From contig JBGARZ010000005.1 in the NCBI GenBank assembly GCA_044229975.1, forward strand, positions 493,551-557,550: a stretch of DNA of 64,000 nt, given 5' to 3'. Of this stretch, positions 1-64,000 are shown piece after piece (position 1 is the first letter of the stretch; each line of letters starts with the position of its first letter). A program made the position numbers and the translations under genes. The notes below the pieces were generated by a model. That model saw only the letters and a program-made list of their open reading frames with translations, was not told the DNA's origin and ran no database searches. Origin of the DNA: Polyangiales bacterium (GTDB lineage: Bacteria; Myxococcota_A; Polyangia; Polyangiales; Ga0077539).

Positions 1-995
1 TCGGCATCATCGAGGATGTTGCCCAGGAAGCGCTGCCTCGCCACGAGGTCGTCCGCCGCGCCGTCACGCAACAGCTCCGCCGCGCCGCGCACCGACGCGA
101 TGGGCGTCTTGAACTCGTGCGACACGTTGGCCGCCAGCTCGGAGATATACGCGAGCCGCGCATCCAGCGCGCGCGCCATGGCGTCGAAGTCACGCGCCAG
201 CATCCCGAGCTCGTCGCGCCCTCTGAGGTTGAGCGCCACGCCGCGCTCGCCCGCCGCGATGCGACCCGCGGCGTCGGTGAGCCTCCGCAGCGGGCGCGAG
301 ATGGTGAGCGACAGAAAGATGGCCACCAGCGTCCCGATGACGAGCGACCCGAGCGCCACCTTGATGAGCGCGTTGCGAACCCAGTAGAGCGAGAGCAGCA
401 CGGGGTAGGTGCTGCGCGTGACGTAGACGACGCCGAGCGTCGGGGCGCCCTCGTCGAGGCGGATGGGCTCGGCCACGAAGAGCGCGTACGCCCGCAGGTT
501 GGGCACCCGCCGCGCGTACCGACCGGGCTTGCCGCGCAGCGCCAGCGCCACCTCCGGCCGGTCGGCGTACGACCCGCTCGGCGGAACCGGATCGAGCACC
601 GCGACCCGCCGCCGCGCGCTCGGATCGAGCGAGGCGGGGAGCAGTCGCCGGCCGACGGTTCGCAGGTCGACGTGCTCGGGCCCGGTGTCGAACACCACCC
701 TCCCCTCGCGGTCGAGCACGCGCACCTCGGCGTGGAGACGCTCGGCCATCTGCCGCGCGCCCGCCGTGAGCGACGGCAGGTGCAGCTCGATGGGCCTCCC
801 CGCCGGAACCGTCGCCGCGAGCGTGCAGGCCAGCACGCTCATGCCCTCCTCCTCGGCTCGCAACAGCTCGCGCTCCAGCGTTCGCGCGAAGGACATCCCC
901 GCGACGGGGACGATCACCAGGAAGGCGTTGACCACCAGCAGCCGCATCCCGATGGAGTGCAGCGCGCGGCGCCAGCGTGGCTCCGTGGCGCTCAT
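1..995 (-). CDS. Sensor histidine kinase (CreC-like; TM, HAMP, HisKA); C-terminus runs off the window
   Basis: ATG at 995 overlaps the regulator stop (ATGA). Translation MSATEPRWRRALHSIGMRLLVVNAFLVIVPVAG..., a second TM segment, HAMP-like DELGMLARDFDAM, H-box SHEFKTPIASVRGAAELL. Absent from the ORF track because it has no stop inside the window. Confidence 0.9.
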   Translation of the reverse strand, partial: MSATEPRWRRALHSIGMRLLVVNAFLVIVPVAGMSFARTLERELLRAEEEGMSVLACTLAATVPAGRPIELHLPSLTAGARQMAERLHAEVRVLDREGRVVFDTGPEHVDLRTVGRRLLPASLDPSARRRVAVLDPVPPSGSYADRPEVALALRGKPGRYARRVPNLRAYALFVAEPIRLDEGAPTLGVVYVTRSTYPVLLSLYWVRNALIKVALGSLVIGTLVAIFLSLTISRPLRRLTDAAGRIAAGERGVALNLRGRDELGMLARDFDAMARALDARLAYISELAANVSHEFKTPIASVRGAAELLRDGAADDLVARQRFLGNILDDA

Positions 996-1693
996 GCCTC
1001 GCGGAGCTTGTACCCGACGCCGTGCACCGTCTCGATGGGGTCGTGGCCCGCGTCGCGAAACTTCCGGCGCACCCGCTTCACGTGCGTGTCGATGGTGCGC
1101 TCGGTGATGAGGTTGTCGTACGCGTACGCCCGCTCCATCAACTGCGCGCGGGAGAGCACCACGCCGGGGCGTTCCATCAGCGAGGCGAGCAGGCCGAACT
1201 CCGTCACCGTGAGCTTCAACAGCGACTCGCGACAGCGCACCTCGTGCCGCGCCACGTCCATCACCACGGGGCCCACCCGCAGCGGTCGATCGCCCTCCGA
1301 CGGCGGGGCGCCCGCGGCATCGGCACGACGCAGCACGGCCTTCACCCGCGCGGCCAGCTCGCGCGGCGAAAACGGCTTGGTCACGTAGTCGTCGCCGCCC
1401 ATCTCCAGCCCGAGCACCTTGTCGATCTCCTCGTCGCGCGACGACAAGAACACCACCGGCACCGACGCCCGCGCCGACGCCCGCAACCGACGACACACCT
1501 CCAGGCCGTCGACCTCGGGCATCAGGATGTCGAGCACCACCAGATCGAAGAGCGTCGCGCCCGGTCGCAGGAGCGCATCGAGGGCGGCGCGCCCGTCGTT
1601 CACCGAGGTGACCGCGTGGCCCTCGCGCTGTAGCGTGTAGACGACCACGTCGCGCAGGTGCGGGTCGTCGTCCACCACCAGGATCTGCTTCAC
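992..1693 (-). CDS. OmpR/PhoB-family response regulator
   Basis: ILVVDDD...DLVVLDILMPEVDG...GGDDYVTKPFSPREL; winged-helix end RTIDTHVKRVRRK..IETVHGVGY. GTG at 1693 overlaps the upstream stop. Confidence 0.95.
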   Translation of the reverse strand: MKQILVVDDDPHLRDVVVYTLQREGHAVTSVNDGRAALDALLRPGATLFDLVVLDILMPEVDGLEVCRRLRASARASVPVVFLSSRDEEIDKVLGLEMGGDDYVTKPFSPRELAARVKAVLRRADAAGAPPSEGDRPLRVGPVVMDVARHEVRCRESLLKLTVTEFGLLASLMERPGVVLSRAQLMERAYAYDNLITERTIDTHVKRVRRKFRDAGHDPIETVHGVGYKLREA

Positions 1694-2352
1694 CCGGGCG
1701 ACGCTACCGCGGGTTCGAGCGCCGCTCCAACGCCCTCGATGCGCGCGAGGATCTCCCCCACCAGCTCGCCGAGGTTCTCGCCGGGGGCGGCGCCGTCGGT
1801 GAAGCGCAGCACCGTCACCTGCATCCGCAATCGGGCGCACATGCCGAGCAGTTCGTCGCGCTCGCGGGCCGCGCGCTCGCGCAGCGCCGACAGCCGGCGG
1901 GCTCCGTCGACGGCGGCGGTGGCGGCGTCGACCACGGCGCGGTCGGGTTCGCGCAACCGTCGCTCGGCGCGCGCGAGGTCGAACTCCTCCCCGGCGAGCA
2001 CCTCGTCGAGCTCCTGCACCTTGGCGTCGAGGCGCGCGAGGTGATCGGTGAGCGCCGCGAGCTGGGCGGGCGTGGGGAGCAGCTCGGCGAAGGCGCCGGG
2101 GGAGATGCGGGTGCGCGCGGCCTCGATGGCGTCGACGAGCAGCGCCCGCTCGCGCTGGAGGTGCGGCGACGAGGGGCGCGCGGAGCTTCGTTGCTCCGAG
2201 CGCACCGGGCCGAGGAGCACGGGCACGTAGAGCGGCCAGAGGGTGAGCGTGAGCAGCGCATCGGTGAAGGAGACGGAGCTGCCGCGACGGGAGCGGAGGG
2301 CGATGGCGCTCCCGACGCCGACGACGAGGTAGCAGAGGGCGAGGTCGATCAC
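1690..2352 (-). CDS. Hypothetical protein, two N-terminal TM helices and a coiled-coil C-terminus
   Basis: VIDLALCYLVVGVG...LTLTLWPLYVPVLLG followed by a heptad-rich region LARLDAKVQELDEVL. GTGA coupling at both ends. Confidence 0.75.
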   Translation of the reverse strand: MIDLALCYLVVGVGSAIALRSRRGSSVSFTDALLTLTLWPLYVPVLLGPVRSEQRSSARPSSPHLQRERALLVDAIEAARTRISPGAFAELLPTPAQLAALTDHLARLDAKVQELDEVLAGEEFDLARAERRLREPDRAVVDAATAAVDGARRLSALRERAARERDELLGMCARLRMQVTVLRFTDGAAPGENLGELVGEILARIEGVGAALEPAVASPG

Positions 2353-3185
2353 TCGCACGACGACCCCACGCAGGGAGCGCCGCGTTCGAACGCGGCGGAG
2401 CGGGCGGTGTAGCCCCGGGCGGCGGAGACGGCGGAGGTGCCGAGGGCGTCGATGAAGTCGCCTTCGAGCGAGCGCACGAAGGGGATGTGCTCGGTGCGCG
2501 GGCGCACCACGAAGGGGCGGAGGATCCACGAGGTCTGCGCGCCGGTGAGGGCGAACACCGCGACGAAGGCGACGCCCACGCGGGTGGCGGCGGCGCCGTG
2601 GCGCGCGAGGCCGGAGAAGAGCAGGCGGCCCGCGAAGGCGCCCGCGACGGCGCACACCGCGACGACGGCGAGGATCACCCGATGGTACCCGAGCGACCAC
2701 CCCTCCATGAGCCACACGAAGGGCGCGAGGCCGACGAGAACGAGGGCGAAGCGGGCGCATGATCCGAGCGCGAGCGCGATGACGGCGCGGGTCGAGATGT
2801 CGAGCCGCGCGGCGCGGGTGAAGGCGACGAAGGGCGCCGCGCAGACCGCGAGCGTGACCAGGAGAATGAGCGGGACCTTGAGGGTGCAGTAGAGCATCTG
2901 GAGCGCGCCGCGGTGGGCGCCCACGACGGCGCCGAAGAGCCCGGCGCCGACGACGACGGCGCCGACGAGCACGCGGGTGAGCGAGGCGACCGAGGCGTTG
3001 CCGTCGGGCGCGGACTCGGCGTGAGCGAGGGCGGCGAGGAAGGCATCGGGCTCGCGCAGGAGGAGCTCGAGACGCGCGACGGCGCCGGGCGGGAGCTCGT
3101 CGGGCAGAGCACGCGGGGGTGTCGGAGCAGCGACGACGGTGGCGGCGGGAGGAGCGGGGAGCGCGAAGTCGGCTTCGATGGTCAT
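2349..3185 (-). CDS. Multi-pass membrane protein of unknown function
   Basis: MTIEADF...; five hydrophobic helices; conserved-looking KVPLILL and GAQTSWILRPF motifs; ATGA overlap. Confidence 0.8.
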   Translation of the reverse strand: MTIEADFALPAPPAATVVAAPTPPRALPDELPPGAVARLELLLREPDAFLAALAHAESAPDGNASVASLTRVLVGAVVVGAGLFGAVVGAHRGALQMLYCTLKVPLILLVTLAVCAAPFVAFTRAARLDISTRAVIALALGSCARFALVLVGLAPFVWLMEGWSLGYHRVILAVVAVCAVAGAFAGRLLFSGLARHGAAATRVGVAFVAVFALTGAQTSWILRPFVVRPRTEHIPFVRSLEGDFIDALGTSAVSAARGYTARSAAFERGAPCVGSSCE

Positions 3186-3709
3186 CGGGTCACCGCGGAG
3201 AGCGAGGGGAGGTGGTGAGAGAGCGCAACGGTGAGGCGGAGGCCGAGGGCGAGGGCGAAGAGGTTCCAGAGGGAGGAGGCGACGGTGAGGCGGGCGAAGG
3301 CGCGGTTGGAGACGGCGCGCACGGCGAGGACGCCGACGGTGAGGGCGCAGCCCGTGAGGAGGATGGCCGCGCTCGGGGTGCGCAGCGTGGCGGAGAAGAA
3401 GGCCGCGGGGGCGGCGAGGCCGAGGAGGGCGACGCCGACGGAGCCGAGCACGGCAGAGACCTCGGCGATGAGCTTCTCGGCGGAGGAGCGCTCGTCGGAG
3501 TACATGCTCGCGAGGTAGAGCGGCGGCATGACGAGGAGCGCCCCGCCGACGAAGAGGGCGGGCGACATCCAGGCGCCGCGGAGGGTGGCGGCGACGCCGT
3601 GGCCGAGGCCCGAAGCAGCGCCGAAGAGGGCGGAGCCGAGGACGCCGAGGAGCAGCTCGCGCGGCACGGCGGCCTCGGTGGGAAGAGAGACGGAGGCGGA
3701 GGTTGTCAT
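3182..3709 (-). CDS. Multi-pass membrane protein, possibly a distant paralog of the downstream gene
   Basis: 175 aa, almost wholly hydrophobic; coupled to the next gene. Confidence 0.75.
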   Translation of the reverse strand: MTTSASVSLPTEAAVPRELLLGVLGSALFGAASGLGHGVAATLRGAWMSPALFVGGALLVMPPLYLASMYSDERSSAEKLIAEVSAVLGSVGVALLGLAAPAAFFSATLRTPSAAILLTGCALTVGVLAVRAVSNRAFARLTVASSLWNLFALALGLRLTVALSHHLPSLSAVTR

Positions 3710-3876
3710 CGCTGGACCGTGATGGGGCGGAGGCGTCGGCGCGCGGCCGATACCGCGCGGCGAGCACCGCGATGACGGGTATGCGCGGCCGGTGTGGCTA
3801 CCGCGCGGACGGGGCGATGGACGTTGGGGGGAAGGTGCGTGGCGGAATTGTGGCGACGCGGAGAGAGCGCGGTTGG

Positions 3877-5067
3877 TCAGCGCGTGGCGGACCAGGTGCC
3901 TTCGTTGGTGGGCGTTCCCTGGTAGCTCCAGGTGCCGCCGACGACGGCGTTCGAAGCGTTGACGGTGCCGCCGTAGAGGTACTGCTGCCCGGTGGAGCTA
4001 CCGCTGGTGTAGCGCTTGATGAACATCAGGTAGCCGCTCTCGAAGTCGACCGCGCCATGGAGCGATGAGGTTCCGTAGGTGTCGACCATGGTGCCGGTGA
4101 GCCCGCCGGAGGCCGTGACGGTGAGGTTGGTGCTGGTGATCGAGAAGCTCGACGTGAGGCGCCAGCTCCCGGAGAAGGAAGCGGGGGTGCGCCCGGTGCT
4201 CGTCTGCGCGGCGAAGACGGAGGTGTTGGTGGCGTCGGAGACGTCGACCCAGGTGCCCGCGATGCGGTCGCGCGGCGTGCCGGCGGTGTGCGTGCCGACG
4301 TAGCGGAACGAGAGGTTGGTGGAGGTTCCGTAGAGGTAGCGCTTGGTGAAGGTCACGCGGCGGGTGCAGACGTCGACGGCGATGGGGTTGAACTCGGCGT
4401 AGCCGTAGCCGTCGACCATGGCGCCGGTGAAGGCGGTGGCCGAGGAGCCTGCCGCGAACCAGCCGAGCCCGAGGGCGGTGGTGGTGGAGCCGGACGGCGC
4501 GATGCCGAAGCGCCAGTTGCCCGCGATGGAGAGCGTCGGGAGCGCGCAGGTGGACCAGGCGGACCAGGTGCCGGAGACGCAGGTGCGAGATTGGGTTCCG
4601 CAGGTGGAGCAGGTCTGGGTGGTGGGGCCGGTGCAGGTGGGCGGGACGTCGGGGTTGACCGGGACATCGCGCGCGACGGGAACATCAACGGGCATCGACG
4701 GGACGTCGGCGGTGGCAGGGACATCGCGCACGACGGGCACGTCCATGGGCGGAGGCGGGACGTCGACCGCGGGCACGTCGCGCGGAGGCGGGACGTCGAC
4801 GGCCGGGAAGCCGGCGTCTTCGGGGTAGCCAGCGTCCGGGGTGGGCTCGCCGGTGTCGTCGGGCGGGAGGCCAGCGTCCTCGGGGTCGCCGGTGTCGTCG
4901 GGGAGAGAGCGGGCGTCTCCGACGAGCTCCCCCGCGTCGTCGTCCCATGGGGCGTCGGGGTCCTGCTGCTCGCCGGTCGCGCACGCCGCGAGGAGCGAGG
5001 CCGCCAGCGCCACGAGCGGCAGGCGACGGAGGCGAGCGGTGAGAGTGGTGTTGAACGCGGATCGCAT
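3877..5067 (-). CDS. Secreted lipoprotein: acidic/Pro linker, Cys-rich segment, two C-terminal beta-rich repeats
   Basis: Lipobox LLAAC; DAG/DVP linker repeats; CSTCGTQSRTC..WSAWSTC; duplicated G.MVD.YG...F.KRY..G...Y.G..GTW domain. Confidence 0.8.
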   Translation of the reverse strand: MRSAFNTTLTARLRRLPLVALAASLLAACATGEQQDPDAPWDDDAGELVGDARSLPDDTGDPEDAGLPPDDTGEPTPDAGYPEDAGFPAVDVPPPRDVPAVDVPPPPMDVPVVRDVPATADVPSMPVDVPVARDVPVNPDVPPTCTGPTTQTCSTCGTQSRTCVSGTWSAWSTCALPTLSIAGNWRFGIAPSGSTTTALGLGWFAAGSSATAFTGAMVDGYGYAEFNPIAVDVCTRRVTFTKRYLYGTSTNLSFRYVGTHTAGTPRDRIAGTWVDVSDATNTSVFAAQTSTGRTPASFSGSWRLTSSFSITSTNLTVTASGGLTGTMVDTYGTSSLHGAVDFESGYLMFIKRYTSGSSTGQQYLYGGTVNASNAVVGGTWSYQGTPTNEGTWSATR

Positions 5068-5179
5068 CGCTGAGAGGGGGAGAGCTACCACGACTGCGCG
5101 AGGGATCCTCGGGGAGCGCCCACCCGCGTCGACGGTATCGCGCGCCCGCCCGTCCTGTGCTGCACTGCGCGCCCCCCCA

Positions 5180-6361
5180 ATGAGCGCCACCGTCCCCGAA
5201 GCCGCCGCCCGCCTGCGCGACGCACTCACCCTGGCCAGCCGTGGGCTCGTCGACCGCGAGGCCCTCGTCGAGCTCGTCGCCCTCGCCGCCGTCGCGGGCG
5301 AGCACGTCCTCGTCATCGGCCCACCCGGAACCGCCAAGAGCGAAGCCGTCCGCCGCGCCGCCCGCTCCCTCGGCGGCGCCTACTTCGAGTACCTCCTCGG
5401 GCGCTTCACCGAGCCCAGCGAACTCTTCGGCCCCGTCGACCTCCGCAAGCTCCGCGAAGGCGTCGTCGAGGTCGAGACCGCCGGCATGCTCCCCGAGGCG
5501 GAGGTCGCCTTTCTCGACGAGGTGTTCCTCGGGTCGACGGCCATCCTCAACACGCTGCTCACGCTGCTCAACGAGCGCACCTTCCGCCGCGGCTCCACCC
5601 GCCTCTCGTGCCCGCTGCGCGTCTGCGTCGGCGCCTCCAACGCGCTCCCCGACGACGACGCCCTCGCCCCCTTCGCCGACCGCTTTCTCGTGCGCGCCTT
5701 CCTCGACCCGGTCCCCGACGCCCGCCTCGAAGACCTCCTTGCCGGGGCCTGGCAGCTCAACACCGACCGCCCCGCCGCGCCCGCCTCGGTCGCCGACATC
5801 GACCTCCTCGCCACCGCCGCGCGCGGCCTCGACCTCGCGCCCGTGCGACCCGCCCTCGCCCACGCCATCCGCCTCCTGCGCCGCGCCCAGATCAACCTCT
5901 CCGACCGCCGCGCCGCGCGCGTTCAGCGCCTGGTCGCCGCCGCCGCCGTGCTCGCCGGTCGCACCCACGTCACCGAAGAAGACCTCTGGCCGCTGCTCAC
6001 CGCCGTACCCACCCGCGAGGAGCAATCCACCGCGCGCGACGCCCTCCGCGACGTGCTCGCCCGCAGCCGCAACGGCGCCCTCCGCGCCGCCAGCGAGGAC
6101 GCCTCCGCGGGCCCCCTCGCCCGCGCCAACCGCATCGCCGCCGACGCCGAAGCGCTCCTCGCGCGCGGCCCCGACGCCAGCGCTCCCCTCCCCGACGGCG
6201 ACCCCCACGTCGCGCCGCCCGACCCCCGCGAGGGCTTCCGCCTCCGCGTCGAAGGCGTGCTCCGCGAGATCGACGCGAGCTTCGCGCCGGGTGAGCTCCC
6301 CGCCGCGCTCACCGCGGTGCGTCCGCGGCTCGTGGCTGCGCTCGCCGCCTGGCAGGGCTGA
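5180..6361 (+). CDS. MoxR/RavA-type AAA+ ATPase, likely the ATPase of the bpX ternary system
   Basis: Walker A GPPGTAKS; YFEYLLGRFTEPSELFGP; Walker B AFLDEVF; ILNTLLTLLNER; DRFLVR; SDRR. Confidence 0.92.
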   Translation: MSATVPEAAARLRDALTLASRGLVDREALVELVALAAVAGEHVLVIGPPGTAKSEAVRRAARSLGGAYFEYLLGRFTEPSELFGPVDLRKLREGVVEVETAGMLPEAEVAFLDEVFLGSTAILNTLLTLLNERTFRRGSTRLSCPLRVCVGASNALPDDDALAPFADRFLVRAFLDPVPDARLEDLLAGAWQLNTDRPAAPASVADIDLLATAARGLDLAPVRPALAHAIRLLRRAQINLSDRRAARVQRLVAAAAVLAGRTHVTEEDLWPLLTAVPTREEQSTARDALRDVLARSRNGALRAASEDASAGPLARANRIAADAEALLARGPDASAPLPDGDPHVAPPDPREGFRLRVEGVLREIDASFAPGELPAALTAVRPRLVAALAAWQG

Positions 6362-6412
6362 CCTCCAGGCGCCAGGAGGTGTGGCTCCAGACGTCTGGAG
6401 GCGACGGGACGG

Positions 6413-6949
6413 CTACGTGGATCTCGACGCGACCACGGGTAGCCGCACCAACCGAGGCGCCGGTGTGTGCACAGGGAGTTCATCCCAGGTGCGCCCATCG
6501 CGATCACGGCCCGTGCGCTTCTCGTTCGGACCGCCCCACTGCTTGAAGAAGAACGCCACGCCCGCGCTGGGTTCATCTCTCGGGCGTGAGGGCCCGACTC
6601 TCCCCCCACGATGGCCCAGTCGATGCCGAGCAGGTCGAGGCCCGGCAGCGGACCGAGCAGCGGCTCCAGCGACAGGAACTTCAGCCGCGCGCCCGTCGTC
6701 CGCAGCGCCTCGATGCGGGGGACGTAGCGCTCGCTCTCGACGCTCACGCCCATCCAGACATTGTCGGGCCAATCGATGTGCGCGGAGAGCTCGGCGAGGC
6801 GTGTCGCGCGCCTGGTCAGGAGCGGGAAGCGGGGCCAGTGCGCCTCGCGCATCACAGAGAAGACCCGCGCGATGTACGACTCCGGCACCTCGTCATGGGA
6901 CAGGGTTCCAGGTGGCTTCGGTCCATTCGATGGAGGATCCAAGGGCCAT
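6413..6949 (-). pseudogene. DUF5131 / phage Gp37-Gp68 family pseudogene with two frameshifting deletions
   Basis: Three frames: MALGSSIEWTEATWNPVP* / HDEVP...NVWMGVSVE...FLSLEPLLGP...IDWAIVGGESGP / AGVAFFFKQWGG...RTWDELP. The three-Cys motif normally following WNPV is missing. Confidence 0.88.
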
Positions 6950-7461
6950 CAGTCGATCTTCCCGAGAACGTCGTTGGCGATCTTGTGCGCCAACGGGTTC
7001 GCCGCGGCGAAACAGAACAGGTACATCGGGTTGCCCGAGGAGTTTCGCAGGATGCGAGGGTTTGAGGCGACCGCAGGAAACACGGTCTTCAGGCGGTCGA
7101 CGAAGTAGCGGGCGATCACCTCCACGCGCTCCTTCACCAGCATGGTCGCGTCCGGGCCGAAGAGGCCAAGCTGCGGCTCGACCCGGTAGAAGGTGTCGAT
7201 CCAGTCGGTGGTCCCGAACATCACGTCGAGCCGGTGCAGCCAGCCGTCGGGAATCGCACCACTGCGAGTCACCAGACGGTTGACGCCAATGCCGTGCGGG
7301 AAGAGCCGCCAGAGGTCGATAGCCTGCGTGCGGGCGATCGCCTCGATGGTCTGCCACTCGACCTGCATCCCGTACGGGTCGAGGAACAACACCGCCCGAT
7401 GCTCTGGCCAGGGCTTGCGACCGCAAAGCTTCTGGATCTCGGCGTTGACACGTTCCGCCAC
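6949..7461 (-). pseudogene. tcmP: Three-Cys-motif partner protein TcmP, C-terminal half only
   Basis: RAVLFLDPYGMQVEWQTIEAIA..IDLW.LFP...LRNSSGNPMYLFCFAAAN. TGATG-coupled to DUF5131, its usual partner. No N-terminal half before arsH. Confidence 0.75.
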
Positions 7462-7575
7462 CCGCTCGCCGATCCTTCGCGGCGTTTGCGCCGCCGCGGA
7501 GGCGGCACGGTCGAGCGTCCCGGGATCGTGACCGGAGTGCTCCCTCGTGACGCCTCTCGCGCAGATCGCACCCCT

Positions 7576-8331
7576 TCAGGTCGATGGTCCGGTCGCGCCG
7601 CCCGGCGGTGACTCGTGGGCCATCGCCACCGCCGCGAGGCGCGCGGCCTCGCTCTTCGCCGCGGCCTCCTTGCGCTCGCTGTACCGGCTCACGAGGTACT
7701 CCGCGCGGTCGCGCACCAGCAGCGTGAACTTGAACAGCTCCTCCATCACGTCGACCACGCGGTCGTAGTAGGCCGACGGCTTCATCCGCCCCGCCTCGTC
7801 GAACTCCTGGAAGGCCTTCGCCACCGACGACTGGTTGGGGATGGTCACCATCCGCATCCAGCGACCCAGCACCCGCAGCGCGTTGACGGCATTGAAGGAC
7901 TGCGACCCACCCGACACCTGCATCACCGCGAGCGTTCGGCCCTGCGTGGGCCGCAGGCTCCCGAGCTCCAGCGGGAGCCAGTCGATCTGGCTCTTGAACA
8001 CCCCCGTCATCGCGCCGTGCCGCTCGGGGCTGCACCACACCTGACCCTCCGACCAGAGCGACAGCTCGCGCAGCTCGACCACCTTCTCGTGGGTGGCCGG
8101 TGCGCTGTCGGGCAGCGGCAGACCCCGCGGGTCGTAGATGCGCGTCTCGGCGCCCATGCGATCGAGCAGCCGCGCGGCCTCCTGCGTGAGGAAGCGGCTG
8201 TACGAACGCTCCCGGCACGACCCGTAGAGAAGCAGGATGCGCGGCGCGTGGGTCGCTCGACCGATCGGCTCCAGGCGGGCGAGGTCGGGCAGATCGAAGT
8301 GCGCCTCGGACAGGTTGGGCAGGTCACTCAC
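7576..8331 (-). CDS. arsH: Arsenical resistance protein ArsH (NADPH-dependent FMN reductase)
   Basis: [76 protein letters not shown]. Confidence 0.96.
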
Positions 8332-8759
8332 TCGATGCTCCTGCCACCGACCGACCCATCACGCAGCCATCCCTCGGCCCGCAGCAGCCCCTCAACGCGC
8401 GCCTTCACCTCGTCGCGAATCTCCCGCACGCGCTCGACCGACCTGCCCTTCGGGTCTTCCAGCGGCCAGTCGTCGCGCCGGAGTCCGGGGACGACCGGGC
8501 AGGCGTCGCCGCAGCCCATGGTGATGAGCATCTGCGCACCCCGGGCGAGCGCGTCGGTGAGCCGCTGGGGCCGGGCCTCGGCGAGGTCGATTCCCACGTC
8601 GCGCATGGCATCGAGCACCTCGGGGTGGACCCGCTCGGCGGGAGCAGTGCCCGCCGAGAGCGCGCGCGCCCTCGCACCGTCGGCGAGCACGTTGAAGAAC
8701 GCTGCTGCCATCTGCGAGCGACCCGCGTTGTGGACACAGGCGAAGATCACGGTGGTCAT
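8328..8759 (-). CDS. arsC: Arsenate reductase ArsC (LMW-PTP fold)
   Basis: P-loop [43 protein letters not shown] at 8759 overlaps the aquaporin stop. Confidence 0.95.
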
Positions 8760-9508
8760 GAGGAGTCCTCGGGGCGGGTGACGGGCGGTTGGCCATGGGC
8801 GACGACCCCGCGCGGCGCGACCGCGGGGAGCGTCGGCACGAGCCAGCGGAAGAGGAGGGTCGCGGCGGCGGCCCCGACGAGCTGCGCAACGACGAAGCCC
8901 GGCACGTCGACGGGACGAATGCCCGCGAAGGTGTCGGTGGCCGCACGCGCCAGCGTCACCGCAGGGTTGGCGAAGGAGGTCGAGGCGGTAAACCAGTACG
9001 CCGCCGTGATGTACGCCGCGACGGCGAACGGGACGGCCGACGGGCGCTGGCGTGCGCAGCCCCAGATCACGGCGAGCAGCCCGAAGGTCGCGACGAACTC
9101 GCTCCACATCTGCGCTCCCCCCGCGCGGACGTGCGTCGAGGCGGCGAAGAGCGGGAGGTCGAACATGCCGTGCGCGGCCGCCACGCCGGCGAAGGCGCCC
9201 ACCACCTGCGCGAGGATGTAGCTGGGGACGAGGCGCCACGAGAGGCCGCCTTGCGAGGCTTCCGCCAGCGTGACGACTGGGTTGAAGTGCGCGCCCGACA
9301 CCGACCCGAAGGTGAGGATGAGCGCGACGAGACCCGCGCCCGTCGCGACCGTGTTGGCGAGCAGGGCGACGGCGACGTTTCCGCCGGCGAGCCGCTCGGC
9401 CATGATGCCAGAGCCGACCACGGTGGCGAGGAGCATCGCGGTGCCGACGGCCTCGGCGACCAGGCGGCGGGCGGGCGTCGGAGGTGCGGGCCGGGCCGTG
9501 TCGCTCAC
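8756..9508 (-). CDS. MIP/aquaglyceroporin channel, ars-operon type (AqpS-like)
   Basis: AEAVGTAMLLATVVGSGIMAE; SGAHFNPVVT; YWFTASTSFANPAVT; lies inside the ars operon. Confidence 0.92.
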   Translation of the reverse strand: MSDTARPAPPTPARRLVAEAVGTAMLLATVVGSGIMAERLAGGNVAVALLANTVATGAGLVALILTFGSVSGAHFNPVVTLAEASQGGLSWRLVPSYILAQVVGAFAGVAAAHGMFDLPLFAASTHVRAGGAQMWSEFVATFGLLAVIWGCARQRPSAVPFAVAAYITAAYWFTASTSFANPAVTLARAATDTFAGIRPVDVPGFVVAQLVGAAAATLLFRWLVPTLPAVAPRGVVAHGQPPVTRPEDSS

Positions 9509-9975
9509 GGGCAGCTCGTCCCCGGCGCACAGCACGCGGCCGCGCCGCGGGGGCTCTCGTCGGCGAGCGCGGCGGCGAGCAGTTGGAGCGCCTCTTCGAC
9601 CGCGGGGTGCCGAGCGACCGGCAGGCGCGCGAGCACGGCCGTGAACACGACGCGCTCGTCGCAGCAGAGCGAGTCGAGACGCGCGGCGCCCTTCTTCGAG
9701 AGCGCGAAGGCCACCAGGCGGGCGTCTTCCCGGCCGCGCCGACGAGTGACGTAGCCGCCCTTCACGAGCCGGGCGAGGTTGCGGCTCGCGGTCGAGAGGT
9801 CGATGCCGAGCGCCCTCGCGGCCGCGCCGAGCGTGAGCGGCCCCGCGTCACGCAGCGCGCGCAGCGTCTCGAACTGCTGGAGGGTCAGGTCGGCGCAGCA
9901 GATCTCGTCGCGCTCCAGGCGGGAGATGCCGCGGGCGACCACGCTCGCGAGGGCGGCGAAGCGGGCTGGCGTCAC
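9505..9975 (-). CDS. MarR-family regulator with vicinal Cys pairs, probable arsenic-responsive repressor
   Basis: EICCADLTLQQFETL...LGIDLSTASRNLARLVKGGYV.R...DAR; further CC pairs (LCCDE, ACCAP). First gene of the ars cassette. Confidence 0.85.
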   Translation of the reverse strand: MTPARFAALASVVARGISRLERDEICCADLTLQQFETLRALRDAGPLTLGAAARALGIDLSTASRNLARLVKGGYVTRRRGREDARLVAFALSKKGAARLDSLCCDERVVFTAVLARLPVARHPAVEEALQLLAAALADESPRGAAACCAPGTSCP

Positions 9976-10010
9976 ATTGCTTGTATGCTGCAAGTACCAG
10001 GGAGCGTCAA
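9976..10010 (-). promoter_or_regulatory. Putative sigma70-type promoter with overlapping MarR operator, probably leaderless
   Basis: Minus strand TTGACG-17 nt-CATACA-6 nt-GTG start. Imperfect palindrome TGCTTGTA-tgc-TGCAAGTA (9978-9996) covers the -10 element. Confidence 0.55.
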
Positions 10011-10071
10011 GACTCCGCGAAGCTGCGCAAGTGCTCAAGCCGAGCGGTCGACTGACGATCGCCGATGTGGA

Positions 10072-10365
10072 GACCCCGAGGCCGAGGTCTGCCGATGCAT
10101 CGCCCCCTTCGTCGCTCGCCTCCCATCGCCGTACCGCGAGGCGATCACTCTCACGGAGCTGGAGGGGCTCACCCAGAAGGAGGCGGCCGCGCTCGTCGGC
10201 GCCTCCTCGTCGGCCATGAAGTCTCGCGTCCAACGGGGGCGCGAGCGACTCCGAGCGATGTTCGTGGCCTGCTGCGACATCGCGCTCGACCCGCGCGGGC
10301 GCGTGATGGACTGCACGCCCAGGCGACCCGCGGCGTCATCCGACCCATGCGCCGGGCGACGGTAG
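10072..10365 (+). pseudogene. sigZ: ECF sigma factor SigZ remnant, region 4 only
   Basis: CIAPFVARLPSPYREAITLTELEGLTQKEAA..G.S.SAMKSRVQRGRERLR.MF..CC.I.LD.RGRV; no region 2 and no suitable start. Confidence 0.75.
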
Positions 10366-10510
10366 CGCTCGCGCCACCTCCCGCCTGGTCGGCGCCTTTT
10401 GGTCGATGAGGGAATGTCGTTGACGTCGGGCGCACCCCGAGACGTCAGCTCTGCGCCTGAAAGACGCGCCGCGGAGAGACGCGGTACACCCTCTCTCCGA
10501 GCACGCCGCC

Positions 10511-10984
10511 GTGACCCCCTACCGCGCACCGCCCGAGAGCCCCGTCGAGCCCGCCGCCCGCGACCTCGTCGCCCTCGCGTGGCGCCCTCGCACGGCTCCC
10601 CGCGACGTCTCGGCCCTCGTCGCCGAAGGCCCCGCCGCCGCCGCCCTCCTGCATCGTCTGCTCGCGCTGCCCGACGCCTCGCTCGCCGCCCTGCGCGGCG
10701 TCGCCGACGACCGCCACGTCCTCATCCTCGGCCCCGCCGCCGCGCTCCCGTGGATCGATGGCGCCCGCTACCTCGGACGCGCCTCCGACGCCCCCACGCT
10801 CACCCTCCCCACGGCGCAAGACCCGACGGTTCCGCTCGGTCTCCTCGCCCGCCGCGTCGCGTCGCAGGAGCCCGTCGCGCTCTGGCCCGCGCCCGATGGG
10901 AGCACCGTCGTGTGCCCGCTCGGTGACGCCCGCCCCCTCGACCGCGCGCGCCTCGTCGCCGCGCAGACCGCGCTCCGCCGATGA
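10511..10984 (+). CDS. bpX5-like protein (MoxR-vWA-beta-propeller ternary system)
   Basis: LAWRPR..PR....LVAEG..AAALL.RLL...LRGVA....LILG...LPWIDGARYLG; precedes the vWA-like and bpX6-like genes. Confidence 0.7.
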   Translation: MTPYRAPPESPVEPAARDLVALAWRPRTAPRDVSALVAEGPAAAALLHRLLALPDASLAALRGVADDRHVLILGPAAALPWIDGARYLGRASDAPTLTLPTAQDPTVPLGLLARRVASQEPVALWPAPDGSTVVCPLGDARPLDRARLVAAQTALRR

Positions 10985-12741
10985 GCCCGCCGCTCACCCG
11001 CGACGAGACCTTCGCGCCGGTGCTGGGTCTGCTCCCGCCCGAGATCGCCCGCTCGCTCGGCCCGTGGATCGACCAGCTCGCCGCCGCCATCGGACCGCTC
11101 CGCGCCCGCGCCCGCACCGGCAGCGGCGCGCCCGATGGCTTCGACGGCCTGAGCCTGCGCGGGCCCTACGAGCGACTCGTGCTCACCGAGTGGGCCATCG
11201 CCGACGTGGCGCCCGAGGAGTTCTTGCGGCGGGCGGCCCAGCACGAGCACCCGTTCTATCAACTGGCGCGGCGCGACGAGGCCCGTGCCCGTACCTCCGT
11301 CGCGCTCTTCGACCCTGGGCCCATGCAGCTCGGTGGTCCGCGCGTCGGGCAGTTCGCGCTGCTGCTCGCGCTCGCCGGTCGGGCCCGTCAGGCCGGCGCG
11401 CGCTTCGGGTGGTCGGTGCTCCAGCGGGCGCCCGATGCGACCGACCCCAACGCGGGCCTGCGGCTCAGCCTCAACGAGAAAGACCTCCGCGCGTTTCTCC
11501 TCGGTCGACTCGCCACGTCGCCCACCGAGCGCGACCTCCAGCCGTGGCTCGACCTCGCCCGCCGCGACGACTGGGAAGACCTCTGGATCATCGGTCCGCC
11601 CGACACCATCGCGCCTGGCCGGCGACTGCCCGGCGTGAAGACCCCCGTCGGTCGCATCACCCTCTCCGACGTCTTCGAAGCAGACACCCGTGCCCTCGAC
11701 GTCACCGTCGCCCGCGGCGCCCACCGCCGAACGCTCCGCCTCCCGCTCCCGTCCGAAAACGAGTGTCTGCGACTCGTTCGTGATGGCGCGCTCGCCCCGA
11801 AGCCTCCGCCGCCCACGCGGATGACCCGCACCGCGGGCATCGCTCGTCCCGCGAGCACGCCGGTGCTCCTCGCCGACGGACGCAAGGTCGCCTTCGTCGA
11901 CGCCGATGGATGCGTGACGGTCTACACCGTCCCCGATGCGTCGAGCGCGAAGCGCGGGCGGTACCGGCGCTTCAGCGTCGACGCCGGGCACACGGTGCTG
12001 GGCCTCGGATGGACGCGCCGACAGCTCGTGCTGCTCACCGAGAAGGACGCCGTGCTGCACCTGCAGGACGTCTCCAGCGCGATCTTCCCCAGCGGCAGGT
12101 CGCGTCGACCGTCCGTGTCCGGCCCGTGGACCCCGGAGCTGCGCCCGACCCACCTCGCCCGCGTCGAGCTCGCCGGCGACGCCGCGCTCTTCCTCGACGC
12201 GAGCCACCGCCTCATCGTGCTCACCCCCGACAACGCCGTCGCCTGGTACGACGGCGTGCGCGCGATGGCGACCATCAACGGCAGCGTGCGGGTGCTCCTC
12301 GCGTCCGACGCCGTCGCCCACGTCAACACCCTGCTGCCCGACGTGGTCTTCACGCCCATCACCGGCGTCGAGGGTCGGGTCGCCGCCACGTTCTCGGTGA
12401 AGATCGCCCACCTCCAGCGCCTCGCGAGCGGCGAGTGGCACGTCCCGCAGTTCGGCGGCAGCGCCCACTTCGTCCGCGCGCCCGACGGCGCCTCCGTGCT
12501 CGGAGTCGCCGAGACCTCTGGCCCCTCCATCGGGCTGCTCTGCCTCGACGCCGACCAGCGCACCGTGCTCGCCGTCACCGCGAGCGCGACGTCTACGTTG
12601 TTGACGCTCGACCGCGACGCCCGCCACGCCGTCGCCTCGCCCCGCGGCGACCGCGTCGCCTTCCTCCTCGACGACGACACCATCGAGGTGTGGTCGCCGC
12701 ACGCCCACGATTGCCTCCTCCACGTGGCGGTGCCGAGGTGA
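10981..12741 (+). CDS. Ternary-system protein: degenerate vWA-like N-terminal half, beta-propeller-like C-terminal half
   Basis: PDGFDGLSLRGPYERLVLTEWAIAD..PEEFLRRAA..E..F; SVALFDPGPMQLGGPRV; beta-strand-rich C-terminus ending AVASPRGDRVAFLLDDDTIEVW. ATGA coupling. Confidence 0.7.
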   Translation: MSPPLTRDETFAPVLGLLPPEIARSLGPWIDQLAAAIGPLRARARTGSGAPDGFDGLSLRGPYERLVLTEWAIADVAPEEFLRRAAQHEHPFYQLARRDEARARTSVALFDPGPMQLGGPRVGQFALLLALAGRARQAGARFGWSVLQRAPDATDPNAGLRLSLNEKDLRAFLLGRLATSPTERDLQPWLDLARRDDWEDLWIIGPPDTIAPGRRLPGVKTPVGRITLSDVFEADTRALDVTVARGAHRRTLRLPLPSENECLRLVRDGALAPKPPPPTRMTRTAGIARPASTPVLLADGRKVAFVDADGCVTVYTVPDASSAKRGRYRRFSVDAGHTVLGLGWTRRQLVLLTEKDAVLHLQDVSSAIFPSGRSRRPSVSGPWTPELRPTHLARVELAGDAALFLDASHRLIVLTPDNAVAWYDGVRAMATINGSVRVLLASDAVAHVNTLLPDVVFTPITGVEGRVAATFSVKIAHLQRLASGEWHVPQFGGSAHFVRAPDGASVLGVAETSGPSIGLLCLDADQRTVLAVTASATSTLLTLDRDARHAVASPRGDRVAFLLDDDTIEVWSPHAHDCLLHVAVPR

Positions 12742-15488
12742 CCGCCCCCCTCCGCCCGCGTCGCCTCGCCCATCGCGGGGTCGTCGACGCCGTCGGCCTG
12801 CTCGTCGATCGCACCGACGAGGCCATCGCCCGCGCCCGCGTGCTCGCCCGCTGGTCCCCCGGCACCACCGTGTACGCGCTCGGCGCGCAGTACGCCGTGA
12901 TGTTCGGCACCGCGCGCCGGGTGCCCGCCGCGCCCTGCGAGGGAGCCGCCCTCGTGCGCTGCGCCGGAAGCGCCGCCGTCACCCTCTGCTCCACCGCTCC
13001 CCTCTCGCGCGCCGAGGTCGACCGCCTCGTCCAGGCGGGCGCCCGCGCCGACCACCTCGTCCTCGCCCGCGGCGGCTGCGCCGAGCCCGTCGCCCTCGAC
13101 CCCGCCAGCCTCGTCGACCCCTCCGCCTGGATCGACCTCGGACCGATGCTCCGCCTCGACGTCGCCTCGCTCGGCGCGCCTCCCGTCGTGGTCGTCGTCG
13201 CACCGTCCACCGACGCGCCCACGCTGCGCCCCGAGGGGACCGCCTCCATGGCCGCCGCCCTCTCCCGCGCGCTCGGAGCCCTCGTCGCACGCGGCGCCGT
13301 CACGCCCGAAGCAGCCGCGCTCGTCTCCGCCACGGTCACGGCCACCACCACGGTCGCGCCCACGCCACGGCCCGCCCGCGGCCTTTCAGCGTGGTGGGGC
13401 GCGCTCACCCGACTGCTCGATGACGACCCTGCGCCCGACCCCTCCGTGCGCGCGCTGCCGCCCGTCGAAGGGAGCGCTCCGACCGCCGCCGCACCCCCGC
13501 GAGGCTGGTGGTCGCGCCTCCGCGGATGGCTCCGCGAGAAGCTGGTGCGCTCGCAGGTGCAGCGCGCGCTCGGCGCCGATCAGGCCGGCTACCTCGATCG
13601 CATGATCGAGATGTTTCGCCAGGGCGACCTCGACGCGGCGCTGCGCCACGCGATTCCCCTCGGCGGCCCGCGCGCACCCGACGCGCCGCACCAACCGCTC
13701 ACCTGGGAGACACCGAGGGCGCGCGACGCGCTCGCGATCCAGCTCGCGCCGACGACGCACGCCACCGCCACCGGGGGCGACTCGCTGCACGCGCTGCTGC
13801 GGATGCTCTACCGCGACGCCGCGAAGGCGCTCGAAGCGGAGGGGCGCATCGACGAGGCCGCGTTCACGCTCGCCGAGCTCTTGCGCGAGCCCGGTGAGGC
13901 CGTCGCCCTCCTCGAACGCCACGGTCGCCTCCGCCTCGCCGCCGAGCTCGCCGAGACCGCCCGCCTCGCGCCCGAGCTCCGCACCCGCCAATGGCTGCTC
14001 GCGGGTGACCCGTCGCGCGCCCTGGCTGTCATGCGCCTGCATGGATCCTTCGCGGCGGTGCTCACGTCGCTGAAGGACAACCCCACCGGGGTCGACGCGC
14101 TGCGCACGCTCTGGTCGCGTCACCTCGCCTCGGTGGGCGACCTCGCCGCCGCGGTGCAGGTCGGCGCACCCGTCGCGGCGCTCGCCGACGAGGTCGACGC
14201 CTGGGGCAGCGCGCTCCTCGCCCTCGGCGGAACGGCCGCCCACCGCGTCCTCGCCCGCCGCTTGTCGCAGCACCCCGAGCGCTTCGCGGCGCTGCGCTCG
14301 CACCTCGATGCCATGGCCGACGCCGACGGCCCCGAAGCCCTCAGCCAACGGGCGAACTTCGCGGCGTTGGCCGTCGCCGAGCCGTGGAGCGAGGGCCTCG
14401 CGCTCGCCGCCCGCCTGCTCGTTCGCCCGCAGTGCCGCGACGCCGCGCGCACCAACGACCCGGCCGACCTCCAGGCGTTGCAGACGCTGCTCAACCTCGC
14501 GCGTGACCCGGTGTTGCGGGCGGACGTTCCGACGTGGCCCACCTTCGCGCGCATGCCGCTCGCATCGCGCCCGGAACCCTGGCGCCACACCATCGACGCC
14601 GCCGACACCGGACCCACCGCGCTGTACGACGCGGTCTTCGCGCGAGCGCAGGGGACGATGCTGCTGGCGCTGGGCGAGAGCGGCGCCTCGCTGCGCGACC
14701 GCGACGGCCGTGAGCGCGCCCGCTACGACGCCCCGACGCATGCGATCGTGTGGTCCGACCACGGCGACCGCGCGCTGCTGCTCGGGGCGCGGGGCGCGGG
14801 CTGGATGCTGTCGCGGCTCGACCTGCTCGCGGGCCGTTGCACCGCGTGGGGCGAGTGCACCCTCGACGCCTTCGCGAGCGACTACGACGGCGACGGCTGG
14901 CTCGTCGGGCAGCGCGGCGAGGTGCTGCTGCTCGACGCGACGGCCCCCGACCTGCGCGCGCTACCGGGCCCCGGTCGCGTCCCGCAGACCTCCCACACGC
15001 GGGTGCACTGCGTGGCCCGCGACGCGACGGGCGCGGCCGCGGTGAGGGCGCTCACGCAGGTCGAGCGCTGGCGGTGGCGGCTGCCGGGTTGGGCCCTGCT
15101 GGAGCGCCTGCTCGAAGCGCCGGGCGCGGTGGCGGTGGCGGTGGATGCGACGGGCGTGGTGGCGCGACGGCACGGGGCGGGGCTGTACTCCATCGACCGC
15201 GGGGCGTCGCAGCCGCTGGTCCAGTTTGCGTTCGAGGCGGAGACCACCGCGCGCGTCGCCCACCTCGCGCCGCCGTGGGTGGTGTTCGTGGAGAGCGTGG
15301 CGGGCGTGGTGACGGTGGCGCTGTGGCACCTGACGGCGAGCCGTCGGCTGGTGGAGCTTCGGCTGGAGGGCTCCGGTGCCGCCCACGGCCGGGTGGTCGA
15401 TGAAGTGCTCACGGTGTGCGACGACCGCGGAAGGGCGTTGGCCGTCGACCTGCGTTCGGGTACGCTGCTGCGCGACCTCAGGGTGTGA
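12738..15488 (+). CDS. bpX6 domain-containing protein (ternary system)
   Basis: GTG at 12738 (GTGA). LRPRRLAHRGVVDAVG...RARVLARWSPG; QAGYLDRMIEMFRQGDLDAALRHAIPLGG; EGRIDEAAFTLAELL; propeller-like C-terminus. Confidence 0.75.
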   Translation: MTAPLRPRRLAHRGVVDAVGLLVDRTDEAIARARVLARWSPGTTVYALGAQYAVMFGTARRVPAAPCEGAALVRCAGSAAVTLCSTAPLSRAEVDRLVQAGARADHLVLARGGCAEPVALDPASLVDPSAWIDLGPMLRLDVASLGAPPVVVVVAPSTDAPTLRPEGTASMAAALSRALGALVARGAVTPEAAALVSATVTATTTVAPTPRPARGLSAWWGALTRLLDDDPAPDPSVRALPPVEGSAPTAAAPPRGWWSRLRGWLREKLVRSQVQRALGADQAGYLDRMIEMFRQGDLDAALRHAIPLGGPRAPDAPHQPLTWETPRARDALAIQLAPTTHATATGGDSLHALLRMLYRDAAKALEAEGRIDEAAFTLAELLREPGEAVALLERHGRLRLAAELAETARLAPELRTRQWLLAGDPSRALAVMRLHGSFAAVLTSLKDNPTGVDALRTLWSRHLASVGDLAAAVQVGAPVAALADEVDAWGSALLALGGTAAHRVLARRLSQHPERFAALRSHLDAMADADGPEALSQRANFAALAVAEPWSEGLALAARLLVRPQCRDAARTNDPADLQALQTLLNLARDPVLRADVPTWPTFARMPLASRPEPWRHTIDAADTGPTALYDAVFARAQGTMLLALGESGASLRDRDGRERARYDAPTHAIVWSDHGDRALLLGARGAGWMLSRLDLLAGRCTAWGECTLDAFASDYDGDGWLVGQRGEVLLLDATAPDLRALPGPGRVPQTSHTRVHCVARDATGAAAVRALTQVERWRWRLPGWALLERLLEAPGAVAVAVDATGVVARRHGAGLYSIDRGASQPLVQFAFEAETTARVAHLAPPWVVFVESVAGVVTVALWHLTASRRLVELRLEGSGAAHGRVVDEVLTVCDDRGRALAVDLRSGTLLRDLRV

Positions 15489-15524
15489 GCGGCAATGCCG
15501 CGTGTTTGTAGCAGTGGAGAGGCG

Positions 15525-15878
15525 ATGTCGAAGGAGTGGCGGTTGACGCGGGGCGGTGAACTGCTGGCGGTGCTGCGCCCCGACGGCCAGTCGCTGATGA
15601 CCGACCAGCAGGCGGCGGAGGGCACCTACGAGACGGCGCCGGCGTTCGAGCCGCTGCGGCACCTGTTCGAGCGCGAGTGCGCGCTGCTGGACGTCGACAG
15701 CGAAGAAGAGAACGACGAGTGGGCGGACATCTGGGAAGAGCTGTGCGCCCCGGGCTTGTTCGTCGAGTCGCCCGACGGCCTGTCGCGCATCGACGTGCTG
15801 TGGGTCCACTTCAAGAACGGCCGCGCCTGGTGGTTTCCGCTCATGCGCAGCCCGAAGACCGTCATCCGCGAGGCGTAG
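15525..15878 (+). CDS. Small acidic hypothetical protein
   Basis: GGAGAGG RBS, then MSKEWRLTRGGELLAVL...PAFEPLRHLFERE...LWVHFKNGRAWW; coding-like codon bias. Confidence 0.7.
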   Translation: MSKEWRLTRGGELLAVLRPDGQSLMTDQQAAEGTYETAPAFEPLRHLFERECALLDVDSEEENDEWADIWEELCAPGLFVESPDGLSRIDVLWVHFKNGRAWWFPLMRSPKTVIREA

Positions 15879-15912
15879 GCCCGCGCGTCCCTCCGCGAGA
15901 GCCCGCACTCCG

Positions 15913-16104
15913 ATGCCCATGACGGTACAGATGCTCGCCGCGGGGCTCTTCGCGGGCCTCGCGCTGCTCGGGCTCGGCACCGCCATCGGCAACCAGCGCT
16001 CGACCCATGACGCCGGGCTGAGCCCCTTCGCGATGCTCATCAAGGCCGCCGGCCTCGCGACGCTGACGCTCACCCTCTACCACTACGGCCGCACCCACTG
16101 GTGA
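15913..16104 (+). CDS. Small two-TM membrane protein
   Basis: 63 aa with two hydrophobic helices; GC3-biased codons. Confidence 0.55.
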   Translation: MPMTVQMLAAGLFAGLALLGLGTAIGNQRSTHDAGLSPFAMLIKAAGLATLTLTLYHYGRTHW

Positions 16105-16125
16105 CCGCGGGTCCGCCGCGCTCGC

Positions 16126-17136
16126 TCAAAACACCCCGCTGCAGCTCACCCCCGACGTCCCCACGCCGCAGCGAAACGCGCCCGCCCGCGCGCGCTCTTC
16201 CCCGGAGGGTGACGTCGCGAAGAGCACCACCGACGTGATCGCCAGCGCACCACCCGCCACGAAGCCCGCCACCGCGAGCGGGCGCATCGCCTCCACCTCC
16301 GCGAGGTAGCCCGCGCACACGGTCGGCTGCACCGTCGCGTTGGTTCCGGGGCACACCGGGTCGCGTCGCGTGTCGTAGTCCGAGACCGCGCCCACCAGTT
16401 GCGTCGTGGCAAACACCCCGGCGCCCAGACCCGCCGCGCCCACGGCCAGCGACGTCCACGCCAGCACCCGCCGCGCGCCGCTCTCCCTCGACGGACCCGC
16501 GGTCGGTGTCTGCATCACCGTCGTCACGGGCACCACGACCGGCGTCGCTACCGGCGTCGCGGGCACCACCACGGGAGCGGGCTCCCGCACCATCGCGAAG
16601 GTCTCGCGCGCCTCCGCCCCCGGCTCGACCTGCACCCGCCGGGTCATCGTCACATAGCCCGGCGCGCGCACCTCGATGAGGTTGGTTCCGCTCGCAACCG
16701 ACGCTGCGACGGACATCGGCAGCGCCCCGATGCGCTGCTCGTTGGCGAACACCTCGGCCCCCGCCACCGCACCAAACACCAGCACCCGCCCGAGGTGCGC
16801 GCCCACCTGCCGCCGCGCCTCCGCGAGCGACGCCCGGTTGCGCGCGATCCACGGATCACCCGACGCGCGCTGCGCCTCCTCCAGGTGACGATCGGCGTCG
16901 AGCCAGCGCCCCATGGCCTGCTCGGCGAGCCCTACCTGGGCCAGCACCCGCGGTTCGCGCGACAGCCCGAGCGCCCGCTGCAACACCGCCAGCGCTGCGT
17001 CGTCCCGCGCCTGCTGCCGCAACACCACCGCCTGGCGCACCAGCGCGTCGACCTCGGTCGCCGACTGCGCGCACGCCCCGCGCGCGACGAGCGTCACCAA
17101 CGCCGCCGCGACGGCGCCCTTCCATCCACCACGCAT
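16126..17136 (-). CDS. Signal peptide + TPR + PEGA protein with C-terminal TM segments
   Basis: MRGGWKGAVAAALV...AQ; LAQVGLAEQAMGRW; GAEVFANEQRIG.LP...IEVRAPGY; myxobacterial-type membrane tail. Confidence 0.85.
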   Translation of the reverse strand: MRGGWKGAVAAALVTLVARGACAQSATEVDALVRQAVVLRQQARDDAALAVLQRALGLSREPRVLAQVGLAEQAMGRWLDADRHLEEAQRASGDPWIARNRASLAEARRQVGAHLGRVLVFGAVAGAEVFANEQRIGALPMSVAASVASGTNLIEVRAPGYVTMTRRVQVEPGAEARETFAMVREPAPVVVPATPVATPVVVPVTTVMQTPTAGPSRESGARRVLAWTSLAVGAAGLGAGVFATTQLVGAVSDYDTRRDPVCPGTNATVQPTVCAGYLAEVEAMRPLAVAGFVAGGALAITSVVLFATSPSGEERARAGAFRCGVGTSGVSCSGVF

Positions 17137-17339
17137 TGGACTCTCTCCCGCTCTCTTTGACGACGCCTGGTACTGCTCCACAGGGACCACGAACGGTTGG
17201 CGGAAGGCCGCAAGGGCGCAGGGGTCGCAAGCGAAGAGCCGTTCGAGCGACAGACCGTCACCTCGCCCCTCCTCTGATCCTTGCGATCCTTGCGTCCTTG
17301 CGTCCTTCCCCAACCCTCCCAATGCCCCGTGGGATGGTT

Positions 17340-18647
17340 CTAGGGCGCCAGGATCAACGCCCCGTTGGACGACCTTCCCACCACCGCCGACGAAGCCACC
17401 GCCTGCGCTCGCGCCGCGATCGCGGGACGAGCCACCGCCCGCGGTCGCACCGTGGACGCGACCCTCACCGGGCGAACCGCCACCACCACCGCAGGCGCCA
17501 CCACCGCGACGCGCTCGGGCACCGCCACCACCGCCGCTGCGACGACCGGCGACGTGACGACGGCCGCGGGCCGCGCGTGCGCCGTGCTCTGCCGCGAGGC
17601 GAGCGCGAAGACCACCGCGCACATCACCGCGAGCCCCGACGCCATCGCGGCCCACGGAGCGCGCCGCGGACGGGCGACGGGCGGCGGCGTCGCGGCCCAG
17701 TGCATCGGCGTCAGGGTCATCGCGGGCTCGTCGTCGCGCGCTGGCAACGGCATCGGCGGCGGCAACGACTCGCCCTCCAGCGGGCACGCCATCAACGCAT
17801 CGAGGAAGGACTCCATCGAGTCGAAGCGATCGTCGCGCCGCGGCGACAGCGCCCGATGAACCGCCTCCACCAGCGCCGACGGCAGCTCGGGGGCGAGTGA
17901 ATCGAGGCGAGGCGCCCGCTCGGTGCAGACCTTGATGATGAGGAGGTTGTAGTTGTCGGCGTCGAAGGCGAGCGACCCCGAGAGCATCTCGTAGAGCACT
18001 GCGCCGACGGCCCACACATCGCTGCGCCCATCGAGGTCGGCGTCGCCGCGCGCCTGCTCCGGGGACATGTAGTAGGGCGTTCCGAGCGTGGTGCCCGCGA
18101 GCGTGCGGCGGGTGGAGGGCTGGTCGAGCAGCTTCGATACGCCGAAGTCGATGACCTTCGGGCACGGCGCCCCAGTGGTGTCGCGAGCGATGAGGATGTT
18201 CTCGGGCTTCACGTCGCGGTGCACCACGCCCGCGCGATGGGCAGCCGCGAGGGCGCGCATCACCGGGGCCATCAGCGCCACCGCACGACGCGGAGACACC
18301 CGACCGGCCTCGTCCATCACCGCGCGCAGGTCTGCCCCCTCGATAAATTCCTGAACGATATAGAACGCCCCCTCCCCATCGCCCTGCCCCAGGTCGATCA
18401 CCTCCACGATGTTGGGGTGCACCACCCGCGACGCGACCTGCGCTTCTTGAATGAACCTCCCCAGCACGCCGGGCTTCGCCGCGAAGGCCGGGTGCAGCAC
18501 CTTGATGGCCACGCGCCGACCCGTCCACGCGTTGCGCGACTCGTACACGGCGCCCATGCCGCCCGTGCCGACGAGGCGTTGCAGCTCGTACTTCTGGCCG
18601 AGCGTCGTCCCCACGCGCGACTGCGCGGCGGTGTGTTCAGCGTCCAT
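17340..18647 (-). CDS. Hanks-type Ser/Thr protein kinase with TM segment
   Basis: VGTGGMGAVY; VAIKVL; HRDVKPENI; KVIDFGVSK; GTPYYMSPEQ; DVWAVG. Confidence 0.95.
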   Translation of the reverse strand: MDAEHTAAQSRVGTTLGQKYELQRLVGTGGMGAVYESRNAWTGRRVAIKVLHPAFAAKPGVLGRFIQEAQVASRVVHPNIVEVIDLGQGDGEGAFYIVQEFIEGADLRAVMDEAGRVSPRRAVALMAPVMRALAAAHRAGVVHRDVKPENILIARDTTGAPCPKVIDFGVSKLLDQPSTRRTLAGTTLGTPYYMSPEQARGDADLDGRSDVWAVGAVLYEMLSGSLAFDADNYNLLIIKVCTERAPRLDSLAPELPSALVEAVHRALSPRRDDRFDSMESFLDALMACPLEGESLPPPMPLPARDDEPAMTLTPMHWAATPPPVARPRRAPWAAMASGLAVMCAVVFALASRQSTAHARPAAVVTSPVVAAAVVAVPERVAVVAPAVVVAVRPVRVASTVRPRAVARPAIAARAQAVASSAVVGRSSNGALILAP

Positions 18648-18970
18648 GGTCGTGAGCCCCTGAAGAGTCGGTTCGAAGAAAAGAGTGTCGGCGCAGACGG
18701 CGCCGGCGCCCTCCCCGCTGACCCGCACACTCCGTTGCGAGCCCTCCGGCGACGCTTCAACGAGGCGCGAAGATTTCTCACTCCTCTCACCGCCGCCGGG
18801 CGTGTGCCGCGCCTCTGCCACCGCGTCGTGCATGCTCGGGTGATGTGCAGCAAGCGGGCCGCTGCGCAGTCCCCGTGTTTGCTCGCGTTCGGCGCGCCGT
18901 GCGCCGGGGCACCGTCAAGAGTCCACCGGTCTCGCGAGCGACGGAGGGCCGTGCGATAGAGTCCGGCACC

Positions 18971-19879
18971 ATGAGCGCACCCGCCTATCTGGAAGGGCTC
19001 CCCCGCACGAAGCGCCGCCGACCGGGGCTGTTGCTCGGCCTGTGGATCGTCCTCGTCGCCGTCTTCACCGTCGTCCTGGTGTTGCTTCCACGCTCACCCG
19101 CGGGGCCCGATGACCTCGCCGACGCACCGCCTCCACCCAGCGCGCTCGCGGAGCTCTTTGGGGCCTCGCCCTGGCTCTTCGCGAGCGTCGTCGCGCTCGC
19201 CTTCGTCGGCGTCGCGACCCTCGCGTACTCGCTGCTCATCCGCTCGCAGCGGCGGGTGCTGGTCCCGCTCCGGCTGGCCCGCCTCGCGATGGCCAACGGC
19301 GACCCCGACCTCGCGGTCGAGACCCTCCGCGACGCCGTGCGTGTGCAGCGCGGGCCGGGCATCCGGTCGGCGCTCTTCTACGCGCTCGCGCAGGTGGCCT
19401 CCGAGCGGGGGCACTTCACCGAGGCCCTCCAGATTCTCGACGAGGCCGAGACCGCCCTCGGCACCAACGTGACCCGCTCCAACCGCGAGAGCAGCGACTA
19501 CCGCGTCAACGTCCGCATGGCCCGCGCCGACGCGCTCCTCGCCCTCGGCCGCTTCGACCAGGCCGAGGCCGAGCTCACCCCGCTCCCTCCGGCGTGGATG
19601 CCCCTCGCCCACGCGTACGGCGTCGCCCTCTCCATCCGCCTCGCTGCGGGCCGACGCGACCACGCCACGACGCTGCGCCTGCTCGGCGAGCACGCCGTCT
19701 CCAACGAGCGGCGCCTCAGCCTCCGCGAGCGCTGGTTCCTTCGCGCCATCGAGCACCTCGCGCGCAGCGGCCACGTCCCCGTCGACGCCCTCCCCGACGA
19801 CCCCTCGCTCCGCGAGTGGATCGCCGCCCGTGTCCCTGGTTCCGACGTCACCATCAACGCCCTCGGAGGTGTCGCGTGA
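18971..19879 (+). CDS. Two-TM + TPR-like protein
   Basis: Two hydrophobic helices then TPR-like LAQVASERGHFTEALQIL and ADALLALGRFDQAEAEL. Confidence 0.75.
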   Translation: MSAPAYLEGLPRTKRRRPGLLLGLWIVLVAVFTVVLVLLPRSPAGPDDLADAPPPPSALAELFGASPWLFASVVALAFVGVATLAYSLLIRSQRRVLVPLRLARLAMANGDPDLAVETLRDAVRVQRGPGIRSALFYALAQVASERGHFTEALQILDEAETALGTNVTRSNRESSDYRVNVRMARADALLALGRFDQAEAELTPLPPAWMPLAHAYGVALSIRLAAGRRDHATTLRLLGEHAVSNERRLSLRERWFLRAIEHLARSGHVPVDALPDDPSLREWIAARVPGSDVTINALGGVA

Positions 19880-20730
19880 TCCGCTCCATCCCCATCGACC
19901 CCGCCGCCTACGCGTGGGTCTCGCGACCGCGCGTGATCATCTACCGCGGCCCGCTCGCGCTGCTCTCGACCTGCACCCTCGCCCTCTTCGCGGCCGTCGT
20001 CTGGGTGGGACGCCCCACCTTCCTCGCCGCCTACGCCGGAGTCGTCGCCGCCATCGTCGCTGCGATCCCCTGGTGGTGGAGCTTCCGGCGCGTCACCCGC
20101 GTCCACAACGCCGCCGTCACCGCCCTCGGCGAGGGCAACCACGCGAGCGCCCGCGCCACCTTCCGCGACGTCGTCGGCCTCATCGCGCCGCGCGGCGTGG
20201 CGGCCACCGCGCTGCACAACCTCGGCTACCTCGCCCTGCTCGCGGGCGACTTCCCCGCGGCCGAGGCCCTGCTCCGCGCCGCCGCCGACGCGCTCGGCAC
20301 CCGCCGCGTCGAGGAGGAAAACGCCATCCGCGTGCTCATCGACACCCGCCACGCGATGGCCCTCGCGCGCCTCGGCCGACTCGACGAGGCCGACGCCGTC
20401 CTCGCGCGCGTCGAGGCCGACTCCATGGAGTCGCACGCCCACCTCGCGCTCTCCCGCGCGCTCGTCGATTTCCAGCGCGGCCGCCACGACGCCGTCGTCG
20501 AGACGCTCGACCGCGCCCGTCCCCTCGTGGCGCGCACGCTGGCGGGGGAGTTTTCGCTGCTCGCCGTCGCCCTCGACGCGATGGCCGTCCGACAGATGAG
20601 CGGCATCTACCGGGGGACCGTTCGCCGCGCCGCCGTGCTCCCGTGCAGCGACGCCGTGCGCGAGAGCGTCGAGCGCCTGCTGCCGGGCGCCTCCGACGTG
20701 CTGCCCGGCCCCGACGAGCTCGCGGCGTAG
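19876..20730 (+). CDS. Two-TM + TPR-like protein
   Basis: GTGA-coupled; ALHNLGYLALLAGDFPAAEALL; AMALARLGRLDEADAVL. Confidence 0.75.
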   Translation: MIRSIPIDPAAYAWVSRPRVIIYRGPLALLSTCTLALFAAVVWVGRPTFLAAYAGVVAAIVAAIPWWWSFRRVTRVHNAAVTALGEGNHASARATFRDVVGLIAPRGVAATALHNLGYLALLAGDFPAAEALLRAAADALGTRRVEEENAIRVLIDTRHAMALARLGRLDEADAVLARVEADSMESHAHLALSRALVDFQRGRHDAVVETLDRARPLVARTLAGEFSLLAVALDAMAVRQMSGIYRGTVRRAAVLPCSDAVRESVERLLPGASDVLPGPDELAA

Positions 20731-20751
20731 CGCGAGGCCGTCGATCGTTGG

Positions 20752-20790
20752 CCGGGGTTCGGGCGTCGGCCCTCACCGCCCGAACCCCGG
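20752..20790. terminator. 14-bp stem hairpin between convergent genes (terminator or minimal REP-like unit)
   Basis: CCGGGGTTCGGGCG-11 nt-CGCCCGAACCCCGG; no U-tract. Confidence 0.5.
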
Positions 20791-20820
20791 ACCCGCGACC
20801 CCGCTCCAACCCCGTATCCC

Positions 20821-21606
20821 CTACCGCGGTCGAAACCAGTACCGGTGGCGCACCATCAGCGCGCCGAAGAGCCGTTGCTCGTGCACCGCGACGACGGTGC
20901 AGCCCGGCCAGTGCTCCGGGTCGCAGTCCGCGGGGCGCGCCGCCGACGAGGCCGCCCAGAGCGTCAGCGTCTCCTCCAACGGAAGCGGCAGCCGTCCCAG
21001 CGCCGTGACGAGCCACACGCCCGTCCCGTCGTCGCGCCCAATTCGCGCGCGGGTCGTCAGCCGAACGCCGTCGACCACCGCGCCGTCGCGCGAGACCTCG
21101 TCGAGGCGGAGGTGCCCGGTGAGGTTGCACCCGGGCAGCGGAAACACCGCGCTCATCAGCCCGACGCCCCCGTGCGTCACGACCCCATAGGCCATGACCT
21201 GCATCGTGGCCGCCCGGTCGGTGTACCGCCGCACCACGCCGCGCACCTTGTCGCGCCCGTCCCGCGCGCCCTCCAACGCGAAGGTCTCCACCGCGATGGT
21301 GCACCCATCCACCGGAACGCAGAGCTGCCCCAGCCAGCGCGCGACCCGGTGCCACAGCCTTCCGACGAGGCGAAACGGCGACCGCCACGACGGCTCGATG
21401 CGCAGGTCGAGCGACGCCGGGTCGACGAAGAACGCCGCCACCCCGACGTCCATCCGCGACGGCTCGATGGCGTCGTGGGCGAGGTCGTCGAGCGAGTCGA
21501 CGAGCCCGCGCGGCGCCGTCGCCGTCGTCGTGAGACCCGCCCGCGCAAACCAGTCGGCGCCGATGCGCCACCCCCCGCGGAGGCGGCTCCATCGTTGGCC
21601 CGTCAC
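20821..21606 (-). CDS. Hypothetical protein
   Basis: GTGA-coupled to the DUF952 gene; globular-looking (GQLCVP..., GLMSAVFPLPGCNLTGHLRL, LPLEETL.LW, HEQRLFG). Confidence 0.65.
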   Translation of the reverse strand: MTGQRWSRLRGGWRIGADWFARAGLTTTATAPRGLVDSLDDLAHDAIEPSRMDVGVAAFFVDPASLDLRIEPSWRSPFRLVGRLWHRVARWLGQLCVPVDGCTIAVETFALEGARDGRDKVRGVVRRYTDRAATMQVMAYGVVTHGGVGLMSAVFPLPGCNLTGHLRLDEVSRDGAVVDGVRLTTRARIGRDDGTGVWLVTALGRLPLPLEETLTLWAASSAARPADCDPEHWPGCTVVAVHEQRLFGALMVRHRYWFRPR

Positions 21607-21941
21607 CGCGGCTCTCCCTCCGGCGCGTCGATGACCTCGTCGGGCGCCGCGTCGAAGTCGTCGAGCCGCCACACCCGACGCACCGCGCCCGGCGGAATCA
21701 CCCCCTCGATGTGCGGCATCACCCCGCGCGGCGTCACGGCGAGGTCGACCGGGACGTCGAGTTGGCGCGGGTCGATCTGCAACACCGACGGCGCCGTCGG
21801 TCCGGTGAAGTACAGCCGCGCGCTCTCCCGCACGGCGTCGCGATACGACGCGTGGACGAAGCCCTCGCGCCCGAGCGACGCGGGCGCGCAGGCGGCGGCG
21901 AGGTCGTCCCCGTCGAGCGTGAGGTGATAGAGCCAGCGCAT
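21603..21941 (-). CDS. DUF952 family protein
   Basis: LYHL...PASLGREGFVHAS...ARLYF...VLQIDP..L...MPHIEGVIP..AV. Confidence 0.8.
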   Translation of the reverse strand: MRWLYHLTLDGDDLAAACAPASLGREGFVHASYRDAVRESARLYFTGPTAPSVLQIDPRQLDVPVDLAVTPRGVMPHIEGVIPPGAVRRVWRLDDFDAAPDEVIDAPEGEPR

Positions 21942-22088
21942 CGTCAACGCGGCCTCCCGGGCGTCACGTGGTGATTCATGGCGGCCTTCGACGGCTACCA
22001 CGAACGCGACGGTCCGATGGGGATGTGTCGGGAAGGAGGGAAGTGACCCCACCCGCGTCGGCGCGGGGTCACCGGAGGAGGGAGAAGG

Positions 22089-25000
22089 TCAGAAGCAGGC
22101 GACGCTCTTCACGATCTGGACGGACGAGCCCGAGATCTCCGAGAGGCTCGTGTACCCAGCGGGGATGCCGCTGATGCTCGAGTGGGCGTAGGAGCCCCAG
22201 GCGAGCGCGCCGACGGTCTGCCCCGCGAGGAGGGGATGGCTCGCGCCAGCCGTGGTGATCGCGGTCGGGTCGCCGCTGGCGCCGCCCGTCGCGAGGCCGC
22301 TGCCGAAGGTGCCCGCGTAGGTGGCGAGCGAGAGCCCCGAGCAGCCGGTGCTGAAGTAGAGGCCGGTGTGGCCGCCGTCGGCGTTGCGGCCGAGGCCGCC
22401 GAGGTAGCGCACCGCGTTGGCGATGAACGTCCGCGCCGACGCGTTGCTCGCAGGCCCGGCGTGGAAGGCCGCGTCCGTGGTGGTGATCTCGATGCGGCCG
22501 CTCGCGACGGCCGGGCCCCAGGCAGCCTGGCTCGACTGGAACGCCGAGAAGTCATCTCCACCACACTCGCCGCCGACCCAGAGCAGGTCGTACTGGCCGA
22601 AGTTCGCGGTGGTCAGCGCCGACCAGGCCGCGTTGGACACGCGCGTCACCACCGTGCCCGACGGGAAGTACGTCGTGGAGTTGGTGTCGCTCGCGTTGGT
22701 GAGCACCAGCACGCGGTACGGGCCGGCGTAGCAGGCGAAGCCGCAGGTGCCGGACGCGCACGAGCCGCCGGCGCACACGTTGCCGCAGGTGCCGCAGTTG
22801 GACGGGTTGGTGGCGAGGGTGACCTCGCAGCCGTCGCTCGCCACGCCGTTGCAGTCGGCGAAGCCCGCCATGCAGGTGAACCCGCAGGTGCTCGTCGTGC
22901 ACGTCGAGACCGCGTTGGCGCGCGCCGGGCACACGGTGCCGCAGGTGCCGCAGTTGTTGACGTTGCTGCGCACGTCGACCTCGCAGCCGTTGCCGGAGAT
23001 GCGGTCGCAGTCCGCGAAGTTGGCGTTGCAGACGAAGTTGCACGCGCTCCCCACGCAGACGGGCGACGCCGCCGTGCGCGCCGGGCACGCGATGGCGCAG
23101 CCGCCGCAGTTGCTCGGGTCGATGGCCGTGTTGACGCAGCTCCCGCTGCAGGTCGTGAGGCCCGCCGCGCAGGTCGTCACGCAGACGCCCGCCGCGCAGA
23201 TCTGCCCGGCGGTGCACGCCGTGCCGCAGCCGCCGCAATTGGCGCGGTCGGTCAGCGTGTCGCGGCAGGTGCCCGAGCAGTTGGTCTGGCCCGCGAGGCA
23301 CGTGGTCACGCACGACCCGCTCGAACACACCTGGCCCGCGAGGCAGGCGCGGCCGCACACCCCGCAGTTGGTGTTGTCGTTGCTCACCGTCACGCACGAG
23401 CCGCCGCAGTTGGTCTGGCCCGTCGGGCACGACACCACGCAGCCGCCCGCGAGGCACGCCTCGCCCGACGCGCACGCCCGACCGCACATGCCGCAGTGGG
23501 CGCGGTCGGTCTGGAGGTCACGGCACGAGCCCGAGCAGTTGTTGAGGCCCGCGGCGCAGGACACCACGCACGCGCTCCCCGAGCACACCTGGCCCGCGGC
23601 GCAGGTCACGCCGCAGCCGCCGCAGTTCGCCCGGTCGCTGGTGAGGTCGCGGCACGAGCCCGAGCAGTTGGTGAGGCCCGTGAGGCACGACACCACGCAG
23701 GTGCCCGCCGAGCACACCTGACCGGCCGCGCACGACCGGCCGCACATCCCGCAGTTGGCGCGGTCGTTGTCGAGGTCACGGCACGAGCCCGAGCAGTTGG
23801 TGAGCCCCGCCACGCACGACACGACGCAGGCGCCCCCCGAGCACACCTGACCGGCCGCGCACGAGACGCCGCACATGCCGCAGTTGGCGCGGTCGCTGGT
23901 GAGGTCGCGGCACGATCCGCCGCACGAGGTGAAGCCCGTGGCGCAGGACACCACGCAGGCGCCCGCCGAGCACACCTGCCCGGCCGGGCACGAGTTGCCG
24001 CACATGCCGCAGTTGGCGCGGTCGTTCTGCACGTCGCGGCACGAGCCCGAGCAGTTGGTCTGCCCGGCCACGCACGACACCACGCACATCCCGCCGGAGC
24101 ACACCTGCCCCGAGGCGCACTCGTTGCCGCAGGTGCCGCAGTTGGAGCGGTCGCTCTGCACGTCGCGGCACGAGCCCGAGCAGTTGGTGAGGCTCGACGC
24201 GCACGACACGACGCACGCGCCGCCCGAGCACACCTGGCCGGCCATGCACGTGCGCCCGCACGCCCCGCAGTGGTTGAGGTCGGTCTGGAGGTCGCGGCAC
24301 GAGCCCGCGCAGTCCGAGAGGCCCGCCGTGCACGAGGTCACGCACGCGCCGCCCGAGCACACCTGACCGGCCGCGCACGCCTGGCCGCACATGCCGCAGT
24401 TGGCGCGGTCGCTGTCGAGGTCACGGCACGAGCCCGAGCAGTTGCTGAGACCCGTCCCGCAGGAGGTCACGCACATCGCCCCGGAGCACACCTGGCCCGC
24501 GGCGCAGCTCACGCCGCACATGCCGCAGTTGGCCCGGTCGCTGGTGAGGTCGCGGCACGAGCCCATGCAGTCCGTGAGGCCGCCGCCGCAGGTCGTCGCG
24601 CAGGTCGCGCCAGAGCACACCTGACCGGCGCCGCACGCGTTGCCGCACACGCCGCAGTGGCCGCGGTCGCTCTGGAGGTCGCGGCACGAGCCGTCGCAGT
24701 CGACCTGTCCGGTCGGGCACGACGTCATGCAGACGCCCGCGGTGCACGCCTGGCCCGGCATGCAGCTACGGCCGCACATGCCGCAGTTGGCGCGGTCGCC
24801 CTGGAGGTCACGGCACGAGCCCGAGCACTCCGTCAGGCCCATGGTGCAGGAGGTCTGGCAGCTGCCCGCCATGCACACCTGACCGGCCGGGCACATGTTG
24901 CCGCAGGCGCCGCAGTTGTTGCGGTCTTCCTGCACGTTGGCGCAGTAGCCCGCCGCGCCGGCGTCCATGCCCGTCGCCATGCAGGCCGTGAAGCCCTGGG

Positions 25001-25601
25001 CGCAGCTCGTCACGCAACGGCTGCCGTCGCAGGTCTCGCCCGCGCGGCAGGCCGTCCCGCACGACCCGCAGTTGGCCGGGTCGCGCGTCAGGTCGGAGCA
25101 GGTGCGCGAGCCGCCCGCCGTCGTGCAGGTGGTGAGCCCGCCCGTGCAGGTGAGCTGACACACGCCCATCGAGCAGACCTCGCCGGGCCCGCACCGCGTG
25201 CCGCACGCCGCGCAGTTGTTGTTGTCCGTCGCGAGCAGCACGCACTGCTCGGCGCCCGCGTCGGCGCCCGCGTCACCGCCGCCCCGACACACGGTCTGGC
25301 CCGTCGGGCAGACGATGCGACAGACGCCCTCGCGGCACTGGGTGCCGACGCCGCATGCGTTGCCGCACGCGCCGCAGTTGAGGTTGTCCATCGCGATCTG
25401 CGCGCACGCGTTGTTGCAGAGCAGCTGGCCCGTGGGGCAGGTGAGCGGCACGTCCACGGCGACGTCGACGGTGACGTCGGCGCCGGCGTCGACGGGCGGC
25501 GCTCCCACCACGGACGTTCCGCTGGTACAGCCCGCGAGCGCGGTGAGCGATGCCATGGCGACGAAAGCCGCGGCACGAAATGTTGGCAATGACCAGTCCA
25601 T
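22089..25601 (-). CDS. Large Cys-rich repeat lipoprotein (~20 Stig1/MXAN_6577-like repeats) with a globular C-terminal domain
   Basis: AGGAGG RBS; lipobox LAGC; 43-aa, 8-Cys unit C..GLTNCSGSCRDL.SDRANCGMCG..CAAGQVCSGGACVVS. Confidence 0.9.
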   Translation of the reverse strand: MDWSLPTFRAAAFVAMASLTALAGCTSGTSVVGAPPVDAGADVTVDVAVDVPLTCPTGQLLCNNACAQIAMDNLNCGACGNACGVGTQCREGVCRIVCPTGQTVCRGGGDAGADAGAEQCVLLATDNNNCAACGTRCGPGEVCSMGVCQLTCTGGLTTCTTAGGSRTCSDLTRDPANCGSCGTACRAGETCDGSRCVTSCAQGFTACMATGMDAGAAGYCANVQEDRNNCGACGNMCPAGQVCMAGSCQTSCTMGLTECSGSCRDLQGDRANCGMCGRSCMPGQACTAGVCMTSCPTGQVDCDGSCRDLQSDRGHCGVCGNACGAGQVCSGATCATTCGGGLTDCMGSCRDLTSDRANCGMCGVSCAAGQVCSGAMCVTSCGTGLSNCSGSCRDLDSDRANCGMCGQACAAGQVCSGGACVTSCTAGLSDCAGSCRDLQTDLNHCGACGRTCMAGQVCSGGACVVSCASSLTNCSGSCRDVQSDRSNCGTCGNECASGQVCSGGMCVVSCVAGQTNCSGSCRDVQNDRANCGMCGNSCPAGQVCSAGACVVSCATGFTSCGGSCRDLTSDRANCGMCGVSCAAGQVCSGGACVVSCVAGLTNCSGSCRDLDNDRANCGMCGRSCAAGQVCSAGTCVVSCLTGLTNCSGSCRDLTSDRANCGGCGVTCAAGQVCSGSACVVSCAAGLNNCSGSCRDLQTDRAHCGMCGRACASGEACLAGGCVVSCPTGQTNCGGSCVTVSNDNTNCGVCGRACLAGQVCSSGSCVTTCLAGQTNCSGTCRDTLTDRANCGGCGTACTAGQICAAGVCVTTCAAGLTTCSGSCVNTAIDPSNCGGCAIACPARTAASPVCVGSACNFVCNANFADCDRISGNGCEVDVRSNVNNCGTCGTVCPARANAVSTCTTSTCGFTCMAGFADCNGVASDGCEVTLATNPSNCGTCGNVCAGGSCASGTCGFACYAGPYRVLVLTNASDTNSTTYFPSGTVVTRVSNAAWSALTTANFGQYDLLWVGGECGGDDFSAFQSSQAAWGPAVASGRIEITTTDAAFHAGPASNASARTFIANAVRYLGGLGRNADGGHTGLYFSTGCSGLSLATYAGTFGSGLATGGASGDPTAITTAGASHPLLAGQTVGALAWGSYAHSSISGIPAGYTSLSEISGSSVQIVKSVACF
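22745..25440 (-). repeat. Intragenic 129-bp tandem repeats encoding the Cys-rich units
   Basis: GAGCACACCTG recurs with a 129-bp period (e.g. 23581, 23710). Confidence 0.85.
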
Positions 25602-25704
25602 GGGAATCCTCCTGCTCGACCGCGGAGCGTCGAGCGTCCAACCGGGGACACAGCGTCGCACCCTGTGCAACGATCTGTGAAGAGACATGTTGGGTCACCT
25701 GACG

Positions 25705-27228
25705 ATGGGCGGACGAGTGCGGCACACCTGGACGGCGTTTGTAGTGTTTTCGGTGCTCGCGGCCGACCCGACGAGGGCGCTCGGCAACGGGCGTTTCCCT
25801 ACAGCCAACTACTTCATCGCGGGGCCCGGAACGACCAACCAGGTGCTCGCGCTACGCACCACCTTCGGGCTGGTGGTGTCGCGCGACGCGGGTCGCTCGT
25901 GGGGGTGGGTCTGCGAAGAGGGCTACGGCGCGGTGAGCTCCGGCGACCCGTCGTTCTCCATCGGGTCCGACGGCAATCTCGTGATCGCGACGGTCAACGG
26001 GATGTTCGGCGCCGACCCGGCTTTCTGCGCGTGGGGGCGCGCCCCGGGGACGCCCGAGCGCGGCTTCGTCGACGTGGCGCACACCGCCGACAACCGCGCG
26101 ATGGTGGCCGTCGCGGGGTCGCCCACGTACCAGCTCTTCCGCTCGGACGACAGCGGCCGAAACTGGGCCGCGGGCGCCTCGCTCACCGGGTACTTCGCCG
26201 AGACGGCGGACGTGGCGCCGAGTGATCCCACGCGCGTCTACGCGACGGCGTACGGCTCCGGCGCGGTGCCTGTGTTTCTGCGCAGCGACGACGGCGGGCG
26301 CACGGTGCGCGAGATGACCCGCGACTTCGACGGGGCCGACGGCAGCGGGTACATCGCGGCCGTCGACGCGCGCCGGCCCGACGTGGTGTACGTGCGGGCC
26401 AACCTCGGCATCGGCACCATCCTGCTGAAGAGCACCAACGGGGGGATGAGCTTCACGCGCATCGGGCGCACCACCAGCGCCATGGTCGGCTTCGCCCTCT
26501 CGGACGACGGCGACACCGTGTGGATCGCCGGCGCCGACCGCGCCGAAGGTCTCCAGCGCTCGGTGCGCGGCGGGCCGTGGACGCGCGTCGGCGGCGACCT
26601 CAACGTGAAGTGCCTCCGCTACCACGCGGGGATGCTCTTCGTGTGCGCCGACGAGGCCGTCGACGGCTACGCCCTCGGATGGTCCCGCGACAACGGCGAC
26701 CACATCGATCCGCTGCTCGCGCTGCGCCGCCTCAGCGGGGTGTCCCCCGCGTGCGCAGGCACGCCCGTCGATCGAACGTGTAGCCCGACCTGGTCGATGC
26801 AGACCATGCTGCTGCGGAGCATCGACGCGAGCGCGCCGCGCGACCCGGTGTTCTACGACGACGCGGGCATGGAGGCGGGCACCGAGGCAGGCGCCGACGC
26901 GGGCGCCCTCGACGACCGCGGAGACCTCGACGCCACCGCCGTCACCGACGCGGGCCTCGACGTCGGCGTGACGGCCCGGGACGTCGTCGATGCGTCACCC
27001 GTCGACGCCCCGATGGACGCGCGCACCGACGCCGGGACGACGCCCGATGTCAGACCCGCCGTCCCGCCGCCTGCGACGGGCTGCGGCTGCCGCGCTGGTG
27101 CGACGGAAGACGGCGGGCGCTACGGAATTGCAGCGCTCGTCGCGGGCCTCAGCGTGATGACGCGTCGTCGTCGTCGGGCAGGCGCACCACCAGGCCCGAC
27201 GGAGCGTCGAAGGGGTCGTCGTTGGTGA
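25705..27228 (+). CDS. Secreted BNR/Asp-box beta-propeller protein with MYXO-CTERM-like tail
   Basis: Asp-boxes SRDAGRSW, SDDSGRNW, SDDGGRT, STNGGMSF; acidic DAG linker; GCGCRAG-TM-RRRRR. Start could be 25687. Confidence 0.85.
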   Translation: MGGRVRHTWTAFVVFSVLAADPTRALGNGRFPTANYFIAGPGTTNQVLALRTTFGLVVSRDAGRSWGWVCEEGYGAVSSGDPSFSIGSDGNLVIATVNGMFGADPAFCAWGRAPGTPERGFVDVAHTADNRAMVAVAGSPTYQLFRSDDSGRNWAAGASLTGYFAETADVAPSDPTRVYATAYGSGAVPVFLRSDDGGRTVREMTRDFDGADGSGYIAAVDARRPDVVYVRANLGIGTILLKSTNGGMSFTRIGRTTSAMVGFALSDDGDTVWIAGADRAEGLQRSVRGGPWTRVGGDLNVKCLRYHAGMLFVCADEAVDGYALGWSRDNGDHIDPLLALRRLSGVSPACAGTPVDRTCSPTWSMQTMLLRSIDASAPRDPVFYDDAGMEAGTEAGADAGALDDRGDLDATAVTDAGLDVGVTARDVVDASPVDAPMDARTDAGTTPDVRPAVPPPATGCGCRAGATEDGGRYGIAALVAGLSVMTRRRRRAGAPPGPTERRRGRRW

Positions 27229-28441
27229 GCACCCACAGCGTCGGCAGCGACGGCGGCTGCGACGGTCCGTCCCCCTTGCCGTCGGTGAAGTACACCACTC
27301 CTTCGTGACGACCGCCGTCGACGCGCGCCTGCTCGAACACCGGCGCGAAGTCCGTGTCGCCGCCGCCCAGAAACACTTCTATCGCAGCGCCCAGCCCGTA
27401 GACCCGCAGCACCGCGGCGTCGCACTCGACCACCGTCACGCTCGCCACGCGACCGAGCCGGCGTAGCTCTCGCGCGACGCGACCGAGCACCTCGGCGCTC
27501 ATGCTCCCGGAGGTGTCCACGCCCACCAGCAGCCGCGGCCGGGGCGGGCGGCGCGCCCTCCCCGGAACCTCCCCCAGCCGGTGGGGAAAGCGGCGGTTCA
27601 CGCGTCGATGATCGGGGTGCACCACGCGCCGCCGGGGGAAGGCCCGCGCCAGCACGCGCGCCCAGTCGAGGGCTCCGCGGCCCGGTGGGTCGGTGACGGC
27701 GCGCTCCAGCTCCTTGGTGATGAGCTTGCGCTGCGGGTCTGTCGTCGGGTCGTCGTCGCCCTCGCCGAGACCGCGGAGGTGATCGAGGATGGTGCGCTTC
27801 ATCCGCGCGATGGCCTCGGCGTGGGTGGGCGGGCCGAGGCCGAAGGCGCGGTTCCAGTTGCGGGCGGACGAGCGATCGCTGCGACGGTCGAGCGCGTCGC
27901 CAAGCCCGGCGCCCGCGGACGCTCCACCGCGACCCGGTCGGTGCGAGTCGATCATGCGGTGCTCCCACTCGATGAAGTACAGCCGACCGTCACGAAACGC
28001 CTCTTCCAACAGGGCGTAGCGCTCCAGGGTGCTCTGCCCCGCGCGCAGCCCGAAGGCCGCGAAGTCGCGCAGGTGGATGCCGCCCGGCAGCGGGTCGGTG
28101 ATGGGCTCGTTGGCCGACACCTCCATCGCGATCTCCATCACGCGAGGCGCCTCCACGGCGTGGATGCGCGCGCTCGTCAGGTGCCCGAGCACCACGTGCT
28201 GGATCTCGTGGAGCAGGATGCCCGCCATGTACTCGGGGTGCTCCTCGAAGTAGGCGGTGTTGACCATGAGGTCGATGCGCGAGCGCGGATCGCGCGGGCG
28301 TTGCAGCGCCACGGCCATGGTGTCGACGGCGCGGGTCGAGCGCGGGTCCATGCGCGCGAGCACTCCCGCGTAGTGGGGAAAGCGCGCGACGAAGCCCGAC
28401 GCCTCCAGCCAGCGGTCGAACCACCCGGCGCGCTCGCTCAT
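27149..28441 (-). CDS. HExxH metallopeptidase + vWA-like protein (DUF2201-type)
   Basis: GILLHEIQHVVLGH; VGVDTSGSMS; VVECDA; GGGDTDFAPVF; VYFTDGKG. ATGA-coupled to the ATPase. Confidence 0.9.
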   Translation of the reverse strand: MSERAGWFDRWLEASGFVARFPHYAGVLARMDPRSTRAVDTMAVALQRPRDPRSRIDLMVNTAYFEEHPEYMAGILLHEIQHVVLGHLTSARIHAVEAPRVMEIAMEVSANEPITDPLPGGIHLRDFAAFGLRAGQSTLERYALLEEAFRDGRLYFIEWEHRMIDSHRPGRGGASAGAGLGDALDRRSDRSSARNWNRAFGLGPPTHAEAIARMKRTILDHLRGLGEGDDDPTTDPQRKLITKELERAVTDPPGRGALDWARVLARAFPRRRVVHPDHRRVNRRFPHRLGEVPGRARRPPRPRLLVGVDTSGSMSAEVLGRVARELRRLGRVASVTVVECDAAVLRVYGLGAAIEVFLGGGDTDFAPVFEQARVDGGRHEGVVYFTDGKGDGPSQPPSLPTLWVLTNDDPFDAPSGLVVRLPDDDDASSR

Positions 28442-29787
28442 CGACCCGCGGGCTCGCCGTCGAGCAGGCCCTTCAACCGTAGCCAGCGCGCGAGGTCGTG
28501 GCCGAGCACGCCCGCGTCGTCGACGAGCAGTCGCAGCTGTCGCCGACGCCCGCTGTCGAGCGCGAGGGAGGCGGGGTCGACGTGCAGGAGCGCACGGTGC
28601 ACCGCGACCACCGTGAGCCGAACGCGGTGGAAGAGCTTGTCTTGCGCCCAGCGGAGCACCTGCACCCGCACGCTGCTGGCCTCGTAGCCGATGGACACCA
28701 CCCGCTCGGCGTCGACGCCGAGGGCGCGCAGGAGCACGTCCGCGGCGGGCGACTCGGCGGCGGCGTCGAGGCACTGCTCGCGGAGGTCGCCCGGCAGGGA
28801 CGTCGTGAGGCGCTCCAGGGCAGGGATGTTGAGGGTCCCCTGGGTGGCGAGCGGGACGGCGGCGTTGCTCGCGAGGAAGGCGCGCAGCCGCGCGGCGAGC
28901 GAGGCGACGGCGTCGATGCGCCCCTCGGCCATGAGCCCGTACACGGTGGCCGCGAAGGCGCGCTCGCCGACGGGTGAGAGGGCGACGGCGACGTCGAACG
29001 CGGGCGCCGAGACGTCGCGGGTGAGCGAGTCGGCGACGAGGGAGGCCCACGAGGTGGGGAGGTAGCCGCGGAGGGCGGCGACGACGAGGTCGCGGCGGGC
29101 GAGCTCGTCGGGGCGCAGCGCGAGGAGGAGGTCGGAGACGTAGGCCCACGAGCGGGGCGGCGCGTCGTCGAAGACGGTGGCGTGCTCGCGCACGACGGAG
29201 AGCACGGCGGGATGAACACGACGGGCCTCGGCCCACAGGAGCCACGAGGCGCGGTCGGCGCACACCGCGAGTTGCATGAAGCGGGCGCGCAGCGCGGGGT
29301 CGAGGCGGTTGACCTGGTAGTCGCCGTCCTCGGGGTTGACCGCCGCGACGCAGAACCACCCGGGCGGGAGCTCGTAGGCGTGGAGCCGCCGCGCCGAGAG
29401 GAGCTGTAGCGCGGGCTGCATCACGGGGATCTCCGCGCGGTTGAGCTCTTCGAGCATGAGCACGCCGCGGCCCTCGGTGGGGAGCTCGGAGGGGCTGGCG
29501 TAGTGGGTGCGGCCGTCGCGGATGACGGGGAGGCCGACGAGGTCGGGCGGTTCGAGGAGGCTGAGGTCGAGCACGACGCACTGGATGCCCGCGGTGCGCG
29601 CAAACTCCGCGACGATCTGGCTCTTGCCGATGCCGGTGGGCCCTTCGAGGAGCACCGGGAGGCGCGCGCGGTAGGCGACGTCGAGGAGGGCGACGAGCCC
29701 CGCGCCGACGGGGGTGGCCTGCGCCGCGACGGGCTCCTTCACGTCGGCGTCGCGGGTCTTGCGTTGGGGTGATCGCGGGGTGCTCAT
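28438..29787 (-). CDS. MoxR-like AAA+ ATPase with helical C-terminal extension
   Basis: GPTGIGKSQIV; LEPPDLVGLP; LMLEELNRA; AAVNP; LDPALRARF; PRSW. Confidence 0.92.
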   Translation of the reverse strand: MSTPRSPQRKTRDADVKEPVAAQATPVGAGLVALLDVAYRARLPVLLEGPTGIGKSQIVAEFARTAGIQCVVLDLSLLEPPDLVGLPVIRDGRTHYASPSELPTEGRGVLMLEELNRAEIPVMQPALQLLSARRLHAYELPPGWFCVAAVNPEDGDYQVNRLDPALRARFMQLAVCADRASWLLWAEARRVHPAVLSVVREHATVFDDAPPRSWAYVSDLLLALRPDELARRDLVVAALRGYLPTSWASLVADSLTRDVSAPAFDVAVALSPVGERAFAATVYGLMAEGRIDAVASLAARLRAFLASNAAVPLATQGTLNIPALERLTTSLPGDLREQCLDAAAESPAADVLLRALGVDAERVVSIGYEASSVRVQVLRWAQDKLFHRVRLTVVAVHRALLHVDPASLALDSGRRRQLRLLVDDAGVLGHDLARWLRLKGLLDGEPAGR

Positions 29788-30131
29788 CGTCGGGGGTCTG
29801 CCTTCGTGGAAGCGATCGCGGGGGAGAGCTGGAAGCCGCCGTTGTTCCACGGAGGGATCGACCACGCGCCGGCGAGGACGGAGCCGTCCAGGCGGCCGAG
29901 GTAGAGCACGCTGTGGGCGCCGTCGTAGGTCTTGATCCACCCGAGGCGGAGCTGCCCGCGGGTGGTGCGGTACTGGCCTTCGATGGTGAAGGTCCCGAGG
30001 TCGTCGCGGCCGTCGCCGCGCACGATGCCGTCGGCAAACTCCAGGGTCATCTCCTGGTCGTAGTGGCGCCGGGACTGCTCGTAGAAGCCCTTCCACAGCC
30101 CCGAGACGAGCGGCGTGACCGACGAGCGCAT
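29784..30131 (-). CDS. Small beta-rich hypothetical protein
   Basis: SGLWKGFYEQ...GDGRDDLGTFTIEGQY...WIKTYDGAHSVLYLG..AGAW. ATGA-coupled to the ATPase. Confidence 0.75.
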   Translation of the reverse strand: MRSSVTPLVSGLWKGFYEQSRRHYDQEMTLEFADGIVRGDGRDDLGTFTIEGQYRTTRGQLRLGWIKTYDGAHSVLYLGRLDGSVLAGAWSIPPWNNGGFQLSPAIASTKADPRR

Positions 30132-30210
30132 CGCGCAGTGGCGTACCCCGCCGACGCGGCGGGTGTCGAGGGAGGGCGTTGGGAGGGAGAGGGTGTCCCA
30201 GGTTGAGAAT

Positions 30211-30460
30211 CCGCGTCGCTCACGCCGGAGTTCACCGTGCCGCCTCCGCGCTCGCCGCGCTCGGTTCACTCCGGGCTATTTCACGCGGATCGCCCCGCCT
30301 GAAGCGGGGCTCCGTGAAGCCGATCCTGGGCCGCCCACCATCGCATGACGAGCCGCCTGAGCCCCGCTTCAGGCGGGGCGATCCGCGTGAAATAGCCCGG
30401 AGTGAACCGAGCGCGGCGAGCGCGGAGGCGGCACGGTGAACTCCGGCGTGAGCGACGCGG
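30211..30460. repeat. Long palindromic REP-like element (102-bp perfect arms, 46-bp spacer)
   Basis: 30211-30312 is the reverse complement of 30359-30460. Confidence 0.92.
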
Positions 30461-30564
30461 GTTTCCTACTTTGACGGGGGCCCAGGAGTCGGTGTCCTCA
30501 CTCGGATACTGCCCATCGGGAGGGTGACTCCAGACCATCGATCGAGGTGAGTTACGATGCGTCG

Positions 30565-31137
30565 ATGACGGCGATCTCAAAGACCCTCATGACCGCGGAG
30601 GAGTACCTCGCGCGCGAGAGCGGAGCGTCGGAGAAGAGCATCCTCTGGGACGGGGAGGTCTACGCGATGGCGGGCGCGATGCCGAACCACAACGCCATCG
30701 TGGCCAACGCGCTCGCCGAGCTTCGCCGCGTCACGCGTCGAGGGCCGTGTCGCGTCTATGCGTCCGACCTCAAGGTGTATGTCCCGACGCGCGCGGGCTT
30801 CGTCTATCCCGACGCGAGCGTCGTCTGTGGTGCGCTTGAGCTCTACGGTCGTAGCCGTGACGTGATCGTCAACCCGACCGTGTTGCTGGAGGTGCTCTCG
30901 GAGGGGACCGAGAGCTTCGACCGGGGCGAGAAGGCGTCGGGCTACCGGGCGATCCCTTCGTTGAAGCACCATGTGCTCGTGTCGCAGACCACGCGCCAGG
31001 TCGAGGTCTTCACGCGGCAGACCGACGACGCGTGGTTGTTGCGCGAATACCGCGGCTCCGACGAGGCCGCGATCGACGCGCTCGGCGGCGCGCTGTCGCT
31101 GGACGAGCTCTATCTCAAGGTGTTCGAGGAGTTGTAG
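30565..31137 (+). CDS. Uma2-family (PD-(D/E)xK-like) endonuclease domain protein
   Basis: MTAEEYL..E...DGEVYAMAGA...HN.I; YPDASVVC; NPTVLLEVLSEGTESFDRGEK..YR.IPSL. Confidence 0.92.
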   Translation: MTAISKTLMTAEEYLARESGASEKSILWDGEVYAMAGAMPNHNAIVANALAELRRVTRRGPCRVYASDLKVYVPTRAGFVYPDASVVCGALELYGRSRDVIVNPTVLLEVLSEGTESFDRGEKASGYRAIPSLKHHVLVSQTTRQVEVFTRQTDDAWLLREYRGSDEAAIDALGGALSLDELYLKVFEEL

Positions 31138-31173
31138 GCGTAGGCGGCGTTGCCGGGATGGCGAGGAGGTCGT

Positions 31174-31599
31174 TCACGACGGCTTTGCGGGGTCATTCCG
31201 CGAGGTCATCTCGGCGGCACCGGACGTCCCCGATCCGCCCGACGAGCCCTGCGGCGCCGCGAAGCCGATCGGGAGAAACATCCGGTTCAACAGCAGGCAC
31301 GCCCTCGCCACCCGGGCGACTGCGATCGCGTGAGCGGGAAACGGCTCCGTCCCTCGCAGCACGAGCGCGTGTGCCGTGCCGACCGTCCCGACGACCGTAC
31401 GGTCATCGATCATCATCACCGCGCCAGGCACCCAACGTGACGAACGCGCCACCTCGAAGAACGACTCCCCCTCCTCGGCCCCGACCTCGACGTCGATGGT
31501 GCCCTGGCGAAGGTCGACCAGCGCGACGCCGCCGAGGATCGACACGTACCGCACGATCTCTTCGATGTGACGTCGAGCGTCGCCCGGGAAGTTGGCCAC
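31174..31599 (-). CDS. Hypothetical protein
   Basis: 141-aa ORF with a globular-looking N-terminus; no recognisable motif. Confidence 0.4.
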   Translation of the reverse strand: MANFPGDARRHIEEIVRYVSILGGVALVDLRQGTIDVEVGAEEGESFFEVARSSRWVPGAVMMIDDRTVVGTVGTAHALVLRGTEPFPAHAIAVARVARACLLLNRMFLPIGFAAPQGSSGGSGTSGAAEMTSRNDPAKPS

Positions 31600-31914
31600 G
31601 TCACAGAGCTACCACGCTCAACGGTCGTCCACCTCAGCGAGCCACCCCACCACCGAGGCGCAACGAGCGCGACGTGCAGGCCAAACCCCTCGAGCGCACA
31701 CCTCGAGCGCGCCGTCGCGGTGCCGAAGTACACCCCCACGCCCCCGCACCGACGACCGCGTCTCCACGGGCAGGAGTCGCCGGAACGGGGCCGATGTGCC
31801 GGAGGCTACCATCAATGTCTCACGTCGAATGGACAGCGAGGTATCGAGCGCGAACGGGCGCTCATCACTGAGGGTTCATCGCTGTCGGGGACACCCGACG
31901 ATCGACGTCGCGGG

Positions 31915-33864
31915 TTAGCGCGCGGCCGGAGTCGTCGCGGGTGCCGCTGGTGCGTTCACGTCGAACTCCACCCCGCGGATGGCCTCGACCAACCGCACGC
32001 GTCGCTCGCCGATCTGCGTGTCGAGCTCGACGACGCGGCGGATGGTCTGATCGATGTCCGTCGCCGTGCGCGCGAGGCGGGCCGTGAGCTGCGCGCGCAG
32101 ATCGGCCGCCGCCGGGTTGCGCTGGATGGCGGTGAGGTTTCCGCGCGTCTCTTCGGCGCTGTTCTGGAGCTCGTCGCGGCGGGTGACCTGCTGGTCGCGC
32201 TGCGTGGTGAGGTCGGCGATCTGACGACGCAGGTCGAGCGCGCCGCGCAACGTGGTGGCGAGCGGCTCGGCGGGGTGGCCGTCGCGCAGGTACGCGGTGA
32301 GCGCGTCCGCGGCCTGGTCGTTGGCGAGGTCGACGCCGACGGTGAACGCGGTGCGCGCGGTGACCACGGTCTCGCTCCGACCGTGGGCATCGATGTTGGT
32401 CGGGACGAGGGCGTTGCCGTTGCTGTTCTCGGTTCCGGTCGGCGGCTCGAAGAGCACCGAGTTGCCGAGCGGGTGGCGGTAGAGCAGGCGGGCGGCGCGG
32501 TCGAGGCCGTTGCGGGCGCGGTAGGTGGTGCGGGTCACGCTGAAGCGCTCGATGGTCAGCGTGTCGCGCACCATGCGGACGAGCCGCGCGCCCTCCACCG
32601 CGGAGGTCTGCGACGACTCCACCGCGATGCCCCGCTCCAGCGAAAACGGAACCGTCGTCGTCGCCCCGTCGGGCAGCGACTCCATCATCCCCTGACCGAG
32701 AAACGCGTTGCGCTCGAAGATGGCGATGGGGCCGCGTTCGAGGGTTCCGCCGGTGCGGTTTTCGAAGCGCGCGACGTGGAAGGGATGCGCCCCCGAGTCA
32801 CCGACACCGGGGTCGGGCGCGAAGAGATACATCTGGTCACCGGGGACGTCTCGCGCCGTCAGCATCACCATCGTCGCGCTGCGATCGGGGACGGTCACCG
32901 TCTGCGGGAGATCGTAGCGGGTGGCGCCGCCCTGCACCGCGAGCGCGGCGAGCGCGGCGAGGTTGCGCGGCGTCGACGACGGTGGCGGCGGAGGAGGCGG
33001 CGCGGACGGCCCTCGCGGCTGCGACTGGGCGCGATAGGGCGCACCTCCCATCGGGGCCGCTGGGGCGGGCATGCGCGTCACGGCCGTTCGGCGCTGCGCC
33101 GCACGACCGCGCCCGTTGGTGGGCGCGTCGGCCATCGCCTCGCCGCCGTAGCCGCTGCCGTCGTCGGCGCTCTCGATCGCGGGCGGCGCCATCGGTACGT
33201 TGACGACGGCGGTCTCGGTGGCGAGCGTGGTGTCGCTCTGCGGGACGGCGTCGATGACGGCGCCGCGGTCGGTCACCGTGGGTCGCAGCGGGATGACCGG
33301 CGTGGCGAGCTCGGAGCGAAACGACACGGGCGAGCCCGACACGAGCGAGAGGTTGACGTTGGACCAGTCCTCGCCGGAGAGGTTCTGCACGATGCCCCAC
33401 GCCTGCACCTGCGGCCGCTCGCCCTGGAAGACGAGGCGGTAGGTGGGCCGCCAGATGGGGGTCTCGACGGTGTAGCCCACGGTGAGGTCGTGCTCGCGGC
33501 CGTCGAGCGCGAGCCGAACGTTGCGCCGGCGGTTGGGGTCGGGCGGCGTGTCGCCGACCTGCTCCTCGGGCATCGGGAAGGCCGCCGAGCGAACGCTGCT
33601 GCCGCCCGACTCCATCACCGCGAGCGTCGCGAGGAAGTCGCCCACCTCGTTCTGCGTGACGCGGAAGTTCACGGCGTCGCCCTCGACGCGGCCCTGGCGC
33701 TCGAAGTACCCGACGCCGTTGCGGTAGACCACCACGCGGCGCAGCGGCAGCGTCGGGCCCGTCTCGACGGCGGGGTGTCGCGCGCAACCGATGGCGGAGA
33801 AGAGCGAGAGGGAGAGGGTGGCGGCCGCGAGTGCGCGGCGCGAGCGGGCGTTGGACTTGGACAT
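31915..33864 (-). CDS. DUF4139-like lipoprotein
   Basis: Lipobox AIGC; LPLRRVVVYRNGVGYFER; PIWRPTYRLV; QAWGIVQNLSGEDWSNVNLSLVSGSP; C-terminal coiled coil. Confidence 0.85.
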   Translation of the reverse strand: MSKSNARSRRALAAATLSLSLFSAIGCARHPAVETGPTLPLRRVVVYRNGVGYFERQGRVEGDAVNFRVTQNEVGDFLATLAVMESGGSSVRSAAFPMPEEQVGDTPPDPNRRRNVRLALDGREHDLTVGYTVETPIWRPTYRLVFQGERPQVQAWGIVQNLSGEDWSNVNLSLVSGSPVSFRSELATPVIPLRPTVTDRGAVIDAVPQSDTTLATETAVVNVPMAPPAIESADDGSGYGGEAMADAPTNGRGRAAQRRTAVTRMPAPAAPMGGAPYRAQSQPRGPSAPPPPPPPSSTPRNLAALAALAVQGGATRYDLPQTVTVPDRSATMVMLTARDVPGDQMYLFAPDPGVGDSGAHPFHVARFENRTGGTLERGPIAIFERNAFLGQGMMESLPDGATTTVPFSLERGIAVESSQTSAVEGARLVRMVRDTLTIERFSVTRTTYRARNGLDRAARLLYRHPLGNSVLFEPPTGTENSNGNALVPTNIDAHGRSETVVTARTAFTVGVDLANDQAADALTAYLRDGHPAEPLATTLRGALDLRRQIADLTTQRDQQVTRRDELQNSAEETRGNLTAIQRNPAAADLRAQLTARLARTATDIDQTIRRVVELDTQIGERRVRLVEAIRGVEFDVNAPAAPATTPAAR

Positions 33865-34098
33865 GGGGAGACCTCCGATGGGGCCGAGACGCACGAGCCG
33901 ACCCGGAAGGTCTCTCCCCGCGCGCCGACGACGCCGTTGTCTATCAAACGATCGCGCGCCGCGGGAGGCGGTCATCGGTTGCGCCGATTCTGCACAACCG
34001 CGGGCGGATCGAGCCGATACGGCGCGACGCCGAAAACCTTACGGGGCGAAGTGCAGCCTTGATCGCGGATGGCATCCGGGGTGCTCTATCGGCACGTC

Positions 34099-35112
34099 AT
34101 GAAGAAGCCGATGTCGAGGAGGAAGAAGGTCGCGCTCGCGGTGGCGGCGTTGGTCGTGGCGGCGCCGACGGCGCTGGTGGCGTCGATCAAGATGCGACCG
34201 CTGCGTACGTCCCCGACGTGGACGGAGTCGGTCGAGGCGACGCCCGAACGACTCGCCCGCGGGCGCTACCTCGCCGAGCACGTAGCGGTCTGCGCCGACT
34301 GTCACAGCGAGCGCGACTGGTCGACCTTTTCGGGGCCGCCCATTCGCGGAACGCTCGGCGGCGGCGGCGAGCACTTCGGCCACGCCATCGGGTTTCCGGG
34401 CGAGGTGTCGAGCCGCAACATCACGCCGCACCCCACGGAGGGCGTCGGGCGGTGGTCCGACGGCGAGCTGGTGCGCGCCGTCCGCGAAGGGGTCAACCGC
34501 GACGGCCGACCGCTCGCGCCGATCATGCCGTACGCCAACTACCGCGCGATGGGCGACGAGGACGCGCGCGCCATCGTGACCTGGGTGCGCTCGCTGCCGA
34601 CGATCGCGCGGCGTCACCCGGAGCCGACGCTCGACTTCCCGCTGTCGCTGCTGGTGCGGACGATTCCCGCGCCGGCGGGGCCTCGCGGGGACGGCCACGT
34701 CGCGACGCCGACTCCGCGCGTGGACGCGGCCTATGGCGCCTACCTCGTGAGGATGGCGAGCTGCGCGGACTGCCACACGCGAAGCGAGCGCGGAGAGCCC
34801 GTGGCGGGGATGGAGTTTGCGGGCGGGATGGAATACCGGCTGCCCGGGTACGTGCTGCGCTCGGCCAACATCACGCCCGACCCGACGGGCATCGGCGCGA
34901 TGAGCGAGGACGCCTTCGTGGCGCGCTTCCAGACGTACCGCGTGCCCGACGCGGAGGTAGCGGTGCCGCGCCCGGCGCAGCGGACCTTCATGCGGGGCAA
35001 CACCATCATGCCGTGGCGGATGTACGCCGGGATGACCGACGACGACCTGCGCGCGATCTACCGCTACCTCCGCACGCTGCGCCCGGTGAGCAACGTCGTC
35101 CCGCGGGGGTGA
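34099..35112 (+). CDS. Membrane-anchored di-heme c-type cytochrome
   Basis: Two CADCH motifs; NITP after each; distal MPY and MPW; N-terminal TM segment. Confidence 0.92.
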   Translation: MKKPMSRRKKVALAVAALVVAAPTALVASIKMRPLRTSPTWTESVEATPERLARGRYLAEHVAVCADCHSERDWSTFSGPPIRGTLGGGGEHFGHAIGFPGEVSSRNITPHPTEGVGRWSDGELVRAVREGVNRDGRPLAPIMPYANYRAMGDEDARAIVTWVRSLPTIARRHPEPTLDFPLSLLVRTIPAPAGPRGDGHVATPTPRVDAAYGAYLVRMASCADCHTRSERGEPVAGMEFAGGMEYRLPGYVLRSANITPDPTGIGAMSEDAFVARFQTYRVPDAEVAVPRPAQRTFMRGNTIMPWRMYAGMTDDDLRAIYRYLRTLRPVSNVVPRG

Positions 35113-35119
35113 GTGGTGA

Positions 35120-35348
35120 GGCCGGAGTTCGCGTGACCCCATTGCGAGTGCGTGCAGTCGCTCACGCCGGGCTATTTCACGCGGTCACCTCGCTGCGCGA
35201 GGTTGCGGCACTGGCCACGATGAGCAACCCATCGACTCGAGTATCGCCAGCCGAAAGTCCCTGCAACCTCGCGCAGCGAGGTGACCACCTGAAATAGCCC
35301 GGAGTGAGCGACTGCACCTCGGCTCATGGACTCACGCGAACTCCGGCC
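35120..35348. repeat. Long imperfect palindromic REP-like element, same family as 30211
   Basis: GGCCGGAGTTCGCGTGA...CCGGGCTATTTCA..GGTCACCTCGCTGCGCGAGGTTGC mirrored on the right. Confidence 0.85.
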
Positions 35349-35380
35349 AGGCGGGTCCAGCGACCATCGGACGGTTGCTC

Positions 35381-36823
35381 CTACGGCTCCTCGACGACGA
35401 GCAGGTACTCGCCCGCGCGCGCAACCCCGCCGCTGACGAAGGTGTCCAGCGAGAGCGTCCACGTTCCCGGTGCGAGCGTGGCGACGAGCGCGCGGTCGTC
35501 GCGGGCGACGCAGCCTTCGGCGGTCGCGGTGCGGTCGAGCAGGTGGACGTCGACGTCGGTGCTCCCGCGCGTGATGACCATGGCGCGAATCGCCGTCGGC
35601 CTCGCGACGGTGATGCGATAGACGAACTCCGCGCCGGACTCATCCGCCGTCGCACGACAGGAGTAGCGGTCGAAGCTCCGGGCGCCGCCGGTGGAGGTGT
35701 CGCGCGCGTCGGCGAAGGGCAGCGACGCGATGACGAAGGGGTCGGCGTGGGAGCCCGAACCCGACAGGCGGGGCGCGTCGGCGTCGGGCGCGGCGCGGGC
35801 GCGGAGGGTCACCTCGGCGACGCGGTGGAGCGCTTCGAGCGTGAGCAGGTTGCGCTGGTTGTAGCCGAAGCGCAGGCCGTCGGGCGTGAGGGCGCAGGCG
35901 CGAAAACCTGCGCTCGTCGAGTAGGTGTTGGGGTGGAGGTGATCGGCGCCGAGGCCGTGCGACGCGAGCGGGACGAGCGCGCCGTGGAAGTCCACCAGCG
36001 GAACCCCACGGGACTGCGCCACCCCACGGACGACCGCGTTGTAGCGAGGGACCCAGAGGTCGGCGTCGGCGTTGTCGTCGCGCGGAGGAACCGTAGAGAG
36101 AATCGGGATCACCCCGCGGGCGAGGGTCTGGTCGACGATGTCGAGGAGGCTCGCGCCGTAGCGGAAGATGTCGCGCGACTGGATGTCGTTGGTCCCGAAC
36201 ATCACGGAGGCGACGGAGGGACGCGCGGCGTCGAGCTCGCGGGTGAGCGGTGAGGGGGCGCCCGCGAGGGCGGCGGGGGCGCTCCAGCCGACGGTGGCGG
36301 CGAGGCTGACGCGGCGGTACGGGTCGGTGCCCGCGACGGAGCCGGAGCGGTAGAGGTCGAGGGTGGGGCGGAGGTGCTCGCGACCACCGAGGTCGACCGC
36401 GGTCGTCGACGCGAAGCACGCCATGAACGACGTGCTCACCGTGATGGAGTCACCGACCTTGGAGAAGACGTTGTCGTTGAGCGACGTCCCCCGCGCCGCG
36501 ATGGCGCGGAGCCGCGCGACGAGGTCGGGCGTGATGGGTGAGTGGCGCTGCGCCGCGGGGTAGAGCACCGGGCCCGGCGGTGGCGGCGGGACATCGGGAG
36601 CGACCGGGACATCGGGGGAGAGCGGGCGATCGACGGCGACGGGGACATCGACGGCGGGTGGGCGATCGATGGCCGGTGGGACGTCGACGACAGGCGCGCG
36701 ATCGGCGGGGGCCGCGGCGTCGCGAGGAGGAGCGACGTCGACGGAGGCGTCCTCGACGAGCTCATCGGGGAGAGGAGCGCCGCACGCAGCGAGGAGGATG
36801 GGGAGCGCGACGAGCGGGCGCAT
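35381..36823 (-). CDS. SGNH/GDSL-hydrolase lipoprotein with C-terminal PPC-like domain
   Basis: LAAC lipobox; VGDSIT; MFGTND; DHLHPN; C-terminal DVDVHLL...LAPGTW.L..D. Confidence 0.88.
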   Translation of the reverse strand: MRPLVALPILLAACGAPLPDELVEDASVDVAPPRDAAAPADRAPVVDVPPAIDRPPAVDVPVAVDRPLSPDVPVAPDVPPPPPGPVLYPAAQRHSPITPDLVARLRAIAARGTSLNDNVFSKVGDSITVSTSFMACFASTTAVDLGGREHLRPTLDLYRSGSVAGTDPYRRVSLAATVGWSAPAALAGAPSPLTRELDAARPSVASVMFGTNDIQSRDIFRYGASLLDIVDQTLARGVIPILSTVPPRDDNADADLWVPRYNAVVRGVAQSRGVPLVDFHGALVPLASHGLGADHLHPNTYSTSAGFRACALTPDGLRFGYNQRNLLTLEALHRVAEVTLRARAAPDADAPRLSGSGSHADPFVIASLPFADARDTSTGGARSFDRYSCRATADESGAEFVYRITVARPTAIRAMVITRGSTDVDVHLLDRTATAEGCVARDDRALVATLAPGTWTLSLDTFVSGGVARAGEYLLVVEEP

Positions 36824-36840
36824 GCGCGACGACGATACGC

Positions 36841-37494
36841 CTACCGCTTGCGACGAGCGGCCTTCGCCGCCGGTGGCGTGTCCGTCGGCGCGATGCCCCG
36901 CAGCGCGACGCCCGCCAGGTACGTCGCCATCTCCGCGGGCGCCGGTAGCGTCACGCCGCTCTCGCCGCCCATCGCCGCCGCCACCCGCCGGAGCATCACC
37001 TGCGGCGCCGCCGCGAGCATCGCCACCGTCACCATCGCCGCCGCCGGGTGCACCTCTGCGCCCACGTGCCCGTCGGCCATGCCCTCGGCCAGCAGCGAGA
37101 GCATCGCCGGGACGTGCCCGTGCATCATCCGCCCCGCCACCCGCGCGAGCCGCTCGGACGACACCAGCGCCTCGCGCATCACCAGGCGCAGCACGGTGAA
37201 CTCGTCGTCGGTCATCGCGCCGAAGCGATCGAAGAGGGCGCGCACCCGCGCGTCGAAGTCGGGCCCCGGCGCGATGGCCTCGGTGATCGACTGCGCCATC
37301 GGCGCGTAGTGCCGCTCGACCACCGCGAGGAAGAGGTCGTCCTTCGTGGGGAAGTAGTAATAGACCATGCCCAGGTTGGTCTTGGCGTCGGCCGCGATCT
37401 GCCGCAGCGAGGCGCCGTCCACGCCGTCGTGGAGAAAGCGCCCGGTCGCCGCGGTCACGATGCGCTGGGCGATGTCACTCGGCGGTCGGGCCAT
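36841..37494 (-). CDS. TetR/AcrR-family regulator
   Basis: GVDGASLRQIAADAKTNLGMVYYYFPTKDDLF. Confidence 0.93.
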   Translation of the reverse strand: MARPPSDIAQRIVTAATGRFLHDGVDGASLRQIAADAKTNLGMVYYYFPTKDDLFLAVVERHYAPMAQSITEAIAPGPDFDARVRALFDRFGAMTDDEFTVLRLVMREALVSSERLARVAGRMMHGHVPAMLSLLAEGMADGHVGAEVHPAAAMVTVAMLAAAPQVMLRRVAAAMGGESGVTLPAPAEMATYLAGVALRGIAPTDTPPAAKAARRKR

Positions 37495-37510
37495 AGGGGA
37501 CGTTGTCCTA

Positions 37511-38620
37511 TCACGCGAGGCTCTTGCTGAAGCGCAGCGACGTGAGCGTCACCAGCACCGCGAGGATCACCCCGAGGCGCAGGAGCTCGCCGCGCAGGTC
37601 GTCGAAGCCGGCGCCGCGCAGCGCGATGCCGCGGATGATCTTGAGGAAGTGCGTGAGCGGCAGCACCTCGGAGAGCCACTGCGCGGGCTTCGGCATCCCC
37701 TCGCGCGGAAACATGAACCCGCTCAAGAGCATGTTGGGCAGCAGGAAGAAGAAGGACATCTGCATCGCCTGCTGCTGCGTCTTGGCGAGCGTCGAGAAGA
37801 AGAGCCCCAGCGCGAGGTTGGCCGCGATGAACCCGAAGGCCAGCCCGAACAGCAGCGACAGCGACCCCACCACCGGCACGTCGAACGCCAGCCTCCCGAC
37901 GGTGAGCACCAGCGCCATCTGCACGTAGCCGATCACCACGAAGGGGAGGATCTTCCCCAGCACCAGCTCCCACCGGCGGATGGGTGAGACGACGAGCTGT
38001 TCGAGCGTCCCTCGCTCGCGCTCGCGGGCGACGGCCATCGCGGTGAGCATCACCATGGTCATCGTCAGGATGACGCCGACCAGGCCCGGGACGATGTTCA
38101 CGGCGGTGCGGAGGTCGGGGTTGTACCAGGTGGTCGACTCCAGCGAGAGCGGCGGCTCCCGCGTGCCGGTGCGCGCCAGCACCATGGCCATCGCCCGCTG
38201 CGCCACGAGCCCACCTGCCGCGCCCGTGGCGCTCGTCACCGACTGCGGGTCGGAGCCGTCGACCACGAGCTGCACCGCGGCCGGCCGCCCCAGCGCGATG
38301 CGCTCCGCGTAGCGCGGCGGAATCACCAGCCCCACCCTCGCCCGCCCCGAGCGCAGCGCCGCCGAGAGCTCGGCCGGGTCGCGCACGAAGCCCACCACGT
38401 CACAACTCCCGGTCGCAGCAAGCGACGCGGCGAACTCGCGCGACGCGGCCGTGCGATCTTGATCGAGCACTGCCGTGGGGATGTGCCGGACGTCGGTGTC
38501 GATGGCCCACCCGAAGAGCAGCAACTGCACGATGGGGAGCATCACCATCATCGCGAGCGTGAGCCGATCGCGCCGGAGCTGGAGTAGCTCCTTCCACGCG
38601 ATGGCGAGCAGGCGGGTCAC
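37511..38620 (-). CDS. ABC-2 type permease (YbhR/S-like)
   Basis: KELLQLRRDR; VPGLVGVIL; ARERERGTLEQL; LLSGFMFP..GMP; PLTHFL. Confidence 0.93.
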   Translation of the reverse strand: MTRLLAIAWKELLQLRRDRLTLAMMVMLPIVQLLLFGWAIDTDVRHIPTAVLDQDRTAASREFAASLAATGSCDVVGFVRDPAELSAALRSGRARVGLVIPPRYAERIALGRPAAVQLVVDGSDPQSVTSATGAAGGLVAQRAMAMVLARTGTREPPLSLESTTWYNPDLRTAVNIVPGLVGVILTMTMVMLTAMAVARERERGTLEQLVVSPIRRWELVLGKILPFVVIGYVQMALVLTVGRLAFDVPVVGSLSLLFGLAFGFIAANLALGLFFSTLAKTQQQAMQMSFFFLLPNMLLSGFMFPREGMPKPAQWLSEVLPLTHFLKIIRGIALRGAGFDDLRGELLRLGVILAVLVTLTSLRFSKSLA

Positions 38621-39552
38621 GTCGCCCTCGCGTCGTCACGCACCATCGCCACGAACGCGTCTTCAAGGGTCGCGCGCACCTCGACGGGCGCGGCATCGGG
38701 AACGCCCGCGGCGGTCATCGCCTCGCGCACCACGGCGGCCGGGTCGTGCTCGCGACCGGTGGTGACGCGCAGCCTCGACCCGAAGGGCGCGACCTCCTCG
38801 ACACGCTGGTCGGCCCGCAGCGCGTCGAGCACGGCGTGCGCGTCGCAGTCGACCTCGGCGACGCGTAGTCCGCGGCGGGCCATGATCTCGGCGGGGCTCC
38901 CGGTGTCGAGCAGCGTGCCGCGAAACACAAACGCCAGGCGGTGACAGCGCTCGGCCTCGTCCATGTAGTGGGTGGTGACAATGACGGTGGTTCCGTCGCG
39001 TGCGATGCGGTGGATCTCGTCCCAGAAGGTGCGCCGGCTCACCGGGTCGACGCCCGCCGTGGGCTCGTCGAGGAACACCAGCGGCGGCTCGTGCAGCATC
39101 GCGCACGCGAGGGCGACGCGCTGCTTCCAGCCGCCGGAGAGGGTTCCGGCGAGCTGGTCGGCGCGGGGGACGAGGCCGTTGCGCTCCAGCACCGCCGCCA
39201 CGCGCTCGCGACGACGAGCGCCCGAGAGCGCGTAGAGGCCCGCATAGAAGAGGAGGTTCTCGCGGACGGTGAGGTCTTCGTAGAGCGAGAAGCGCTGGGT
39301 CATGTACCCGATGCGGGTCTTCACCTTCTCGGGTTCGGTCGCGATGTCGAAGCCCGCGACGGTGCCGGAGCCAGAGGTGGGCTTGAGCAGCCCGCAGAGC
39401 ATGCGGATGGTGGTCGACTTGCCCGCGCCGTTGGAGCCGAGGATGCCGAAGATCTCCCCGCGACGAACGGAGAGCGACACGTCGCGCACGGCCACGAGCT
39501 TGCCGAAGGTGCGACCGAGGCTGCGCGTCTCGACGACGAGTTCGGCGCTCAT
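38617..39552 (-). CDS. ABC transporter ATP-binding protein (YbhF-like)
   Basis: GSNGAGKST; LSGGWKQR; FLDEPTAGVDP; TTHYMDEA. Confidence 0.96.
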   Translation of the reverse strand: MSAELVVETRSLGRTFGKLVAVRDVSLSVRRGEIFGILGSNGAGKSTTIRMLCGLLKPTSGSGTVAGFDIATEPEKVKTRIGYMTQRFSLYEDLTVRENLLFYAGLYALSGARRRERVAAVLERNGLVPRADQLAGTLSGGWKQRVALACAMLHEPPLVFLDEPTAGVDPVSRRTFWDEIHRIARDGTTVIVTTHYMDEAERCHRLAFVFRGTLLDTGSPAEIMARRGLRVAEVDCDAHAVLDALRADQRVEEVAPFGSRLRVTTGREHDPAAVVREAMTAAGVPDAAPVEVRATLEDAFVAMVRDDARAT

Positions 39553-40514
39553 GAGCCGAGCTCCACGGCGGCCGGGATGCCCGCGTGCAGGCGACCGTTG
39601 GGGTCGTCGATGCGCACCCTGACGCGCACCACGAGGTTGGGTCGCTCGCGCGGACTGAAGAGGAAGCGCGGCGTGTACTCCATGCGCCGCCCGACGAACT
39701 CCACCCTGCCCGCGTAGCGCGCACGATCACCGTCGACGCGCACCGTGACGGGAGCGCCGAGGCCCACCGCCGCGACGCCCGCCTGCGGGACGAAGACCTC
39801 CACGTACGGATGCGTGACGTCCGCCACCGTCACCACCGGAACCCCCGCCGCCACCACCTCGCCCGCCTCGATGTGCCGCTCCAACACCACCGCTCCCTGC
39901 GGCGCGTGCAGGGTGTATCGCGTGAGTCGCGCCTCCTCCGCGGAGAGCGCCGCCGTCGCCGCGTCCACCCTCGCCTGCGCCGCCGCGAGCTCCTGCGAGC
40001 GCGCCCCGTTGCGCATCGCCGCCAGCCGCTCGGTCAGGGCGCCGCGCTCTCCCCTCGCCCGCGCCCGCTGCGCCTCCAGGTCGTCGATGCCCGCGGTCGC
40101 CACGGCTCCCTGTGCGACGAGGCGTTGAGCGCGTTCGAGGCTGCGCTCCACCACGGCCTCGGTCGAGCGCGCCGCCGCGAGCTGCGCCTCGACGCCGCGG
40201 ATGTCCTCGCGACGCGTCCCCGCTTGCAGGAGACGGAGCTGCGCCCGCGCGGCGGCCACCTCGGCGGCGCGTGCATCACGGGCTGGTCGCTGGAGCCCGT
40301 CGTCGAGGGTCGCCACGACCTGACCCGCGGTGAGGGTCTGGCCGCGCTCGACGGAGAGCGTCGCGACGCGCCCGCCGAGCTCGAAGCCAATGGCCCGATC
40401 GTCGAACTCGACCACGCCCTGGAGGGCCGTCGGCGCCCGGACCTCGGCCTGACGACAGCCCACGAACGCCCCGGAAAACAGCACCAACGCGAGGGCGTGA
40501 TGGTTTTTTATCAT
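39549..40514 (-). CDS. HlyD-family periplasmic adaptor (YbhG-like)
   Basis: GGRVATLSVERGQ; coiled coil; LHAP..; EYTPR; GRLHAGIPA. Confidence 0.92.
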   Translation of the reverse strand: MIKNHHALALVLFSGAFVGCRQAEVRAPTALQGVVEFDDRAIGFELGGRVATLSVERGQTLTAGQVVATLDDGLQRPARDARAAEVAAARAQLRLLQAGTRREDIRGVEAQLAAARSTEAVVERSLERAQRLVAQGAVATAGIDDLEAQRARARGERGALTERLAAMRNGARSQELAAAQARVDAATAALSAEEARLTRYTLHAPQGAVVLERHIEAGEVVAAGVPVVTVADVTHPYVEVFVPQAGVAAVGLGAPVTVRVDGDRARYAGRVEFVGRRMEYTPRFLFSPRERPNLVVRVRVRIDDPNGRLHAGIPAAVELGS

Positions 40515-40525
40515 GCGTCTGATAA
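40508..40525. promoter_or_regulatory. Putative TetR operator overlapping the HlyD start codon
   Basis: AT-rich inverted repeat TTATCA-N6-TGATAA in an otherwise very GC-rich context. Confidence 0.55.
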
Positions 40526-40598
40526 TGGGTTAGTCCGCGCTGGCCGACAAGGGGCCCCCGGCCGTGTCGCCGCGGAGGTTGGTAGGCTTCGACCGCCG

Positions 40599-40946
40599 AT
40601 GGTCACCCCGCATGTCGCCGTGCGCGCCTTCCTCGCCGTGTCGCTCTCCGTGGGCATCGCAGGCGCACAGCCGCGCCCCGCTCCGTCGACGCGGAGCCCG
40701 ATGGACGAAGCCCGCGCGTGCCTCCACAACAACCCGAGGGATCTGGCCGCTGGCAACCTGTGCGTCGTCCTGGCGCTCAGCGGACGCGCCACACCGCAGC
40801 CCGAGATCGCCCTGCTCGCGGCCATCCATGGAAGGCTCCGCCAGGGCGGCGACGCGACCCGCATGATGCGGATCTACCTCCGGCGATTCCCCGACGGATC
40901 CAGCGCCCCGTCGTTCCGGCAGTACCTGGAAATGAACGCGCGGTGA
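40599..40946 (+). CDS. Small secreted helical protein (TPR-like)
   Basis: Signal-like VSLSVGIAGAQ; MRIYLRRFPDG motif; coupled to the GFA gene. Confidence 0.6.
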   Translation: MVTPHVAVRAFLAVSLSVGIAGAQPRPAPSTRSPMDEARACLHNNPRDLAAGNLCVVLALSGRATPQPEIALLAAIHGRLRQGGDATRMMRIYLRRFPDGSSAPSFRQYLEMNAR

Positions 40947-41344
40947 CGACCCGCCACGCCGCCTGCACCTGCGGCCAGTTGCGCCTCACCTGTGATGGCG
41001 ATCCGATCAGGGTCTCCGTCTGCCACTGCCTCGCCTGTCAGCGGCGCACGGGCAGCGCGTTCGGCGCGCAGGCCCGCTTCCATCGCGAGCAGGTGGTGGC
41101 CATCGAGGGCGACGCGACGCCGTTCATCCGCGTCGGTGATAGCGGCACCGCCATCACGTTTCACTTCTGCCCGGCGTGCGGCTCCACCGTCTACTGGTTG
41201 ATCCCGACGTGGCCGGACTTCGTCGTGGTCGCGGTGGGGTCCTTCGCCGACCCGGCGTTTCCTCCACCGACGGTGTCCATCTACGAAGCGCGGCAGCACC
41301 CGTGGATGACCTTCACCGCCTCGGACGTGGAGCACATCGAGTAG
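40943..41344 (+). CDS. GFA / CENP-V family zinc protein
   Basis: CTCG; CHCLACQRRTGSAF; FCPACGSTVYW. Confidence 0.93.
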   Translation: MTTRHAACTCGQLRLTCDGDPIRVSVCHCLACQRRTGSAFGAQARFHREQVVAIEGDATPFIRVGDSGTAITFHFCPACGSTVYWLIPTWPDFVVVAVGSFADPAFPPPTVSIYEARQHPWMTFTASDVEHIE

Positions 41345-41493
41345 CGCTGCGCGGGTCGTCTCCGGGCTTCGGAGCCGTCGTGCCTTCGGGCACAACACGA
41401 ACGACGGGCGGCGATCGCGACTGTAAGGCCATCACCACCGCGCGCGTTGTGCGACGCCGGTCACGCCACAGCGTCACCGCGGAGGTCTTGCGC

Positions 41494-42252
41494 ATGAAAT
41501 CCTTCTCCTTCCTTCTTCGTGGCTTCGCGTTGGCGGGCCTCCTCTCCGCCGGGTGCAGCACGGCAGTTCATCGGCCCGGGATCGCGACCGCCTTCGACGC
41601 CCACCCCGGGAGGGAGATCACCGACGACGACATCCGCGTGGCGTTCAGCGCGCGTCCGCAGCTCCCTGCGCAGTTGCGCGTGGCGTACTTCTCCAATGAC
41701 CCCGCGCGCGACGCCGAGATCGAGGGCGCGGTCGCGTCCATCCCCGACGTGGCCGGGGTGTACCGCATCCCCTCGGTGCTCGTGACCGGTCGCCGACGCT
41801 TCGACGAGACGCGGTCGTGGGACCCGCCGCGTGAGGTCGGCATCCACGCGCTGCGGCTCCTCGCGGCGAGGGCGCGCTGCGACGCGCTGGTGGTCTTCGA
41901 CTACGGCAGCCGGATCGAGCGCAGCGCCAACGGCTACGCGGCGCTCAACGCGCTGGTGGTCCCGGTCTTCTTCGCGCCCTTCCTCGAAGCGCGCGTGGAG
42001 AGCTACCTCGACGCCTACGTGATCGACGTCCGCAACGGCTACCTCTACCGCCACGTCAACGCCGCGCAGCGGGGCGAGACGTCGCGGCTCACCATGTGGT
42101 CGGAGGCCGACCGGCGCCTCGTCGAGAGCCAGTGGACGACCCTGCTCGCCGACACACGGCGCGACCTCGCCGCGGCCTTCGTCGAGGGGCGCTCACCGCC
42201 CGCGCCGATTGACGTCGCCGCGACCGCGAGCGCCCACCCGCCGACGCGCTGA
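41494..42252 (+). CDS. Hypothetical lipoprotein
   Basis: GGAGG RBS; LSAGC lipobox; AYVIDVRNGYLY. Confidence 0.8.
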   Translation: MKSFSFLLRGFALAGLLSAGCSTAVHRPGIATAFDAHPGREITDDDIRVAFSARPQLPAQLRVAYFSNDPARDAEIEGAVASIPDVAGVYRIPSVLVTGRRRFDETRSWDPPREVGIHALRLLAARARCDALVVFDYGSRIERSANGYAALNALVVPVFFAPFLEARVESYLDAYVIDVRNGYLYRHVNAAQRGETSRLTMWSEADRRLVESQWTTLLADTRRDLAAAFVEGRSPPAPIDVAATASAHPPTR

Positions 42253-42399
42253 GGCGGCGTCGGAGTCACTCCTCTTCGGGTCACTGCGTCCGGCTACCGC
42301 GCCACGAGCGTGCTGCACGTCGAACGCGACGCCGTCGGGCGTAGCCGCGAGCACGATGGACGGCGGGCGAGGTGCCGCGCCGGGGTGACAGCACGGAGT

Positions 42400-44547
42400 T
42401 CATGGTCTTGGCGCGCGGGCGCGGTAGAGGGTGAGCACGACCTCGTCGCCGTCCTGGAGCGACAGCACGCTGTGCGTCGCGCCGCTCGCGTCGACGACGG
42501 TGCGTCCGACGTTGACCGAGTCATAGACGTGCGAGCGATAGCGGGCGCTCGCAACAGGCGTGAGGTCGATGGCCTCGTGCAGCGCGGCGCACGCCGGCGC
42601 CAGCGGCGACGAGGCGGGCCGGTGGCTCCAGCAGGTGAGGCCCTCGTAGACCATCAGGCACCGCGGCGGTTGACGGAGCAGCTCCAGCGCCTCGGGCGTC
42701 AGCACTTCGGCAGGGGCGCGCGACGATGGGAGGGCACCGAGGGAGACGACGTTCCAGGCGGGGCCGGCGACGCCGCGGCGGATGCGCTCGGCGAAGCGCT
42801 CCAGGCGCGACGCGTGGCGCATCGAGGCCACGGCGGTGTTGGTCGCCGGCTGAAACTCGAGCACGGTGCAGCCCTCCGGCACGAGGTCGCGCGCGCCGCG
42901 CAGGAACTCGTATTCGCGCATCTCGAAGTAGTCGACGTCGCGCTCGAAGCGCAGGTGCGCGACGGGCATCGCGGCGAGGTACGCGACCACCAACAAGCAC
43001 ATCCAGCGCGGGCCCTGGAGGAGCGCAGGCGTGGCGGCGGCGGCGAGCAGGACGAAGGGCGTCGCGAGGTTGAGGTGGTAGCGCGCCTGCATCGCGAGCG
43101 CGGTCGGGGTCACGTACGAGTGGACGACGAAGAAGCCCACCAGCCAGCACAGGAGGAAGACCGCGCGCCGGGCCTCCCCGCGGCGCCACAGGCTCACCCC
43201 GCCGACGAGTGCCAGCACCGTGAGGCCGGGCGCCGAGCTCCACGGGTTGAGCAGCATGTTGAGCCGCGGGCTGAAGAAGGTCGCCAGCGCGGTGCGCAGC
43301 GTCTGGACGCTGAGGCCCTGGTTGATGTTCTGGCGGTGCAGCACCAGCAGGAACGTCACCACCGAAAACGCCGCCGCGACCGTCATGAGGGCGGCTGCGA
43401 GGAGGCGCCGGGCGCGCGGCGCGTCGCGCGAGACGACGACGATGCCGCCGAGGTCGAGCAGGTAGAAGACGATCGCCTCGGGGCGGGCGGTGTACGTCGC
43501 GACGCAGAGCAGCGGCAGGGCGCCGAAGCAGACCAGGCGCCAGCGAGGCGAAGGGTCCGTGACCGCGCAATACAGGACCACGAAGGTGAGCGACGAGGTC
43601 AGCAGCGACTGCACGATCTCGACGTCGCTGTGGGAGAAGCGGATGTGCAGCGGGAGGAGCGCCAGCATCGCCGCGGCGGCGAGCGCGCTGCGACGGTCCT
43701 TGAGCACGTAGTGGGCGTGCGCGAACATCACCAGTGGGGCGGCGACGGCGAGGAACAAGGTCGCGTGGTGGATCGTCTCCGCGAGGCGAAACGTGGCGCC
43801 CGTCAGCCGGCTGATGGCGGACAGCATGACGCCGCCGTAGGCGTGCGCTGCGAGCGGGACCGTGCGCGCGTACGACCACGCCGTCATGGGCGCCTCGCGC
43901 GCGATGGCGAGGCGGAGCAACAGACCGCCGAGGGTGATCCCCGCGAGGGCCCACGAGTCCCGCGCGGGTGCGCCGCGTAGCAGCCGTCGGATCACCAGCA
44001 GCGTGAAGGCCAGACCGGCGATCGACAGCAGGACGCCATCGGTCAACACCGCCACCAGACCGCCGCCAGCGGGGCGCGGTCCACCCGGCCGCGGGGACGA
44101 CGCGATCCGCGGACCGGGAGGAGGTTCGCGATGCAGCCGCGATGGGAGGGCGGGGCGTGACTGAACGCAAGCGCCCACGCGATCGAGCGCCGCGCGCAGC
44201 GGCGCCGGAGCGGCCGCCCACGACGGAAACTCCCCCACTGGCGAGAGTGCCCAATCGCCCACGACGCGGAAGCCCGGGTGCGGTCGGCGGGCGATCTCGA
44301 CCCGCAGCGGAGCGGCTCCATCGACGGAGGCCGACAGCACGATGAGGCCGTCGTTGGGGCACACCTCGCGGGTGATCGTGAGCTCACGGGCCGCGGCGCA
44401 ACGGTCGACCCACGCTTCCACTTCCGGGAGGCAGGACGTCGGCCGAGCTCCGCGGCGCGACCCGCCCCCGCACGCGACGAGCACGACCACCGCGACCAGC
44501 CAGACGACCCACCGCGCCCGGTCGCCCCGCTGGGTCGCCTCGCTCAT
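42400..44547 (-). CDS. Polytopic membrane protein, probable GT-C fold glycosyltransferase
   Basis: About 10 TM helices; LALLPLHIRFSHS; YTARPE; QARYHL; soluble N- and C-terminal domains. Confidence 0.65.
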   Translation of the reverse strand: MSEATQRGDRARWVVWLVAVVVLVACGGGSRRGARPTSCLPEVEAWVDRCAAARELTITREVCPNDGLIVLSASVDGAAPLRVEIARRPHPGFRVVGDWALSPVGEFPSWAAAPAPLRAALDRVGACVQSRPALPSRLHREPPPGPRIASSPRPGGPRPAGGGLVAVLTDGVLLSIAGLAFTLLVIRRLLRGAPARDSWALAGITLGGLLLRLAIAREAPMTAWSYARTVPLAAHAYGGVMLSAISRLTGATFRLAETIHHATLFLAVAAPLVMFAHAHYVLKDRRSALAAAAMLALLPLHIRFSHSDVEIVQSLLTSSLTFVVLYCAVTDPSPRWRLVCFGALPLLCVATYTARPEAIVFYLLDLGGIVVVSRDAPRARRLLAAALMTVAAAFSVVTFLLVLHRQNINQGLSVQTLRTALATFFSPRLNMLLNPWSSAPGLTVLALVGGVSLWRRGEARRAVFLLCWLVGFFVVHSYVTPTALAMQARYHLNLATPFVLLAAAATPALLQGPRWMCLLVVAYLAAMPVAHLRFERDVDYFEMREYEFLRGARDLVPEGCTVLEFQPATNTAVASMRHASRLERFAERIRRGVAGPAWNVVSLGALPSSRAPAEVLTPEALELLRQPPRCLMVYEGLTCWSHRPASSPLAPACAALHEAIDLTPVASARYRSHVYDSVNVGRTVVDASGATHSVLSLQDGDEVVLTLYRARAPRP

Positions 44548-44565
44548 TCGCCCCTCAGTCCCCGC

Positions 44566-46365
44566 TCAAAACCAGTCCGGCCGCGCCTCCGCGTACGCCC
44601 GATCGCCCGCTCGGATGCGCGCCACCAGCAACCCCGCCCGCGGCAGCTCGCTCACGACCCAGTACCGCGCCGCCGCCAGCTTGCCCCGATAGAAGTCCGC
44701 CGACGCTCCGCCCCCGTCACCCTTCGCGAGCCCGCGCTGCGCCGCCGCGGCCATCGCGATCCACTGCCACCCGACGACCACCACGCCCATCAGGTCGAGG
44801 TAGTCCGTCGCGTGCAGCAGCATCCCCTCGCGATCGCCCGCCATGCCCTTCGCGCCGAGCTCCATCGTCAGCCCGCCCAGCGCCTCCACCGTCGACGCCA
44901 GCGCGTCGCACCACGCAGCCTCGACGCCCGCCGTTCGCGCGTCATCGACCGCCGCCGCGATCGTCGCCCCGAGCGTCATCAGCGACGCGCCGCCCTCGGC
45001 CATCACCTTGCGGCCCAGCAGGTCCATCGCCTGGATGCCGGTGGTGCCCTCGTGGATGGTGTTGAGCTTCTGGTCGCGCAGCCACGCCTCGGGCAGGTAC
45101 TCGCTCGTGTACCCATAACCCCCGTGGATCTGCACCGCGAGCGCGTTGCTCTCGAAGCCGCGCTCCGCGGGAAAGCTCTTCGCGATGGGCGTCAGCAGGT
45201 CGAGCATCCGCTGGGCATCGCGCCGCGCGTCTTCGCCCGCCGCGTGCGCCGCGAGGTCGACGTAGAGCGCCGTCTGCGCCAGCAGCGCGAGGCTGCCCTC
45301 CACGATCGCCTTCTGCGCGAGCAGCATCCGCCGCACGTCCGCGTGCTCGATGATCGCGACCATCTCGCCGCCGCCGCTCCCCGCGAGCGCTCGGCCCTGC
45401 GGGCGCGTCCGCGCGTACTCCAGCGACTCGTGGTAGGCGACCGACGCGGTGGCGGCGGCGTTCATGCCGACCATCAATCGCGCCTCGTTCATCATCTGGA
45501 ACATGCACGCGAGCCCGCGCCCTTCGGGGCCCACGAGCCAGCCGTGACAGTCGCCCTCGTCGCCGAGGTTGAGCGCGATGGAGGGCAATCCCTTCCAGCC
45601 CATCTTGTGAAACACGCCCGCGGCGACCGCGTCGTTGGGCACCAGCGCGCCGTTTTCGGGGCGTAGCCGCGGCACCGCGAAGAGCGACACGCCGCGCGTA
45701 CCGTTGGGCGCTCCGTCGATGCGTGCGAGCACGAGGTGCACGATGTTTTCGGTGACGTCCTGGTCGCCGCCCGAGATGAACACCTTCGCGCCCTGCATCC
45801 GGTAGCTGCCGTCGGGTTGCGGCGTGGCGCGCGTGCGGATGTCCCCCAGCGACGAGCCCGCGTGCGGCTCGGTGAGGGCCATGGTTCCGGTCCAGACGCC
45901 TTCGTACATCGGGCGCATGAAGGTCTCGCGCAGCCACTCGCTGCCGAACGCTTCGAGCAGGTGCGACGCCCCGCTGGTGAGCCCGAGGTACGCGTACGCC
46001 GCCGCGTTGCCCGCCATCAGGTACCCCGTCGCCAGCGTCGCCACGACGTGCGGCAACTGCTGCCCGCCCACCTCGTGCGGCCGCGTCGGATGAACGAACC
46101 CCTGTTCGATCATCGCCGGGTAGAGCGTTCGCATCACCGGGTGCACCTGCACCCTCCCCTCGACGAGGCGCGGCGGTTCGAGGTCCATCGCGCGGAAGGC
46201 CGGGAAGAGCACCTCGCGCGCGAGGCGCCGCGCGTTGTCGAGCACGAGGTCGAAGGTCTCGCGGTTGTAGCCCTCGAAGTACGAGAGGCTCCCGAGGCGC
46301 TCGACGTCGAGCACCTCGTACAACACGAAGGCCACGTCGCGATCGGAGAGGAGGGGATTGGTCAC
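44566..46365 (-). CDS. Acyl-CoA dehydrogenase
   Basis: [63 protein letters not shown]. Confidence 0.96.
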
Positions 46366-46372
46366 TGGGGTC

Positions 46373-47944
46373 TCACTTCACGGGGAGCGCGGCGCCCGCT
46401 GCCTGCGCCGTCACGTCGAGCCGAAACGACGACCGCGACCCCGGCGACGGGGCCGCGATCCAGATCGACGTCGAGCCCACGGGGAAGTCGGCCGCCAGCG
46501 TCGCGGAGCGGGTGCTCCGGCCGTCGACGCACTGCATGTCTCCGGTCGGGCCGCGCAGCAGCATCATGATGGGGAGGTGCGACGAGGCCGTGACCGTCAC
46601 CCGTCGACGCGACGCGGAGGTCATGCGGAGCTGCGGCGCCGACGACAGGTAGCCCGCGCATCCCGGCGCAATCGTGCTCGCCGACAGCGAGCCCGTCACG
46701 AGGCCCGCGAGGTGCGTGTCGGGCGCCGCGTAGTCGAGGTCGAGGGCCGTGACGGTGGGCCTGCTCATCGGTGAGAGCCCGTTGGCCAGCGGGGTCGCCT
46801 CCACCGTGGACTCGGACTGGACGCTCAGCGTGAAGGGCGCGCGGGGGCCGCTGCTGAAGGTTCCGACCCACACCTGGACGATGCCCGGCGTGGCGAAGGT
46901 CTCGATGCGCGGCTGGTTGCCGACCGAGTCATCGTCGCAGTGGAGGGCGCCCGACGGGTCACGCACGACCATGGTGAGGTCGGTCGTCGAGGCCGTGGTG
47001 AGCACGACACGGCGCTGGTCGCGCACCGTCAGCGAGAGGTGCGGAACGGCCGAGATGTACCCGCGGCAGTTGCTGCCGAGCGTCGACGCGGAGAGCAGGC
47101 CGCCCGCGACGCCCTCGCGCGTCGTGGTGCTCGACAGACCGCTCAGCGCCACGACACCGAGCGTCGGGGCGGCGGCCACGGCGAGGCCGTTGGCGAGCGG
47201 CACGGAGCCCACCGCCTCGCTGTCGACCAGGGCCTCGAACGACACCGCCGACGACTCGCTGTAGCGCCCGAACCACACCGGGTAGACGCCCGGCGTGAGG
47301 GAGAGCGTGAGCCGGGGGTTGGTGCCCTCGCCGCCGTCGTCGTCGCAGCGCCACAGGCCCGACGCATCGCGCACCGCGAGGGTGAGGTCGCCGGTGCCGC
47401 GCGAGGTGATGGTCACCTGCTGCGTGGTGGTGACCCGCAGCACGAGGTGGGGCGCCGACGAGAAGTGCCCGCGGCACGCCGAGGAGAGCCGGTTGGCCGC
47501 GATGGAGCCGTTGGCGATGGCGGGGAAGGATCGTCCCGCGGTGGGCGCGGCGCCGAGGACGACGGTGCCGGCCGTGGGCGCGGCGTGCAGATCGACGCTC
47601 GGGATGAAGCTGCCGCCATTGCGCATGACCGAGAAGGCCACGCCGCCGCCGACGGCCGCGATGGCGACCATGGCCACGAGGCCGGTGACGCACCCCGCGC
47701 TGCCGGTGCTGGGCGGTGCGGCCGCCGGGCGGTAGACGTTGGCCGTCGACGGCGCGCTGGTGCTGGTGCTCGTGGTGGGCGGTGACTGCCACGTCGGAGG
47801 CGGCTGCCAACCGGGCGGCGTCTGGATCGCCGCGGTGCGCATCGCCTTCACCTGGCTGGTCGCACCACAGTACGAGCACTGAACCAACCGCTGGCCGTCC
47901 ACCACGTTGAGGGGCGCGCCGCACTTCTTGCACTCGACAATCAC
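46373..47944 (-). CDS. Zinc-ribbon + TM + three tandem extracellular beta-sandwich (PPC-like) repeats
   Basis: CKKCGAPL...CSYCG; one TM helix; three copies of C.G...AP.L.L...L..R.P/A.G...C.D. Confidence 0.8.
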   Translation of the reverse strand: MIVECKKCGAPLNVVDGQRLVQCSYCGATSQVKAMRTAAIQTPPGWQPPPTWQSPPTTSTSTSAPSTANVYRPAAAPPSTGSAGCVTGLVAMVAIAAVGGGVAFSVMRNGGSFIPSVDLHAAPTAGTVVLGAAPTAGRSFPAIANGSIAANRLSSACRGHFSSAPHLVLRVTTTQQVTITSRGTGDLTLAVRDASGLWRCDDDGGEGTNPRLTLSLTPGVYPVWFGRYSESSAVSFEALVDSEAVGSVPLANGLAVAAAPTLGVVALSGLSSTTTREGVAGGLLSASTLGSNCRGYISAVPHLSLTVRDQRRVVLTTASTTDLTMVVRDPSGALHCDDDSVGNQPRIETFATPGIVQVWVGTFSSGPRAPFTLSVQSESTVEATPLANGLSPMSRPTVTALDLDYAAPDTHLAGLVTGSLSASTIAPGCAGYLSSAPQLRMTSASRRRVTVTASSHLPIMMLLRGPTGDMQCVDGRSTRSATLAADFPVGSTSIWIAAPSPGSRSSFRLDVTAQAAGAALPVK

Positions 47945-48003
47945 GCGGCCATCGTACCCCGATCACCTGGTCGTTGCGATCGGCGTCGAGGCACCACTCA
48001 CCC

Positions 48004-48765
48004 TCACCCGAACAGGAACCGCAGCGCCCCGGGCAGTCGGCGACGCCACGCGCGCTCGTGGTGTCGGCCGGTCGCCTCGATCTTGAATCGCAGCCGGTCC
48101 TCTCCGTAGCCACGCGCGGTGAGCAGGCGGGCCATCTGCGTGGCCGTCGCGATCATGCCGTGGCGCGACTCGCGACCGCCCACGTCGAGGTAGATCTTCG
48201 AGGTGCGCGGGAGCTCGACGCGCGCCACGAGGTCGGCCATCGCCCCGCGCGCAAACCACAGCGACGGCGACATGCACAGCGCCCCGCCGAAGACCTCGGG
48301 GTGGCGCAGGTGCGCGTAGAGCGCCGCGAGCCCACCGAGCGAGCTGCCTCCGATGACGGTGAGCGCGGGGTCGTCCGAGAGGTCGAGCGCGGTGCGGGCG
48401 CGCGGGAGGAGAGACGCAGCGATCCAACGGGCGAGGGCGTCGCCACCGCCGCCGCGATGGCCGTCGCGGAAGGGAGCGAGCTCGTCGATGCGCGCGTGGT
48501 GGCCGTGGTCGACGGCGAGGACCACCGGCGGATTGGCGCGGCGCGCGGCGTAGCGGTCGACGGCGTGGTGGGCGTGCCAGGCGCCCGCGAAGGAGCCGGC
48601 GTCGTCGAAGATGTTCTGGCCGTCGAAGAGCACGAGCACCGGGCGCGGGGTCGCGCGCTTCGGGCGACGGGCCGGGAGGTAGGCGCGCACGCGGCGGTGC
48701 GAGGCGATCTCGGGGATGTCGAAGTGGCCGAGCTCGACGAGCCGACCCGCGGGAGAAGTGGTCAT
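48004..48765 (-). CDS. Alpha/beta hydrolase (putative esterase)
   Basis: VLFDGQNIF; GGSSLGG; YLDVGGRE; HHERAWRRR. Confidence 0.9.
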   Translation of the reverse strand: MTTSPAGRLVELGHFDIPEIASHRRVRAYLPARRPKRATPRPVLVLFDGQNIFDDAGSFAGAWHAHHAVDRYAARRANPPVVLAVDHGHHARIDELAPFRDGHRGGGGDALARWIAASLLPRARTALDLSDDPALTVIGGSSLGGLAALYAHLRHPEVFGGALCMSPSLWFARGAMADLVARVELPRTSKIYLDVGGRESRHGMIATATQMARLLTARGYGEDRLRFKIEATGRHHERAWRRRLPGALRFLFG

Positions 48766-48799
48766 GACGACTCACCCCGTCGACGTTCGCGCCGTGGGG

Positions 48800-49043
48800 G
48801 CCGGGGTTCACGGTGCAGGCTCCGTGTCCGTCGCGCTCCGTTCACCCCGGACAATGGTAGGGGGTCACCCCGCCGCTGCGCGACGGGGTTGCAAGGGAAG
48901 TCACCGCCTCCCGCTCTTCGTCGGTCAGGAGTGTGATGGATCTCGGGCCTGCAACCCCGTCGCGCAGCGGCGGGGTGACCCCCTACCATGGACCGGGGTG
49001 AACGGAGCGCGACGGACGCGGAGCCTGCACCGTGAACCCCGGC
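48800..49043. repeat. Long near-perfect palindromic REP-like element, same family as 30211 and 35120
   Basis: Arms of ~95 bp: GCCGGGGTTCACGGTGCAGGCTCCG...GGGGTCACCCCGCCGCTGCGCGACGGGGTTGCA mirrored; ~55-bp spacer. Confidence 0.9.
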
Positions 49044-49067
49044 TCCACTTCGCGAACATCGGTATGA

Positions 49068-50063
49068 CTACGCCTGGGCGCGCCGACGGGCCTCCGCGGG
49101 GGTGATCCCGTTCCACCCTCGGAACGCGCGGTAGAAGGAGTTCGGGTCTTCGTAGCCGAGCAGCCACGCGACCTCGGCGTCGGAGTAGACCGACCCGCGG
49201 AGGTACGCGAGCGCGTGCTGGTTGCGGACCGCGTCGAGCTCCGCGCGGAAGGTCGTCCCGTGTTCGGTGAGCATGCGCTGGAGCGACCGCGAGCTCAGCG
49301 CCAGGTCATGGGCCACCGACCGGACCGTCATCCGTCGGCCCCGCAGCCCCTCGGCGAGGGCGGCGCGCAGGCGCGTGAGCGGAGACTCCGTCGGCGTCTG
49401 GGCGCGGAGGTAGGGGTCGAGCGCCTGGAGCATCGACGGGTTGTGCGTGAGGAAGGGCCGGCGCGCGTCGTCCCCGCGGAAGGTCACCGCGTCGACCGCG
49501 GCCCCGAGGACGACGGGGCAGCGGAAGAAGTCCGCGTGCTGCGCGCCCGGTTCGAGTGAGGCCGCGCGGAGGCTCAGGCGCAGCGGGCTGAGCCCGAGCT
49601 CGCGGGTCGCGCGCCGCGCCACCTCGACGAGGAACGCGAGCTCGGCGTCGACGAGGACCTGCGGCGGCTCCCCGTGCGCGGGGCTCCAGACGTACTCGAG
49701 CGTGAGCTCCGCGCCGTCGCGAGAGACGGCCAGCGCCTCCGGGCTCAGCATGCGCTTGTAGCGGGCCACCGCGTCGACCGCCGCGCCGAGGTCGCGCGCG
49801 CAGAAGAGCGCGAGGAAGAGCGGCTCCGTGAGCTCGGCCCGCACGCGCTGGACGAGCCGGAGCCCGACGCTCGGGTCGCCGCTCACCGCACGGATCGCGC
49901 GCCAGAGGTCGAAGTACTGCGCCACCGGGAGGCGGACGACCGCCGCGTCGAAGAGCCGGGCCGGGAGTCCGGCCGTCGTCAGCACCGCCACGAGCGACAC
50001 GCCGACCTCGGCGAGCGCCGCCGGCAGGCCGACCGGGACCCTCGACTCCAGCGGGCGGCTCAT
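49068..50063 (-). CDS. AraC-family regulator (OruR/VirS-like)
   Basis: VAHDLALSSRSLQRML...GTTFR; VAWLLGYEDPNSFYRAFRGWNGITP. Confidence 0.93.
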   Translation of the reverse strand: MSRPLESRVPVGLPAALAEVGVSLVAVLTTAGLPARLFDAAVVRLPVAQYFDLWRAIRAVSGDPSVGLRLVQRVRAELTEPLFLALFCARDLGAAVDAVARYKRMLSPEALAVSRDGAELTLEYVWSPAHGEPPQVLVDAELAFLVEVARRATRELGLSPLRLSLRAASLEPGAQHADFFRCPVVLGAAVDAVTFRGDDARRPFLTHNPSMLQALDPYLRAQTPTESPLTRLRAALAEGLRGRRMTVRSVAHDLALSSRSLQRMLTEHGTTFRAELDAVRNQHALAYLRGSVYSDAEVAWLLGYEDPNSFYRAFRGWNGITPAEARRRAQA

Positions 50064-50388
50064 GGCCCGCGGGAAGATACCGCGGCGTCCACTCGCGGCG
50101 CGCGCCACTCCGCTCGCCGGACGCGCCACCGCGAAGGCGACGGAGACGACGAGCACCAGCAAGCACGCGGCCTGAGGCCGGGCCGCCGCGCCCACCCGCC
50201 GTGACCCGTTCAGACATGTGGCTGACAGCCACGCGGATCATGCACCCCGGACCCGCGACAATCAGGCCCAACCTCGCACGGAGAGCTGATAGCGTGGCGG
50301 GCGACACGGCCGAGGTGTCTTCGACGCGCAGGTGTTCTGCGGGTGTCGGCGGCGTCGTCAAATCCTGTTTTGGGAGGAGTGTGGTTCG

Positions 50389-53300
50389 ATGAAAAGAAGA
50401 ATCTTGAGCTGGGGAGCGGCGCTGGCCGGGACGCTCCTGGTGCTGCCGGGTGATGCCTGGGCGGCGCGCTTCCTGTTCGTGTCCGACGTGGAGACGGACA
50501 CCAACATCGCCACGGTGCTACGCGCCGAGGGCCACTCCGTCGACGTCGTGATCAACGACTACAACAGCGGCACCACGAACAACGCCCGCCTCCAGGCGTC
50601 GCTCGCGGGCTACGACGGGGTGTTCTGGAGCGCCACTGGCAGCGGCAGCGGCTCGGTGCACACCGCCGCCACGATGACCAACCTCACCAACTATGTGAGC
50701 GGCGGCGGGCGCGTGTTCGTCACGGGCTACGACACCGTCGCGTCGCCGACCGACCCGCCGCTCATCGGCTTCCTCGGCGGCACCGGCAGCGTCGACGGGC
50801 CGGCCGCGCCCGGCGCCGCCGCCGCGGTCGTGTCGGACCTGACCACGGGCGTGGTCGACCTGCGCGGCGTGACGCCGACGGGGGGCTTCTTCGCCGACCT
50901 CGACGCGCTCACCGGCGTCGGCACCGACACGCAGATCATCGTGGCCAGCGCGGGCGCCCCGACCCAGGGGCAGTGGACCCTCCGCACCCTCGGCAGCGGC
51001 GTCATCGCGTACGTCTCCAACGGCGAAAACGGCACGATCACCACGCACCCCTCGTGGACCACCACGACCGCGGGCGGCGCGGGCGCGTACAACGGCGCGG
51101 TGCGCAACTTCGCGTTCCACGCCTCCGGCGCGCGGGTGCTCTTCGTCTCCGACTCGGCGACCGACACCAACATCCCCGGGGTGCTCCAGGCCGAGGGCCA
51201 CCGCGTCACGACGGTGATCAACGACTACAACAGCGGCACCACCAACAACGCGCGGCTCCAGGGCTCGCTCACGGGCTTCGACGTGGTGGTGTGGAGCGCG
51301 ACGGGCTCGGGCTCCGGGTCGACGCACGCCGCCGCGACGATGACCAGCCTCACCGCCTACGTGAACGGCGGCGGGTACGTCTTCGTCACGGGTTACGACT
51401 CCATCGCGTCGCCGACCGACCCGCCGCTCATCGGCTTCCTCGGCGGCACCGGCTCCATCGACACCGGCTCGGCGCCGGGCCCCGTCGCCAACGTCGTCAA
51501 CGACCTCACCACGGGCCGCGTCGACCTGCGCGGCGTGACGCCGACGGGCCAGTACGGCGACATGGACAGCCTCACCGGGCTCGGGACTGACACCACGATC
51601 GTCAGCCAGGACGGCACCACCACGGGCGCGGGTCAGTGGACGCTGCGCACCCTCGGCAGCGGCCGCATCGCGTATGTCTCGCAGGGCGAGATCGGCCCGA
51701 CCTCGGCGCTGGCGTCGTGGACCACCACGACCGCGGGCGGCGCGGGCGCGTACAACGGCGCGCTGCGCAACTTCGTCTTCCACGCCTCCGGGGCGCGGGT
51801 GCTCTTCGTCTCCGACTCGGCGACCGACACCAACATCCCCGACGTGCTGCGCGGCGACGGCCACCGCGTGACGGTGGTGCTCAACGACTTCACCGGGAGC
51901 GCCAACACCCGCCTCGCGGGCTCGCTCGCGGGCGTCGACGTCGTGGTGTGGAGCTCGACCGGCGGCGGCGTTGGCGACGTGGCCCCGGCCGCGACGATCA
52001 CCAACCTGACCAACTTCGTCAACGCCGGCGGGCGCGTGTTCGTCACGGGCTACGACAGCATCGCGTCGCCGACCGACGCGCCGCTCATCGGCTTCCTCGG
52101 CGGCACCGGGAGCGTCGACACCGGCTCGCGCCCCGGCGCGATCGTCTCCATCCCGAACGACCTCAACGTGGGCCGCGTCGACCTGCGCGGCGTGACCCCG
52201 AGCAACGCGCCCGGGGACCTCGACAGCCTCACCGGCTACGGCGCCGGCGTCACCGTGGTGACCCCGGTGGCGGGCTCGACCACCGAGGCGCAGTGGCTGC
52301 TGCGCTCGCTCGGCGCGGGGCGCATCGCGTACGTCTCCAACGGCGACAGCGGCCCGACCAGCGCGAACGCCAACTGGGCCATCGCCGGGGGCGGCCCGAC
52401 CGGGGCCTTCAACGGCGCCGTGCGCAACTTCGTCCACAACTACAACCGCACGACGGCCACGGCCGGCGCGGCGAACGGCACCGCCTGCTCGACCGCGAGC
52501 GAGTGCGGCTCGAGCTTCTGCGTCGACGGCGTGTGCTGCAACGCGGCCTGCGCCGGCGGCACCGCCGATTGCCAGGCGTGCGCCACCGCGGCGGGCGCCG
52601 CGGTCAACGGAACCTGCGGCGCCGTCTCGTCGGGCCGCGTCTGCCGCGCCTCGGCGGGCTCGTGCGACGTGGCCGAGACCTGCAACGGCACCGCGACCGC
52701 GTGCCCGGCCGACGGCTTCGCGCCGACCACCACGGCCTGCCGCGCCTCGGCGGGTCCTTGCGACGTCGCGGAGAACTGCTCGGGCCTGGCGGCGACCTGC
52801 CCGGCGGATGCGTTCGCGCCGACCACCACGGCGTGCCGCGCGTCGGCGGGTCCGTGCGACATCGCGGAGTCCTGCACCGGCATGGCGGCGGCCTGCCCGG
52901 GCGACGGCTTCGCGCCGTCCTCCACCGTCTGCCGCGCAGCGGCGACGGGCGGCTGCGACGTGGCGGAGTCGTGCAGCGGGTCGAGCTCGGCGTGTCCGTC
53001 GGACGTCTTCGCGCCGGCCACCACGACCTGCCGCGCGTCGGCGGGACCGTGCGACCTGGCCGAGGCCTGCCCGGGCACCGGCCCGGCGTGCCCGTCGGAC
53101 GCCTTCGCGGCCTCGTCGGTGGTGTGCCGCGCCTCCACGGGCATGTGCGACACGGCCGAGTCGTGCACCGGCGCGGGGGTGACCTGCCCCTCCGACGCGT
53201 TCGTGGCGAACGGGTCGTCGTGCGGCGACTCGCTCATGTGCAACGGCGCGGAGACCTGCCAGAGCGGCGCCTGCGCGGCCGGGACCGCGCTCTCCTGCGA

Positions 53301-53808
53301 CGACGGTGACCCGTGCACCACCGACTCGTGCTCCGAGCCCTCGGGGTGCAGCCGCGTGGCGATCCCGGGTTGCGGCGCGACCGACGCCGGCTCCGACGCG
53401 GGCGAGCTCGCCGACGCTGCGGACGCCTCAGACGCCGACGACGGCTCGACCGACGTCGCGGACGCCGGTGACGACGCCGCGGGGGCCGACGCTGGCGACG
53501 ACGCCGCGGTGGCCGACGCCGCGGTGACCGACGCCGCGGTGGCCGACGCCGCGGTAACCGACGTGGCTGCGAACGACGTGGCTGCGAACGACGCGGCCGC
53601 GAACGACGCGGCTGCGAACGACGCGGCTGCGAACGACGCGGCGGTTGCGGGCGACGCTGGTGACGACGGCGGCCTGACCGAGACGCCGACCGGGTCCTCC
53701 GGCTGCGGGTGCGCGGTGCCCGGCCGCACGAACGCGCGCGGCCCCGGCCTCGTCGCGCTGGCGGGCCTCGTCGCGCTCCTGCGCGCGCGACGTCGCCGCG
53801 CGAGCTGA
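50389..53808 (+). CDS. Large surface protein: three ~221-aa repeats, six disintegrin-like Cys repeats, acidic linker, MYXO-CTERM
   Basis: GGAGG upstream; signal peptide ending AWA; repeats start at 50464, 51130 and 51793; CRASAGPCD.AE.C.G....CP.D x6; GCGCAVPG-TM-RRRR. Confidence 0.9.
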   Translation: MKRRILSWGAALAGTLLVLPGDAWAARFLFVSDVETDTNIATVLRAEGHSVDVVINDYNSGTTNNARLQASLAGYDGVFWSATGSGSGSVHTAATMTNLTNYVSGGGRVFVTGYDTVASPTDPPLIGFLGGTGSVDGPAAPGAAAAVVSDLTTGVVDLRGVTPTGGFFADLDALTGVGTDTQIIVASAGAPTQGQWTLRTLGSGVIAYVSNGENGTITTHPSWTTTTAGGAGAYNGAVRNFAFHASGARVLFVSDSATDTNIPGVLQAEGHRVTTVINDYNSGTTNNARLQGSLTGFDVVVWSATGSGSGSTHAAATMTSLTAYVNGGGYVFVTGYDSIASPTDPPLIGFLGGTGSIDTGSAPGPVANVVNDLTTGRVDLRGVTPTGQYGDMDSLTGLGTDTTIVSQDGTTTGAGQWTLRTLGSGRIAYVSQGEIGPTSALASWTTTTAGGAGAYNGALRNFVFHASGARVLFVSDSATDTNIPDVLRGDGHRVTVVLNDFTGSANTRLAGSLAGVDVVVWSSTGGGVGDVAPAATITNLTNFVNAGGRVFVTGYDSIASPTDAPLIGFLGGTGSVDTGSRPGAIVSIPNDLNVGRVDLRGVTPSNAPGDLDSLTGYGAGVTVVTPVAGSTTEAQWLLRSLGAGRIAYVSNGDSGPTSANANWAIAGGGPTGAFNGAVRNFVHNYNRTTATAGAANGTACSTASECGSSFCVDGVCCNAACAGGTADCQACATAAGAAVNGTCGAVSSGRVCRASAGSCDVAETCNGTATACPADGFAPTTTACRASAGPCDVAENCSGLAATCPADAFAPTTTACRASAGPCDIAESCTGMAAACPGDGFAPSSTVCRAAATGGCDVAESCSGSSSACPSDVFAPATTTCRASAGPCDLAEACPGTGPACPSDAFAASSVVCRASTGMCDTAESCTGAGVTCPSDAFVANGSSCGDSLMCNGAETCQSGACAAGTALSCDDGDPCTTDSCSEPSGCSRVAIPGCGATDAGSDAGELADAADASDADDGSTDVADAGDDAAGADAGDDAAVADAAVTDAAVADAAVTDVAANDVAANDAAANDAAANDAAANDAAVAGDAGDDGGLTETPTGSSGCGCAVPGRTNARGPGLVALAGLVALLRARRRRAS
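53500..53649 (+). repeat. Intragenic 15-bp tandem repeat x10 (DAAVA/DVAAN/DAAAN)
   Basis: GACGCCGCGGTGGCC and GACGCGGCTGCGAAC units. Confidence 0.8.
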
Positions 53809-53900
53809 TTCCTCCCTCCGTCCTCCTCCCTTCCTGACCAGATCCGTGCCCGTGGCGCTCGCCGCGGGTGCGGCGATGGCCCCCGCTCTTCCCGCCCGCT

Positions 53901-56159
53901 CTACCCGCCGTGTCGCCCGCGCCGTCGCCCGCCCGATGCGGCTCCGCGCGACGGCTCCGCCTGGCCGATGCGCAGCTCCATCAGGTTGTCGCCCGACCAC
54001 CGCCCCACGATCGGCGTGTCGCCCTCGCGCCACTCCACCACCGCGTAGATCCCCCTCTCCATCGCTGGCCTCGCCGGAACCGCCGCCCCCGGCTGACCCG
54101 TCGCCTGCACCAGCAGCCGCCGCAGCCCAGCGTCCGAGTGCCGCAGCGTGCGCGCCCCGGCCGTCGCGCCCACCACGTAGAGCCCCACGCTCCGCCCGTC
54201 CGAGGCCGCGGTGTACACCGACACGCCCGCGAGCTCCGCCCAGCCCGACGCCGACGTCGACCCCGCCGGGCGCTCCAACAGGTCGTCGACCGCCGCCACC
54301 TCCACGCCCAACAACGGAACATGCGTCCGCTGCTCCGTCGCCCACGCCGTCGCCGCCGTCGCTGCCGTCGTCATCTCCGGGTCGTCGGTCGGCGCGCCAA
54401 CCTCGGTCGCCTGCGCCGAGAGCTGCCGCAGCGCGCGCACCGTCACCGACGCATCAGGCCCCACCGCCGTCCGCGCGTTGAGCGCCGCCAGCAGCGTCGC
54501 GCGCACCGTCGCCCACGCGGCGTCGCGCGCCGGTGACCGGTGCGCCGCCCGCGCGGAGCGCAGCGCCCCGTAGCGGCACACGTCCGTCGTACACGCCTCG
54601 CGCCGCAGGTCGTACGCCGCCGCCCGAAGCTCCGCGGCGTCCGCGTTGTTGGCCAGCGCCATCGTCCATCGATCGAGCTTCGCCAGCATCCCGTCAGCAT
54701 CGCGCGCCGCCAGCGATGCCCGCACCTCGTCGAGCCGCTGCCGCTCGGCGCTGTTGCGGGCCTGCGCCGCCATCGATCCGCGGCGGACGCTCACCGCGTC
54801 GAGCCGCGCCAGCCGCGCGTCACCCGTCAGCCGCCGCGCGTCGGCGAGGTCGATCTCGTCGAGCACCGCCGTGGCCCGCGGCGACGGCGCCGTCTCGTAG
54901 AGCGCTTGCGCGACCACTCGCGCCCGTGCGTAGTCCTGCCGACCCAGCGCCGTCCGCGCCTCGGCCTCGCTCGGACGCACCAGCGCCCACGACACCGGGC
55001 ACGCCAGCAGCGCCACCGCCGCCAGCGCGAGCCCCGTCTTCTCGCCTCCCCGCAGCGGCCACCGTGGACCCGACGCGCGCCACGTCCGCAGCACGCCGCC
55101 CACCGCCATCGTCGCGCCGACGAAGCCCAGCAGCGCCATCCACAGCAGCCAGCGGTTGACCGACACGAAGTACACCGGGACGCGAACCCACGCGTACGCG
55201 TACGCAAACCACGCGACCAGGGACACCAGCCCCAGGACCACCCAGAGCGTGCGCCGACGCTTGAGAGGACGCAGCGCCTCGGGGGTCGCCGCGCCCGCGA
55301 GCTGCTGGCCGGAGAGGGCGACGGTGCCGACGGTTCCGCAGAGTTCGTAGGACACGTCGCGGCGGCGCACCCCGAAGCGCGCGTACTGCTGCGCGGTCAC
55401 GCGCTCGCTCTGCGGATTGAGCATCGGCTGCCACTGGAGCGCGGGATCACCGGGCCCCAGTTGCTGCGCGGTGAGCATCGTGTGGCTGTCGAACACCGCC
55501 TGCACGGTGAAGGGCGCGAGGTCGGGCGGGGTCAGCATCCGCTCGGCGCGCAGCGCGGAGTACGCGACCAGCACGGGACTATCGACGGAGAAGCGAACCT
55601 TGGTGGTGACGGTCTCGTCCCATCCCCACCAGAGCAGCACCTGCCCGTTGCCCTGGCAGGGTCCGCATGTGACGCGCCCTGAGCTGCCGCACGAGGCGCA
55701 GGCCACGGTACCCTTGGTGCGGCACGTGGGGCACTGAATCACCCGGCTCGACTTCTTGTAGTAGCGGGTGATGTGACCGTCGCCGCCGCACTCGCGGCAG
55801 CGCGACCGACCGCTGCCGCCACAATTGCCGCACGCCGTCTGTCGGGAGCCGTTGCAGGTGGGGCAGTTGGCAGGGTGTTCGGTGCGCGCGCGGAGGTCGG
55901 CGAGCGTTCCGGCGAAGGGGTCGATGCTGCGAGGGTCGGTGGCTCGCCCAGCGCTGCGACCGGCGGGACCCTGCCGCTGCACGAGGTCGCGGCGCGTGAC
56001 CGTCGTCGCGAGTCGCGTGATGACCTCGTCGCGCTCGACCACCGCGGTGATCTGCTCCTCCAGTCGTGCGGGCGCGCCCGACGTCGTGGATGCCCAGCGG
56101 CGAAACGCCTCCCGAACCTCTCCCGCCGCGTTGCCGCTCGGATCGTACGCCCCGCTCAT
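53901..56159 (-). CDS. DnaJ-type CxxCxGxG zinc-finger membrane protein without a J domain
   Basis: CPTCNGS, CGNCGGSG, CRECGGDG, CPTCRTKG, CASCGSSG, CGPCQGNG; three TM helices; helical C-terminal region. Start could be 56165. Confidence 0.8.
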   Translation of the reverse strand: MSGAYDPSGNAAGEVREAFRRWASTTSGAPARLEEQITAVVERDEVITRLATTVTRRDLVQRQGPAGRSAGRATDPRSIDPFAGTLADLRARTEHPANCPTCNGSRQTACGNCGGSGRSRCRECGGDGHITRYYKKSSRVIQCPTCRTKGTVACASCGSSGRVTCGPCQGNGQVLLWWGWDETVTTKVRFSVDSPVLVAYSALRAERMLTPPDLAPFTVQAVFDSHTMLTAQQLGPGDPALQWQPMLNPQSERVTAQQYARFGVRRRDVSYELCGTVGTVALSGQQLAGAATPEALRPLKRRRTLWVVLGLVSLVAWFAYAYAWVRVPVYFVSVNRWLLWMALLGFVGATMAVGGVLRTWRASGPRWPLRGGEKTGLALAAVALLACPVSWALVRPSEAEARTALGRQDYARARVVAQALYETAPSPRATAVLDEIDLADARRLTGDARLARLDAVSVRRGSMAAQARNSAERQRLDEVRASLAARDADGMLAKLDRWTMALANNADAAELRAAAYDLRREACTTDVCRYGALRSARAAHRSPARDAAWATVRATLLAALNARTAVGPDASVTVRALRQLSAQATEVGAPTDDPEMTTAATAATAWATEQRTHVPLLGVEVAAVDDLLERPAGSTSASGWAELAGVSVYTAASDGRSVGLYVVGATAGARTLRHSDAGLRRLLVQATGQPGAAVPARPAMERGIYAVVEWREGDTPIVGRWSGDNLMELRIGQAEPSRGAASGGRRRGRHGG

Positions 56160-56258
56160 CACCATGACGCCGCGGACGGTAGTGTATCGCGCGCACCACG
56201 GTCCATAGCCGTCCGCGCCCTTGCTTTGTGGCCGTCGCGCGGAGAGCATCGCCGTCCC

Positions 56259-56783
56259 GTGAGGCCCCGACCACCCTCCCCTCTCGTCCTCTTGAGCACT
56301 GCGGTGCTCGCCGTGCTCGAAGGCGCCACCGCCTCCGGGGCGCCGCTGCCCGTCGCGCTCCAGCGGGAGATTCGCAAGACCCGCGACGAGCGCGATGACG
56401 GCGCCGAGCTGCTGCTCGTTCCGCCCGCCCCCGACTCCGCCGCGCTCTTCCCGGCGCACCGGTCGCACCGCTCCCACAGCTCCCACAGCTCGGGCAGCGG
56501 CCGACGCTCGCACTACTCCGGCGGCGGTGGCTACGAGCCCGCCGCCGCGCCCGCGCCTCCTCCCCCTCCGCGTCGCCTGCGCCCCGCCAACGTCTCCTTC
56601 GTGGCCTACCCCGGCGGCAACATCTTCGTCGACGGGCGGCCCGCCGGGCGCGACACCACCCGCGTGATGCGCCTCGCCGCGGGCGACCACGTCGTGCGCG
56701 TCGAAAACGCCTTCGTCGGCGACACCGAGCAGACCATCAGCCTGAGTGAGGGCGAGACGGGCATCGTCGCGATTCGATGGTGA
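56259..56783 (+). CDS. hxsA: His-Xaa-Ser repeat protein HxsA with signal-like N-terminus and C-terminal PEGA-like domain
   Basis: AHRSHRSHSSHSSGSGRRSHYS encoded at ~56454-56519; directly upstream of hxsD-hxsB; GTG start with GGAGAG upstream (start inferred). Confidence 0.85.
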   Translation: MRPRPPSPLVLLSTAVLAVLEGATASGAPLPVALQREIRKTRDERDDGAELLLVPPAPDSAALFPAHRSHRSHSSHSSGSGRRSHYSGGGGYEPAAAPAPPPPPRRLRPANVSFVAYPGGNIFVDGRPAGRDTTRVMRLAAGDHVVRVENAFVGDTEQTISLSEGETGIVAIRW

Positions 56784-57109
56784 GCCCCGCGCTGGCCTAC
56801 GAGGGCGGCGCCGTCTCCTTCGACCTCGACCTCCGCGTCTACCGACTCGCCGCCGTGCAGAAGACCGCCTACCGACTCGCGCGCCGCTGCACCGCCGTGC
56901 TCGGCGAGCTCCGCGGCGAGACGCTCCCCGTCACGCTGACCTTCGCCGCTGACACCAGCGAGCCCGAAGCCCTCGCCGCCACCCGCCACTTCTTCCAGGA
57001 GCTTCTCGATCAAGAACTCCGCGAGAAGGTCGCCGCCGAGACCGCTTCACTGCGCCCGCTGTTGCTCGCGCTGGCCTTCTCCCGCACCGGCCTCGCCCCG
57101 CGCTCCTGA
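56777..57109 (+). CDS. hxsD: His-Xaa-Ser system protein HxsD
   Basis: LDLRVYRLAAVQKTAY...FFQELLDQELREKVAAETASLRPLLLALAFS; located between hxsA and hxsB. Confidence 0.88.
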   Translation: MVSPALAYEGGAVSFDLDLRVYRLAAVQKTAYRLARRCTAVLGELRGETLPVTLTFAADTSEPEALAATRHFFQELLDQELREKVAAETASLRPLLLALAFSRTGLAPRS

Positions 57110-57116
57110 CGCCGCC

Positions 57117-58556
57117 ATGTTTGCGCCGAAGGAAGCGTTCGCGCCGCCGGGGAGCTACCGCCTGTTGCCGCTGCGCTTCGACCGCCTCGACGAGCGCCGC
57201 TACGTCGTCACCAACGACGTCGGCGAGTACGTCCTGCTCGACCGCACCGAGCTCGATGACCTCATCCACCACCGGCTCGACCCGCGCAGCACGACCTACC
57301 GCGCGCTCAAGTCGCGGCACCTGCTCTACGACGCCGATGACTCGTCCGCGTTCGACCTCCTCGCGCTGAAGTACCGCACCCGCGCCGAACCCATCGCCGC
57401 CTTCACGGGCCTGCACATCTTCGTGGTGACGCTGCGCTGCGACCACTCGTGCCAGTACTGCCAGGTGTCGCGTCGACCCGAGGACGAAGGCGACTTCGAC
57501 CTGAGCGCCGAGCACGCCGCGAAGGCCGTGGAGATGGTGTTTCGCAGCCCGAGCGAGCAGCTCAAGATCGAGTTTCAGGGCGGCGAGGCGCTGCTCAACA
57601 TGCCGCGGGTGGCGCAGGTGGTGGAGGCCGTCAACGAGCGCAACCGCAGCGACAAGCGCGACGTGCAGTTCGTGTTGGCGACCAACCTATCGCGCCTCGA
57701 CGACAACGTGCTCGCCTTCTGTCGGCGGCACCGCGTCCACCTCTCGACCTCCATCGACGGGCCGGCCGACCTCCACGACACGCAGCGCCCCACCCGCGGC
57801 GGTGGCAGCCACGCGCGGACCGTCGCCGCCATCGAGCGGGCCCGCGCCGTCCTTGGGCCCGACAGCGTGTCGGCGCTGATGACCACCACACCGGCCGCCC
57901 TCGACCGCGTGGAGGCCATCGTCGACGAGTATGTGCGATTGGGCTTTCACTCGATCTTCCTGCGCAACCTGAGCCCCTACGGCTTCGCGGCGAAGAGCCT
58001 CGTGCGTCGCTACGGCGTCGCCGACTGGCTGCGCTTCTACGAGCGCGGCCTCGCCCATGTGCTGAAGGTCAACGCGCGCGGCCACGCGATGGTCGAGGAC
58101 TTCGCGGCGATTCTTCTCCGCAAGATGGTCTCGCCGCTGGGGTCGAGCTACGTCGACCTGCAATCGCCCGCGGGCATCGGCATCGGGGCGTTGGTCTACA
58201 ACTACGACGGCGCGGTGTACGCGTCCGACGAGGGTCGGATGCTCGCGGAGATGAAGGACGAGACCTTCCGACTGGGCCACCTCGACGAGGACTCCTACGA
58301 GGCGATGATGACCTCGCCCGCGCTGCTCGGACCGCTCACCGAAAGTCTCCTGGAGAGCGCGCCGGGGTGCTCGGACTGCGCGTTTCTGCCGTACTGCGGG
58401 GCCGACCCGGTGTACCACCGCGCGACCCAGGGCGACGCGCTCGGACACAAAGCGTTTAGCGACTTCTGCGCGAAGCAGATGGGCATCACGCGGAGGCTCA
58501 TCGCGCTGCTCGAAGACGACCCAGCGGCGCGCGACGTGATGCTCGGGTGGGTGTGA
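57117..58556 (+). CDS. hxsB: His-Xaa-Ser system radical SAM maturase HxsB (SPASM-type tail)
   Basis: YRLLPLRF; LHIFVVTLRCDHSCQYCQVSR; KIEFQGGE; LSPYGFA; YVDLQSPAGIG; YASDEGRML; CSDCAFLPYCGADP. Confidence 0.93.
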   Translation: MFAPKEAFAPPGSYRLLPLRFDRLDERRYVVTNDVGEYVLLDRTELDDLIHHRLDPRSTTYRALKSRHLLYDADDSSAFDLLALKYRTRAEPIAAFTGLHIFVVTLRCDHSCQYCQVSRRPEDEGDFDLSAEHAAKAVEMVFRSPSEQLKIEFQGGEALLNMPRVAQVVEAVNERNRSDKRDVQFVLATNLSRLDDNVLAFCRRHRVHLSTSIDGPADLHDTQRPTRGGGSHARTVAAIERARAVLGPDSVSALMTTTPAALDRVEAIVDEYVRLGFHSIFLRNLSPYGFAAKSLVRRYGVADWLRFYERGLAHVLKVNARGHAMVEDFAAILLRKMVSPLGSSYVDLQSPAGIGIGALVYNYDGAVYASDEGRMLAEMKDETFRLGHLDEDSYEAMMTSPALLGPLTESLLESAPGCSDCAFLPYCGADPVYHRATQGDALGHKAFSDFCAKQMGITRRLIALLEDDPAARDVMLGWV

Positions 58557-58600
58557 TGCGGGTGCGAGGTCGGCGCTGGCCCCGCGCGATCGAACGCCCC

Positions 58601-58978
58601 TGTGATGTGCAGTGGGATGAGGGGGGCTTTCGGTCGGAGAGCGCCCACTGCGCGGTTGCGGACGGCCCGCGGACGGGCCTGCAACCGCTGAAGTGGGAGC
58701 CTGGAGCTGGGCGTCCCGCCTCCGCGGGACTTCCTGGCGGAGCGCCGAGCGCGCTGCGCTCGACGAGTGGAGGTAGGGGCTCGCTGAACGGCTTGGAGAG
58801 GACCTCCTTCACCCCCTCGACGGTCGCTCCAGCGACCGGCGCGCATGCAGGAAGTCCCGCGCAGGCGGGACGCCCAGCTCCAGGCTCCCACTTCAGCGGT
58901 TGCAGGCCCGCCCGCGGGCCGTCCGCAACCGCGCAGTGGGCGCTCTCCAAGCGCACTCACGCACAGAGGCACATCACA
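58601..58978. repeat. Long palindromic element between hxsB and hxsC
   Basis: Arms of ~100 bp from 58636 (GGAGAGCGCCCACTGCGCGG...) mirrored to 58948; outer TGTGATGTGC/GCACATCACA pair at 58601 and 58969. Confidence 0.88.
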
Positions 58979-59067
58979 CGGGAGTGTGGTCGCCAACGCG
59001 CGAACCCCAGCGCCCCGCACGCGACTTGTCCCATCCACAAATCGCGACCACTCGATGAGAGCCCCCG

Positions 59068-60219
59068 ATGCTCCTGAAGCTCTCCGCGCGCGGGCTCACC
59101 CGGCTCTCCGAGACCGCGGGCCGTCCCCTCCTCGGGCGCCTCGCCGATCGCTCATCCAGCACCGCGCCCGCCGAGGAGATGCTGCTCGTCGCGGCGGGCG
59201 ACCACGACCCGTTGCCCGACGGCTATCGCGCCTACCTCCTCCGCGAGCGGCGCGATGTCGATGGGCGTCGCGAGTGCTTCCTGCTCGGCTCCGACCACGC
59301 CTACCTCGGCGCGGGTGACGTGGTGCGCGTCGACCCGCCGTCGGGCTCGCTGACGGCGCTCTTCCGCGCCAACTCCCCCAACAACACCTTCCTCATCACC
59401 GAGCGCTGCGACCACCTCTGCGTGATGTGCTCGCAGCCGCCCATCGACCGCGACGACTCCTGGCTCGTCGACGAGCTCCTGCACGCCGTTCCACTCATCC
59501 GCGCCGAACCCGCCGAGGCGGGGATCTCCGGCGGCGAACCCACGCTGCTCGGCGATCGCTTCGTGGCGCTGCTCACCCACCTGCGCGACTACCTCCCGAC
59601 CACGGCGGTGCACGTCCTCACCAACGGTCGACGCTTCGCCGACGAGGGCTTCACCCGCGCGGTCGCTGACATCGATCACCCCGACCTGATGCTCGGCATC
59701 CCCCTCTACGCCGACCTCCCCGAGGAGCACGACTACGTGGTGCAGTCGCGCGGCGCCTTCGACGAGACCGTGCGCGGCATCGTCGCCGCCAAACGCGCGG
59801 GCCTCGCCGTCGAGCTGCGCTTCGTCATCCACCGCGAGACCGTCGACCACCTCGCTGATTTCGCCCGCTTCGTCGCGCGCAACCTCACCTTCGTCGACCA
59901 CGTCGCGCTCATGGGCCTGGAGCCCGTCGGGTACGCGAAGGCCAACCTCGAGCGGCTCTGGATCGACCCCGCCGACTACCAGCGCCCGCTCGTCGAAGCG
60001 ACGCTCGCGCTGCGGCGCGCGGGCATGACGGTGTCGCTCTACAACCACCAGCTCTGCGTGCTCGACCGACGGCTGCACCCCTTCGCCCGCAAGAGCATCT
60101 CCGACTGGAAGAACCGCTACTTCGACGAGTGCCAGGGCTGCTCCGCGATGGAGGAGTGCGGCGGGTTCTTCGCGTCGTCGGCGGTGCGCCGCAGTCGCGC
60201 CATCGCCCCGTTGGGTTGA
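59068..60219 (+). CDS. hxsC: His-Xaa-Ser system radical SAM maturase HxsC
   Basis: LFRANSPNNTFLITERCDHLCVMCSQPP; GISGGEPTL; LTNGR; HDYVVQ; MGLE..GYA; YNHQLC; SISDWKN; CQGC.....CGGFF. Confidence 0.93.
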   Translation: MLLKLSARGLTRLSETAGRPLLGRLADRSSSTAPAEEMLLVAAGDHDPLPDGYRAYLLRERRDVDGRRECFLLGSDHAYLGAGDVVRVDPPSGSLTALFRANSPNNTFLITERCDHLCVMCSQPPIDRDDSWLVDELLHAVPLIRAEPAEAGISGGEPTLLGDRFVALLTHLRDYLPTTAVHVLTNGRRFADEGFTRAVADIDHPDLMLGIPLYADLPEEHDYVVQSRGAFDETVRGIVAAKRAGLAVELRFVIHRETVDHLADFARFVARNLTFVDHVALMGLEPVGYAKANLERLWIDPADYQRPLVEATLALRRAGMTVSLYNHQLCVLDRRLHPFARKSISDWKNRYFDECQGCSAMEECGGFFASSAVRRSRAIAPLG

Positions 60220-60305
60220 GCACTATCCCGAAGCCTGGAGAGGTGTCGACCCCGCGGCCGTGATAGCGTGGCGGCCCTGTCGCGAGGGTCGACGCCGATC
60301 ACTCC

Positions 60306-61682
60306 ATGCTGAAGCCTGGGACCACCTTCGCGGCCTACTCCATCGTGCGCGAGCTCGGCCGCGGCGGGATGGGCGAGGTCTACGAAGCCGAGCACACGGG
60401 CCTCGGCAAGCGCGTCGCCCTCAAGGTGATGAACCACCTCGACGACGACGACACGGCGCGGCAGCGGTTTGTCCTCGAAGGCCGCGCGGCGGCGCTCATC
60501 CGCCACGAGAACGTCGTCGACGTCACCGACGTGGGCGTCCACGACGGCGTCCCCTTCCTCGTCATGGAACTCCTCGTCGGCGAGTCCCTCGCCCAGCACC
60601 TGGACCGCGAGGGCCCGCTCGACGCGCGCCGCATCGCCGACCTCATGGTCCCGGTCGCCAGCGCCCTCGCGGCCGCCCACGACGCGGGCGTGATCCACCG
60701 CGACATCAAGCCCGAGAACATCTTCCTCTCCCGCACCCGCCGCGGCGCCATCGTCCCCAAGGTGGTCGACTTCGGCGTCTCGCGCGTCGGCGCCATCACC
60801 GACAGCGAAGCCCAGCGCCTCACCCACTCCGTCAACCTCATCGGGACGCCCCGCTACCTCGCGCCCGAGTCCGTCCTCGGCGCCCGCAACGCCGTCGCCG
60901 CCAGCGACCAGTACTCCCTCGGCGTCGTCCTCTACGAGTGCGCCACGGGCACCCACCCCTTCCGCGAGGAGTCCCTCTTCTCGCTGCTGTGGGCGATCCT
61001 CCAGGCGACCTTTCCGCGGCCGCTCGACGCGTGGCTCGGCGTCGACCCGGCGCTCGAAACCGTCATCCTCCGCGCCATGCAGCGCGACCCCGCCGACCGC
61101 TTCCCCACCGTGCGCGCCCTCGCCGAGGCGCTGCTCCCCATGGCCAGCGAGGAGACTCGCGCCCACTGGCGTGACGAGCCCGCCCCGGCCTCCCTCCTCG
61201 TGTCCTCCTTCGCGCCCGAACTCGCCCGCGCCACGCCGGACGATGTCACCCGTGACGTTCCTGCCGTCATCACCCGCGAAGCGCTCCCGACCCCGATGCC
61301 CGACAGCCTCCCTGCGCTTGTTCCGTCCGTCCTCGTCCCGCCCGCACGCCCGTCCCGCACCCTGCGCGTCGTCGGCCTCGCCGGAGCCGTCGCGCTCCTC
61401 TGCCTCGCGACCTTCCTCGCGGGCCGCGCCACACCCCCGGCCCACGCGCCTCGACCCGTCGCGCCCACGGTCACCGCGCCGCCGCTCGCCGCGCTCACCG
61501 TCGTACCCGCGACTCCGCCTCCTGCGCCCACGCTCCACGACGCGCCCACGCCGCGCCCCGCGCCCGTCATCGCGCGCGCCACACCCCGCGCAGTGCGACC
61601 GACCGCGCGACCCGTCGCACCCGTCACCCCCACGCCGACGCCCGCTCCCAACGATCCGTGGTCTCTTCGCACCCACTTCTGA
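60306..61682 (+). CDS. Hanks-type Ser/Thr protein kinase with TM segment and Pro-rich tail
   Basis: LGRGGMGEVY; VALKVM; HRDIKPENI; KVVDFGVSR; GTPRYLAPE; DQYSLG. Confidence 0.95.
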   Translation: MLKPGTTFAAYSIVRELGRGGMGEVYEAEHTGLGKRVALKVMNHLDDDDTARQRFVLEGRAAALIRHENVVDVTDVGVHDGVPFLVMELLVGESLAQHLDREGPLDARRIADLMVPVASALAAAHDAGVIHRDIKPENIFLSRTRRGAIVPKVVDFGVSRVGAITDSEAQRLTHSVNLIGTPRYLAPESVLGARNAVAASDQYSLGVVLYECATGTHPFREESLFSLLWAILQATFPRPLDAWLGVDPALETVILRAMQRDPADRFPTVRALAEALLPMASEETRAHWRDEPAPASLLVSSFAPELARATPDDVTRDVPAVITREALPTPMPDSLPALVPSVLVPPARPSRTLRVVGLAGAVALLCLATFLAGRATPPAHAPRPVAPTVTAPPLAALTVVPATPPPAPTLHDAPTPRPAPVIARATPRAVRPTARPVAPVTPTPTPAPNDPWSLRTHF

Positions 61683-62596
61683 CCGTCGGCCTGCTCGCGC
61701 TGGCGTCGGCCTTCGCGCCTCGCCTCGCCGTCGCGCAGACCGCGACCGACCCCGCCGTTCTTGCCGCGGCGCAGGCCCATTTCGAGCAGGGCCTCGCGCT
61801 CGCCCGGCAACAGCGCTGGGCCGAGGCCCTCGCCGCCTTCGAGCGCTCGCGCGCCACCACCGACCGCCCCAGCACCGCCTTCAACGCGGCCCTCGCGCTG
61901 CAACACCTCGGGCGCGTGATCGAGGCCCGACGCGCCCTGGAGCAGTGCCTCGCGATGCCCGACGCCGCCGCCGACCCGGAGCTCATCCGCGACGCGACGG
62001 CCGTGCTCGCGACCGTGCGCGCCGCCATCGCCACGGTGACCCTCAGCGTCGCCCCCGAGCGCGCCGAGCTCCGCGTCGACGGAACGCCCAACAGCCTCCT
62101 CGGTCCGTCGCGCTCCCTCGAACTCGACCCCGGCTCCCACGCCCTCAACGCCTCGGCGCCCGGCTTCGTCGCGCAAGACCTCACGCTCCGCCTCTCGCCC
62201 GGTGACCGCGAGTCGCGTTCCATCACCCTCTCTCCACAGCCCGCGCGCCTCTCCATCGTCGCGATGCCCTCCGGCGCCACGGTGCTCATCGACGGCACCC
62301 TCGTCGGCCGCGGAACCGCCGCCTGGGAAGGCCCACCGCGCACGCTCGGCGTCCGCATCTCCGCCGCGGGTCACGCCACCACGGAGCGCAGCGTCGTCCT
62401 CGAACCCGGCGAGCACTCGCACCTCGCCATCACCCTCACCCGCGAAGCCCGCCCCCTCACGGCCAACCCCTGGCTCTGGATCGGCGTGGGCACTGGGGTC
62501 GCCGCCGTCGTCACGGTCGTCGCGCTGTTGCTCATCCACCCGACCGCCGATGCCGACGGCGGCACCGCCAACCGCGTGCTCTCGGGCGGGCCGTGA
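61658..62596 (+). CDS. Signal peptide + TPR + two PEGA domains + C-terminal TM
   Basis: AQAHFEQG..L....RWAEAL..F; AELRVDG...LDPGSH.L.ASAPGF; PSGATVLIDG; PWLWIGVG. Confidence 0.88.
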   Translation: MVSSHPLLTVGLLALASAFAPRLAVAQTATDPAVLAAAQAHFEQGLALARQQRWAEALAAFERSRATTDRPSTAFNAALALQHLGRVIEARRALEQCLAMPDAAADPELIRDATAVLATVRAAIATVTLSVAPERAELRVDGTPNSLLGPSRSLELDPGSHALNASAPGFVAQDLTLRLSPGDRESRSITLSPQPARLSIVAMPSGATVLIDGTLVGRGTAAWEGPPRTLGVRISAAGHATTERSVVLEPGEHSHLAITLTREARPLTANPWLWIGVGTGVAAVVTVVALLLIHPTADADGGTANRVLSGGP

Positions 62597-63711
62597 CGCG
62601 CGCGTCGCTCCTCCTCGCGATGGCCGTCGCGCTCGGCTGCACCACCGATCCCGCGACGCAGCTCCTCGTCGCCGTGGACACGGACCTCAACCCTCTCCTC
62701 CGCGAGGTCGAGGTCGAGGTGCAGGACGCGCGCGGCGTCACCACCTTCGACCGCGCCGTCTTCCGCGTCGGCCCGGCCGGCGCCACCCCAACGCTCCCGC
62801 TCCCCTTCACCTTCGGCATCGCCCCGCACACCGCCGACGCCAGCGACGTGCGCGTCGTGGTCCGCGGTCGCTACGCCGACGACCCGTCCCGCGTACGCGT
62901 CACGGCCCGCGCCATCACGGGCTTCCGTCCCAACCGCAAGCTCGTGCTGCCGATGTTCTTGTCGCGGGCGTGCGTCGACCGCGACGACTGCGCGGGCGAC
63001 ACCACCTGCGATGCGGGCCTGTGCGCCCCCCTCGCGCGCATCAACCCCGCCCTCCTCGCCGACGTCACCGACGCCCCGTACACCCCCGCGCCGCGCCCCG
63101 ACGCCGGGTCCGCCGACGTCGATGCGGGAGGGTGCGCGTTTGGTCTCACGACGTGCGGCGCCCGCTGCGTCGACCTGCGCACCGACGTCTTCCACTGCGG
63201 CGCCTGCGGCAACGGATGCGCCGACGGCAACCGCTGCTTCGAGGGGCGATGCACCCCCGACGGAACCTGCATCCCCCACCTCCCCGCCGGCGTCACCGAG
63301 TGCTTCGCCGACTACACCACCGGCGTGTGCACGGGAGCGCCGGCGATGGTCCGCTGCGGTCGGATGCCCACCGTCTGCACCACGGCCCGCGACGGTGATC
63401 CCGCGAGGATCTACTCGGGTCGATACCAGGGTCACGTGCTGACGTTTCCCCGCCCGGCGCGCGGTCTGCGCTTCTCCTTCGGCGGCATCGGCGGCGCCTA
63501 CTGCCACGTCCGTCTCATGGACGCGCGCGGCGCTTCGCTGCTGGAGCCCGCGCCCCGCACGCGCTGCGACCACCCCACCGACCCGACGCCCGGCGTCGAC
63601 GTGGACTTCACCGCGCCCGAGGAGTCCGCGGGCGTGACGCGGCTGTGGCTCAACCACATCAGCTCGACCGACTGCTACCTCAGCGCGATCGAAGTGACCT
63701 ACGACCCGTAG
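62593..63711 (+). CDS. Lipoprotein with a Cys-rich Stig1-like repeat
   Basis: ALGC lipobox; TQLLVAVDTD; LPFTFGI; CVDLRTDVFHCGACGNGC; GTGA coupling. Confidence 0.85.
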   Translation: MTRASLLLAMAVALGCTTDPATQLLVAVDTDLNPLLREVEVEVQDARGVTTFDRAVFRVGPAGATPTLPLPFTFGIAPHTADASDVRVVVRGRYADDPSRVRVTARAITGFRPNRKLVLPMFLSRACVDRDDCAGDTTCDAGLCAPLARINPALLADVTDAPYTPAPRPDAGSADVDAGGCAFGLTTCGARCVDLRTDVFHCGACGNGCADGNRCFEGRCTPDGTCIPHLPAGVTECFADYTTGVCTGAPAMVRCGRMPTVCTTARDGDPARIYSGRYQGHVLTFPRPARGLRFSFGGIGGAYCHVRLMDARGASLLEPAPRTRCDHPTDPTPGVDVDFTAPEESAGVTRLWLNHISSTDCYLSAIEVTYDP

Positions 63712-63762
63712 AGCACCCCTCGGGCTGTGCACGCTGGACATCGGACGCGCGACGATCGGGCT

Positions 63763-63985
63763 CGCAGTCACCGGGGTCCACGCCGCAGCGTCAGCGCGGC
63801 GCGCTACGGTCAGGCCCGCAGTCACCGGGGCCCACGCCGCAGCGTCAGCGCGGCGCGCAACGGTCAGGCCCGCAGTCACCGGGACCCACGCCGCAGCGTC
63901 AGCGCGGCGCGCACCGCTCAGGCCCGCAGTCACCGGGACCCACGCCGCAGCGTCAGCGCGGCGCGCACCGCTCAGGCCCGCAGTC
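63763..63985. repeat. 54-bp tandem repeat, about 4.1 copies
   Basis: CGCAGTCACCGGGRYCCACGCCGCAGCGTCAGCGCGGCGCGC...TCAGGCC starts at 63763, 63817, 63871, 63925, with a partial copy at 63979. Confidence 0.93.
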
Positions 63986-64000
63986 GAGTCCCGTAGCCCC

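Follow-up and report, generated by a model that had tools for sequence, protein, structure and literature searches.

In the 64,000-nucleotide stretch of myxobacterial DNA analysed here (the window), the gene set of an HXS system is present in a form in which the C-terminal domain of HxsA has been exchanged for a PEGA domain and a fifth gene, predicting an inner-membrane protein (the partner), lies next to hxsA. This linkage recurs in related loci, and in other genomes the partner is naturally fused to the same PEGA subtype. Our tentative interpretation is that the locus is a five-gene myxobacterial HXS variant in which PEGA docks HxsA on the neighbouring membrane protein, with blocking of phage DNA entry as the likely outcome. 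The genes and the element between them are as follows.

53901..56165, minus strand: partner, predicted inner-membrane protein of 754 aa, oriented divergently from hxsA with 93 bp in between
56259..56783, plus strand: hxsA variant encoding 174 aa and ending in a PEGA domain (ORF translation, profile matches, homologue alignment)
56777..57109, plus strand: hxsD, overlapping the hxsA stop (TIGR03976, 60.2 > 50)
57117..58556, plus strand: hxsB, radical SAM maturase with both Cys clusters (motifs at 108 and 418; TIGR03978, 576.7 > 370)
58636..58953, no strand assigned: dispersed inverted-repeat element of ∼315 bp between hxsB and hxsC (122-nt arms, 92% complementary)
59068..60219, plus strand: hxsC, radical SAM maturase with both Cys clusters (motifs at 114 and 355; TIGR03977, 386.8 > 267.9)

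Of 113 coliphages, 110 are inhibited by the HXS of Escherichia coli, which delays the entry of their DNA (Li et al. 2026, Nat Commun, PMC13128918), and the premise of the initial annotation that the role of His-Xaa-Ser (HxS) proteins is uncharacterised is outdated. According to that paper, the tested HxsA is composed of a signal peptide (residues 1–22), five HxS units and a peptidoglycan-binding domain, all of which are needed. HxsB, HxsC and HxsD are necessary for its N-terminal processing, and a +8 Da modification of the exported, periplasmic protein maps to SHRSS. The paper describes HxsA as aggregation-prone and its export as non-canonical, and leaves open how it is exported and where it meets phage DNA. 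In the census reported there, 99.7% of HXS systems are from Pseudomonadota, 99.6% have the order D-B-C-A and >99.8% consist of four proteins. The window locus shares with this system the two radical SAM enzymes and HxsD, as well as an HxsA in which a signal-like leader and a pro-region precede five HxS units and a C-terminal module, but it differs in the anchor (PEGA, the only Pfam match here, in place of a peptidoglycan-binding domain), in gene number (a fifth conserved membrane-protein gene), in order and host (A-D-B-C in Myxococcota) and in motif (SHxSG rather than SHRSS). The terms "PEGA" and "Myxococc" are absent from the main text and two searched supplements of PMC13128918, the source data of which may list such proteins, and no description of an HxsA-PEGA protein or a myxobacterial HXS was found in the literature outside subscription papers. 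The hxsA-PEGA loci extend HXS to Myxococcota.

hxsA is located 5′ of hxsD, hxsB and hxsC, giving the operon order A-D-B-C. The database gene call (P0003) predicts 159 aa from a start 15 codons downstream, but alignments with close homologues begin at residue 1 of the 174-aa form, which supports the GTG at 56259 as the start codon. A homology search returned 71 matches at E<=1e-3, self included, and those that are named belong to Myxococcota, which points to a host in that phylum, probably of the Polyangiales; with that number of matches hxsA-PEGA is not a chance ORF. The product falls below the cut-offs of all HxsA models, scoring 39.8 bits (121.65 required, array region only) with the TIGR03979 equivalog, 29.8 bits (48 required) with HxsA2 NF038296 and 22 bits (65 required) with HxsA3 NF038309, and the profile check proposed in the initial annotation placed it above the cut-off of Pfam PEGA only.

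As a reference for the maturation genes an enterobacterial set was used, the copy on a Klebsiella plasmid, in which the Cys numbering equals that of the tested E. coli system. HxsB and HxsC are 32% and 39% identical to this set, and BLAST gives no match between the two HxsD proteins. A variant LLNDYxLRE-type motif is present in HxsD and the LYW motif is not recognisable. A distant blastn search of E. coli genomes with the Aeromonas hxs operon found nothing. In a tree of 29 HxsB proteins, hand-chosen from loci in this study, the 12 from PEGA loci form one group (100/100) on the A/A2 branch, apart from the A4 group. The HxsA2 (NF038296) loci on this branch, referred to as anchor-less, are like the window locus in the A-D-B-C order and the layout of the leader, and they hold the nearest relatives of HxsB (51–57% identity). 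However, HxsA2 ends 3–4 residues after the array, whereas HxsA-PEGA continues into a linker and the PEGA domain. A search of one A2 genome (G258) did not reveal the partner. Two anchor-less A2-type loci carry a thermonuclease-family gene near the hxsC end (L120:6570-7106, minus strand, and L122:6128-6844, plus strand). It is very probable that HxsA-PEGA is a substrate of HxsB and HxsC.

hxsB and hxsC are only a few bases apart in most related loci but are separated by the inverted-repeat element in the window. About a dozen further copies of this element (70–95% identity) are scattered over 7 other contigs of the genome, and it is probably not part of the HXS system. The GC content at the locus shows no clear anomaly.

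All ORF features given in the initial annotation, namely a hydrophobic N-terminus, an HxS core, a Pro linker and a beta domain, are present in the translation. The product can be divided as follows.

56259..56333, plus strand: signal-like peptide, aa 1–25, possible cleavage after ATA (hydropathy and motif; layout as in enterobacterial HxsA)
56334..56456, plus strand: pro-region between leader and array, aa 26–66, containing a charged stretch and a hydrophobic LLL motif (conserved in the alignment)
56457..56522, plus strand: HxS array, aa 67–88, four units in direct succession, then a fifth after a 6-residue spacer
56523..56579, plus strand: Gly/Ala/Pro linker, aa 89–107 (translation, AlphaFold model)
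56580..56780, plus strand: PEGA-type 7-stranded beta-sandwich, aa 108–174, of the subtype common to the partner fusions

In the leader, the most hydrophobic 12-residue window begins at residue 9 (2.81) and ATA is found at residues 23–25, an assignment from hydropathy and motif only. The AlphaFold model contains two leader helices, a low-confidence His/Ser array and a confident C-terminal beta domain. The alignment used for this model and for family comparisons has 63 rows, the query and 62 of the 71 matches; the self match, two long rows and the six weakest were left out. Over the 56 full-length rows the array is preceded by a median of 66 residues. A signal-like stretch and pro-region of ∼57–80 residues also precede the array in HxsA of Klebsiella, Aeromonas, Nostoc, Methylobacter, Hymenobacter and Paraburkholderia, and the anchor-less A2 forms likewise have a hydrophobic signal-like stretch and a pro-region. 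The layout is therefore shared with enterobacterial, Aeromonas, Nostoc and A2 forms, and the special leader fusion that had been proposed falls away. The related suggestion that the product is folded and exported, instead of being a diffusible RiPP, agrees with the behaviour reported for the HxsA family (PMC13128918), and export of HxsA-PEGA is probable.

The array carries a net charge of +4 plus 5 His. Across the alignment the first HxS run has 4–7 units (five in 34 of 63 rows), and the residue immediately after it is Gly in 58 of 63. Another H-[YFSRM]-S unit lies beyond a spacer of 1–7 residues in 22 of 63 rows, and this spacer is 6 residues long in only 5 of these. As the array restarts after a spacer of variable length in these family members, the GSG-RRS segment is a spacer and says little about which residues are modified, contrary to the initial annotation, and its reading as an informative substitution or a swapped repeat pair was rejected. 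The exact SHRSS pentamer is absent from HxsA-PEGA, which has SHSSG and SHYSG in its place; an Aeromonas HxsA that passes TIGR03979 likewise ends in SHYSG.

The PEGA-like domain noted initially is borne out by Pfam and by the structural model. PF08308 matches residues 118–167 at 21.9 bits (gathering cut-off 20.8, E 1.7e-4), a marginal pass, and AlphaFold predicts a 7-stranded beta domain at residues 110–173 (core pLDDT 95–98), a transthyretin-like sandwich as in the PEGA domain (described in PMC2447325). The top fold match is 6hif_Y (Z 8.2, rmsd 2.3, 69 aligned), with SleC 9h68_A (Z 7.2, 7% identity) and 9k1u_B (Z 6.3, rmsd 2.9, 65 aligned) further down, and beyond these are many transthyretin-like domains. 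Two of the matches are small chains bound to other proteins, the Kustc1130 assembly factor (6hif_Y; PMC6469936) and a chain of the RtkS-PpkA complex (9k1u; PMC6082577), where chain B was taken only as part of the complex from its size and the title of the entry. Both are from unrelated systems with 22–25% identity to the HxsA domain, and although such bound chains are in keeping with docking, a shared fold does not show a function.

With a profile built from the HxsA PEGA domain alone, full HxS-bearing members score 86–116 bits and the PEGA domains of fused partners 48–77 bits, while TP-type HxsA PEGAs score 26–39 bits, other PEGAs <=37 bits and other domains of this genome <=19 bits. The subtype has GG and G-x-D-x-T where the PEGA domains compared on this profile have mostly PW and TP, and it has an invariant terminal Trp. 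Among the sequences compared, it is otherwise seen only in the partner fusions. Little functional literature on PEGA domains was found, and the hxsA-PEGA loci provide a defined candidate partner for one.

C-terminal modules of HxsA were surveyed with a profile search of 1.84 billion representatives, and 45 proteins that matched via leader and array were picked from the 150 matches listed. All 45 have an HxS run. Their tails include PG_binding_1 (11), Sel1 repeats (7), a different PEGA type (6) and pentapeptide repeats (1), and 20 have no informative Pfam tail; Pfam PG_binding_1 was also found in the Aeromonas and Hymenobacter HxsA controls. On these sequences the HxsA tail is an exchangeable module, and current HxsA models mostly miss these tails. 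As HxsA tails vary so widely, the PEGA swap alone is of modest novelty. One set of HxsA proteins with the same myxobacterial leader mostly has a MYXO-CTERM-like tail (P0101, P0109, P0113, P0118, P0124, P0131 and P0147); two of the seven with such a Cys-hydrophobic-Arg-like tail pass the MYXO-CTERM model and one just misses it. MYXO-CTERM is reported to direct anchoring at the cell surface (PMC11980579), and tails of this kind would place the modified array there.

The more novel element of the locus is the co-conserved membrane-protein gene. Genes were called with a codon-usage script at 13 loci (187 genes) and compared all-against-all with BLAST, which revealed one conserved non-hxs neighbour, the 754-aa ORF at 53901–56165 on the minus strand. 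A co-conserved membrane protein with natural fusions to the PEGA subtype of HxsA was found in no paper. Three regions were distinguished in the predicted protein.

55638..55874, minus strand: zinc finger of the DnaJ type, about aa 98–176, containing six CxxC motifs, predicted cytoplasmic (motif list, weak Foldseek matches)
54978..55241, minus strand: three predicted transmembrane helices, aa 309–327, 340–358 and 378–396 (hydropathy scan, model helices)
53946..54977, minus strand: predicted periplasmic TPR-like helical stack and C-terminal alpha/beta domain, aa 397–740 (fold search)

We infer an N-in/C-out topology. No Pfam, NCBIfam or PADLOC model matched the partner in either the 692-aa or the 754-aa form. 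The AF2 model has a mean pLDDT of 88, and Foldseek gave no match at E<=1e-3; the zinc finger weakly matches those of DnaJ and BSD2 (E 0.03–0.1), and TPR co-chaperones are matched at VIA Z 8–9, which is middling for helical repeats. Atlas searches with the partner homologue P0229 gave leads only, to SSUH2-like and DnaJ-finger clusters (best feature score 0.75; TM 0.23–0.30 by query, over the N-terminal part). A promoter and terminator scan of the 93-bp divergent gap returned nothing useful.

The partner adjoins hxsA-PEGA in 16 of 17 full loci, including two near copies (G480 and G492), and the 17th (L125) is on too short a contig. It is divergent from A-D-B-C in 6 of the 16, among them the window, and directly behind hxsA in 9, which are of the D-B-C-A type, though two show only C-A at a contig edge. 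In the remaining locus (L001) it is directly ahead of hxsA and its stop overlaps the hxsA start. Among 301 genomes of the order, the HxsA profile matched in 10 (9 full-length, 1 PEGA only, in a strict first look), the partner in 11 and HxsC in 10, and all 9 genomes with a full hxsA-PEGA are also positive for the partner and hxsC. The 16 linked loci are not independent events, as they share one origin and the 12 HxsB proteins form a single clade, and the linkage could be inherited from one capture event. Over its full length, periplasmic part included, the partner has been retained beside hxsA in three gene orders and in several lineages of myxobacteria, at 28–46% identity.

This conservation bears on an alternative in which PEGA needs no partner to anchor HxsA in the envelope or to oligomerise, and the partner either acts only as a chaperone for maturation or export through its DnaJ-type zinc finger, or has simply been carried along since the capture, with the locus still antiphage. 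Other HxsA proteins bear unrelated PEGA types and other tails, the fold is common to carbohydrate-binding and pilin domains (Z 5–6), and a chaperone could ease the handling of a protein that is reported as aggregation-prone and non-canonically exported (PMC13128918). Mere hitchhiking is hard to accept, however, because the partner has stayed full length beside hxsA through three gene orders, and we regard this alternative as rather unlikely.

Two partner-positive genomes of the order, G571 and G573, have a different arrangement in which the partner is fused to a Pro linker and the same PEGA subtype, both placed directly after the alpha/beta domain. hxsC was not found in either genome (95% and 96% complete). 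Five more partner-PEGA fusions were detected among the representatives, one nearly identical to the G573 protein. The fusions, which match no family, are L115:7872-10391 (plus strand), L128:9042-10340 (minus strand), P0121, P0125, P0150, P0151 and P0186. In a quick-search, unrooted tree a single branch (SH-aLRT 96) separates the fused partners from the split ones; as the tree is unrooted, it does not show which form came first. A likely origin is that an ancestral gene for a partner-PEGA protein lost its 3′-end, with the linker and PEGA, to the leader and array of hxsA, while the remainder of that gene would have stayed with the hxs operon. In G110, the tenth genome with HxsC, hxsB and hxsC of the PEGA-locus type are on a 2,965-bp contig, and no hxsA, hxsD or partner was found.

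The fusions suggest that the partner has a role of its own, since G571 and G573 encode it joined to PEGA and yielded no hxsC. This would suit a sensor-effector arrangement: once matured, HxsA would detect the ejection channel or the DNA coming in, and its PEGA would set off the membrane partner. The partner would be the real effector or a signal relay and might, for example, disrupt the membrane or act via its cytoplasmic zinc finger; the partner-PEGA fusions would then be the device without its radical-SAM sensor. The partner is predicted to span the membrane with large domains on both sides, and RtkS, a fold neighbour of PEGA, is reported as a periplasmic activator of a membrane kinase (PMC6082577). 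Against it, family models and fold searches of the partner revealed neither a catalytic nor a toxin domain, and the tested HXS works with four genes and blocks entry (PMC13128918), so that this arrangement seems improbable. A related possibility, doubtful though somewhat less so, is that a His/Ser patch matured by radical SAM enzymes was grafted onto the PEGA domain of a transmembrane receptor, giving a two-part envelope device in which periplasmic HxsA would grip incoming phage DNA and PEGA would dock on, or switch, the DnaJ-zinc-finger/TPR membrane protein that relays or executes the response. If true, this HXS would possess a membrane component of its own, and the partner-PEGA fusions that stand alone would represent a new family of envelope sensors.

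In the docking interpretation that we prefer, the first steps are carried over from E. coli: HxsB, HxsC and HxsD would process the leader and modify a terminal S-H-x-S unit, and HxsA would then be exported. The linkage and the fusions suggest that PEGA would bind the periplasmic part of the partner, and direct contact between the two is marginally favoured. PEGA, tethered to the partner in the fused form, may still meet it when carried by HxsA. The partner would replace peptidoglycan as the anchor of HxsA, and the basic His/Ser/Arg array would sit against the inner membrane on its outer face, a point that phage DNA has to pass. Phage DNA normally crosses the periplasm within a protein channel. 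As a natural variant that lacks a wall anchor and has a co-conserved membrane protein, the locus bears on whether the C-terminal domain serves HxsA as an address and nothing more, and on whether HXS acts at the inner-membrane face.

A defence role is suggested by homology to E. coli HXS and by the patchy distribution of hxsA-PEGA, which is present in 3 of 401 genomes of the phylum and was not found in 8 other genomes of the genus. An antiphage function is reasonably likely. Several points stand against the antiphage-docking interpretation. HxsB and HxsC are distant from the enterobacterial set, the tested effector needed a peptidoglycan-binding domain that is absent here (PMC13128918), the exact SHRSS is lacking and defence neighbours are scarce. 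PADLOC was run on 123 proteins (119 neighbours from the 187 called genes and the four hxs genes of the window, with no background rate) and found clear defence neighbours at 1 of 13 loci (type I RM and PDC-S14) and weak ones at 2 of 13, with no defence gene among the genes scanned in the window. Kinase matches to PD-T4-6 models were deemed non-specific, and a defence-island setting is not supported.

The scarcity of defence neighbours, the large sequence distance to the tested HXS, the position of the nearest HxsB relatives in A2 loci outside the tested type and a scan of viral contigs in which no relative was found would all fit a different role, in which the exported, modified His/Ser patch serves the envelope through metal binding, cross-linking or protection from competitors or predators. 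We consider this unlikely. The sole tested member is antiphage and requires each HxS unit (PMC13128918), and the patchy presence suits an accessory system. Nothing in the locus indicates metal, and the metal-binding idea raised in the initial annotation gained no support beyond the richness in His.

HxsB scores above the cut-off in 141 of 401 genomes of the phylum, and in 29 of 29 in one family. Sixty of these regions were examined, of which 57 belong to a distant group (34–40% identity) and only 3 to the canonical branch, and the proposal that HXS is common in this phylum was rejected on that basis. The distant group, with HCS(HGS)nW peptides in 20 regions and no HxS ORF in the examined stretch of the other 37, looks vertically kept rather than mobile. 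The window genome carries a second Hxs locus (L045, G000 contig C30, about 124.6–127 kb). Its HxsA4 (12643–13419, minus strand; NF038313, 245.5 > 55) has 64 His-Xaa-Ser units, almost all HGS, the longest among 20, and adjoins a distant hxsB (13552–14922, minus strand), and several radical SAM genes of HxsC-like type lie no further than about 30 kb away.

Other variations were seen at some loci. The partner gene is tandemly duplicated behind hxsA in L002 (5721–7928 and 8371–10524, plus strand), and a protein of ∼900 aa that matches no family follows the partner gene in L046:13667-16330, L111:1466-4183 and L114:337-3120. A further group of loci (L129, G591:C9; L107; L109) shows fragmented or partial genes. 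G591 has a second, fragmented copy of the whole operon, and the main partner gene of this genome appears to be split. The match to HxsC is partial in G480, whereas HxsC is whole in the near-identical G492.

Downstream of hxsC, a Ser/Thr kinase, a TPR-PEGA protein and a Cys-rich protein are encoded in a row at 60306–63711 (plus strand). A link between hxsA-PEGA and the TPR-PEGA/kinase genes (60306–62596) was considered and rejected, as the other PEGA-like domains of this genome score <=19 bits and the genes are not conserved beside other loci. On the other side of the locus, 50332–53808 (plus strand) predicts an 1158-aa protein with three repeats of ∼220 aa, disintegrin-like Cys repeats and a MYXO-CTERM tail.
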